From contig NZ_SODD01000017.1 of assembly GCF_004365815.1 (NCBI RefSeq), positions 1-32,000 on the forward strand: DNA of 32,000 bases, read 5' to 3'. Under the pieces are notes generated by a model. That model was not told the origin of the DNA, did no database searches, and was given only the letters and a program-made list of their open reading frames with translations. This DNA comes from Breznakia blatticola (lineage in GTDB: Bacteria > Bacillota_I > Bacilli_A > Erysipelotrichales > Erysipelotrichaceae). Numbering within the stretch: the first letter of the stretch is position 1; every line of letters begins with the position of its first letter. This document shows positions 1 to 32,000 of this stretch, in pieces. A program made the position numbers and the translations under genes.

Positions 1-132
1 CAATATGGACATTCTTCAAATTTGGATTTCAATACGACCTTAAAAATGGTTTCTTCTTTTTTTGACTCAACATCTAAACATTCAATATCTTCTTCGTTGA
101 TATTTAGTTGAGATGTGATAAACTTTTTCATA
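1..132 (-). CDS. ISL3-family transposase, N-terminal fragment (gene continues beyond window edge)
   Basis: Reverse-strand ATG at 132-130 with a GGGAGG SD 10 nt upstream (complement of 143-148). The translation MKKFITSQLNINEEDIECLDVESKKEETIFKVVLKSKFEECPY mirrors the N-terminus of the intact ISL3-type transposase at 8631-9992 (MKKFIMKALALSEE...HYCPKC). Confidence 0.6.
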
Positions 133-213
133 GGATTTAATCCTCCCTTCATAATTATTTTTCCTCACGAGAACAATAATAACATGAAGGGTTTTTTATA
201 AAAAAAAGGGGCA

Positions 214-290
214 CCCACACACTAAGTAATGGTGCCTCAAAAAATACCACACATTAAGTAATAGTAATACCACACCCACACATTAAGAAA
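214..290 (+). repeat. Three direct copies of CCACACA(C/T)TAAG(T/A)AA-type motif
   Basis: CCCACACACTAAGTAA starts at 214, CCACACATTAAGTAA at 247 and CCCACACATTAAGAAA at 275. Start-to-start spacing is 33 and 28 bp. Confidence 0.7.
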
Positions 291-313
291 AAGCGCCTTT
301 TTTTGTGGAATAT

Positions 314-349
314 AAAAAACCATTGGTCTGTGGGGGTCCAATGGTTTTT
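314..349. terminator. Strong hairpin flanked by A and T runs (bidirectional terminator-like)
   Basis: AAAAACCATTGG (315-326) pairs with CCAATGGTTTTT (338-349) across an 11-nt loop. It lies between the ISL3 end and nudC. Confidence 0.5.
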
Positions 350-535
350 GCTTTACTTCTATGTAGGGGTTATGAATATTAAATGTGTAAAATCATTAAT
401 TATAAGAAAACATTGAGGGAATATGTTTAATATTCAATATCATAGAAGTTCTATCCACTCTCCTATATAAAGTGGTATTATTATCTTATCATAAATAAAA
501 ATACTTACACTTCATATGATTGAAAAAGTTAAAGT

Positions 536-1423
536 TTGGAAAAATCAAACATTTTTTTGGAAGAAATGCTACTCATTGAAGTGAGAAAGGATTCTATGCT
601 ACAAGAAATTTATCCGGATCAATTAGATAATAGTTTTAAACAAAAAGAGATACATGATGATGCTTGGGTTGTACAAGTAAGTAAACAAGGTTTGTTATCG
701 AAAAAAGATGGAAAGTATGTTCGTTTTTATACATATAAGGAACTACAGGAAGCAAATATACATTTTAAGCAAATCGTCTATGGTTTTCAAATTGCTTCAC
801 ATGATGTTTTCATAGGTTTGGATCGTACGATGATTGAAAATTATACATATACCCCATTACGTACTTTTATAGCTCAAAGCCAACAAGTCGTGAGTTATGC
901 AGCAAGTAGTGCATATCATTTAGCACAATGGTATCGTCGATATCGGTATTGTGGACATTGTGGAAGTGCATTTCATCATTCGACAAGTGAACGTGCTTTA
1001 GTTTGTGAAGTATGTGGGAATATTGAATACCCAAGAATCAATCCAGCAGTTATTGTTGCTGTAATCAGTGGAGATCGACTCTTACTGACAAAGTATGCAG
1101 GTAGGGAATATGCACGTTTTGCCTTAGTTGCTGGTTTTGTTGAAATTGGTGAAACTGTAGAAGAGGCATGTCAAAGGGAAGTAAAAGAAGAAGTTGGAAT
1201 CAACATTAAAAATCTTCGTTACTATAAAAGCCAACCATGGGGTGTTAGTGAATCGATATTGATGGGATTCTATGCTGAAGTGGATGGCGATACAAAAATT
1301 ACGTTAGATGAAGAAGAACTTGCACTAGCCCAATGGTTGAAAGTTGATGAAATTGGTGATGACTTTTCAACAGATTCATTAACTGGTCAAATGATTCAAA
1401 ATTTCAAGGATGGAAATCATTGA
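536..1423 (+). CDS. nudC: NADH pyrophosphatase / NAD-cap decapping Nudix hydrolase NudC
   Basis: Zinc ribbon CGHCGSAFHH...CEVCG is followed by the Nudix box GFVEIGETVEEACQREVKEEVGI and a SQPWG motif. The start is uncertain: TTG 536, or ATG 566 or 596. Confidence 0.9.
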   Translation: MEKSNIFLEEMLLIEVRKDSMLQEIYPDQLDNSFKQKEIHDDAWVVQVSKQGLLSKKDGKYVRFYTYKELQEANIHFKQIVYGFQIASHDVFIGLDRTMIENYTYTPLRTFIAQSQQVVSYAASSAYHLAQWYRRYRYCGHCGSAFHHSTSERALVCEVCGNIEYPRINPAVIVAVISGDRLLLTKYAGREYARFALVAGFVEIGETVEEACQREVKEEVGINIKNLRYYKSQPWGVSESILMGFYAEVDGDTKITLDEEELALAQWLKVDEIGDDFSTDSLTGQMIQNFKDGNH

Positions 1424-1510
1424 AATGTATCTGCTTTTCAATAAAACCATTGTGTGATTTTCTTGACTTATATAGGTAGAATCCTTACAATTTTCTTAAG
1501 AAAGTAGGTA

Positions 1511-2848
1511 GTGATGATAAACATAATAATTCTTATTGTTTTGGTTTTATTAAATGCGTTTTTCTCGGGTAGTGAGATTGCCTTAATCTCGTTAAATAAA
1601 AAGAAATTAAAGATTGAAGCAGAAGAAGGAAATAAAAAATCTGCAATGCTTTATCGTCTTGTGAATGTACCCAATCGCTTGTTGTCAGTAATCCAAGTTG
1701 GGGTTACATTATCTGGGTTTCTAAACTCAGCTCTTGCAAGTGACGCTTTTGCGGATAATCTAGTTGAGTTGATGCAAAATATGGGATTATCTTTGAATGC
1801 TGGGGCTATGCGTAGCATCTCTATGGCATTAATTACAATCATTTTATCGTTTGTAACTTTGATCTTTGGAGAACTCGTTCCAAAACGAATTGCGATGGCA
1901 AAGCCAACAACCTTTGCAAACGTCGTAGCAGTACCAATAAACCTTCTGTACAAGCTTTTCTTACCTTTTGTGTATGTATTATCGTTTTGTACAAATGGTG
2001 TCTTACGCTTGCTTAGAATTGACCCTAATAAGAGTGATGATTTAGTAAGTGAAGAAGAAATACGTTTGATGGTAGCAACAAGTAGCGAAGAAGGTGAAAT
2101 TAATGTCACTGAGCGTGAAATGATTGATAACATCTTTGAGTTCAACGATACAGAAGTAAGTGAAGTAATGACACACCGTGTTGATGTTGAAGGTCTCGAA
2201 GTTCATGCAAGCTATAATGAAGTAATGGATTACTTTAAAGATTCACGCTTTACAAGAATTCCAGTGTATGATGAAACCTTAGATGATATTGTAGGATTAT
2301 TACACGCAAAAGATTTACTTCGCTATGTATATGAAAAGCATGATGTAAAAACATTTGATTTACGTAACATTATTCAAGATGCAGTATTTGTGCCTGACTC
2401 ACTAGCAATCGATAAATTATTCTACGATTTGAAAAAACGTCATAAACATATGGCAATTGTAATTGATGAATATGGTGGAACTGCAGGAATTGTCACAATG
2501 GAAGACTTAATTGAAGAAATCGTTGGTGAAGTATTTGATGAATACGATGATGTACCAGTTGAATATCGTAAAATTGGGGATCATACGTATTTGATGGAAG
2601 GTTCAATTGAACTTGATGAGGTAGAGAAAATTCTAAAGATTCAACTTCCAGTAGATGAATATGATACATTAAATGGGTTCCTTGTTTCTGAATTGGAACG
2701 TTTACCAGAAAAAGATGATAATGCATATATTGATTTTGCTGGATATCGTTTTACAATTACACAAGTTGATGAAAAAGTCATCAAGGAAGCAAAAGTAGAA
2801 AAACTAGATGAAGAAGAACTTGCTTTAGATAAAGAACAAGCAAAATAA
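1511..2848 (+). CDS. Hemolysin-family CNNM(DUF21)-CBS pair-CorC/HlyC domain membrane protein (putative Mg/Co transport-related)
   Basis: N-terminal multi-TM region with GELVPKRIA, a CBS-pair region (VMTHRVDV..., RIPVYDE..., HMAIVIDEYGGTAGIVTMEDLIEEIVGE) and a C-terminal CorC_HlyC-like segment. The start is GTG 1511 or ATG 1514. Confidence 0.9.
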   Translation: MMINIIILIVLVLLNAFFSGSEIALISLNKKKLKIEAEEGNKKSAMLYRLVNVPNRLLSVIQVGVTLSGFLNSALASDAFADNLVELMQNMGLSLNAGAMRSISMALITIILSFVTLIFGELVPKRIAMAKPTTFANVVAVPINLLYKLFLPFVYVLSFCTNGVLRLLRIDPNKSDDLVSEEEIRLMVATSSEEGEINVTEREMIDNIFEFNDTEVSEVMTHRVDVEGLEVHASYNEVMDYFKDSRFTRIPVYDETLDDIVGLLHAKDLLRYVYEKHDVKTFDLRNIIQDAVFVPDSLAIDKLFYDLKKRHKHMAIVIDEYGGTAGIVTMEDLIEEIVGEVFDEYDDVPVEYRKIGDHTYLMEGSIELDEVEKILKIQLPVDEYDTLNGFLVSELERLPEKDDNAYIDFAGYRFTITQVDEKVIKEAKVEKLDEEELALDKEQAK

Positions 2849-2860
2849 GAATGTGAGGGT

Positions 2861-3139
2861 ATGCAATTGGCAAACACAGAAACAATTAAAACAGAACAAC
2901 TGCAAAAGATGAAACTGTATCTTTATGCATTGTCTGCAGCATGTATTATCATTTCAAGAATTATGAATTTAATCGATTGGAATCTTGGAATGAGTATCAC
3001 AAGTGTGCTAGTTGCTATCACATTATTGATTGATGCATACAATTTTAAAAATCGAAAGCAATATGTGCATGCATTTTTAAATGGTGCACTTGCAATTGTT
3101 ATTGTTGTAATGATTGTAATTTTGTGGATTATATTATAA
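2861..3139 (+). CDS. Small hydrophobic membrane protein, unknown function
   Basis: 92-aa ORF with 2-3 predicted hydrophobic spans (LYLYALSAACIIISRI, ITSVLVAITLLIDA, ALAIVIVVMIVILWII). SD spacing is poor, so the start is uncertain. Confidence 0.45.
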   Translation: MQLANTETIKTEQLQKMKLYLYALSAACIIISRIMNLIDWNLGMSITSVLVAITLLIDAYNFKNRKQYVHAFLNGALAIVIVVMIVILWIIL

Positions 3140-3251
3140 ACAAAAAAGAGGATGTAACGGTTAGTTTATTCATTAACAAAAGCGAAGATGCTGCAAAAGA
3201 ACTAGCGAAAGAAATCGACGAAGTATTGTTACAAGATAATCAAGAATAAAA

Positions 3252-3280
3252 AAGGACGCCAATGTGGCGTCTTATTTTTT
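3252..3280 (+). terminator. Rho-independent terminator
   Basis: GACGCCA-atg-TGGCGTC stem followed by TTATTTTTT. Confidence 0.7.
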
Positions 3281-3516
3281 CGGGGAGGCGATTATCTCAT
3301 TCGAATAGAAAAATGTATTAGTTGATAACCGCCCATTAGGTTTATGTCCGCGAAAAGGGAATTAATGCAGACATAAGATAATTCTATAAGATTTCATGAA
3401 GTTGGTCAAAGGGAAATTTCATACAAAAAATACAGCAAATTACTTATAAAATATGGTAGTTATAAAAACTATTTGTTAGAATTGTATTAATGTTTTCAAT
3501 TTTATAAAATAATCTA

Positions 3517-3544
3517 GCAACATTTTTTTAATTAAAACATCCTT
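3517..3544 (+). promoter_or_regulatory. Candidate ECF-type promoter, variant form (GCAACATTT-N13-ATCCTT), upstream of sigma gene 1
   Basis: 7/9 match to CCAACCTTT. The AAC-N17 spacing and the downstream hexamer ATCCTT are identical to the site at 4990-5017. It lies 43 nt upstream of ATG 3587. Confidence 0.3.
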
Positions 3545-3586
3545 CTTCTGTAGAAAAGATTGCGTGTGCGTGAAAGGAAGGACAAA

Positions 3587-4981
3587 ATGAACGAAAGGAT
3601 AGATGTTTCAGTTGTACGAAGATTACAAAATGGGGATATGGGGGCTCTTGAAGAAATTTATAGTTTTTATAAGGGACCATTGTATTACTATGCATTATCG
3701 ATTTTAAGAAATCCGGCTGATGCAGAAGAAGTGATGCAAGATGTAATTTGTACAGTTCAAACAAAGATTAATCAATTACGAAACTCAGAATCGTTTCATT
3801 TCTGGTTATTTAGTATTGCAGGAAATGAATGCAAAGGGAAGCTACGGGCAAAAGACAGGATTATTCAGCCAAACGAGGAACATAATATCGAGGATGTTGT
3901 AATAGCTCCTGATAGTCCTGAAAAAGAATTTGATGACTTGAATATATTAAATGTAATCCTAGCTTCATTTCAAAAACTGAGTGATACCTACAAGGAAACA
4001 GCAGAATTGCGGTTCCTTGGTGGATTATCAATGAAGGAGATTGCAGAGAAGTTAGATGTTTCTCCTAGTTTAGTTAAAAGTAGACTCTATGATATTCGAC
4101 AATATGTTATGGCGGACTTAGAACAACAAGGATATAAGCCAGAAACATACTACAGTGTAGAAGCAGGACCGTTATTATTTGTTCAAATGCAGCAAAGCTA
4201 TGAAGCGATGTCTACGGGAAAAGAAACAACTGAAATAGAGTTAACAGATTATTCGTTTCTACAAGGTGTTTTGCAGGGTGTTTGTCAGTTTGGAAGTCAA
4301 GCTGCTAGTGCAATCGGACAAGTATTGAATGCGATTGAATTTTCAAGCCTAGTTTTATCTAGTCTAACTGTTAGTGCACTTGTTTTACCATCGTTGTTTG
4401 GAATACATGATGAATGGTTAGTTAGTGGTTATGATATATTAACGAAACCGGCAGACATTTGTAGATTTGCGGAAGCAAACGCTTCTGACAATAAAGTCAT
4501 CTATAAAAAGCCAAGTTATGCAAATATAATCGATGTAGTTAAATACTATCAAAATCCGATTGCAGGACCGTTAGAGGTTCGAGTCTATTTGGTAAATGGA
4601 TATCAAAATGAAGATATCAGTATTTTATATGAGGATGAAAAACTCAATTATCAAGTAACGAATGAGTATCTATTATTCTATGCAAGTGTAAACGGACGAT
4701 ATGTCATAAATATTGGTAACGATAAGAAGTATTTTGATATCAACAATATTGATAACGATATCCCAGTTGTGACTTCGATGAACTATACAAAAGGAGTCAT
4801 GCGATTTGAAATAAAAGAATCAAAGAACAAGATAGATTATAAAAAGTCGTACATATTATATAAGGATAAGAAAATTACTTTACCTAAGAGTAAAGTAATT
4901 CATGGAATATATGAGGATGTAATAGAAGTTGTGTTGGTTGATGATAAGGGGAATAAAAATACCTTTAGATTCAATATTTAA
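3587..4981 (+). CDS. ECF-like sigma-70 family sigma factor fused to a TM segment and a C-terminal extracytoplasmic domain (copy 1)
   Basis: ATG 3587 is preceded by AAAGGAAGG, and the N-terminus aligns with the paralogue (MNERIDVSVV vs MNKRIDVTYV). Region 2 is represented by DAEEVMQDVI...FHFWLFSIAGNEC. The region 4 HTH is ELRFLGGLSMKEIAEKLDVSPSLVKSRLY. One hydrophobic span is encoded at nt 4334-4402, followed by a conserved beta-rich C-terminal domain. Confidence 0.85.
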   Translation: MNERIDVSVVRRLQNGDMGALEEIYSFYKGPLYYYALSILRNPADAEEVMQDVICTVQTKINQLRNSESFHFWLFSIAGNECKGKLRAKDRIIQPNEEHNIEDVVIAPDSPEKEFDDLNILNVILASFQKLSDTYKETAELRFLGGLSMKEIAEKLDVSPSLVKSRLYDIRQYVMADLEQQGYKPETYYSVEAGPLLFVQMQQSYEAMSTGKETTEIELTDYSFLQGVLQGVCQFGSQAASAIGQVLNAIEFSSLVLSSLTVSALVLPSLFGIHDEWLVSGYDILTKPADICRFAEANASDNKVIYKKPSYANIIDVVKYYQNPIAGPLEVRVYLVNGYQNEDISILYEDEKLNYQVTNEYLLFYASVNGRYVINIGNDKKYFDINNIDNDIPVVTSMNYTKGVMRFEIKESKNKIDYKKSYILYKDKKITLPKSKVIHGIYEDVIEVVLVDDKGNKNTFRFNI

Positions 4982-4989
4982 AAAACTAT

Positions 4990-5017
4990 CCAACCTTTGA
5001 AGGATTACTAAATCCTT
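4990..5017 (+). promoter_or_regulatory. Candidate ECF-type promoter CCAACCTTT-N13-ATCCTT upstream of surface-protein gene 1
   Basis: Exact shared 9-mer located 9 nt after the sigma stop codon, with the same AAC-N17-RTC spacing as the other three exact copies. Confidence 0.45.
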
Positions 5018-5133
5018 TAGGTGTATAGAAAAATGTGTGTGGAGGTATAGAGATGCAGTGGATTACGTAAATTTAACAAAAAGAAAAATTGAAAAAATGA
5101 AAAGTGAAAGTGTAAATATAAATGGAGGAAATT

Positions 5134-7743
5134 ATGAATAAAGCAAAAAAGTATTTAATGATATGTTTAATTAGTGGTTTATTTTTAACTGGGACAGGAT
5201 TTGCAGATGTAGAGCAACCTGTTGAAGATCCAAAAGAAATAACTGAAGTGACAGATGAAGTAGAAGTTACAGAAACAGAAGAAGAAACTGAAGAAGTAAC
5301 TGTAGATGTAGAACAAATAGAAGAAGAGAAATCAGAACCAAAAGCAGCACTTGTTGCACCAGTTGCAACCGCAACGTTAAGTGCACCGATTACACCGGTG
5401 ACTACTGCTGGGGAAACACGTACGATTACAGCTCAAGGAAATTGGGGTGTTGATTGGGTACTTTACGATGACGGAGAATTGGTGTTAAGTGAAGGAGAGT
5501 TAAGAGCGAGAGGTTCCAATGATACTGCTCCGGGTAATTTTGCGGCGTATAAAGATAGTATTGTGAAAATAACAGTTGATGATTTAGTAAACATTCAAGA
5601 TGGAAAAAACCTATTCGGAAAGTACAAAGCCCTTGAAACCATAGAAGGCGGGACGAATTTTACTTTTATAGGAGCTGACATATCACTATATGAGATGTTT
5701 TATCAGTGCAATAGGTTAAGTAAGCTAGATGTGTCCGGATGGGATACAAAAAATGTAACAAATATGCATGGTATGTTCAACGGTTGTAGTAGTATTGCAT
5801 CATTAGACGTATCTGGATGGGATACAAAAAACGTAACAAGTATGGGTTATATGTTTTCTTGGTGTAAAACTTTAGCAGCCGTAGATGTATCTGGATGGGA
5901 TACAAAAAACGTAACAAACATGAATAGTATGTTTGATTATTGCCATGTTTTAACAGAGCTAGATGTATCTGAATGGGATACAGGAAACGTAACAAGTATG
6001 TCTTATATGTTCCAAAGGTGCGATGAGTTAGTGACATTAGATGTATCTGGATGGGATACAAAAAACGTAACAAATATGAACTATATGTTTACTAGTTGTG
6101 GTTTAAGAACCATAGATGTATCTAAATGGGATACAGGAAACGTAAAACACATGAGTAATATGTTTTCCTCAAGTGATTTCAAAGCGCTAGATTTGTCTGG
6201 ATGGAATACAAAAAATGTAATAAATATGAAAGAAATGTTTAGAAATATGATTAGTCTAAGAACGCTAGATTTATCTGGATGGGATACAAGTAGTGTAATA
6301 TATAAGGATTATATATTTAAAAATAATATGATTTATACAATCGCGTTGGGTGAAAATTCAATTTTTTCTGGATGGGACACACTGCTTACAGAAAATTGGA
6401 TGTCACCTACTCCAAGTTGGCGTACTGAAAGATGGATAGGATTAACAACAGGAAACGTTTACAACGATTCTGATGAATTCATGGAAAATTATGATGGCTC
6501 AATTCCAGACACATACCAATGGGAATACTTGGTGAGTATTAATTTTGATTTAAATGGTGGAGATAGAAACCCATTAATATCAACCAAAACTATTAATCAA
6601 TTATCTACAGTTTCATCAATTATAAAAGATATTCCAAATCCAACAAAGAAAGGACATGAATTTCTAGGGTGGGAAATAGTTGGTGATTTGGCATGGGACA
6701 TGGAAACAACCACACCGCATGGCTATGCTTCTAGTAATGACTTGAATATAGAAGAAATGGCTACAACTCCAATTAATCTAAAGGCAAAATGGAAAGCTAA
6801 AGAATACAACATCATTTACAACTTAGATGGCGGTGAAAATGCAACAACTAACCCAACTGGATACACATATGGAGTTGGAGTAAAATCATTCGAAGAACCA
6901 ACAAAAGAAGGGCACACATTCTTAGGTTGGTACAGTGATGCAGACTTCACAACAGAAGTAACATCTATTTCAGAGACACAATTAGAAGACGTAATATTAT
7001 ATGCAAAATGGAAAGCCAATGATTACACAATTAACTATGAATTAGACGGAGGGGCAAATACTTCAGAAAATCCACTAGGATACACCTTTGGTGTAGGGGT
7101 TAAAGCGTTTAAAGCACCAACAAAAGTAGGATTTACATTTGAAGGATGGTACAGTGATGCAGACTTCACAACAGAAGTGACAAATATTAGTGAAACACAG
7201 ATGGAAGATGTAACTCTATACGCAAAATGGGAACTTAACCGTTATACCATCACATATGAACTAGACGGTGGAGAAAACCACAAAGATAACTCAGCAGGAT
7301 TTGCATTTGGTGAAGGCGTAGAAAAACTAGAAGAACCAACAAAAGCTGGATACACATTCTTAGGATGGTTTGATGCACAAACTGGTGGAAATGAAGTAGT
7401 AAAAATCGCGAAAGAAAGAAACGAAGACATTACGCTTTATGCTCGCTGGAAACAAAACCCACAAGAACCAATAGTAAACCCAGATAAAGATAAAGAAAAT
7501 CCAACTGAAAATACACCAAATGATAACAACACAGTAATTAATGCTGATGAAAGTGATAATGGAAGTACTACAGAAAATGTAGTAAACAACCCAAACGTAG
7601 CTCCAGAATTTAACGGTTCGACAGCAAACGTTTCTGGTTCTGTTCAAACAGGTGATGAAACCAACATTATGACTTTATACGTTTTATTAGGATTAGCATT
7701 ATTAAGTGGTGGTATGATTACCAGAAGAAAACTGAAAAAATAG
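5134..7743 (+). CDS. Secreted surface protein with BspA/DUF285-type 26-residue LRRs, Listeria-Bacteroides (Flg_new) repeats and a sorting-signal-like tail (copy 1)
   Basis: ATG 5134 follows TGGAGGA. The signal peptide is MNKAKKYLMICLISGLFLTGTGFA. There are eight D(V/L)SxW(D/N)TxNVxxMxxMF repeats and four Y.I.Y.LDGG...GW...LYAKW modules. A P/N-rich stalk leads to SVQTGDETN, a hydrophobic span and RRKLKK. Confidence 0.9.
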   Translation: MNKAKKYLMICLISGLFLTGTGFADVEQPVEDPKEITEVTDEVEVTETEEETEEVTVDVEQIEEEKSEPKAALVAPVATATLSAPITPVTTAGETRTITAQGNWGVDWVLYDDGELVLSEGELRARGSNDTAPGNFAAYKDSIVKITVDDLVNIQDGKNLFGKYKALETIEGGTNFTFIGADISLYEMFYQCNRLSKLDVSGWDTKNVTNMHGMFNGCSSIASLDVSGWDTKNVTSMGYMFSWCKTLAAVDVSGWDTKNVTNMNSMFDYCHVLTELDVSEWDTGNVTSMSYMFQRCDELVTLDVSGWDTKNVTNMNYMFTSCGLRTIDVSKWDTGNVKHMSNMFSSSDFKALDLSGWNTKNVINMKEMFRNMISLRTLDLSGWDTSSVIYKDYIFKNNMIYTIALGENSIFSGWDTLLTENWMSPTPSWRTERWIGLTTGNVYNDSDEFMENYDGSIPDTYQWEYLVSINFDLNGGDRNPLISTKTINQLSTVSSIIKDIPNPTKKGHEFLGWEIVGDLAWDMETTTPHGYASSNDLNIEEMATTPINLKAKWKAKEYNIIYNLDGGENATTNPTGYTYGVGVKSFEEPTKEGHTFLGWYSDADFTTEVTSISETQLEDVILYAKWKANDYTINYELDGGANTSENPLGYTFGVGVKAFKAPTKVGFTFEGWYSDADFTTEVTNISETQMEDVTLYAKWELNRYTITYELDGGENHKDNSAGFAFGEGVEKLEEPTKAGYTFLGWFDAQTGGNEVVKIAKERNEDITLYARWKQNPQEPIVNPDKDKENPTENTPNDNNTVINADESDNGSTTENVVNNPNVAPEFNGSTANVSGSVQTGDETNIMTLYVLLGLALLSGGMITRRKLKK
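5728..6320 (+). repeat. Tandem 75-78-bp coding repeats (LRR units)
   Basis: The 31-nt core GTATCTGGATGGGATACAAAAAACGTAACAA is identical at 5809, 5887 and 6043. Diverged copies lie at 5731, 5965, 6118, 6193 and 6271. Confidence 0.85.
6802..7458 (+). repeat. Three tandem 219-bp coding modules (Flg_new / Listeria-Bacteroides repeat)
   Basis: Module starts at 6802, 7021 and 7240 are exactly 219 bp apart. They share long identical stretches such as TGGTACAGTGATGCAGACTTCACAACAGAAGT. Confidence 0.85.
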
Positions 7744-7844
7744 TATGGAAAAAGACTCAAAAATTTGTAATGTCATTAAGTTAAGAGTCTATCAACTAAG
7801 CAAAATTCTGGCTCTTTAAAAAAATAAGGGGTTTGAAGAAAATG

Positions 7845-8585
7845 CTTAAAATATCCGTGGGGTGCTTTTACCCCACGGATTATTGTATAAATAATACCCC
7901 CAGATAATCTGGGGGTCCCGATAGGCTTTAGCGGAGTGGTAACGAAAAAACCCTCCTGTATAATTGAGGTGCGGCATAGCAACTGCATCCAACAATAAAT
8001 ACAAGGAGGAAATGTCAATGAATAACAATGACGTACATAGTTTAGCACATAGCAAGTGGTGCTGCAAATACCATATCGTATGGGCACCGAAATACAGGAG
8101 GAAAGTATTTTACGATAGTAAAAGATTAGAAATAGGAAAAATAATAAGAGATCTTTGTGAATGGAAAGGTGTAAATATACTTGAAGCAGAAGTGTGTGTA
8201 GATCACATCCATGTATTAGTAGAAATTCCTCCGAAATATAGCATATCTGGATTTATGGGATATTTAAAAGGAAAAAGTAGTCAGATAATCTATGAGAAAT
8301 GGGGAAATATGAAATTCAAATATCGAGGTCGCTCTTTCTGGTGTAGAGGATATTACGTTGATACGGTAGGGAAAAACACCAAGAAAATAACAGAATATAT
8401 ACAGAATCAACTGAAAGAGGACCGTGAGGCAGAACAATTAACAATGAATTTGAAAGATCCGTTTGGAAAGTAGCGTGCAAGACGCATAGGCGAAGCCAAA
8501 TGAAATAAAACCCCTTTAGGGGTGGCTGTTGGAGGAGGGCTATGCCCGCACAGTAAAATACCACCGGCTAAGCCGGTGGATATTT
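7845..8585 (+). mobile_element. IS200/IS605-family element (tnpA only), boundaries approximate
   Basis: Y1 transposase gene flanked by subterminal hairpins. Upstream: ATCCGTGGGGT-gctttt-ACCCCACGGAT (7853-7880) and ACCCCCAGA-taa-TCTGGGGGT (7896-7916). Downstream: CCACCGGC-taa-GCCGGTGG (8561-8579). The size is typical of IS200. Confidence 0.6.
8018..8473 (+). CDS. tnpA: IS200/IS605 family Y1 (HUH) transposase TnpA
   Basis: AAGGAGGA SD before ATG 8018. HUH motif in VDHIHVLVEIPP and the catalytic-Tyr region ITEYIQNQ. The length is 152 aa. Confidence 0.9.
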   Translation: MNNNDVHSLAHSKWCCKYHIVWAPKYRRKVFYDSKRLEIGKIIRDLCEWKGVNILEAEVCVDHIHVLVEIPPKYSISGFMGYLKGKSSQIIYEKWGNMKFKYRGRSFWCRGYYVDTVGKNTKKITEYIQNQLKEDREAEQLTMNLKDPFGK

Positions 8586-8630
8586 ATTTATAGCCTCAGT
8601 TTTGATTAGAATTATACCAGTTTGATTATG

Positions 8631-9992
8631 TTAACCTTTCTGGTTTTTCTTTTTGTATTTCCCTCGGTTTTTACCTGGTTTTTTGATTTCTTTTTTGTGC
8701 TTAGTTAAAGAAAACTTTTCGAATTGATTTTGTGAAAATATAATACGATTCCTCGCTCTGTCAAAGTTACGAAATCCATTTGCATTACTTAATATTTTCT
8801 TCACGTAGTTGTTCTTTCCTTCAATTGGACCATTGGACAATCTACGACCATTAATCCAAACGAAAGAGTTTAATATTTCTTTCTTCCAATTCATTAGGGT
8901 ATTGGCACAGTAAGTGAACTCTTTGATATCAGAGGTTTCCATTGCTTCAATGATACTCTCAAGCTGTATTCTAGTTTTCTTTGCATTATGCGTAAGTTCT
9001 TCTTGATCATTGAATTGAATATACATTTCCTTTAGTTGATAGGCAACTCTTAGATCTACATCTATTTTTAAGATTTCTTCGAGTACTCGATTCTCATTTG
9101 TATGAAAGCCAAGAATCCTGTCATAGTAAAATGCATCTGAGTTAATATTGTCTCTATTCTTTAAAATGATTTTGTATCTATACTTTAATAACTTGTATTC
9201 CTTACTATCGTGAGTATCGTTGTATTTTCTCATGATACGTTTTCTTACGATATTTAGAGAATCATTAATTTTCTTCACAACGTGAAATGGGTCAACGCAA
9301 ACAGATGCTTCTTTAAAGAATATACTAGCTAAATCACAATAGTTCTTATACATATCGATAATTACGTAATCAACGTTATTACGTTCCTCTCTTGGGATTG
9401 AATAAAAATAACTGTTTAAAAATTGAGTATGTCTAGACTCCAAAATATCTAAGATGATTTTCTTTTCAAAATCCATGATCATAAAGGCATATTTGTATTT
9501 AGAGTGGCTATTGAAATAGAACTCATCTAAACAAATAATTCTACTTAACTTCTTACGTGGTATTTGAACGTAACTATCAAACACGTCAACGACTTTTGAT
9601 ACAGATATATGATATCTTCTGGCAACATCAGAAAATGTTGAATTATATGGTCGCAAATCATTTAATATGCTTATAATTGAATAGGAAGATATTTTTGTTT
9701 GGTCCTTCAAAGTGAATGGGTTACTTTCAGTGAAGGAAGCACGGCAATGCTTACATAAATATCTTCTACAATTATAAAAAATTGTTGTTTCCCGATTCAG
9801 TAAAAATGAATGGGAAATTTTTCTTTTGGTGTAACCTTTGACATACATTGTTTCTTTATCGCATTTTGGACAGTAGTGAACTTTCTTTTTTAATGTTAAC
9901 TCTAAGTTGAAATCCTCTAACGATTTAACTTCTTCTATTTGATCGTATGCCTCTTCAGAAAGAGCTAAAGCTTTCATTATAAATTTCTTCAT
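8631..9992 (-). CDS. ISL3 family transposase
   Basis: 453-aa ORF with GAGGAGGAAA SD. It has an N-terminal zinc-finger pattern (CPKCDKET...CKHC), an HTH region and a long DDE-type catalytic region typical of ISL3 transposases. Confidence 0.9.
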   Translation of the reverse strand: MKKFIMKALALSEEAYDQIEEVKSLEDFNLELTLKKKVHYCPKCDKETMYVKGYTKRKISHSFLLNRETTIFYNCRRYLCKHCRASFTESNPFTLKDQTKISSYSIISILNDLRPYNSTFSDVARRYHISVSKVVDVFDSYVQIPRKKLSRIICLDEFYFNSHSKYKYAFMIMDFEKKIILDILESRHTQFLNSYFYSIPREERNNVDYVIIDMYKNYCDLASIFFKEASVCVDPFHVVKKINDSLNIVRKRIMRKYNDTHDSKEYKLLKYRYKIILKNRDNINSDAFYYDRILGFHTNENRVLEEILKIDVDLRVAYQLKEMYIQFNDQEELTHNAKKTRIQLESIIEAMETSDIKEFTYCANTLMNWKKEILNSFVWINGRRLSNGPIEGKNNYVKKILSNANGFRNFDRARNRIIFSQNQFEKFSLTKHKKEIKKPGKNRGKYKKKNQKG

Positions 9993-10064
9993 TTGATTAT
10001 TTCCTCCTCTTGTAAATGAAAATAACTGAGGCCAATAAAATCATAATAAAAAAATGGAGTAATA

Positions 10065-10150
10065 AATACCCCATAAATATTTTAAAGCGGACTATTTATT
10101 ACCCCATGATTTATTTAAAGCCAGATTCGCCCCACGATTTTTTAATATAC
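10065..10150 (+). repeat. Three direct copies of the ISL3 terminal-repeat-like motif ACCCCAYRATTT(A/T)TTTAA
   Basis: C-runs start at 10069, 10102 and 10130, giving spacing of 33 and 28 bp. The middle copy is the best partner of the left inverted repeat at 7807-7832. Confidence 0.7.
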
Positions 10151-10191
10151 CAAATGTTTAAGGTGTTTTTATATGGTCACGCCAAAACAAC

Positions 10192-10216
10192 AAAAAAAGG
10201 AGGCTGATAAACCTCC
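10192..10216 (-). terminator. Probable terminator of the spx-like gene
   Basis: On the minus strand, a GGAGG-8 nt-CCTCC hairpin is followed by seven T. The stem is short. Confidence 0.45.
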
Positions 10217-10272
10217 ATAGATCATAAGCTAATCTATTTCGTTACAGCCCCTTTTTATTCATTGATGCCTAT

Positions 10273-10650
10273 TTACTCATTTCCAAACACGTTACGTGTT
10301 TCACTTGGAACGAATGCAGTGATTTCATCGTTGTCAAATCCAACTACGAAACTATCGTGATCAAGTAGAATTGGTCTTTTTAAGACGGTAGGATTCTCTT
10401 GAATAAAGTTTACTAAGTCGTTGACTGTTAAATCATCGATGTCCTTTCCTAATGTTTTAAATGCTTTTGAACGGGTAGAGATGATGTCATCAGTTCCATT
10501 CGGGCATCTTTGTAGCAAATACTTGATCTCTTCCTTGTTAAGCAGCGTACTTTGAATATTCTTTTCCACGAAATTCAAATTGTTCTCCTTTAACCAAGCT
10601 TTCGCTTTGATTGCACTTGTACAACCAAAAGATGTGTACATTAAAATCAT
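10273..10650 (-). CDS. spx: Spx/ArsC-family global regulator-like protein with CXXA in place of the CXXC redox motif
   Basis: MILMYTSFGCTSAIKAKAWL...GTDDIISTRSKAFKTL...LKRPILLD aligns along its length with my recollection of Bacillus subtilis Spx ([20 protein letters not shown]...). The second Cys is replaced by Ala. Confidence 0.8.
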   Translation of the reverse strand: MILMYTSFGCTSAIKAKAWLKENNLNFVEKNIQSTLLNKEEIKYLLQRCPNGTDDIISTRSKAFKTLGKDIDDLTVNDLVNFIQENPTVLKRPILLDHDSFVVGFDNDEITAFVPSETRNVFGNE

Positions 10651-11125
10651 ATCTTCCTATTACTCCTTTCCTTTTCCCTACACTTATAATACCATAACCA
10701 TTCTTTTAATTCCTACCAGTTTTACCGAATTTTAAACCAATTTTAACCAATTCTTAACAATATACACGAATTATATGCAAATTATATGAATCTTCCGAAA
10801 AAAGACGTTAAAATCGCCAATTCTTTGATAAAACTTATACCTACTATTTTGCTTGGGTTATGTGATAATTCAGTGTATATCTACCAAAAAATAGATGGAT
10901 TACAGATGAAGGAAGGATACCTATTTTGTCGTAAACATCATCGTTTGACAGAAAGGACATCAATTCTCTACAATTGGTCAAAATCTTCACACAAATTTCC
11001 ATAAAGAATTGATATTGTACCCACTTGACGACAGTATTATATGTGTATACAAACGTTACACCCGTTTGTTGAAGTATCGACATAATCCTAGATACTTCAT
11101 TATATTCTCCCTTTTAAATAATTAA

Positions 11126-11157
11126 AAAATAAAGAGCTCGGCGGCTCTTTATTTTTT
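11126..11157. terminator. Hairpin with flanking A and T runs (bidirectional terminator-like), with no annotated gene to terminate
   Basis: AAAAAATAAAGAGC-tcggcg-GCTCTTTATTTTTT. Confidence 0.55.
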
Positions 11158-11223
11158 GTGTTTGGGCATACGTTTTTTCAAACGTTTTATGTATGGTATA
11201 ATGAATAGCGTTTGGAGGTACTT

Positions 11224-12957
11224 ATGTCAAAAAGAATGAAGAAGTTTTTATCCTATTATAAACCTTATAAAAAAATCTTTTTTACTGATATGTTTTGCGC
11301 CTTTGTCGCTAGTGCAGTTACTTTAGTATTCCCATTGATGACGCGTTATGTTGCCAATGATGTACTAGGTAGTGGTGGCTCTATCGAAATGGATGCAATT
11401 GCAGTTTTTGCGGGGGTATTTTTAGTACTCGTGATTATTGAATATGTATGTAATTACTATGTAGCATATCGTGGGCACGTAATGGGTGCATTTATGGAAG
11501 CAGATATGCGTAATGAATTATTTCAACATTACCAAAAGTTAAGTTTTAGCTTTTATGATGATCAAAAAGTTGGACAATTGATGACACGATTAACCAATGA
11601 TTTATTCTCACTTACAGAATTATATCACCATGGTCCAGAAGATATCGTTATTTCATTTATTCGTATTGTGGGAGCCTTTGCAATCCTATTAGCGATTCAT
11701 GTTCCATTAACTTTGATCATGTTTGCTTTAATTCCGTTTATGATTATTTTTGCGATTTACTATAATAAGCAAATGAAACGAGCATTTAAAGCCAATCGTC
11801 AAAAAATTGGAGATATCAATGCACGTATTGAAGATAGTTTATCTGGAATTCGTGTAGTAAAAAGTTTTGCCAATGAAGAAGCGGAGATGAATCGATTCTC
11901 TCATGAAAATAGTTTATGGATTGATACAAAACGTAACTCATATCATAAGATGGGTCGTTTCCATGCTGGAATTGGCGCATTTATCTCAATGCTGAGTGTC
12001 ATCATTATTATTGGTGGTGCATATTTCATTAGCATTGGGGAAATGAATGCAGGAGACTTGATTGCTTACCTATTATATATATCAAATCTAACCGATCCAA
12101 TTAAACGTTTAATTAACTTTACAGAAACTTTCCAAGATGGGGTCAGTGGATTTGAACGCTTTATGGAATTATTAGAAATTCATCCAGATATTGAAGATGC
12201 ACCGAATGCAATTGAATTAAAGGATGTAAAAGGAAATGTAGATTTTGAACATGTATACTTCCGTTATAATGAGAAAAGTGATTATGTACTGCGTGATGTA
12301 AACTTACAAGTACAAGCTGGTGAATACATTGCCTTGGTTGGGCAAAGTGGGGCAGGAAAAACAACGATGTGTTCCTTGATTCCACGTTTCTATGAATTAA
12401 GTGATGGAGTGATTCGTATTGATGGAATATCAAATCGTGATGTTACATTATCCTCTTTACGGAATCATATTGGAGTTGTACAACAAGATGTCTACTTATT
12501 TGCAGGAACAATTATGGATAATATTGCCTATGGAAATCCAAATGCAAGTGAAGAAGATATTATCCGTGCAGCTAAACAAGCCAATGCGCATGATTTCATT
12601 GTTGAATTAGAAGATGGGTATGATACAGATATTGGATCTCGTGGAGTCAAACTATCCGGAGGACAAAAACAAAGAATTTCGATTGCCCGTGTTTTCTTGA
12701 AAAATCCATCAATTCTTATTTTTGATGAAGCAACAAGTGCTTTAGATAATGAAAGTGAAAAAGTTGTTCAAGAATCACTGGAACAACTAGCAAAAAATAG
12801 AACGACATTTGTGATTGCGCACCGTTTAACTACAATTAAAAATGCACAACGCATTGTAGTCTTAGGTGAATCTGGAATTGATGAAGTAGGAAGTCATGAT
12901 GAATTACTCGCTAAAAATGGTGAATATGCAAAATTGTATGAAATGCAATTTAGATAA
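11224..12957 (+). CDS. ABC transporter, fused permease/ATP-binding (type I exporter, MsbA/MdlB-like)
   Basis: ATG 11224 follows TGGAGGTA. Six-TM exporter domain, then Walker A GQSGAGKTT, signature LSGGQKQR and Walker B ILIFDEATSALD. Confidence 0.9.
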   Translation: MSKRMKKFLSYYKPYKKIFFTDMFCAFVASAVTLVFPLMTRYVANDVLGSGGSIEMDAIAVFAGVFLVLVIIEYVCNYYVAYRGHVMGAFMEADMRNELFQHYQKLSFSFYDDQKVGQLMTRLTNDLFSLTELYHHGPEDIVISFIRIVGAFAILLAIHVPLTLIMFALIPFMIIFAIYYNKQMKRAFKANRQKIGDINARIEDSLSGIRVVKSFANEEAEMNRFSHENSLWIDTKRNSYHKMGRFHAGIGAFISMLSVIIIIGGAYFISIGEMNAGDLIAYLLYISNLTDPIKRLINFTETFQDGVSGFERFMELLEIHPDIEDAPNAIELKDVKGNVDFEHVYFRYNEKSDYVLRDVNLQVQAGEYIALVGQSGAGKTTMCSLIPRFYELSDGVIRIDGISNRDVTLSSLRNHIGVVQQDVYLFAGTIMDNIAYGNPNASEEDIIRAAKQANAHDFIVELEDGYDTDIGSRGVKLSGGQKQRISIARVFLKNPSILIFDEATSALDNESEKVVQESLEQLAKNRTTFVIAHRLTTIKNAQRIVVLGESGIDEVGSHDELLAKNGEYAKLYEMQFR

Positions 12958-12967
12958 GGAATAAACC

Positions 12968-13498
12968 ATGGAAAATAAACCGAAAAAAGAAGCACTAACA
13001 AGTCAAAGACGTGACGCGATTTTAGATGATTTAAAACATACAACACAACCACTTAACGCAACAAAACTTGCGCAAAAGTATGGAGTATCAAGACAAATCA
13101 TCGTTGGTGATATCGCGATACTTAAAGCTAGACAAGAACCAATTGTGGCAAGTGTCAAAGGATATCTATACTTACGTGAACATGACGAGTATTATACGAT
13201 TGCATGTAAACACGAAGAATCACAAACTGGTGATGAACTTTCTTTGATTGTTGATCAAGGTGGAATCATTGTGAATGTAATTGTTGATCATCCATTATAT
13301 GGTGAACTAATTGGTCAACTGGATATCCATTCACGTTATGATGTAAAAGCATTTGTGGAAAAAAGTAAAAGCTTAGGTGCTCGTAACTTAAGTGAATTAA
13401 ATGATGGCGTCCATTTACATACGATTCAATGTCCAAATGAGGAAACATTTGAACGGATTAAAAACGTATTGCGCGAACATCATTATTTATACGAATAG
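12968..13498 (+). CDS. niaR: NiaR/YrxA-type transcriptional repressor of NAD metabolism (HTH_11 plus 3H domain)
   Basis: N-terminal HTH (LNATKLAQKYGVSRQIIVGDIAILK) and a C-terminal 3H-type domain with conserved histidines (CKHE..., VDHPLYGEL, GVHLHTI). It starts 10 nt after the ABC gene stop with an AAGGAA SD. Confidence 0.8.
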   Translation: MENKPKKEALTSQRRDAILDDLKHTTQPLNATKLAQKYGVSRQIIVGDIAILKARQEPIVASVKGYLYLREHDEYYTIACKHEESQTGDELSLIVDQGGIIVNVIVDHPLYGELIGQLDIHSRYDVKAFVEKSKSLGARNLSELNDGVHLHTIQCPNEETFERIKNVLREHHYLYE

Positions 13499-13505
13499 AG
13501 AGAAT

Positions 13506-13545
13506 GCGATATGACGTAAGAAAAATTACGCATGTCGCTTTTTTT
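13506..13545 (+). terminator. Rho-independent terminator
   Basis: GCGATATGACGTAA pairs with TTACGCATGTCGC and is followed by seven T. Confidence 0.8.
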
Positions 13546-13582
13546 GTGCATGGTCATATCAAAAACATAGTATAATACAACT

Positions 13583-16213
13583 ATGAGATTACAACAGATC
13601 AAAGAACATACCATGATTTTAGCACCATCCTATTTACACAAACAATTACGTAGTGATTTACTCAAGCAGACAAATGGCTTAGCAAACGTAAGTATTATGA
13701 GTGTGGATACGTATCTAGCAAGTTTACTAAGGAATAACTATGATGCATATCCATATCAATGTTACTTAGCGATGCAAGATTTAGCACTTACGTATTTTGC
13801 GGGTGTAAAAGATAATACCGACTTCATAAACGAAGTCGTTCAATTTGTGGATGATGTAAATTTCTATGGTATAGATGCAAATCAATTAAAAGAAAGTGAT
13901 GTCTATTTAAAAGAATTGAAAGACATTGTTTTTAACTTGCTAACAATACCAAGTGCAAGCAAGGAACAACGGGAACGATTGTATGCTCTTGATGATGCAT
14001 CAAATATCGTAATTATCGATGACTTTGCAAATGAAAGACATCGATACATTTATGATGTACTCCAACAAAAAGGAGCAACACATATTGCCCCAAATCTTGT
14101 TCAACCAAACAAGGAATTTTACTATGTCTTAAATAAGAAAGAAGAATGTGAAGCTGTGGCACGTTATATCATTGGACATGATATTGATGTGAGTAAAGCA
14201 AAAATGACATTGTTAGATACATCGTATCAACCATTTATTGAACAGATATTTGATCGTTACCATATTCCGTATTCATTTCAAAGTTTACGTAAGAAAAATC
14301 GTATGATTTTTTCATTCACGAGTTTACTTGCGTATTATCTACAACCAGATAGTGAACATTTAGCTGCCTTATTTGAAACAGAGGTTTTTGTTCATCCAAA
14401 GGCACAAGCATTTGTAAATTATGTGCAAAGCTTTCAGTGTACACTTGAGGATAGTTTTACACGCATGGAAGATCATGTTGATGCTGCTCACAATACCATT
14501 GATGCAAATACGCGCGAAGCATTCAAAAAATTGGAACTTGATGCACGTGAAGTAAAAACTGAAGTATATGAGAAGCTAAAATATTTACTATCATGTTTTT
14601 TGCAAGAAGCAATTGTATACATTGAACAACTTGTGGTAGATAATAGTAGTTTTACAAGTATTGAAGATGTGCAAACCATTCGTCAAATTCGTAAAGAAAT
14701 TAAAATTAGCTACACCTATATAAATGAAAAAACAATTTCGTTATTTATTGAGCGCTTAGAAGCATTGCAACTCAAGCAATCCAAAGAAATGTTAGGCTTA
14801 CAAATTGGTGAACTTACACAGCCGACAAAAGAGATGGACTACCATTTTGTACTAGGTGCTACGGCCAATCATTTTCCTGGATTTGTTGCTAAGAGTGGCT
14901 TGTTTTCAGAAAACTATATTAAACATACCGACTATCCAAGTTTAGAAAGTCGTTATGAATTTCATGTACAACAAGCAATCGATTCTTTACAGACAAGTCA
15001 AAATCTTATCGTATTTTATGCAACCAGTGGACTTGATGGAAAGGTTCAACAACCTTCACTAGAAATAGAAACACTGATGCAACAACAAGCAAAACCATAT
15101 CCATTACCATTTGCATATCAAATGTATCAAGTTGATACAAACTTACAACCAACATATGCAAAAGCATTATTTCAAAAAGATGGAATGTATATGGGTTCAG
15201 TATCCGCTTTTGAAATGTATGCAAACTGTCCATATAAGTATTTCTTGCGTCATGGTTTAAAAATCTATGAAGAAGCAAAAAATCCATTAGATAACTCAAC
15301 GACAGGTACACTCATGCACTATATTTATGAGTCGCTTACTTCACAAATGGGAAAAAACTATGCTAGTGCATCATGTGCAGAAGTTGCGCATTTGATAGCT
15401 AGAGAAAGTAAAGCACTTGCAGATGTATATGTGCAAAATGCAAAACAACTACAAATGAGTCAAGAACGCTTATTACAATCCCTTATGCAAAACCTGGCAT
15501 ATTTAGAAATGTTTGAAGAAACAAGTCATTTAGTACCCACTGCTTTTGAGTATGAATTTTATGCAACCATTCCAACAACTCACGCAAACGTAAAATTGCA
15601 TGGATATATTGACCGTTTGGATATGAACCGCGATTTTGTAAGTGTCATTGACTATAAAAGTAGTGCAAAGAAACTAGATTTAAAAGAAGTACGTAAAGGT
15701 ATGAAACTTCAACTTCCTACATACTTATATGTGGCACATCATGAATTCCAACGTCGTCCAGTTGGTGCATACTACTATAGCTTACAAAATGGAAAACAAG
15801 CTGCATACTATGCAAAGATGAACCGAGGAAAACTAATCGAACAAAGCGAAGAAGGTCGTAAGCAAAACTTTGAGAAAACAAAGAAATTATCTGGTTGGAC
15901 CACATCTACAGATTTCCAAGTGATGGATCAGGATGAACGTTTTATTGATGGCATTGCAAGAAAGAAAGATGGAAGTTTTAGTGCATCAACAAAGATTTAT
16001 AATATTGAGGCAGTTGAAACCTTATTAAAAGCAAATTTAGAACGAATTGTGGACAACTTAATGCAAGCCAATATTCGCATTGAACCAGTTAGTTGTGCAT
16101 ACTGTAAATATCAAGATATTTGTCATAACCGCAAAGATGGATATGAAAGAGATATGTTAGATGTCGATCAAGATATCTACTTAGTTGGAAAGTTAAAGGA
16201 GGAAAGTCAGTGA
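13583..16213 (+). CDS. addB: Helicase-nuclease AddAB subunit B (AddB/RexB), compact form
   Basis: Directly upstream of addA and overlapping it. C-terminal PD-(D/E)XK nuclease motif GYIDRLD...VIDYKSS. Four-Cys iron-sulfur pattern (ANCPYKYF and SCAYCKYQDIC). The start may be ATG 13583 or ATG 13613. Confidence 0.85.
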   Translation: MRLQQIKEHTMILAPSYLHKQLRSDLLKQTNGLANVSIMSVDTYLASLLRNNYDAYPYQCYLAMQDLALTYFAGVKDNTDFINEVVQFVDDVNFYGIDANQLKESDVYLKELKDIVFNLLTIPSASKEQRERLYALDDASNIVIIDDFANERHRYIYDVLQQKGATHIAPNLVQPNKEFYYVLNKKEECEAVARYIIGHDIDVSKAKMTLLDTSYQPFIEQIFDRYHIPYSFQSLRKKNRMIFSFTSLLAYYLQPDSEHLAALFETEVFVHPKAQAFVNYVQSFQCTLEDSFTRMEDHVDAAHNTIDANTREAFKKLELDAREVKTEVYEKLKYLLSCFLQEAIVYIEQLVVDNSSFTSIEDVQTIRQIRKEIKISYTYINEKTISLFIERLEALQLKQSKEMLGLQIGELTQPTKEMDYHFVLGATANHFPGFVAKSGLFSENYIKHTDYPSLESRYEFHVQQAIDSLQTSQNLIVFYATSGLDGKVQQPSLEIETLMQQQAKPYPLPFAYQMYQVDTNLQPTYAKALFQKDGMYMGSVSAFEMYANCPYKYFLRHGLKIYEEAKNPLDNSTTGTLMHYIYESLTSQMGKNYASASCAEVAHLIARESKALADVYVQNAKQLQMSQERLLQSLMQNLAYLEMFEETSHLVPTAFEYEFYATIPTTHANVKLHGYIDRLDMNRDFVSVIDYKSSAKKLDLKEVRKGMKLQLPTYLYVAHHEFQRRPVGAYYYSLQNGKQAAYYAKMNRGKLIEQSEEGRKQNFEKTKKLSGWTTSTDFQVMDQDERFIDGIARKKDGSFSASTKIYNIEAVETLLKANLERIVDNLMQANIRIEPVSCAYCKYQDICHNRKDGYERDMLDVDQDIYLVGKLKEESQ

Positions 16214-19200
16214 GTCTAAATCAAGAACAACAACGTGCAGTTGCTGCTAGAAATACGAATATTCTTGTATCTGCAAGTGCTGGTGCTGGAAAAACAAAAG
16301 TTTTGATTGAACGACTCATGTCTTTAATCACACAAGATAAAGTAGAAGTTAGTGAAATACTTGCTATGACTTTTACAGAAGCGGCAGCAGCAGAGATGAA
16401 AAAGCGACTTGCAGCATCTCTATCAAGTACGTACGAACAAACAAAGGATCCATTTCTAAAAGCGCAACTGGCAAATTTAGAAAGTGCAAACATCTCAACA
16501 ATTCATGGATTTTGTTTGCGTATTTTAAAAGAATATTACTACATGATTGATCTACCTAAAAAACGTGTCAATCATCCATTAGATGAACAACAAGCAAGTA
16601 TGCTAAAAACAAATGCACTAGAAAGTGTACTAGCATATGCCTACCAACAACCATGGTTTCCAAGCTTCGTGGAAGTTTTTAGTGATCGACCAGAATCATT
16701 AGGAACTTTGGAAGCATCCATCAATCAATATGCAAATGTGGTAAATGCAAAAGCAGATCCACAAGCATATATAAAACACTGTATGGATTACTACAAACCT
16801 ATTGATACAATTGCACAGTTACCTAAAGATATTCAACACTATTTCTTTCAAGGAATCGAACTAGAACTAGATGTACTTATTGATGCACTAACACAAGTAG
16901 AATTTGAATATAGTGATGAAAGTAATCTTGTAAAAGAAGAACGTTACCAGAAAGCAAAGGCTGCCATTCTTGCACGTGATTATGAAAGTTATCGTGCAGT
17001 ATTAAAAGCAACGGTGCAACTAAAAAGTCCAGCCAAAACCAAAAGTGCATATTATACGACAATTGCAGAAGTGGAAGATCGTTTACTGCAACAAGCATTT
17101 AGTGAAAAAGAGTATGTGAGTTTCCATAATGCAAATGTTGAAGTAATGCATCACTTTATTGAGTTAACCCAAATGTTTCTTGCGCATTATGAAAAAGAAA
17201 AGCAAGAATACGAGTGTATTGATTTCTCGGATATGGAACACTATGCAATTGCTATACTACAAGCAAAAGGTGGGCATGTCGCAAATCTTTTAAAGCAACA
17301 GTTTAAAACGATCATGGTAGATGAATTCCAAGATAGTAATGATGTTCAAGATACACTAATTAAACTCATTGCGAAAGAGGATAATGTCTTCCGTGTTGGT
17401 GATATTAAACAATCTATTTATGGATTTCGTAATGCTTCACCAGAAATTATGAAAGGCTTTATCGATACACCTGATGCAAAAAATGAAGTGATTTTCTTTA
17501 AGTACAATTATCGTAGTAAAGAAAGTATTGTAGAGTTTACCAATCAATACTTCAAGGCACTGATGAATATTGAAGGACTTTCTTCATCTTATGAAAGTGA
17601 TGATGTTGTTAGTGTGGGTCGTGACCAACAAAAGGAAAATAATGTACCTGTGCAAATTCACATTATTGATAAGAACTTAAAGAAATCAGATGCATGGGCA
17701 GAAACACCAAATGATTTAACGACTTCATATATTGCTAATCAAATTCTAAAAATAAAAGCAGAAAAAGGATATGCATTTAAAGACTTCGCGATTTTAGTTC
17801 GTGGCAATGCTAAAATGAAAAGCATTAACGAAGAATTAAGTGAACTAGGAATTCCATGTTTTTATGCAAATGCAGAAGACTTCTATAAAAATGTAAGTAT
17901 TACATCCGTTATTTCTTTTGTTAAGGCGTTGGTGAATATGCATGATGATCATAATTTTATTGCTTTATGTACATCTTGTTTCTATCAAATTCCTGCAAAT
18001 GATCTAGCAAAAGCAAAACTAGAAAAAGCTGAAGATAGTAGTTATGCAACGTATTTTGAAAATGATGAACGACTTGCATCTTTCTATGAATTACGTGAAC
18101 ACATTTACAAACAACCTGTTTCAAAAGTGATGAAAAGCATCTATGATATTAACGATTTCTATATGTCGTATACGACGTTACAAGATAAAGCAAACTTGGA
18201 TTTACTTTATGAAATTGTATGTCAGAAAGAACAAGAAGAGGCAATGGGAATTCAGGGCTTCTTACGTTATATTGAGCAAGTACAAAATCTAAAAGTACCA
18301 GAAGCATTTCCATTAGGTGAAGGAGATGATGTCGTTCGTTTGATGACGATACATAAATCCAAAGGATTGGAATTTAAAGTTGTCTTCTTAGTAAGCTCAC
18401 AAAACAAGAATGCACAATCCAATTTTCTAGCAACAGATGATGAACTTGGAATTGCAGTTGACTATGTGGATGCCAAAAACTATCAGATTTATAATGATAT
18501 TAGTAAAATTGCAATTAAGAATAAACAGTATCTTAATTCACTTGAAGAAGAACTACGTGTTTTGTATGTTGCTATTACGCGAGCGGAGTGTGAGATGCAT
18601 GTTGTAGGAACGGGAAATGAAACCGAAATACTTGATGCAAACTTCCAGAACTTCTACAATACCAAAGGGTTTATATGGTGGATGCGTATGGGGTTACATG
18701 ATGTTGATGCATCGTTATACCACATTGAGTATGTTGATGAAGTGTGGACAAATCAAACACAAGAAACAAAGAAAATGGAATACACGCAAACATATTACGA
18801 TAAACAAGCAAGTGAAGTTGTATTTGCTTCACCAAGTGATAGTGAAACATTTGTGCAAAAACCACAGCCATTCTCTTTACAAGAGGATGTCGGCTTTGAA
18901 AGAGGGAGCAATCTTCACCGTATGGTAGAAGTCTTACCTAATACAACTTGGGATGATGCATTGCTAACACAAGTAGCAAATGCAGAAGCGATTACATTGC
19001 ATGCACATGATATGCAAGTCTTACAAAAACTACAAAATGAGCAGTTGTATCAGCAAGCATCAAGTTTTCATGAAGTGTATCATGAGTTTGCATTTATGGT
19101 TAAAGATGATCAAGAAATCATGCATGGATATATGGATTATCTTGCAATTGATGAAACCGATGTAATTATGATTGATTTTAAAAGTGATCGTGGAGTAGAT

Positions 19201-19335
19201 GAACAAGTTTTATACACAAGATATCACCAACAAATCAAAGCTTACCAAAAAGCATTACATATTTTATATCCAACGAAAAATATTCAAACGTATATTTATG
19301 CATTTGAATTAGCAAAAATGATTTTAATTAAGTAA
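16210..19335 (+). CDS. addA: ATP-dependent helicase/nuclease AddAB subunit A (UvrD-like helicase plus C-terminal nuclease)
   Basis: GTG 16210 follows AAGGAGGA and overlaps the addB stop. Walker A ASAGAGKTKVL, DEFQDSN, UvrD-type motifs, and the C-terminal nuclease motif GYMDYLAID...IDFKSD. Confidence 0.9.
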   Translation: MSLNQEQQRAVAARNTNILVSASAGAGKTKVLIERLMSLITQDKVEVSEILAMTFTEAAAAEMKKRLAASLSSTYEQTKDPFLKAQLANLESANISTIHGFCLRILKEYYYMIDLPKKRVNHPLDEQQASMLKTNALESVLAYAYQQPWFPSFVEVFSDRPESLGTLEASINQYANVVNAKADPQAYIKHCMDYYKPIDTIAQLPKDIQHYFFQGIELELDVLIDALTQVEFEYSDESNLVKEERYQKAKAAILARDYESYRAVLKATVQLKSPAKTKSAYYTTIAEVEDRLLQQAFSEKEYVSFHNANVEVMHHFIELTQMFLAHYEKEKQEYECIDFSDMEHYAIAILQAKGGHVANLLKQQFKTIMVDEFQDSNDVQDTLIKLIAKEDNVFRVGDIKQSIYGFRNASPEIMKGFIDTPDAKNEVIFFKYNYRSKESIVEFTNQYFKALMNIEGLSSSYESDDVVSVGRDQQKENNVPVQIHIIDKNLKKSDAWAETPNDLTTSYIANQILKIKAEKGYAFKDFAILVRGNAKMKSINEELSELGIPCFYANAEDFYKNVSITSVISFVKALVNMHDDHNFIALCTSCFYQIPANDLAKAKLEKAEDSSYATYFENDERLASFYELREHIYKQPVSKVMKSIYDINDFYMSYTTLQDKANLDLLYEIVCQKEQEEAMGIQGFLRYIEQVQNLKVPEAFPLGEGDDVVRLMTIHKSKGLEFKVVFLVSSQNKNAQSNFLATDDELGIAVDYVDAKNYQIYNDISKIAIKNKQYLNSLEEELRVLYVAITRAECEMHVVGTGNETEILDANFQNFYNTKGFIWWMRMGLHDVDASLYHIEYVDEVWTNQTQETKKMEYTQTYYDKQASEVVFASPSDSETFVQKPQPFSLQEDVGFERGSNLHRMVEVLPNTTWDDALLTQVANAEAITLHAHDMQVLQKLQNEQLYQQASSFHEVYHEFAFMVKDDQEIMHGYMDYLAIDETDVIMIDFKSDRGVDEQVLYTRYHQQIKAYQKALHILYPTKNIQTYIYAFELAKMILIK

Positions 19336-19369
19336 AAAAGTGTCACATCCATTTGGATGTGACACTTTT
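19336..19369. terminator. Bidirectional rho-independent terminator between convergent addA and the permease gene
   Basis: AAAAGTGTCACATCC-attt-GGATGTGACACTTTT, a perfect 15-bp stem. Confidence 0.85.
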
Positions 19370-19370
19370 G

Positions 19371-22300
19371 TTAGTCTACTGATTTTAATGCTTGTAGCAT
19401 ATCTTCTTTACGTAGTTTTTGATTAACAAAGATACCAAGAATAAAGGTAACTGTGGCAACTAAGATGATTGAGACAATAAATCCCATCAGACCAGTTGTT
19501 GGATCAAACATTACGTCTTCAGGTGGAACAACATTCAAGATATATAAGTGGAGCAATCGACCAAAGATAAATCCAGTCAAAATACCAAGAATGGTTAATG
19601 TAATTGTTTCTCGATAAATATACATGGTAACTTCTTTATCATAGAATCCAAGAACTTTAATCGTTGACAATTCACGAATTCGTTCAGAGATATTGATGTT
19701 TGTGAGGTTGTAGAGAATGACAACAGCCAATAATGAAGCAACAATAATTAATACAGTCATAATCATATCTAAAGCATTTACAATTGTATCAATTTGGGTG
19801 ATCAAAGTTGTGTTTTGCACGATTCCTTTAACCCCAGGTAAATCCATAAATACTGCTGCTTGTGTATTTGCATTAGTAATTGAGCGATTATGCAAACTTA
19901 CAAAGTATGCGTTATCGGTATAGTCTTGGTTGAATACTTGTTCATAGGTAGTTTCATTCATGAATGCAAAGTGTCCCATATACATCTCACAAATTCCACC
20001 AACTTTCATTTCATAGCTATTGTTGTTTGCATCTTGCATAACAATAGTATCACCAATACTAACATCAAATGATTTTGCAAGACGTTCACTGATTATGATA
20101 CTTCCATCTTCTAGTGAGATTTTTTCTTTCCCCTTACGTTCTTCCAAGGTAATGTAATTACTTAATTTTGCAGTGTCACTTGGGACAAGAAGTTTAACAT
20201 CTTGCTTATCACCTGAGGTATTTGGTGTGACATGTAATTCACTATAATGAATTGGCATACTATATTTGATAGCCTCATTACGTAATTGTTTTTCTAAGTT
20301 ATCGCTTTGTGCTTGTTGGATCGTTGGATCTTTTGCGATGATCATATCATAGGTGATAATCTCACCAAATTGATGATCTCCAATCCCAGAAATTGAGTGT
20401 TGCATACCAAATCCTGCAAATAACATCGTTACTGCACCACAAACACCAAAGATGGTCATAAATGCACGTTTTTTATAGCGGAAGAGATTTCTTGCAGTGA
20501 CTTTGTGTGTAAAACTTAAACGTGACCACAAAGGACGAATTCTTTCTAGTAGAATTTTACTGCCCGCTTTTGGGGATTTTGGTTGTAAAAGTATGCTTGG
20601 ACGATTTTTTAGTTCACGACTTGCCACCATATATGCTGGTAGTACTGCACTAAGTAAAGAAAGAATTAGTGCAATCAAACTAATGGTGAAGTAAAAGTGG
20701 AACTCAATAGGTGGAACTGTAAAGCCAACACTGTACGCTTTATAAACGATAGCAGGTAATAGTGTGTGTCCAAGAATGGTACCGATGAAGGTTCCAATCG
20801 TTCCAGCAAGTAAACCATAAACTGTGAATTTTTTACGAATGTCCTTGTTTTCATAACCAAGTGCTTTTAATGTTCCTAGATTGATTCGATCTTCATCAAC
20901 AAATCGTGTCATGGTAGTAAATGTTACCAATGCAGCCACAAAGTATAAAAAGATGGGAAATACATTTGCTAAACTATCCACAATTGTGGCAATACTTCCA
21001 TAGATTTTATATCCTTGCGAACCAGGAGCTTCTTTTCTTGATTGAATTGCATATGCTGGTAACTCTAAAGAATCTAAACTATCTTCGTATTGCGAGAGTT
21101 TTGATTTTGCATTAGCAAGTTCTTTTTCGATATCACTGCGTTTTTCATCAAATTCCGCTTGCTTGCTTTGATAAGTTGTTTTACTTTCTTGCAAAGTTGC
21201 ACTTGCTTGAGTAAGTTGATTTGCACCTTCTGTTTTCTTTGTTTCAAAACCTGCTTCTTGATTTTGTAGTTCGATTTGTCCTTGCTGAAGCTGCACTTCA
21301 CCAGCACGAATTTGACGATCTGCTTGCTCTAACTGCACTTTCGCATTTTCAATCGCTGTTGTGGCTTGTGTAAGTTGTTGCGTGTAGGCTGTTAGATTTG
21401 CTTGGACAACTTGTAAGGTAGCACTTGCTTCTGCTTTTTGCTGGTCGGTAGCAGTAGGATCATTGATCACAGCTTGTAAAGTTGTTTCTTGTTGCTTCAA
21501 TGAAGTAATGGCAGCTTCTAATTGCGGTTTGCTTTCGTTATATGTTTGCAATTTTGCTTGATAGGTTGTCAGATTGTTTTGATAGGCATTTTTAGCCTGT
21601 GTTAATGTAGTTTCGCTTTGTCTAAGAGTATTTCTAGCATCATTGAGTTTTACTTGTCCATCTTGAATGGCTTGATTGTACATCGCTTGTTTGTTTGCTA
21701 GTTCGAGTTCACCTTGTTCAATTTGCAGCTTTGCATTTGCCAATTGTTCTTTTGTGTTATCAAATGTTTGTTGCGCATCTAGAAGGTTTTTATTTCCTTC
21801 ATCAAGTTGCCTTTGAACATCTGCTTTAACTGATTGCAAACGGAGTTTTGGTTGGTCAGCTAGTAACTCATTTAGTTCTTCTTTGTGTTTGAGTAATCTA
21901 GTAGCATAAGTATCACTATAGGGGTCTACACTAGCAATATCCTCATACGTAAGTCGAGCGATCATAAATATATCACTATCAAATGCTTCAGTTGAAATGA
22001 CTGCGTAGTGTGATAAATCTCCGGTACCAGCTGTAGATGCACCTTGATTTACATTAGATATAATTTCTGTTGAATTTACAAAACCAACAATGGTAAAAGT
22101 GTGCGTGTTTAATGTAGTGTTTCCACTTAAGTCTTTTTTCTCATGAAATGAAATGGAATCACCAATTGCATAGTCCTTTTTTAAGTTTTCTTGTAATGCG
22201 ATTTCCTTTTTGCTTTTTGGCAAACGTCCTTCTTTTACATCGAATGTTGAGATACGTTCTGTTTTAGAAAATAATCGAACTGCTGTATGTTCGTTTTTAA

Positions 22301-22583
22301 TAGTCACATCTTTTAAGTATCCATATTCAATATCTTTGGCGGATGCTTGATTGATGATATTTACATCTTCTTGATTTAATCCATAGTCTGCAATAATCGA
22401 TAAATCTGCAGTATGATGGTCTTGGAAATAATTGCTTCCAGTCACTCGCATATCAGGACCAGTTACTTTGAGTCCAACAAGAGCGAATGAACCTAATGCC
22501 ATCAAACAAACGATGGAGAAGAAACGACTCTTTGATTTTTTGAAAGAGCGAAAGATTTCTTTACGTAATGCTAATTTCTTCAT
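19371..22583 (-). CDS. MacB/FtsX-type ABC transporter permease with two FtsX modules and a ~275-aa coiled-coil insert in the first ectodomain
   Basis: ATG 22583 (MKKLALRKEIF...) lies 5 nt after the ATPase stop. Each half has one TM helix, an ectodomain and three TM helices. Residues ~233-510 are Q/A/L/T-rich heptad-like sequence. Confidence 0.9.
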   Translation of the reverse strand: MKKLALRKEIFRSFKKSKSRFFSIVCLMALGSFALVGLKVTGPDMRVTGSNYFQDHHTADLSIIADYGLNQEDVNIINQASAKDIEYGYLKDVTIKNEHTAVRLFSKTERISTFDVKEGRLPKSKKEIALQENLKKDYAIGDSISFHEKKDLSGNTTLNTHTFTIVGFVNSTEIISNVNQGASTAGTGDLSHYAVISTEAFDSDIFMIARLTYEDIASVDPYSDTYATRLLKHKEELNELLADQPKLRLQSVKADVQRQLDEGNKNLLDAQQTFDNTKEQLANAKLQIEQGELELANKQAMYNQAIQDGQVKLNDARNTLRQSETTLTQAKNAYQNNLTTYQAKLQTYNESKPQLEAAITSLKQQETTLQAVINDPTATDQQKAEASATLQVVQANLTAYTQQLTQATTAIENAKVQLEQADRQIRAGEVQLQQGQIELQNQEAGFETKKTEGANQLTQASATLQESKTTYQSKQAEFDEKRSDIEKELANAKSKLSQYEDSLDSLELPAYAIQSRKEAPGSQGYKIYGSIATIVDSLANVFPIFLYFVAALVTFTTMTRFVDEDRINLGTLKALGYENKDIRKKFTVYGLLAGTIGTFIGTILGHTLLPAIVYKAYSVGFTVPPIEFHFYFTISLIALILSLLSAVLPAYMVASRELKNRPSILLQPKSPKAGSKILLERIRPLWSRLSFTHKVTARNLFRYKKRAFMTIFGVCGAVTMLFAGFGMQHSISGIGDHQFGEIITYDMIIAKDPTIQQAQSDNLEKQLRNEAIKYSMPIHYSELHVTPNTSGDKQDVKLLVPSDTAKLSNYITLEERKGKEKISLEDGSIIISERLAKSFDVSIGDTIVMQDANNNSYEMKVGGICEMYMGHFAFMNETTYEQVFNQDYTDNAYFVSLHNRSITNANTQAAVFMDLPGVKGIVQNTTLITQIDTIVNALDMIMTVLIIVASLLAVVILYNLTNINISERIRELSTIKVLGFYDKEVTMYIYRETITLTILGILTGFIFGRLLHLYILNVVPPEDVMFDPTTGLMGFIVSIILVATVTFILGIFVNQKLRKEDMLQALKSVD

Positions 22584-22588
22584 TGAAA

Positions 22589-23290
22589 TCACCACTCAAT
22601 CTCACGAATTGATTTTGGTTGCTCATTGACTTCGATACTTTGTACCTTGGCATCACGCATGCGGATGACTCGATCTGCAATTGGTGCTAATGCTCCGTTG
22701 TGTGTCACGATAATCACGGTTGCACCTTGCTTGCGTGACATATCTTGAAGGATTTGTAAGACCTGTTTACCTGTATTGTAATCAAGAGCACCCGTAGGTT
22801 CATCACAAAGTAGAATTTTTGGATTTTTTGCAACTGCACGAGCGATGGCAACGCGCTGTTGCTCCCCTCCTGATAGTTGGGTTGGAAAGTTGTTGATTCT
22901 TGATTGTAGACCTACACTTTTTAAGACTTCAACAGCATCACTTGCATCTTTTACAATTTCGCTGGCAAGTTCAACGTTTTCCTTAGCTGTAAGATTTGGT
23001 ACTAAGTTATAAAATTGGAAGACAAATCCGACATCATTTCGTCGATATGTAATAAGCTCTTTATCTGAATATGCTGCAATATCATGGCCATCAATAATCA
23101 CTTGGCCACTATCATTGCGATCCATACCACCTAATATATTTAAAATTGTCGATTTACCGGCACCAGAAGCACCTAAGATAATCGCTAGTTCACCTTTCTC
23201 AATTGAGAAGTTCACCTTATCGTTTGCGGTGATCGTTGTATCACCCATCTTATATTCTTTTGTACTATCAATAATATCAATGTAACTCAT
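22589..23290 (-). CDS. ABC transporter ATP-binding protein (MacB/LolD-like)
   Basis: Walker [10 protein letters not shown], signature LSGGEQQR, Walker [26 protein letters not shown]. Confidence 0.9.
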
Positions 23291-23316
23291 AAATTACCTC
23301 CTTTATGAACAACGTG

Positions 23317-23344
23317 TTGATTTTAGTAAAACCTAGTATATAAT
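23317..23344 (+). promoter_or_regulatory. Sigma-A-type promoter of the TetR gene (TTGATT-N16-TATAAT), overlapping a short inverted repeat
   Basis: TTGATT at 23317-23322 and TATAAT at 23339-23344. On the opposite strand, TTGAAG-N17-TATACT could serve the ABC operon. Confidence 0.4.
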
Positions 23345-23405
23345 GTGTTAAGTGAATCTTCAATAATCAAAATATTGGGATGTGTTCATTTAAGGAGTGA
23401 GATAT

Positions 23406-24029
23406 TTGAGTACACAAAGACACACAGAAACAACAAACAAAATTAAGAAAACCTTCACAAAACTTTTAAAGGAAAAAGGGCTTGATGCAATGAGTGTTAC
23501 AGATATTGCACGTGGTAGTAAAATCAATCGTGGAACATTCTATTTACACTATTTAGATAAATATGACTTAATGGATAAAATGCAAGATGATTTAATCCAT
23601 GATTTGACATTGATTTTGGATGATCAGAAAGAATGTACAGAAAGTAATACTCCATCAAGTATCTTTAGTTATGCGCAAATAGTGAAAGCATTACAATACG
23701 TAAAACAAGAATTTGCATTTATTGAAACTCTCACTGGTGAAAAAGGGGATCCAAAGTTTGTGGCTCGTTTTAAAGCATATATTGCAGAATTGATAAAAGA
23801 AAAAGTACAACATTCGCAAAATCTGAAAATGGGCATGGATTATCTTCCAAAAGATTATGCTGATGAGGTTTTATTATCAGGGGTGTTTTCTATTATTTTA
23901 CTATGGATTGATAAAGGTGCAATTGAAACGCCAGAGCAAGTTGCTGATATGATTATACAAGTTTGTGAACAGTCCATGTTTGGTCCGTTTCAAGTGGATA
24001 CAACCAAGACAAAAGAAAAAGAGCTTTGA
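23406..24029 (+). CDS. TetR/AcrR family transcriptional regulator
   Basis: N-terminal TetR HTH (MSVTDIARGSKINRGTFYLHYLDKYDLM). The TTG 23406 start lies 8 nt after AAGGAG; the alternative GTG 23397 overlaps the SD. The gene is divergent from the ABC pair. Confidence 0.85.
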   Translation: MSTQRHTETTNKIKKTFTKLLKEKGLDAMSVTDIARGSKINRGTFYLHYLDKYDLMDKMQDDLIHDLTLILDDQKECTESNTPSSIFSYAQIVKALQYVKQEFAFIETLTGEKGDPKFVARFKAYIAELIKEKVQHSQNLKMGMDYLPKDYADEVLLSGVFSIILLWIDKGAIETPEQVADMIIQVCEQSMFGPFQVDTTKTKEKEL

Positions 24030-24036
24030 GCTCTTT
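24018..24036. terminator. Short hairpin between convergent TetR and fumarate hydratase genes
   Basis: AAAGAGC-tttga-GCTCTTT. The stem is short and A/T-rich. Confidence 0.4.
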
Positions 24037-24037
24037 G

Positions 24038-24562
24038 TTATCGTTGATATAAATTTGTTCCTTGTGCATCTAAAGCGATCGTGATAGGAAAATTCTCGAC
24101 AGTTAGTTTTAAAATGGCTTCTGCACCTAAATCAGCAAAAGCTACAGGCTCTGCTTTTTTAATGCATTTCCCTAATAAAGCACCAGCCCCACCAATGGCA
24201 ACGGCGTAGAGTGCTTGATTTTTTATAATTGAATCTTTGACTGCTGAACTTCGATATCCTTTTCCAATGGTACAACTTACACCTAAGTCATAAAGTGTTG
24301 GTGCATAAGCATCCATTCTTGCAGATGTTGTAGGACCTGCACTACCAAAGGTATGTCCTGGTTGTGTTGGGGTTGGTCCAACATAATAAATGGTTGCATC
24401 TTGTAAATCAAAGGGAAGAGATTCATTGTTTTGAATCATTTCAAACAAACGTTTATGCGCCGCATCTCTAGCTGTATATAATTCACCACTAAGATAAATG
24501 AAATCTCCGGTTTTTAAGTCTTTCATTTTATCTTTGGTTAAAGGTAGTTGAATGTGTTTCAT
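24038..24562 (-). CDS. Class I (Fe-S) fumarate hydratase / tartrate dehydratase family, beta subunit
   Basis: MKHIQLPLTKDKMKDLKTGDFIYLSGELYTARDAAHKRL... is typical of the C-terminal-domain subunit. There is an ATGA start/stop overlap with the alpha subunit gene. Confidence 0.9.
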   Translation of the reverse strand: MKHIQLPLTKDKMKDLKTGDFIYLSGELYTARDAAHKRLFEMIQNNESLPFDLQDATIYYVGPTPTQPGHTFGSAGPTTSARMDAYAPTLYDLGVSCTIGKGYRSSAVKDSIIKNQALYAVAIGGAGALLGKCIKKAEPVAFADLGAEAILKLTVENFPITIALDAQGTNLYQR

Positions 24563-25407
24563 GATAGTACCTCTTTTGCATGTCTTGTAATATGGCAAGA
24601 AATATTTACGGCTACAGGTAATCCTGCAATATGTGTAGGAAAGTATTCTACATTAATTGCAAGTGCAGTGGCATCACCACCAAATCCTTGCGGTCCAATT
24701 CCTGTTTCATTGGCAAGTTGCAGCAATTTCTTTTCAAGTTTCGCATAAGCGGGATTGTTATTAGGTGTGCGACTATCGCGAAGTAATGCTTTTTTTGCCA
24801 GAACTGCAGCATAATCGAAAGTACCACCAATACCAACACCGACAACCATTGGTGGACATGCATTTGGTCCAGCATTTTTAATTGCCTCAAGTACCGTTTG
24901 AATCACACCTTCTTCACCATCAGCAGGAGTAAGCATCGTTAGAGTGCTTTTGTTTTCTGAACCAAAACCTTTAGCAGCTACTTCAATGATGACCTTTTCA
25001 CCAGGTATGATCTCTGTATATAAGATGCATGGTGTATTATTTTTCGTGTTGATACGTTCGTATAAGGGATCATCGACAACTGATTTTCGTAAGTAACCAG
25101 CTTCATATCCAGCTGCAACTCCTGCGTTGACAGCTTGGGTTAAATCTCCATCAATTAAATGTACATCTTGTCCAATTTTTAAAAATACAATTGCCATTCC
25201 TGTATCTTGACATACAGGAATTTTTTCTTGCTTAGCGATTTCAGCATTTTCTAAAAGAATACCTAAAGTATTCTTCGCAAGTTCATTTGTTTCTTGTGTA
25301 TTTGCTTGTTGTAAGAGTTCATATATATCACTTGGATAGTTTACATTAATATCTTGCACCATTTTAGTAAGTGCATCGCGGATTGCATGTACGCTTATTT
25401 CTTTCAT
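24559..25407 (-). CDS. Class I (Fe-S) fumarate hydratase / tartrate dehydratase family, alpha subunit
   Basis: ATG 25407 follows GGAGA. Conserved CQDTGMAIVF and other Cys-containing motifs of Fe-S hydro-lyases. Confidence 0.9.
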   Translation of the reverse strand: MKEISVHAIRDALTKMVQDINVNYPSDIYELLQQANTQETNELAKNTLGILLENAEIAKQEKIPVCQDTGMAIVFLKIGQDVHLIDGDLTQAVNAGVAAGYEAGYLRKSVVDDPLYERINTKNNTPCILYTEIIPGEKVIIEVAAKGFGSENKSTLTMLTPADGEEGVIQTVLEAIKNAGPNACPPMVVGVGIGGTFDYAAVLAKKALLRDSRTPNNNPAYAKLEKKLLQLANETGIGPQGFGGDATALAINVEYFPTHIAGLPVAVNISCHITRHAKEVLS

Positions 25408-25419
25408 GAGGTTCTCCAA

Positions 25420-26574
25420 TTACTTGTTTGCTTCGGCTTTTACAGCATTAGCCACAACGGTAACGACATCTTTATTAAATGAATTTGGAATAATGTAGTC
25501 TTCGTTTAGTTCCTCATCTTTTACGACAGAAGCGATTGCTTTAGCAGCAGCAACTTTCATTGCTTCCGTGATTTTAGCTGCTCTTGCATCAAGTGCACCT
25601 CTAAAGATTCCAGGGAATACTAATACATTATTAATTTGATTTGCAAAATCACTACGTCCAGTTGCAACAATACGAGCACCACCTTCTTTTGCGACATCCG
25701 GCATAATTTCTGGAACTGGATTTGCCATCGCAAAAACAATTGCATCAGAATTCATAGTACGTACCATTTCTGCACTTACAATATTTGGTGCGCTTACACC
25801 AATGAAAACATCTTTGCCTTTCATAATGGTTGCTAAGTCACCAGTTTGTTTGTTGGGGTTTGTGATATTTGCCATTGCAGCTTGTGCTTCATTCATCCAT
25901 GTTTCACCTGGACAAAGTGCACCTTTTAAGTCAACTAAAGTGACATCTTTGGCTCCAATTTGTAGAAGTAACTTGCAAATACTGATACCTGCAGAACCAG
26001 CTCCATTGATAACGATACTTGCTTGTGCGATACCTTTCTTTACCAACTTTAATGCATTGATAATACCAGCACTTACCACAATTGCAGTTCCATGTTGATC
26101 ATCGTGGAAAACTGGAATATCACATTCTTCAATTAAACGTCTTTCGATTTCAAAACATCTTGGTGCACTAATGTCTTCTAAATTGATTCCACCAAATGTA
26201 GGGGCAAGTAGTTTTACGGTACGAATGATTTCTTCCGTATCTTGTGTGTCTAAACAAATAGGGAAGGCATCAATATCAGCAAACTCTTTAAATAGAATTG
26301 CCTTTCCTTCCATCACAGGCATTGCAGCTTTTGGGCCAATGTTACCAAGTCCAAGTACGGCACTTCCATCTGTCACAACAGCTACGAAGTTTCCTTTATT
26401 CGTATAGGTATATATCGCATTATCATCTTCTACGATTTCACGACATGGTTGAGCAACACCTGGAGTATATGCTAATGATAGATCTTCCATGTTTTTCACT
26501 TCAACTTTTGATGTGACAGCAAGTTTCCCTCTATGTTTCTTATGTAATTCCAATGATTTTTCGTAAACGTCCAT
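25420..26574 (-). CDS. NAD(P)-dependent malic enzyme (short ~385-aa type)
   Basis: ATG 26574 follows AAAAAGGAG. Motifs: LSLAYTPGVAQPCREI, VVTDGSAVLGLGNIG, FGGINLEDI, and the Rossmann motif VINGAGSAGISI. Confidence 0.9.
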   Translation of the reverse strand: MDVYEKSLELHKKHRGKLAVTSKVEVKNMEDLSLAYTPGVAQPCREIVEDDNAIYTYTNKGNFVAVVTDGSAVLGLGNIGPKAAMPVMEGKAILFKEFADIDAFPICLDTQDTEEIIRTVKLLAPTFGGINLEDISAPRCFEIERRLIEECDIPVFHDDQHGTAIVVSAGIINALKLVKKGIAQASIVINGAGSAGISICKLLLQIGAKDVTLVDLKGALCPGETWMNEAQAAMANITNPNKQTGDLATIMKGKDVFIGVSAPNIVSAEMVRTMNSDAIVFAMANPVPEIMPDVAKEGGARIVATGRSDFANQINNVLVFPGIFRGALDARAAKITEAMKVAAAKAIASVVKDEELNEDYIIPNSFNKDVVTVVANAVKAEANK

Positions 26575-26807
26575 ATGATCACTCCTTTTTATCTTCATTA
26601 TTATACATCAGAGTGATTGGATTGGTGATATAAATCTTATATTTTAGTAGTTTATGATAGAAAAGGATAATAAAAACAGTGATAATTTATGATGTAATTT
26701 AGCTAAGAAATTATATATGAATACTCTTTATATCATATTGATTGTCATGCTTTACAACACATGCACACAATAATAAAATAGCCCTTGTGTGAATTTTTAA
26801 AAAGTGT

Positions 26808-26835
26808 CCAACCTTTTGGACTTTAAAAAGTCTTA
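26808..26835 (+). promoter_or_regulatory. Candidate ECF-type promoter CCAACCTTT-N13-GTCTTA upstream of sigma gene 2
   Basis: Exact shared 9-mer with the same AAC-N17-RTC spacing. It ends 31 nt upstream of ATG 26866. Confidence 0.45.
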
Positions 26836-26865
26836 CGTATATGATGTGTGAATGAGGAGTTTTAA

Positions 26866-28161
26866 ATGAACAAACGGATAGATGTAACTTATGTGCGAAA
26901 GTTACAAGAAGGAGACCTTACTGCCTTGGAGGAAATATATCGTTTTTACCAAGGGCCAATATATTATTATGCACTTTCAATTTTGAAAAATAAGCACGAT
27001 GCAGAAGAAGTTATGCAGGAAGTGGTGTATAAAGTGCAAACAAGAATTCATCAATTAAAGAATCCAGAGTCTTTTCATTTCTGGATGTTTTCTATTGCAT
27101 CAAATGAATGTACTTCACGGTTGCGTGTACGTAAGCGATTCATCCAAACCGATGAAGAAAACACACTTGAAGAGGTGATAAAAGCAAAAAATAACCAAAT
27201 TAATGATTTTAATAATTCGACACTAATGGGTGCAATATTAAATTCATTTCAAAAATTAAGTGAGAATAATCGAAGGACAGCTGAACTACGTTACTTGAGT
27301 GGACTAACTTTAGAAGAAATCGCAAAAGCAACACATGTGGAAACGAAAACTGTAAAGAGTAGGTTGTATGAAGTACGAAAGATGGTCTCAAGTGACTTGA
27401 AAGAGCAAGGTTATCATCCACGTAAATATTTTACATTTTTGGGGATTCCACTGTTTTATAAGGAAATGCAGTTAACTTTTCTTAAAGAGCGAAATAAAGT
27501 TCTATTAAAGGACTATTCGTCAATGCAAACATTGATGCAAATTATCACTAATGCAGAAAAGATTAGTCTATTTTTAAGTTGTGCAATTGCATCGGTAGTA
27601 ATAACTCCCGTAATACCAGCAATAGTTAACGTTCCAACAAATGATTTGATTGTACTTCCTGCAACTGCATCAAACATTCAGTATAAAAAGTCTGATCGTA
27701 TAGGTGTTATTGATACAATCTCATATATTCAAAATCCAATTGCTGGTCCTTTAGAAGTACGGGTGTATGTATACGATATGTCAAAAATAGAAAATATCTC
27801 TATTACTTATGAAGGTATTGAATGTAACTATCAAAAATATGAGACTTATGTAGGTATAAACGTTGTTAAAAATGGAAGATATCACGTACGAATAAATAAT
27901 GATGAAAAGTTTTTTGACGTAACAAATATTGATTATGATATTCCGATTGTTGAAAGATTGGATTTTTATGATGATTCATTTGAAATCGTTGTTAAGGTAA
28001 CTGTGAATCAAGTAGATGTTGAGAAGTCGTATCTATTGATTGATCAACAAAGAGTATCGTTTCCAAAAGATTTTATTGTGTCTGTGAAAGATGCAGAAAA
28101 TGTCGATGTGATCTTAGTTGATGATAAAGGAAATGAAAATTGCTTTAATTTTAAAAAATAA
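26866..28161 (+). CDS. ECF-like sigma-70 family sigma factor fused to a TM segment and a C-terminal extracytoplasmic domain (copy 2)
   Basis: GAGGAG SD. Region 2 is represented by DAEEVMQEVV...FHFWMFSIASNEC. The region 4 HTH is ELRYLSGLTLEEIAKATHVETKTVKSRLY. One hydrophobic span is encoded at nt 27562-27627. The C-terminal domain shares IQNPIAGPLEVRVYV, NGRYHVRINNDEKFFDVTNIDYDIPIV and LVDDKGNENCFNF with copy 1. Confidence 0.85.
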   Translation: MNKRIDVTYVRKLQEGDLTALEEIYRFYQGPIYYYALSILKNKHDAEEVMQEVVYKVQTRIHQLKNPESFHFWMFSIASNECTSRLRVRKRFIQTDEENTLEEVIKAKNNQINDFNNSTLMGAILNSFQKLSENNRRTAELRYLSGLTLEEIAKATHVETKTVKSRLYEVRKMVSSDLKEQGYHPRKYFTFLGIPLFYKEMQLTFLKERNKVLLKDYSSMQTLMQIITNAEKISLFLSCAIASVVITPVIPAIVNVPTNDLIVLPATASNIQYKKSDRIGVIDTISYIQNPIAGPLEVRVYVYDMSKIENISITYEGIECNYQKYETYVGINVVKNGRYHVRINNDEKFFDVTNIDYDIPIVERLDFYDDSFEIVVKVTVNQVDVEKSYLLIDQQRVSFPKDFIVSVKDAENVDVILVDDKGNENCFNFKK

Positions 28162-28162
28162 A

Positions 28163-28190
28163 CCAACCTTTAAAAGGTAAGTGCGTCGTA
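28163..28190 (+). promoter_or_regulatory. Candidate ECF-type promoter CCAACCTTT-N13-GTCGTA upstream of surface-protein gene 2
   Basis: Exact shared 9-mer starting 2 nt after the sigma stop. The -10 region reads CGTCGTA, the best match to the classical ECF AAC/CGTC layout. Confidence 0.5.
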
Positions 28191-28289
28191 CTGGTAAGGA
28201 TATATATGTGTGAGGAGGTAGCAATGATCAAGAGAAGAAAAGTGTAAATGTTTTAACAAAAGTTATGTGTGAAAATAAAGGAGGAAACT

Positions 28290-30716
28290 ATGTTAAAAAG
28301 AAATAAAAAATTTTTAGTTTTATTAATAGCAGTTATGTTTATTACAAGTACTGGTTTTACTGATGAAGTACAACCAAACGAAATCAATGAACCAATTGAA
28401 GATGAACAAACGACTTACGAAGAGAAAGTATTAGAAGATGAAAAAGAAGACACCAATGTATTTATAGTAGATGAAGAAAATACAACGCAAGAAGACGTTG
28501 TAGAAAAAAGTATGAATAATTTGACTCGTGCTACTGATGAAAGAGTCATATATGCACAAGATAATATTGGAGTTGAATGGATATTGTATGCTGATGGAGA
28601 ATTGGTTATCCATGGTGGTACCATCAATATCATTACAGATTCAAGCAAACGATACTTCAAACAATATTCAGATATTATCACCTCTATTACCTTCGCTGGA
28701 GATGTATACTATACACGCCCAGATGGAGGACTTGGTAACTATATGTTTGCTGACTTAAAAAACTTAGTAACTGTGAATAATTTTGATCGATTTAAATTAA
28801 GTGGAGATGCATCTGGATTATTTATAGCGTGTGAAAAGTTGAAAAATATCGATACAACAAATTTTGCCACTGACAATATTACAAATTTTACAATGATGTT
28901 TTCCTATTGTGAGTCACTTGAGTATATAAATGTAAGTAATTGGAATGTAGATAACGTAACATCTATGTGGTCAATGTTTAGTCATTGCTATTCATTAAGA
29001 GAAATCGATATATCACAATGGACGTTTAAAAATGCAACTGATATTTCCTATGTGTTTTATAGATGTCGAGAATTGTTAGAACTTGATTTTTCTAGTATGG
29101 ATCCAGTTAATGAAGTCACTAAGGAAAAGATGCTTGGTAGTGAGCTAGCAAGCTCAATGAGAAACAAACTGCGTAAAATAACACTTGGTAAAACCGCACT
29201 AGGTGCTAATACAGATATATATGCCAGAGATTGGAGAGAACTTGATACAGGCATCGTTCATTCGGCTAAATTTTTGGATACACACGATACAAGTAAAACA
29301 ATTACCTATATTTGGGATGCGAAGCATGCAGTTTTCTATAATCCAGCAGGTGGAACATTGACTGGTCCTGCAAAAGAGGAAGTTGATGTTATAGAAAGTT
29401 CATTTACTAAACCAACAGACCCAACACATGAGCATGCTACATTTGTAAGATGGTTTACTTCAAGATGGGATTATGATAAAAAAGAGCTTATTTATGAAGA
29501 ATGGGACTATAGTAGTATTCCAGTTCTAAACATGCCTTATACTACTGAAGTGTATGCAGAGTGGGACTACGATACTTATAAAATTTCATATGAATTAAAT
29601 GGTGGAACGATTAGTCAATTATATCCAACAGAATACAAGTATAATACAGAAGTACGGGGATTTAACACTCCATCTAAGGAGGGATATTTCTTCCTTGGAT
29701 GGTATGATGCAAATGAGGGTGGTAACAAAGTAACTTCGATTAGTTCAACAGAATTTGGTGATAAAAAACTATATGCACGTTGGTCTCCTAGAATGTATCA
29801 AATAACTTATGAACTAGATGGCGGAACAAACCACGACTCAAATCCAAGTTCATATGCATACGATACAGGTGTGAGCAAACTTGAAAATCCAACGAAAGAA
29901 GGATATACATTCATTGGATGGTTTGATGATGTAAATGAAGGTAATCAAATTACAAGCATCGATAAAAAGTCAAAAGAACATGTAACGATTTATGCACGCT
30001 GGATGGCAAATCAATATGCAATCATTTATGAGCTAAATGGTGGAATTAATGATACAAATAATCCGACTTCATATGCTTACGAACTAGGGGTAGACACATT
30101 TGAAGAGCCGACAAAATATGGACATACTTTTTTGGGATGGTATGATGCACCTGAAAAAGGTAATCAAATCACAAATATAGCGAAAGATTCTATTGGTCAT
30201 AAAACACTATATGCAAAATGGAAAGTAAATGATTACAAGGTAAACTATGAGTTAGATGGTGGAATAAACTCCCTTGATAATCCAATGCAATATACATACG
30301 GTATTGGAGTGAGTGAATTTGAAAAACCGAATAAAGAAGATTACACATTTATTGGTTGGTTTAATGCAGCAGAAGATGGAAAAGAGATTACTAATATTGA
30401 TGGTTCAACTGCTGAAGATGTAACATTATATGCACGTTGGAAAAAGAACGAGAAACCTACACCTCCTAGTGAAGAACCATCAAAACCTATTGAAAAACCA
30501 AATGACGATAAAAACAGTAATACAAATATAACCGATACAAATAATGACAAAGCAAATGTGAATGCAAGTGTAGCTCCTACTTTTAGCGGAACACAAGCAA
30601 ACGCACAAACTCCGGTTGATACAAGTGATAGTGTGAATCGAGATGCTCTATTATATGTTGGTATAATTTCGTTGTTATCGATTGTAGTTTTATTAAAAAG
30701 AAAACATTCAATTTAA
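28290..30716 (+). CDS. Secreted surface protein with degenerate BspA/DUF285-type LRRs, Listeria-Bacteroides (Flg_new) repeats and a sorting-signal-like tail (copy 2)
   Basis: ATG 28290 follows AAAGGAGG. Signal peptide MLKRNKKFLVLLIAVMFITSTGFT. LRR units such as NVSNWNVDNVTSMWSMFSHCYSL. Five Y.I.YELxGG...GW...YA.W modules. PVDTSDSVN is followed by a hydrophobic span and KRKHSI. Confidence 0.9.
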   Translation: MLKRNKKFLVLLIAVMFITSTGFTDEVQPNEINEPIEDEQTTYEEKVLEDEKEDTNVFIVDEENTTQEDVVEKSMNNLTRATDERVIYAQDNIGVEWILYADGELVIHGGTINIITDSSKRYFKQYSDIITSITFAGDVYYTRPDGGLGNYMFADLKNLVTVNNFDRFKLSGDASGLFIACEKLKNIDTTNFATDNITNFTMMFSYCESLEYINVSNWNVDNVTSMWSMFSHCYSLREIDISQWTFKNATDISYVFYRCRELLELDFSSMDPVNEVTKEKMLGSELASSMRNKLRKITLGKTALGANTDIYARDWRELDTGIVHSAKFLDTHDTSKTITYIWDAKHAVFYNPAGGTLTGPAKEEVDVIESSFTKPTDPTHEHATFVRWFTSRWDYDKKELIYEEWDYSSIPVLNMPYTTEVYAEWDYDTYKISYELNGGTISQLYPTEYKYNTEVRGFNTPSKEGYFFLGWYDANEGGNKVTSISSTEFGDKKLYARWSPRMYQITYELDGGTNHDSNPSSYAYDTGVSKLENPTKEGYTFIGWFDDVNEGNQITSIDKKSKEHVTIYARWMANQYAIIYELNGGINDTNNPTSYAYELGVDTFEEPTKYGHTFLGWYDAPEKGNQITNIAKDSIGHKTLYAKWKVNDYKVNYELDGGINSLDNPMQYTYGIGVSEFEKPNKEDYTFIGWFNAAEDGKEITNIDGSTAEDVTLYARWKKNEKPTPPSEEPSKPIEKPNDDKNSNTNITDTNNDKANVNASVAPTFSGTQANAQTPVDTSDSVNRDALLYVGIISLLSIVVLLKRKHSI
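29577..30445 (+). repeat. Four tandem 219-bp coding modules (Flg_new repeat), plus a degenerate fifth upstream
   Basis: Conserved Tyr codons at 29577, 29796, 30015 and 30234 are exactly 219 bp apart. Confidence 0.85.
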
Positions 30717-30815
30717 TGACTAAGGACTTTGTAGTAAATACTATGAAGTCTTTTTTGTTGAATCAAGGGGATTCTCGATAAATTGAAAAATAAAGTGATT
30801 TTCCTTACGAAAAAT

Positions 30816-30843
30816 CCAACCTTTTTCAAATATATGCATCTAA
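30816..30843 (+). promoter_or_regulatory. Orphan copy of the candidate ECF-type promoter (CCAACCTTT-N13-ATCTAA)
   Basis: Exact shared 9-mer and spacing, 100 nt after the adhesin 2 stop. No ORF with an SD follows before the hairpin at 31007-31046. Confidence 0.35.
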
Positions 30844-31006
30844 TTAATAGAAGGTAATTAGATTATTATTCTTCTTAGGATAGCCTATGTCCTACAAACT
30901 TCCTTATAAAACACACACATAAACACACAAACGGAAAAACACTAGGCGGGTATTTTATACCAAGTACAATTGAGGGATTGTACACTACTTACTATTTAGG
31001 TAAGTA

Positions 31007-31046
31007 AAAAGGTCAACTTTGCATGTATATGTTAAGTTGACCTTTT
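31007..31046. terminator. Long hairpin, terminator-like
   Basis: AAAAGGTCAACTT pairs with AAGTTGACCTTTT (13-bp stem, 14-nt loop). Confidence 0.55.
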
Positions 31047-31171
31047 CCATTATAAGATGGTTATAAACGGAGTTGATGTTTGTGAAATCCCTATGGCATT
31101 CAGCATACAAAGATGGTAGTATTTTAGTAACGGAATTATCGTTCATGCTATGGCGGAAAGGCGAGGGGATA

Positions 31172-31552
31172 ATGAGTAAGTATCAAGATGAAAAACTAGG
31201 GAATCAATTCTTGGGACAACTGAAAGACTTAAAAGATATTCATAATTATCATGAGTATGTTGATTTTGTGCGTCATTATATTGAGTACATTTGGGGAGGA
31301 AATACAAAGTTATTGGATACCAATCCATTTGGTGTAACATTATTAGCTACACATGAAGAATATGATGAAACGATTGCAGTTGTGGTGTTGTATCAAAGTA
31401 GTGATGTTGCATATGAGCAAATTATGAGTGCTCTTGAGGGACAAGCATATATGCAAACCAACAGTTTAAGTGTGATTAGTAATCAGTCGATGGATGCGGC
31501 TGCTAAAACACTAGCAGAAGATCATTCCATCCTATATTTTAAATTCTCGTAA
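31172..31552 (+). CDS. Hypothetical protein (126 aa), no recognisable motifs
   Basis: ATG 31172 follows GGCGAGGGG. The ORF is followed by a strong terminator. The longer track ORF from 31073 lacks an SD. Confidence 0.55.
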   Translation: MSKYQDEKLGNQFLGQLKDLKDIHNYHEYVDFVRHYIEYIWGGNTKLLDTNPFGVTLLATHEEYDETIAVVVLYQSSDVAYEQIMSALEGQAYMQTNSLSVISNQSMDAAAKTLAEDHSILYFKFS

Positions 31553-31596
31553 AAAACGTTCAGTTGTGTCGCATGATAGACAAACTGAACGTTCTT
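31551..31596. terminator. Bidirectional terminator between convergent genes
   Basis: AACGTTCAGTT (31555-31565) pairs with AACTGAACGTT (31583-31593), flanked by A and T runs. Confidence 0.8.
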
Positions 31597-32000
31597 TTAT
31601 AATTTGAGCATCATTGCGTTAATTGCAACAATGATGGTTGATGCACTCATCAAAATAGCACCAATTGCAGGAGATAGTATGATACCAAATGGTGCCAATA
31701 CACCAGCAGCAAGTGGGATTGCAATGATGTTATATCCTGCTCCCAACCATAGGTTTTGCATCATTTTTCTAGTTGTGTTTTTTGCAAGTGAGAAGAAGTT
31801 TAGTATATCCAGTGGATTGCTTTTTACAAGTACGACATCTGCGCTATCGATCGCAACATCAGTACCTGCACCAATAGCTACACCGATATTAGCACGACTT
31901 AATGCAGGGGCATCGTTAATTCCATCACCGACCATCATGACTTTTTCACCATGCGCTTGATAGGTTTGAATGATATGCTCTTTATCTTGCGGTTGCAAGG
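31597..32000 (-). CDS. Heavy-metal-translocating P-type ATPase, C-terminal part (gene continues beyond window)
   Basis: [36 protein letters not shown] hinge motif followed by the two C-terminal TM helices typical of P1B ATPases. Confidence 0.9.

What the first reader, a model, noticed from the sequence alone, without database searches (positions are those of the whole stretch)
3587..4981. Sigma factor, membrane anchor and extracytoplasmic domain in one polypeptide, with no separate anti-sigma gene
Counting from ATG 3587, the first ~185 residues carry ECF-like sigma region 2 (DAEEVMQDVI, FHFWLFSIAGNEC) and a region 4 HTH (ELRFLGGLSMKEIAEKLDVSPSLVKSRLY). These are followed by a ~65-aa linker, a single hydrophobic span (IEFSSLVLSSLTVSALVLPSLFG, nt 4334-4402) and a ~190-aa beta-rich domain. 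That domain must be outside the cell if the sigma part is cytoplasmic. The paralogue at 26866-28161 has the same layout and the same C-terminal signatures (QNPIAGPLEVRVY; NGRY.I/V.I.ND.K.FD..NID.DIP.V; LVDDKGN.N.F.F). Classical ECF signalling splits these roles between a sigma and a membrane anti-sigma (SigW/RsiW, SigI/RsgI). Here sensing, tethering and promoter recognition appear fused, which implies either release by regulated proteolysis or activity while tethered to the membrane. I do not recognise the C-terminal domain as a named family.
Basis: partly seen in the sequence, partly recalled or inferred. Interest (0 to 1): 0.75.

Follow-up and report, generated by a model that had tools for sequence, protein, structure and literature searches.

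The report
Membrane-tethered sigma factor with adhesin partner
This gene really does encode a transcription factor (an ECF sigma factor), a membrane anchor and an outside-facing sensor domain in one protein; it belongs to a small, undescribed family of gut Erysipelotrichales bacteria in which each such protein sits next to, and probably switches on, its own cell-wall-anchored adhesin gene.

Summary
ORF 3587-4981 (464 aa, Breznakia blatticola) is intact. It has ECF sigma regions 2 and 4, a ~60-aa poorly conserved linker, one N-in/C-out TM helix, a stalk, and a C-terminal ectodomain with no Pfam or PDB sequence match. AlphaFold (pLDDT 91.7) and Foldseek show the ectodomain is two tandem Ig-like beta-sandwiches.

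The architecture is a family trait, not an assembly artefact. About 90 cluster representatives of 415-465 aa carry the ectodomain C-terminally; all 70 of those scanned have both sigma regions. The named members are Erysipelotrichales.

In all 11 distinct cassettes examined, the next gene encodes a signal-peptide protein, usually BspA/DUF285-LRR or Listeria-Bacteroides-repeat type; every complete one ends in an xTGD-type wall-sorting signal. A shared ECF-like promoter (CCAACCTTT, then about 15 nt, then a clade-specific -10) precedes both the sigma and the adhesin gene.

Distant relatives carry the same ectodomain on a separate membrane protein encoded just after a stand-alone ECF sigma. So this is best read as a sigma/anti-sigma-type fusion.

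Release by regulated proteolysis is the most likely mechanism, but it is inferred, not shown. Fused precedents exist (IutY, ECF52), so this is a new variant, not a new kind.

A candidate sigma-dependent small RNA, complementary to the sigma mRNA leader, was noticed.

The parts
3517..3549 (+). Putative autoregulated ECF-type promoter of sigma gene 1 (-35 GCAACATTT at 3517-3525; -10 TCCTTCTTCT at 3540-3549)
   Evidence: Pattern scan. It has the same -10 type (TCCTT) as the orthologous L008 promoter and as the internal promoter at 4990.
3562..3586 (+). GU-rich leader plus Shine-Dalgarno (GCGTGTGCGTGAAAGGAAGG) in front of the sigma start codon
   Evidence: GTGTGTG is enriched in 6 of 18 upstream/intergenic regions against 0.12 expected. 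Sequence read.
3587..4981 (+). Fused ECF sigma / TM / ectodomain gene (464 aa)
3668..3859 (+). Sigma region 2 (residues 28-91)
   Evidence: Pfam PF04542, E 2.6e-10. Mean column information 2.25 bits in the 70-member family.
3956..4099 (+). Sigma region 4 HTH (residues 124-171)
   Evidence: Pfam PF08281, E 1.2e-8. 2.24 bits.
4127..4186 (+). Conserved post-sigma-4 motif (GYxPxxYYS, then a hydrophobic helix; residues 181-200); possible autoinhibitory or membrane-proximal element
   Evidence: 1.76 bits of conservation, against 0.77 bits for the rest of the linker. No Pfam anti-sigma hit.
4187..4330 (+). Variable cytoplasmic linker (residues 201-248)
   Evidence: 0.77 bits and 20% gaps. pLDDT below 50.
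4331..4402 (+). Single transmembrane helix (residues 249-272), N-in/C-out, containing Ser and Pro
   Evidence: Hydropathy peak of 2.03. In the family, K/R before versus after the helix averages 2.0 versus 0.9. Pro268 is invariant in the close clade.
4403..4522 (+). Poorly conserved extracytoplasmic stalk (residues 273-312); candidate site-1 cleavage region
   Evidence: 0.48 bits and 59% gaps. Low pLDDT.
4523..4978 (+). Ectodomain of two tandem Ig-like beta-sandwiches (about residues 313-386 and 393-464, joined by NIDNDIP)
   Evidence: AF2 model with pLDDT 91.7 and 13 strands. Foldseek matches tandem Ig/FN3 ectodomains, best E 8.7e-5. No Pfam or PDB sequence match.
4990..5016 (+). Internal ECF-type promoter 9 nt after the sigma stop codon (CCAACCTTT ... 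TCCT), serving adhesin gene 1
   Evidence: Exact 9-mer found 4 times in the window against 0.23 expected. Same position in L001, L002, L004 and L008. No terminator lies between the two genes.
5033..5045 (+). Copy of the GU-rich leader/SD (ATGTGTGTGGAGG), followed by a 5-codon mini-ORF, inside the adhesin 5' UTR
5122..7743 (+). Cognate surface protein 1 (873 aa): signal peptide, DUF285/PARCEL LRR-like repeats, 4 Listeria-Bacteroides repeats, VQTGD sorting-like signal
   Evidence: Pfam PF03382 E 3e-66 and PF09479 E 6e-54. N and C termini read.
26808..26835 (+). Promoter of sigma gene 2 (CCAACCTTT ... TCTTACGTAT)
26866..28161 (+). Paralogous fused sigma (431 aa): sigma2 at 26938-27138, sigma4 at 27232-27381, TM at about 27559-27627, ectodomain at about 27685-28158
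28163..28191 (+). Internal promoter 2 nt after the sigma 2 stop codon (CCAACCTTT ... GCGTCGTAC), serving adhesin gene 2
   Evidence: No terminator lies between the genes.
28269..30716 (+). Cognate surface protein 2 (815 aa): signal peptide, DUF285/LRR_5, 5 Listeria-Bacteroides repeats, VDTSD sorting-like signal
30722..30753 (+). Intrinsic terminator after adhesin gene 2
30816..30842 (+). Third copy of the family promoter (CCAACCTTT ... ATCTAA), with no protein gene directly behind it
   Evidence: The same arrangement occurs in L008 (6245) and L006 (9175).
30851..31047 (+). Candidate sigma-dependent small RNA (~200 nt, 5' end estimated). Its unpaired stretch 30898-30934 (ACUUCCUUAUAAAACACACAC...) is complementary to the sigma mRNA leader/SD. 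It ends in the hairpin 31010-31043 plus UUUU.
   Evidence: There is no Rfam hit. Peripheral to the finding; inferred only.

Best explanation
The gene encodes a one-polypeptide sigma/anti-sigma-type signalling protein.

Shown:
- It has an N-terminal cytoplasmic ECF sigma (regions 2 and 4), a ~60-aa linker and one N-in/C-out TM helix.
- It has a variable stalk and an extracytoplasmic sensor made of two tandem Ig-like domains.
- It belongs to a family of such fusions in Erysipelotrichales.
- Each member is encoded immediately upstream of a large secreted protein gene. These are mostly BspA/DUF285-LRR or internalin-repeat type, and the complete ones carry a sortase-type anchor.

Well supported but inferred: the sigma recognises a family-specific ECF-type promoter (-35 CCAACCTTT, about 15 nt, then a clade-specific -10). 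That promoter stands in front of its own gene (autoregulation) and in front of the adjacent adhesin gene. So each cassette is a private sigma-plus-target module.

Inferred by analogy: in the resting state the sigma is held inactive at the membrane, by tethering and perhaps by the conserved post-sigma-4 helix. A signal at the Ig-like ectodomain leads to trimming in the variable stalk. A site-2 protease (RasP-type) then cuts within the Gly/Ser/Pro-rich TM helix. The released sigma joins RNA polymerase and raises transcription of itself and its adhesin.
For: Architecture:
- Pfam/NCBIfam sigma hits; closest solved relative is B. subtilis SigW, E 1.5e-12.
- Single TM with positive-inside bias.
- Ectodomain model pLDDT 91.7 with tandem-Ig Foldseek matches.

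Family:
- The ectodomain profile finds 120 representatives. About 90 are 415-465 aa with the domain at the C-terminus.
- All 70 scanned carry Sigma70_r2 and r4_2.
- The sigma and Ig domains are conserved (2.2 and 1.8 bits); the linker and stalk are not.

Module:
- All 11 distinct cassettes are followed on the same strand by a protein with a signal peptide. The ten whose 3' end lies on the contig also end in an xTGD-type motif, a hydrophobic stretch and a K/R tail.
- The flanking genes differ between loci.

Promoter:
- Exact CCAACCTTT occurs 4 times in the window against 0.23 expected, 0 of 100 shuffles reaching 4. All four are on the + strand at cassette boundaries.
- AACCTTT is among the most enriched 7-mers in 18 upstream/intergenic regions, 8 against 0.15 expected.
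- A bipartite match occurs in 14 of 21 regions.
- The -10 differs between sigma clades, and each clade has the same -10 upstream and internally: TCCTT for P0001/P0003, CGT for P0007, CTTAT for P0004-6, ATCTAA for P0009.

Anti-sigma ancestry:
- In L016/L017 and L014 the same ectodomain (hhalign 98.4%, E 6e-15) sits on a 255-aa TM protein.
- That protein is encoded 8 nt (L016/L017) or about 300 nt (L014) after a stand-alone 188-192-aa ECF sigma, and is followed by LPXTG or SdrD-like surface proteins.

RIP plausibility:
- 64 of 70 TM segments contain Pro, two or more Gly, or four or more Ser/Thr/Asn.
- Precedent: IutY is released by Prc and RseP (PMC5411451). ECF48/52/53 are predicted to work likewise (PMC8999054).
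Against: - No cleavage, release or promoter activity has been measured.
- The linker shows no recognisable anti-sigma domain: Pfam found nothing at E<=10 in 10 linkers, and 0 of 70 have a zinc-finger ZAS motif.
- Its structure is predicted with pLDDT below 50, so intramolecular inhibition is conjecture.
- The cytoplasmic part of the split relatives does not align with the fused linker.
- The -10 assignments come from few sites per clade and were aligned by eye before the pattern was scored, so the pattern counts are partly circular.
- L006 lacks the internal promoter, and in the wider family the two genes are simply co-transcribed.
- TM helix-destabilising residues are common in many single-pass proteins, and no control set was scored.
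- The ligand of the ectodomain is unknown.
Confidence: 0.6

Rival explanations
1. The sigma is active while tethered. The protein is never cleaved. The ~60-aa flexible linker lets the membrane-bound sigma recruit core RNA polymerase and the nearby promoter, as ToxR, TcpP and CadC bind DNA from the membrane. The ectodomain then modulates activity by conformation or oligomerisation. A bonus would be that the secreted adhesin is transcribed and translated next to the membrane.
For: - No anti-sigma domain is detectable in the linker.
- The linker is long (42-76 aa, median 60) and poorly conserved, as expected for a mere tether.
- The target gene lies directly adjacent in cis in all 11 cassettes.
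Against: - Homologous ectodomains occur on separate membrane proteins next to soluble stand-alone ECF sigmas. That points to an inhibitory, anti-sigma-like ancestry for the membrane part.
- The only experimentally studied fused ECF, IutY, needs proteolytic release (PMC5411451).
- I know of no example of a sigma factor working while membrane-anchored (my own knowledge; the literature searches found none).
- The TM helices are rich in Gly, Ser and Pro.
Confidence: 0.2
2. The membrane and Ig-like part is not a sensor. It is a structural or localisation module, for example placing the protein near the secretion or sortase machinery. Expression of the adhesin is then governed mainly by how much sigma is made (transcriptional or small-RNA control), with constitutive slow release.
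For: - The Ig-like fold is generic and no ligand site can be named.
- Autoregulatory promoters and a possible small-RNA feedback exist.
Against: - The two Ig domains are nearly as conserved as the sigma domains (1.8 against 2.2 bits).
- They are retained in about 90 fused representatives and in the split anti-sigma-like proteins. That argues for a specific selected function coupled to sigma control.
Confidence: 0.12
3. CCAACCTTT is not a promoter. It is a repeat of another kind that happens to flank the genes, such as a cassette boundary or recombination site, an operator for another regulator, or part of a hairpin.
For: - Copies lie at all three boundaries of cassette 2 (26808, 28163, 30816), and the cassettes sit in unrelated genomic contexts.
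- Some copies overlap short palindromes, e.g. GTCCAACCTTTTGGAC at 26806-26821.
Against: - The palindromes are in different registers and are absent at several sites.
- The motif has the AAC core typical of ECF -35 elements (established knowledge of ECF promoters). It is always on the coding strand.
- It is always followed at a fixed distance by a second element that is the same for the two promoters of one cassette and differs between sigma clades.
- In the wider family it occurs only upstream of the sigma gene, where the two genes abut.
- No recombinase gene is linked.
Confidence: 0.08
4. The fusion is an artefact: a sequencing frameshift or lost stop codon joined a sigma gene to a separate anti-sigma gene.
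For: Split versions of the arrangement do exist in distant relatives.
Against: - The same continuous reading frame is found in two paralogues in this window and in further paralogues in the same species.
- It is also found in about 90 independent cluster representatives from isolates and metagenomes.
Confidence: 0.01

Closest known systems
IutY of Pseudomonas putida (sigma/anti-sigma hybrid, FecI-like group ECF243)
   Same: One polypeptide with an N-terminal cytoplasmic ECF sigma, one TM helix and an extracytoplasmic C-terminal domain. There is no separate anti-sigma gene. It is shown to be activated by sequential proteolysis (Prc, then RseP) that releases the sigma (PMC5411451, PMC8999054).
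   Different: IutY is part of a Gram-negative cell-surface signalling system with a TonB-dependent receptor, and its periplasmic part is a FecR-type anti-sigma domain. Here the host is a Gram-positive-type Erysipelotrichales bacterium. The ectodomain is a tandem Ig-like module with no FecR hit. The target is an adhesin-like wall protein, not an iron-uptake system.
Actinobacterial ECF48/ECF52/ECF53 sigma factors (e.g. SCO4117 of Streptomyces coelicolor)
   Same: ECF sigma fused C-terminally to TM helix(es) and an extracytoplasmic extension. They are predicted to be activated by proteolysis (PMC8999054, PMC5826349).
   Different: Those proteins carry a zinc-finger (ZAS-like) domain after the sigma, a Pro-rich region and a carbohydrate-binding domain. 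Here 0 of 70 members have H-x3-C-x2-C, and the ectodomain is Ig-like. The phylum and genomic context also differ.
Classical split ECF sigma / single-pass anti-sigma pairs regulated by intramembrane proteolysis (SigW/RsiW, SigV/RsiV; also SigI/RsgI)
   Same: The logic is the same: a cytoplasmic sigma, a single-pass membrane partner with an outside sensor, and autoregulation. SigW is the closest solved sigma. Distant relatives of this family's ectodomain are found in exactly this split arrangement.
   Different: Here the two roles are one protein. No class I anti-sigma domain, RsgI_N domain or SEAL domain is detectable (the model is all-beta Ig-like).
Membrane-bound one-component transcription activators (ToxR, TcpP, CadC)
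   Same: A DNA-recognition module, a single TM helix and an outside sensor in one polypeptide. This is the model for the 'active while tethered' rival.
   Different: Those are winged-helix activators that bind DNA directly. This is a sigma subunit that must join RNA polymerase core.

Membership tests
ECF (group 4) sigma-70 family | Sigma regions 2 and 4 present, region 3 absent, about 170-200 aa core | tested here: met
   PF04542 and PF08281 hit, with no region 3 hit. TIGR02937 scores 86.8 bits against a cut-off of 42.9. Matches to solved ECF sigmas SigW, SigH, SigE and SigK.
ECF (group 4) sigma-70 family | Target promoters with an AAC-containing -35 and a short -10 about 16-17 nt downstream, usually including the sigma's own promoter | tested here: inconclusive
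   A conserved CCAACCTTT/AAC-N-TT element plus a clade-specific downstream element is found before the sigma and adhesin genes. No transcription start data exist.
A named ECF group of the ECF Hub / Casas-Pastor 2021 classification | Score above threshold against the group HMM | not testable with these tools
   The group HMMs are not available here. No NCBIfam subfamily or equivalog model reaches its cut-off. The paper's main text lists no Firmicutes group with a one-TM Ig-like extension, and its supplement is not held.
IutY / FecI-FecR-type sigma/anti-sigma hybrid (ECF243) | FecR-type periplasmic anti-sigma domain C-terminal to the TM helix | tested here: not met
   No FecR or any other Pfam hit in the C-terminal 280 residues, even at E<=1.
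ECF52-type fused sigma | Zinc-finger (H-x3-C-x2-C) anti-sigma domain between sigma region 4 and the TM helix | tested here: not met
   0 of 70 linkers carry the motif and 1 of 70 has any CxxC. No zf-HC2 hit.
Class I anti-sigma domain (ASD) | Three- to four-helix cytoplasmic bundle that binds sigma regions 2 and 4 | tested here: inconclusive
   No Pfam hit at E<=10 in 10 diverse linkers. AF2 predicts 2-3 helices, but with pLDDT below 50. Only the first ~20 residues after region 4 are conserved. ASDs are known to be very divergent.
Substrate of regulated intramembrane proteolysis (site-2 protease) | Single-pass type II (N-in) membrane protein with helix-destabilising residues in the TM segment | tested here: met
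   One hydrophobic peak per protein in 58 of 70 (the rest weaker, in the same place). K/R count is 2.0 before the helix against 0.9 after it. 64 of 70 TM segments have Pro, two or more Gly, or four or more Ser/Thr/Asn. No control set was scored.
Substrate of regulated intramembrane proteolysis (site-2 protease) | Signal-dependent site-1 trimming followed by intramembrane cleavage | not testable with these tools
   Needs westerns of tagged protein in wild type and in a site-2 protease mutant.
Immunoglobulin-like beta-sandwich ectodomains | Two seven-stranded-type beta-sandwiches in tandem | tested here: met
   Model with pLDDT 91.7, 6 + 7 strands. Top Foldseek hits are tandem Ig/FN3 ectodomains (nectin-like 4, sDscam, myomesin, IL-13Ra), E down to 8.7e-5 and TM-score 0.3-0.45. 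The profile also hits repeated Ig-like modules of giant surface proteins annotated BiPBP_C, Big_13 and DUF7743.
Sortase-anchored surface proteins (for the neighbouring gene) | N-terminal signal peptide, plus a C-terminal LPXTG-like motif, hydrophobic stretch and basic tail | tested here: inconclusive
   All 11 fused-cassette neighbours have a signal-peptide-like N terminus. The 10 complete ones end in (V/I/N)xTGD or VDTSD, about 20 hydrophobic residues and K/R. TIGR01167 scores 13.8 bits, below its cut-off of 15.9. The L016 neighbour (a split locus) passes PF00746. The motif is a variant, not canonical LPXTG.

The most novel reading that the evidence does not exclude
Each cassette is a self-contained three-part adhesin circuit.
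1. A membrane-tethered pro-sigma whose Ig-like ectodomain monitors its own cognate wall-anchored LRR adhesin. The signal could be ligand engagement or pulling force on the adhesin, as in the mechanotransduction model proposed for RsgI. Engagement would trigger release of the sigma.
2. The adhesin gene, driven by a private promoter.
3. A sigma-dependent small RNA whose CUUCCUU...CACACAC stretch masks the GUGUGUG-GGAGG leader/Shine-Dalgarno of the sigma mRNA, giving negative feedback.
Several such orthogonal circuits per genome would let the bacterium tune each adhesin separately.
Probability: 0.15. Interest if true: 0.8.

Novelty: new variant of a known kind. Interest (0 to 1): 0.55.

Why it matters
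Fused sigma/anti-sigma proteins have been studied experimentally in essentially one case, IutY, a Gram-negative iron-signalling protein. This family offers a compact Gram-positive-type counterpart with a different, well-folded sensor domain and an obvious one-gene output next door.

If the model holds, it gives a simple system for asking two questions: how an outside signal frees a sigma factor without a separate anti-sigma, and how gut Erysipelotrichales regulate BspA/internalin-like adhesins, whose control is largely unknown.

The multiple paralogous cassettes have clade-specific -10 elements, so they could also supply orthogonal sigma/promoter pairs for synthetic biology.

The candidate small RNA, if real, would add a feedback layer of a type known for sigma E in enterobacteria but not for fused ECFs.

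Tried and rejected
- The search for homologous proteins with the 47-sequence ectodomain alignment A4 returned nothing, not even the query's own family, so that search was wasted. The HMMER representative search supplied the family instead.
With A2 it found only the MTC7 genome. I therefore could not count copies per genome or draw a wider taxonomic map.
- The ectodomain profile against PDB sequences gave only a chance hit at E 0.69. Pfam at E<=1 on 47 ectodomains gave only scattered noise.
- The full-length AF2 model with 8 sequences was poor outside sigma region 2 and the ectodomain (mean pLDDT 57.6).
- I considered reading CCAACCTTT as a palindromic operator or hairpin. I set this aside because the palindromes are in different registers and often absent.
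- RNA duplex prediction with whole ~150-200-nt candidate small RNAs against long leaders was uninformative, with long spurious duplexes. Only the seed-versus-35-nt-window analysis separated targets from controls.
- A metagenome scan for the small-RNA seed found one unrelated chance match.
- Rfam found no family anywhere in the window.
- A SEAL/SEA-like autoproteolytic juxtamembrane domain, as in RsgI (bioRxiv 10.1101/2023.06.27.546760), was considered. The folded ectodomain is all-beta Ig-like and the stalk is unconserved, so nothing supports it.
- The supplement of the ECF classification paper is not held, so group assignment could not be looked up.
Full report
**1. The observation**

The window is 34% G+C. 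It comes from Breznakia blatticola, an Erysipelotrichaceae bacterium. The translated ORF is 100% identical over 464 aa to a protein NCBI annotates there simply as "RNA polymerase sigma factor (sigma-70 family)".

The ORF 3587-4981 is intact. ATG 3587 is the true start. It has an AGGAAGG ribosome-binding site, and the N-terminus MN(K/E)RID is shared by all homologues.

Pfam finds Sigma70_r2 at residues 28-91 and Sigma70_r4_2 at 124-171. It finds no region 3 and nothing after residue ~180. NCBIfam's ECF superfamily model passes its cut-off, but no subfamily or equivalog model does. The closest solved sigma is B. subtilis SigW.

The paralogue at 26866-28161 aligns end to end (42% identity, E 1e-128). 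It shows all the quoted C-terminal signatures.

**2. The C-terminal domain**

A profile of the C-terminal ~160 residues was searched against 1.84 billion representative proteins and gave 120 hits. About 90 are proteins of 415-465 aa with the domain at the very C-terminus. A few are giant surface proteins in which a similar module is repeated up to 22 times. Those giants are annotated with Ig-like families (BiPBP_C, Big_13, DUF7743, Cadherin-like).

With a 47-sequence alignment, AlphaFold gives a confident all-beta model: pLDDT 91.7, with 6 + 7 strands separated by the conserved NID(K/N)xxP linker. Foldseek against the PDB returns only tandem Ig/FN3 ectodomains, such as nectin-like 4, sDscam, myomesin and cytokine receptors. 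The best E is 8.7e-5 and TM-scores are 0.3-0.45.

No Pfam model matches and no PDB sequence matches. So the domain is two tandem Ig-like sandwiches of an undescribed sequence family. That is a typical extracellular binding module, not a cytoplasmic domain.

**3. The fusion is a family trait**

All 70 full-length representatives scanned contain both sigma domains. Of these, 58 have exactly one strong hydrophobic peak at position ~220-260. The other 12 have a weaker Gly/Ala-rich hydrophobic stretch in the same place.

Lys and Arg are twice as frequent in the 15 residues before the helix as in the 15 after it. This fits a cytoplasmic N-terminus.

Column conservation, in bits:

| Region | Bits | Note |
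|---|---|---|
| Sigma region 2 | 2.25 | |
| Sigma region 4 | 2.24 | |
| ~20 residues after region 4 (GYxPxKYFS plus a hydrophobic helix) | 1.76 | |
| Rest of the linker | 0.77 | |
| TM helix | 1.03 | |
| Stalk | 0.48 | 59% gaps |
| Ig domain 1 | 1.78 | |
| Ig domain 2 | 1.83 | |

Members with a source name come from Breznakia blatticola (at least four paralogues: P0001, P0002, P0007, P0009), B. pachnodae, a Coprobacillaceae MAG and Erysipelotrichaceae bacterium MTC7. A TM-plus-ectodomain-only relative is from Thomasclavelia. Most others are metagenome contigs in very small clusters. A frameshift artefact is excluded.

**4. Genomic context**

Eleven distinct cassettes were examined: two in the window, plus L001/L002, L004, L006, L008, L010, L011, L012 (two in tandem) and L013. 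In every one the fused sigma gene is followed on the same strand by a large ORF.

Nine of these ORFs carry DUF285/PARCEL, LRR_5 or other LRR hits. The other two have only Listeria-Bacteroides (Flg_new) repeats, one of them below the Pfam cut-off. All have a signal-peptide-like N-terminus. The ten complete ones end in (V/I/N)xTGD or VDTSD, then a hydrophobic stretch and a basic tail. This is a variant sortase-type sorting signal.

The genes on either side of the pair differ from locus to locus, so the two genes form a unit. No conserved anti-sigma candidate exists.

**5. A shared promoter**

Directly after the sigma stop codon (2-9 nt) in both window cassettes, and in L001, L002 and L004, lies the exact 9-mer CCAACCTTT (CAAACCTTT in L008). 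The same 9-mer or a close variant lies 55-70 nt upstream of the sigma start codons.

In the window the exact 9-mer occurs four times against 0.23 expected, and none of 100 shuffles reached four. All four copies are on the + strand at cassette boundaries. An unbiased k-mer count over 18 upstream/intergenic regions ranks AACCTTT (8 regions against 0.15 expected) and GTGTGTG (6 against 0.12) among the most enriched 7-mers.

About 15 nt downstream of the AAC-containing element is a second short element. It is the same for the two promoters of one cassette but differs between sigma clades:

| Sigma clade | -10 element |
|---|---|
| P0001 / P0003 | TCCTT |
| P0007 | CGT(C/A) |
| P0004-P0006 | CTTAT |
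| P0009 | ATCTAA |

This layout is that of an ECF promoter (an AAC -35 and a short -10; established knowledge). It implies autoregulation plus direct control of the adhesin gene.

There is no terminator between the two genes. In more distant members the genes abut or overlap, and only the upstream promoter is present. The pattern was refined by eye before it was scored, so the pattern statistics are partly circular. The 9-mer and k-mer statistics are not.

**6. Is the membrane part an anti-sigma factor?**

The linker has no detectable anti-sigma domain and no zinc-finger motif. Its predicted structure is unreliable.

However, two distant members of the ectodomain family, P0102 and P0118 (255 aa), have a short cytoplasmic N-terminus, a TM helix and the tandem Ig domain (hhalign 98.4%, E 6e-15). 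They are encoded downstream of a stand-alone 188-192-aa ECF sigma: 8 nt after it in L016/L017 and about 300 nt after it in L014. They are followed by LPXTG or SdrD-like surface-protein genes.

That is the classical sigma/anti-sigma operon. The simplest reading is that the Breznakia-type proteins are fusions of such a pair.

Fused sigma/anti-sigma proteins are known. IutY of P. putida is released by Prc and RseP (PMC5411451). ECF48/52/53 of Actinobacteria are predicted to behave likewise (PMC8999054). The ECF reclassification counts 19 groups with C-terminal extensions (PMC7826278).

The TM helices of this family are rich in Gly, Ser, Thr and Pro (64 of 70). The stalk is variable and could be trimmed. 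I therefore favour signal-dependent proteolytic release (confidence ~0.6 for the whole model). The architecture and the sigma-adhesin coupling are much firmer than the release step. Activity while tethered remains a live rival (0.2).

**7. Comparison and novelty**

The protein is an ECF sigma; that membership test is met. It is not a FecR-type hybrid like IutY, and not a ZAS-containing ECF52-type protein. Both defining features were tested and not met.

It works like those fusions but has a different sensor (tandem Ig-like), a different lineage (Erysipelotrichales) and a different output (a private adhesin gene). Literature searches found no description of it. I rate it a new variant of a known kind, with interest 0.55.

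**8. Noticed in passing: a candidate small RNA**

A third copy of the promoter stands after adhesin gene 2 (30816), with no protein gene behind it. The same arrangement occurs in L008 and L006. In all three loci it is followed after 150-200 nt by a hairpin with a U-run.

All three transcripts would carry CUUCCUU(N0-8)CACACA(C) in a stretch that is unpaired in the MFE fold. This is the reverse complement of the GUGUGUG...GGAGGAA leader and Shine-Dalgarno in front of the sigma genes.

Predicted seed-leader duplexes are -15 to -26 kcal/mol. For the -32..+3 regions of 17 other genes the means are -7.2 to -7.9 kcal/mol. The motif occurs nowhere else in the window or the loci.

This could be a sigma-dependent feedback small RNA. 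It is unproven and has no Rfam match.

Noticed in passing
window 30816-31047; L008 6245-6432; L006 9175-9380: A third, orphan copy of the family promoter lies after the adhesin gene. It is followed by 150-200 nt with no conserved ORF and then a hairpin with a U-run. The transcript would carry CUUCCUU...CACACAC in an unpaired stretch. That stretch is complementary to the GUGUGUG-GGAGG leader/SD of the sigma mRNAs (duplex -15 to -26 kcal/mol, against about -7 for 17 control genes). This is a candidate sigma-dependent feedback small RNA; it has no Rfam match.
   Followed up: partly
window 5033-5062, 28213-28246; L008 ~4150-4180: After the internal promoter, the adhesin 5' UTR contains a copy of the sigma leader (ATGTGTGTGGAGG). 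It is followed 6-8 nt later by an ATG and a 5-7-codon mini-ORF: MQWIT*, MIKRRKV* or MESITQ*. This could be a relic of a duplicated sigma promoter/leader/start region, or a leader peptide. The true adhesin SD and start lie 60-80 nt further on.
   Followed up: partly
window 4127-4186 (residues 181-200) and the equivalent in the family: A conserved motif follows sigma region 4 directly: G(Y/F)xPxKYFS, then a Pro and a hydrophobic/amphipathic helix (1.76 bits). It is absent from the stand-alone sigmas of the split loci. It might be the part that folds back on the sigma, or that lies on the membrane.
   Followed up: partly
L016 4426-5768, L017, L014 2228-3868: Split versions of the system exist. 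A stand-alone 188-192-aa ECF sigma is followed by a 255-aa TM protein with the same tandem Ig-like ectodomain, and then by LPXTG, pilin-like (GBS104-like_Ig, VWA) or SdrD_B surface proteins. The ectodomain type therefore seems generally linked to control of wall-anchored proteins.
   Followed up: partly
window 7743 and 30716 (C-termini of the adhesins) and 9 other loci: The cassette-linked surface proteins end in (V/I/N)xTGD or VDTSD, not canonical LPXTG, followed by a hydrophobic stretch and a K/R tail. This is probably a lineage-specific sortase motif. From memory, it resembles the NVQTG-type signals of Clostridioides difficile.
   Followed up: no
window 7830-9992: Two mobile elements sit directly after adhesin gene 1: an IS200-like Y1 transposase (7964-8473, PF01797, E 1e-38), preceded by strong hairpins at 7848-7880 and 7905-7925, and an ISL3 transposase on the minus strand (8631-9992). 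They may have displaced the third promoter / small-RNA unit that cassette 2 retains.
   Followed up: no
L012 1294-9156: Two complete sigma-plus-LRR-protein cassettes lie in tandem on one metagenomic contig. This shows the module multiplies by local duplication.
   Followed up: no
window 31172-31552: A 126-aa ORF with no Pfam hit lies downstream of the candidate small RNA. It is unclear whether the third promoter also reads into it.
   Followed up: no

Follow-up and report, generated by a model that had tools for sequence, protein, structure and literature searches.

Predicted ECF-type promoters recur in two sensor-sigma/adhesin cassettes of Breznakia blatticola

The question raised by this locus is what a single 9-mer, CCAACCTTT, is doing between genes in four places of a 32-kb stretch of DNA (hereafter the window) from Breznakia blatticola, a bacterium of the cockroach gut. 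The window contains two cassettes, each composed of a gene for an ECF sigma factor with one membrane helix and two extracellular Ig-like domains, and a gene for a surface protein with PARCEL and Listeria-Bacteroides repeats. We propose, with a probability of roughly 80% as judged from sequence comparisons, that CCAACCTTT serves as the -35 element of ECF promoters recognized by the cassettes' own sigma factors, with the RTC that follows its AAC after 17 nt as the -10 core.

An exhaustive search of the window bore out the earlier note's count. CCAACCTTT has exact copies at 4990, 26808, 28163 and 30816. Each of them reads on the + strand and lies between genes (5' of sigma gene 2, 5' of each adhesin gene and in the gap after adhesin gene 2, just as had been claimed), and there is no further exact copy on either strand. 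The expectation that such a 9-mer should turn up well under once in 32 kb also held, the dinucleotide-shuffle mean being 0.23 with none of 100 shuffles reaching four. Variants with one or two mismatches are not enriched overall (120 versus 104 expected), which leaves the exact copies and their surroundings as the only notable feature. The fixed distance from AAC to RTC, which had been said to extend to a variant 5' of sigma gene 1, was recovered precisely: CAACNTTT-N13-RTC, a pattern defined post hoc after the sites had been seen, has exactly five matches on the two strands of the window (3518, 4991, 26809, 28164 and 30817) versus 0.24 expected, and 0 of 100 shuffles reach five. In the accompanying list of hexamers the spacing and the RTC stand, but two entries had been swapped, GTCTTA (26830-26835) belonging to the site at 26808 and GTCGTA (28185-28190) to that at 28163. 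The elements are arranged as follows.

3517..3544, + strand: predicted ECF-type promoter of sigma gene 1, by pattern match; -35 GCAACATTT (3517-3525), -10 ATCCTT (3539-3544)
3587..4981, + strand: sigma gene 1, 464 aa from the ATG at 3587 (ORF opens at 3560); ECF sigma2 and sigma4, one TM helix, extracellular C-terminal domain
4990..5017, + strand: predicted ECF-type promoter of adhesin gene 1; -35 CCAACCTTT, -10 ATCCTT (5012-5017)
5033..5070, + strand: elements of the 117-nt adhesin 1 leader; motif AUGUGUGUGGAGG (5033-5045), then a 5-codon mini-ORF (5053-5070)
5134..7743, + strand: adhesin gene 1; its product has a signal peptide, DUF285/PARCEL repeats, four repeats of the Flg_new (Listeria-Bacteroides) type and a hydrophobic anchor at the C-terminus
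26808..26835, + strand: predicted ECF-type promoter of sigma gene 2; -35 CCAACCTTT, -10 GTCTTA
26843..26859, + strand: sigma 2 leader motif GAUGUGUGAAUGAGGAG, which takes in the Shine-Dalgarno sequence of sigma gene 2
26866..28161, + strand: sigma gene 2, 431 aa; ECF sigma2 and sigma4, linker helix, TM helix 236-254, two beta-sandwich domains 278-431
28163..28190, + strand: predicted ECF-type promoter of adhesin gene 2; -35 CCAACCTTT, -10 GTCGTA
28206..28271, + strand: adhesin 2 leader; AUGUGUGAGGAGG (28206-28218), 7-codon mini-ORF (28224-28247), second UGUGUG (28266-28271)
28290..30716, + strand: adhesin gene 2, in an ORF open from 28269; its product has a signal peptide, BspA-type LRR/DUF285, five repeats of the Flg_new type and a hydrophobic anchor at the C-terminus
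30722..30753, + strand: intrinsic terminator of adhesin gene 2; 14-pair stem, then TTTGTTG
30816..30843, + strand: predicted orphan ECF-type promoter, the fourth copy of the 9-mer; -35 CCAACCTTT, -10 ATCTAA (30838-30843)
30850..31046, + strand: candidate small RNA of about 200 nt; 5' hairpin, unpaired CUUCCUU (30899-30905), ACACACACAU (30911-30920) and ACACACA (30923-30929)
31006..31046, + strand: terminator hairpin of the candidate small RNA, then CCAUUAU

The 3517 site lies 43 nt 5' of the sigma 1 ATG, and the 4990 site begins 9 nt past the sigma 1 stop and lies 117 nt ahead of the adhesin 1 ATG; both have the same -10 hexamer, ATCCTT, and an AAC-N17-ATCCTT is expected by chance about 0.002 times in a 300-nt upstream region, as estimated from base composition. 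For sigma gene 2 the distance from the -10 element to the ATG is 31 nt, and the 28163 site begins 2 nt past the sigma 2 stop, 100 nt ahead of the adhesin 2 ATG, with transcription predicted to start at about 28196-28197. The second UGUGUG of the adhesin 2 leader stands just 5' of the true Shine-Dalgarno sequence. Two sigma-70-like matches occur near sigma gene 2, TGGACT-17-TATGAT overlapping its promoter and TTTACA-17-TAAAAT 50 nt upstream of the site. IS200/IS605 and ISL3 elements come directly after adhesin gene 1.

That the window encodes two sigma factors and two adhesins, as first read from the letters, is confirmed by Pfam and NCBIfam searches, which identify true ECF sigmas and surface proteins. 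Both sigmas match Sigma70_r2, Sigma70_r4_2 and Sigma70_ECF, thus regions 2 and 4 only and neither region 3 nor 1.1, and score 81-87 bits with TIGR02937 (cut-off 42.9); with the NCBIfam equivalog and subfamily models of named ECF sigmas (SigW, SigM, SigV, SigX, SigY, RpoE and others) they reach 45-85 bits, below the cut-offs of 124-243. Sigma 1 is P0003, a protein named as a sigma factor of Breznakia blatticola, and sigma 2 is P0001 (100% identity); B. blatticola encodes at least four paralogues, P0005 being the fourth, and more than 150 full-length representatives of the family are present in a library clustered at 50%. The members carry a single hydrophobic 19-mer around residues 235-270, with Kyte-Doolittle values of 1.66-2.3 in six of the seven scored and 1.33, under the threshold of 1.6, in P0014; hydropathy places the one hydrophobic segment of sigma 1 at 255-273. 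An AlphaFold model of sigma 2 comprises a confident sigma domain and two confident beta-sandwiches (residues 278-431), and its best Foldseek matches in the PDB are SigW/RsiW, AlgU/MucA and sigmaE/RseA, together with tandem Ig/FN3 domains. Sigma4 and the membrane helix are joined by a linker of some 50 residues, which includes a conserved GY.P.KY motif and a single predicted helix (193-224) and in which no Pfam or NCBIfam model detects an anti-sigma domain of the FecR, ZAS zinc finger or RskA type.

The same layout, namely an A-tract, an AAC -35 element and then TC 18-19 nt on, is found again in ten more cassettes, taken from Breznakia and from gut metagenomes, ahead of both the sigma operon and the surface-protein gene. 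The sigmas of these cassettes are 20-45% identical, and with the window pair the bipartite element is conserved across 12 cassettes. Its spacing is AAC-N17-[A/G]TC in the subfamily of the window and AAC-N18-[A/G/C]TC in the distant subfamily, and the AAC core is present in all five window sites and in 14 of 14 training sites elsewhere, as CCAAC, GCAAC, TCAAAC or TGAAC. The sigma gene or operon has a site ahead of it in both window cassettes and in L001, L004, L008, L088, L089, L090, L091 and L092, and adjacent surface-protein genes have such sites as well, in every case on the coding strand. The element occurs as GTTCAAACT...ATATCTAAC in L001, TCCAACATT...CCGTCATATAG in L004 and GTGAACGAAAT...TGTCTAAAT in L092 (two copies each), as TGAACCA...[G/A]TCTAACC in L090 and as GAACCAAT...CTCTA[A/G]ATAG in L091; L089, with two copies of TGAACCA...TCAACTAAT, is an exception in having AAC in place of xTC. 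One such site, 5' of the sigma gene, is found in L008 (Breznakia sp. PF5-3). In L007 (Erysipelotrichaceae MTC7), CCAACCTTT stands 5' of the adhesin gene but is followed by TAC, not RTC, at the -10 position, and the GCAACATTT upstream of its sigma gene has no -10 element at any plausible spacing. A profile search of genome contigs with full-length alignment returned mostly generic ECF sigmas and L008 as the only full-length relative, and a scan of JGI metagenome contigs with an ectodomain alignment returned no relatives.

The -10 block, unlike the spacer, proved to follow the cassette. Its identity is 0.73 within and 0.35 between cassettes (permutation p<5e-5, likewise within subfamilies), that of the -35 block is 0.74 versus 0.53, and that of the spacer, 0.33 versus 0.32 (p = 0.37), is background; the -10 block co-varies with the cassette in eight of nine cassettes, and in the window ATCCTT marks cassette 1 and GTC[T/G]TAC cassette 2. 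Cassette-specific -10 blocks favor a partly insulated, cognate specificity over free cross-talk, and the possible cross-talk between the two paralogous sigmas that the earlier note had envisaged would accordingly be reduced to the limited room left by the common -35 element.

Because the extra sites in other loci had first been chosen by eye on the AAC...TC idea, a bias that leave-one-locus-out matrix scans remove only partly, the following scores should be read with that origin in mind. A matrix trained without any window site placed 28165, 30818 and 26810 as the top three of 63,886 window positions, corresponding to the promoters of adhesin 2 (17.9 bits, the best), of the orphan site (17.6 bits, second) and of sigma 2 (13.8 bits, third). 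The sigma 1 and adhesin 1 sites score low with this foreign-trained matrix since ATCCTT is unique to cassette 1; the adhesin 1 promoter attains 10.2 in all and 11.9 for its -35 block alone, and the 3517 site, with its poor score, is the weakest of the five. The leave-one-out scans also brought out new sites upstream of the sigma operons of L088 (2224) and L092 (4423) and ahead of further surface-protein genes in L004 (9177, 9463) and L008 (8493). The nine matches that reach 17 bits or more all fall between genes, on the + strand, and of the 18 that reach 14 bits or more, 14 are intergenic; a few equally high matches lie inside genes, for example at 16835 in the window and at 8582 in L004.

The E. 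coli sigmaE promoter, GGAACTTTT / GGTCAAAA with a preferred spacing of 16 nt and an A/T-rich UP region (PMC1312014, PMC6648896), offers a close comparison. The AAC-N18-TC of the window equals GGAACTT-N16-TCAAA in spacing (PMC1312014), and the likeness extends to an AAC core followed by a run of T in the -35 element (GGAACTTTT versus CCAACCTTT), to GTC/TC in the -10 element and to an A/T-rich tract upstream, whereas the window subfamily has CC in place of GG ahead of AAC. The presence of true ECF sigmas beside surface proteins, the sigmaE spacing, the recurrence of the element in ten other cassettes and the recovery of three sites by a foreign-trained matrix together make an ECF promoter, and with it the mini-regulon of self plus adjacent adhesin that had been predicted, the best-supported reading of the sequence.

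Several other explanations have to be weighed against this. The promoters could be of the ECF type and be read by another ECF sigma, or by any paralogue indiscriminately, rather than by the neighboring one; B. blatticola does possess at least four paralogues, the -35 9-mer is identical in the orphan and in three of the window's four cassette promoters, and the orphan -10, ATCTAA, fits neither window cassette and resembles the ATCTAAC type of L001. We nevertheless consider this unlikely, given that the -10 block, and not the spacer, co-varies with the cassette, as would be expected if the neighboring sigma reads it, and that the sigma operons of the examined cassettes carry an element of their own upstream. 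Much less probable is recognition by the housekeeping sigma-70/SigA, for which one could invoke the two sigma-70-like matches at and upstream of the sigma 2 site: no such hexamer pair was picked up at any of the remaining four sites, these regions contain no more sigma-70-like matches than expected from shuffles, and the conserved bases are AAC and TC, unlike TTGACA/TATAAT. We give this possibility hardly any weight.

It is also very improbable that the 9-mer is the half operator of a dimeric DNA-binding regulator, an alternative that the earlier note had itself raised on the strength of two palindromes, ACCTTT-A-AAAGGT and GTCCAA-CCTT-TTGGAC. These exist as described, and short inverted repeats (CCTTTGAAGG, ACCTTTAAAAGGT, GTCCAACCTTTTGGAC, CCAACCTTTTTGG) overlap three window sites and the L007 adhesin site, but their centre and arms vary at every site, they are absent at 30816, at 3517, in L004, in L001 and from all sites of the distant subfamily, and the spacer, which would hold the second half-site, is at background identity (0.33 versus 0.32). 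Conservation is seen, rather, in a second block, set at a constant 17-18 nt and bearing the signature of an ECF -10 element. No inverted repeat thus keeps a constant position, and since the palindromes shift and are missing from most sites, the dimeric-regulator reading is unsupported. Nor do we put any real trust in the notion that the copies are functionless relics of cassette duplication, or belong to a repeated intergenic or mobile element, even if the cassettes are paralogous and insertion sequences adjoin adhesin 1. Protein identity between the window paralogues has fallen to 42% and 32%, a divergence at which neutral intergenic DNA should be unalignable, and yet four short intergenic blocks, the -35 element, the -10 element, the leader motif and the ribosome-binding site, can still be aligned and nothing else can. 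There is no extended repeat around the 9-mers, and an element of the same spacing occurs in cassettes with sigmas only 20-30% identical. Membership of a REP or MITE family was rejected on the same flank alignments, which extend no further than these blocks and so also count against the repeated-element alternative named in the earlier note.

Returning to promoters read by the sigma of the same cassette, we infer the following for sigma dependence, start sites, activation and signal. Each sigma would be a one-component signaling protein, made up of an N-terminal ECF sigma, a linker, a membrane helix and two extracellular Ig/FN3-like domains, that is inactive while tethered to the membrane, possibly with self-inhibition by the linker. 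Its ectodomain would sense a surface signal and trigger proteolytic release, as in the regulated intramembrane proteolysis of IutY or of anti-sigma factors; because no anti-sigma domain is detected in the linker, self-inhibition and proteolytic release are proposed by analogy. The freed sigma could then bind core RNA polymerase and initiate both at its own promoter, giving positive autoregulation, and at the promoter just past its own stop codon, boosting the adjacent adhesin gene. With a cassette-specific -10 block common to both promoters, each paralogue would mainly drive its own pair, the common -35 element leaving room for limited cross-talk, and the further copy after adhesin gene 2 would give rise to a short non-coding RNA. 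The closest Firmicute precedent for the proposed release step is SigV/RsiV of B. subtilis, where ligand binding is followed by site-1 cleavage by signal peptidase and then by RasP cleavage; there, however, and unlike in Breznakia, the anti-sigma factor, RsiV, is a protein apart from the sigma and has a lysozyme-binding domain. The only hint of regulated proteolysis comes from the L088 operon, where a gene for an S26 signal peptidase comes right before the sigma gene; none was found among the window ORFs of at least 150 aa (7 ORFs Pfam-scanned).

Several known systems come close to the proposed one. ECF sigmas usually autoregulate, and their promoters are group-specific (PMC7826278); autoregulation, predicted here, is also a property of sigmaE, but the Breznakia sigma carries a membrane anchor and ectodomain in the same polypeptide where sigmaE has a separate RseA, its targets are adjacent adhesin genes rather than a dispersed stress regulon, and its host is Gram-positive. 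Fused sigma/anti-sigma ECFs released by proteolysis are represented by IutY and by ECF48/52/53, for which such activation has been proposed or shown (PMC8999054) and to which the Breznakia sigmas are related in this respect by analogy only. Like IutY of Pseudomonas putida (ECF243) and the actinobacterial ECF48/52/53 (e.g. SCO4117), they have a C-terminal TM segment and an extracytoplasmic sensor domain. IutY, however, has a FecR-type anti-sigma module and a TonB-dependent receptor, and ECF48/52/53 have a zinc-finger anti-sigma domain and proline-rich or carbohydrate-binding regions, whereas the Breznakia sigmas have no detectable FecR or ZAS, and their ectodomain, as modeled, is a tandem Ig/FN3-like beta-sandwich unlike either. 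They may thus work like the sigma/anti-sigma fusion groups, which is not to count them as members. SigI/RsgI of Clostridium thermocellum is likewise a Firmicute system with several paralogous sigma/sensor units, autoregulation and paralogue-specific promoter variants, in which an extracellular ligand controls genes for cell-surface or extracellular proteins (PMC4711584), as we propose for Breznakia; in contrast, SigI is not an ECF sigma, its promoters read CCC..AAA / CGWA, sensor and sigma are separate and the cellulosomal targets are dispersed.

The kind of promoter is already known, while the sigma family and the circuit appear to be undescribed; we found no description of the family, which adjoins large adhesin genes in insect-gut Erysipelotrichaceae, and the sites provide a concrete regulatory map for a membrane-anchored, single-protein ECF sigma. 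If the map is correct, extracellular cues would switch on surface adhesins of gut symbionts via sensor-sigma proteins of one polypeptide. The cassette-specific -10 variants also constitute a natural set of related, apparently insulated sigma/promoter pairs, useful for studying how the -10 "specificity loop" code of ECF sigmas evolves and as orthogonal parts for synthetic biology; a comparison of the residues around the sigma2 FH.W motif with the -10 variants revealed no simple correspondence.

There remains the copy in the gap after adhesin gene 2. Its location was given correctly, but it is not a spare, as it heads a predicted non-coding, terminated transcript. The 30816 site lies between the adhesin 2 terminator and another hairpin, without a gene; 30850-31046 contains no ORF with a ribosome-binding site, and it folds with z = -5.8, its CA-rich stretch unpaired. 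The promoters probably drive a small regulatory RNA as well. Rfam 15 assigned no family at gathering thresholds to the window, to this transcript or to region 120-540, and at E<=1 gave only chance matches of miRNA models to the terminator hairpin. The unpaired CUUCCUU...ACACACAU is complementary to the UGUGUG-GGAGG leaders of all four cassette genes, and in a seed-restricted test, designed after this complementarity had been seen, the seed paired best with the four cassette leaders among 21 genes. Full-length RNAduplex comparisons of this RNA and its L004 counterpart with the leaders, a test that permits unrealistically long, looped duplexes, gave z of +0.6 to -1.06, no better than random genomic segments, and TGTGTG is not enriched across the window (23 versus 22.3 expected), being unusual only by its placement in the leaders. 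We therefore advance only tentatively, and as less likely than its negation, the idea that the RNA is ECF-dependent and that its CUUCCUU-N-(C)ACACAU pairs with UGUGUG-GGAGG over the Shine-Dalgarno sequences of sigma and adhesin mRNAs, feeding back on its own cassettes. sigmaE drives the small RNAs MicA, RybB and MicL, which feed back on envelope protein synthesis (PMC1312014, PMC6648896), and a sigma-dependent feedback sRNA in Breznakia, if real, would be a Gram-positive parallel; along with the paralogue-specific -10 elements it would make for self-contained, mutually insulated "sensor-sigma / adhesin / feedback sRNA" modules in Erysipelotrichaceae. The RNA of the fourth copy aligns with an equivalent promoter-plus-transcript in L004.

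The 9-mer CCAACCTTT, read as a -35 element, has four copies in the 32-kb window (4990, 26808, 28163 and 30816), on the + strand only, versus 0.23 in dinucleotide-preserving shuffles. The motif is genuine and not random; variants of it with one or two mismatches show no enrichment in the window. When both strands were searched with the bipartite pattern CAACNTTT-N13-RTC, in which RTC is the core of the -10, exactly five matches were obtained (the four copies and a 7/9 variant at 3517) against an expected 0.24, for a pattern composed post hoc with the sites already known. These searches bear out the four copies and the equally spaced variant reported in the earlier note, and its gene-relative site positions and two palindromes were confirmed on reading the sequence. 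The hexamers that it listed after the sites were mostly correct, but those of 26808 (truly GTCTTA) and 28163 (truly GTCGTA) had been interchanged.

Predicted promoters and associated features of the two cassettes (window coordinates)
3517 (+), ECF-type promoter of sigma 1
3587-4981, sigma 1 gene, with Sigma70_r2, Sigma70_r4_2 and ECF domains
4990 (+), ECF-type promoter of adhesin 1
26808 (+), ECF-type promoter of sigma 2
26866-28161, sigma 2 gene, with Sigma70_r2, Sigma70_r4_2 and ECF domains
28163 (+), ECF-type promoter of adhesin 2
30722-30753, terminator of adhesin 2
30816 (+), orphan ECF-type promoter, after that terminator
30850-31046 (+), predicted orphan transcript: short, structured, terminated, non-coding

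We consider the motif best explained as cognate ECF promoters, with a probability of about 0.8 on evidence that is all computational. The same interpretation in the earlier note is supported by the fact that AAC-N17-R-TC in the window exactly equals the AAC-N18-TC of sigmaE, and that autoregulation and group-specific promoters are typical of ECFs (PMC7826278). Escherichia coli sigmaE promoters carry GGAACTTTT and (T/C)GGTCAAAA, with a strongly preferred spacing of 16 nt from GGAACTT to TCAAA; their discriminator measures 5-6 nt and their UP region is A/T-rich (PMC1312014). The -10 core of these promoters, GTC, is recognised through a specificity loop that can be swapped (PMC6648896). The element type is textbook; what appears to be new is the family of sigmas, the pairing of promoters specific to each cassette and, possibly, an sRNA.

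A word-indexed search returned only six close relatives; an ectodomain profile found 19 proteins at E<=0.001, window sigma 2 among them, the family members from Breznakia species and gut metagenomes numbering 24 in all, and more than 150 full-length members emerged when 1.84 billion representatives were searched exhaustively with a profile. Ten other cassettes were retrieved for comparison, and all of them have at least one very large surface-protein gene after the sigma gene. In the distant subfamily (L008, from Breznakia sp. PF5-3, and L088-L092) a gene of ~390-440 aa with faint Flg_new matches, which the window subfamily lacks, always lies between the two, the gap separating it from the sigma gene often being zero. 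In related cassettes the same bipartite element, its sites initially picked by eye, stands before the sigma gene or operon and again before the surface-protein gene, and in nearly all sites an A-run lies immediately 5' of the -35; L007, from Erysipelotrichaceae MTC7, is a misfit at the -10.

Elements of the related cassettes
L001: GTTCAAACT...ATATCTAAC, two copies
L004: TCCAACATT...CCGTCATATAG, two copies
L007: CCAACCTTT 5' of the adhesin
L008: GTGAAC...GCGTCATAC
L088: TGAACCC...ATCTTAC
L089: TGAACCA...TCAACTAAT, two copies
L090: TGAACCA...[G/A]TCTAACC
L091: GAACCAAT...CTCTA[A/G]ATAG
L092: GTGAACGAAAT...TGTCTAAAT, two copies

A two-block matrix trained only on 14 sites from other loci ranked 28165 first, 30818 second and 26810 third among 63,886 positions of the window; site 4992 reached 10.2 bits, limited by its -10 block, and the sigma 1 site (3519), weak by the general matrix, was missed. 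In leave-one-locus-out scans the known sites fell within the six best matches reported per locus, and new sites appeared 5' of sigma operons (L088 2224, L092 4423) and before additional surface-protein genes (L004 9177 and 9463, L008 8493). According to the gene tables, all nine matches of at least 17 bits were intergenic and on the coding strand, and 14 of the 18 of at least 14 bits were intergenic. Two further window positions scored about as high as the true site 26810 with the foreign-trained matrix: 16830-16862 (+), within an addA-like gene, at 13.2 bits, and 27959 (-), antisense in sigma 2, at 12.5 bits. Both are likely to be chance matches and give a measure of how readily the model yields false positives.

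The two promoters of each cassette were then compared across nine cassettes.

Identity of promoter blocks within and between cassettes, with permutation p
10-nt -10 block: 0.73 within, 0.35 between, p <5e-5
-35 block: 0.74 within, 0.53 between, p 0.0006
12-nt spacer: 0.33 within, 0.32 between, p 0.37

When pairs were permuted only within a subfamily, p remained <5e-5 for the -10 block and was 0.07 for the -35 block. In the window, both promoters of cassette 1 carry ATCCTT and both of cassette 2 GTC[T/G]TAC. If cognate sigma and promoter co-evolve, the two recognition blocks should be selectively retained and the -10 should vary by cassette, as is seen here; recent promoter duplication is disfavoured because the spacers would have stayed similar. 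It is possible that another ECF sigma, or all paralogues jointly, reads the sites, as the -35 is common to them and the -10 of the orphan promoter fits neither window cassette, but the covariation of the -10 counts against this as the main mode. An operator for a dimeric regulator was rejected, the palindromes lying at inconstant positions with unconserved spacers, as was a duplication relic or mobile repeat, because the cassettes have diverged deeply and show no extended similarity. SigA promoters were likewise rejected, since sigma-70-like matches do not exceed chance expectation and only one site has any.

The window belongs to Breznakia blatticola (Erysipelotrichaceae), NCBI entries of that species being identical to its proteins. 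The two window cassettes are, judged by sequence, old paralogues: their proteins share 42% and 32% identity, and their non-coding DNA can be aligned only in four short blocks, namely the 9-mer, the RTC block, (A)TGTGTG.GGAGG and the true ribosome-binding site. Both sigmas reach the generic ECF model TIGR02937 and no named equivalog model. Past region 4 they have a conserved linker of ~50 residues, one hydrophobic segment and ~155 residues that AlphaFold predicts to form two beta-sandwich domains (pLDDT ~90); Foldseek's matches were SigW/RsiW, AlgU/MucA and sigmaE/RseA for the N-terminal part and tandem Ig/FN3 domains for the C-terminal part. There is precedent for ECFs that carry a fused, anti-sigma-like transmembrane extension: Prc and RseP release IutY, and the same mode of action is predicted for actinobacterial ECF48/52/53 (PMC8999054). 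The Breznakia sigmas share this topology but, unlike the fused-ECF groups, have no detectable FecR, ZAS or RskA domain, and are therefore likened to IutY and ECF48/52/53 rather than classed with them; by analogy, the tethered sigma would probably be controlled by proteolytic release, as in IutY-type fusions.

The L088 operon (2224-6317), with an ECF-type promoter 5' of its first gene, encodes a bactofilin-domain protein, a 306-aa protein, an S26 signal peptidase and, last, the sigma, the S26 gene immediately preceding that of the sigma. For the tethered sigma, this peptidase is a candidate site-1 protease. Site-1 cleavage of RsiV is carried out by signal peptidase, and the S26 gene beside the L088 sigma would be compatible with a similar arrangement.

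Downstream of orphan promoter 30816 there is no ORF with a ribosome-binding site; the following ~200 nt fold much more strongly than shuffles (z = -5.8) and end in a 13+4-bp hairpin (31006-31046). The L004 promoter at 9177 heads a predicted transcript of ~170 nt (9205-9375, +), likewise short, structured, terminated and non-coding, with z = -4.6 and a strong terminator. The two transcripts align and match no Rfam family; their 5' hairpin is changed on both arms (AGAAGG/CTTCTT versus AGAGGGT/ACCCTC), and 3' of it both carry unpaired CUUCCUU and ACACA(C)AU. In each, the unpaired CUUCCUU...ACACACAU is complementary to UGUGUG-GGAGG, the motif in the leaders of the sigma and adhesin genes. GTGTG occurs 15 times in 1,107 nt of leaders downstream of cassette promoters (0.72 expected; 8 of 10 leaders), and CACAC is absent from these leaders and occurs five times in the two orphan RNAs. 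The GTGTG-rich blocks lie just 5' of (pseudo-)Shine-Dalgarno GGAGG at window 3562-3572, 5033-5045, 26843-26859, 28206-28218 and 28266-28271, and in the L001 and L004 leaders.

When a 43-nt seed of the window RNA was paired with the 130 nt preceding each of 21 window genes, the four cassette genes paired best (-20.9 to -19.1 kcal/mol; next gene, -17.2; random windows, -9.6 +/- 3.9), and the L004 seed formed a contiguous duplex across the Shine-Dalgarno-to-AUG region of its sigma gene (-26.5 versus a background of -10.2 +/- 5.3). For a feedback sRNA, the obvious precedent lies in the sRNAs that depend on sigmaE (PMC6648896). We regard the orphan RNAs as tentative candidates for sigma-dependent feedback sRNAs, a role we think doubtful because the seed test was devised post hoc, the complementarity having already been seen, and a cruder full-length pairing test was negative.

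Both adhesin leaders contain a mini-ORF after the first GTGTG block and far 5' of the real start (5053-5070, MQWIT; 28224-28247, MIKRRKV). In L092, a second copy of the cassette promoter (GTGAACGAAAT...TGTCTAAAT and the same first 14 transcribed bases) lies at 10041-10075, directly 3' of the surface-protein gene. That strand has no called gene beyond this copy, which makes it a further orphan promoter, but its transcript is not CA-rich. Window 200-355 (+) holds three repeats CCACACA[C/T]TAAG[T/A]AA, the first in the loop of a GGCACC/GGTGCC hairpin, followed by two terminator-like hairpins (~295 and 320-355); they have no Rfam match, and their - strand reads UGUGUGG upstream of an ISL3-like transposase gene running off the left end of the window. 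The region may represent an IS end or a further RNA with the CA motif.

The adhesins have a signal peptide, DUF285/PARCEL or BspA-type LRR repeats, Listeria-Bacteroides repeats and a C-terminal hydrophobic anchor. The anchors (window 7600-7743 and 30590-30716; surface-protein gene ends in L088 and L089) are not LPXTG; instead S/T-V-x-x-G-D-x-T-[N/D] recurs (SVQTGDETN, SVAAGDTTD, TVAAGDATN) ahead of a hydrophobic helix and a basic tail, and may serve as a sorting signal peculiar to the lineage. Adhesin 2 has PVDTSD. Sigma-70-like matches (TTTACA-17-TAAAAT, 10/12) at 26742-26779 (+), some 50 nt before the ECF-type promoter of sigma 2, could supply basal sigma 2 expression. Adhesin 1 is directly followed by a mobile-element region (7853-9992), comprising an IS200/IS605 element (Y1 transposase 7964-8473, flanking hairpins 7853-7916) and an ISL3 transposase (8631-9992, - strand), which may have displaced a former downstream part of cassette 1, such as an equivalent of the RNA behind promoter 30816.
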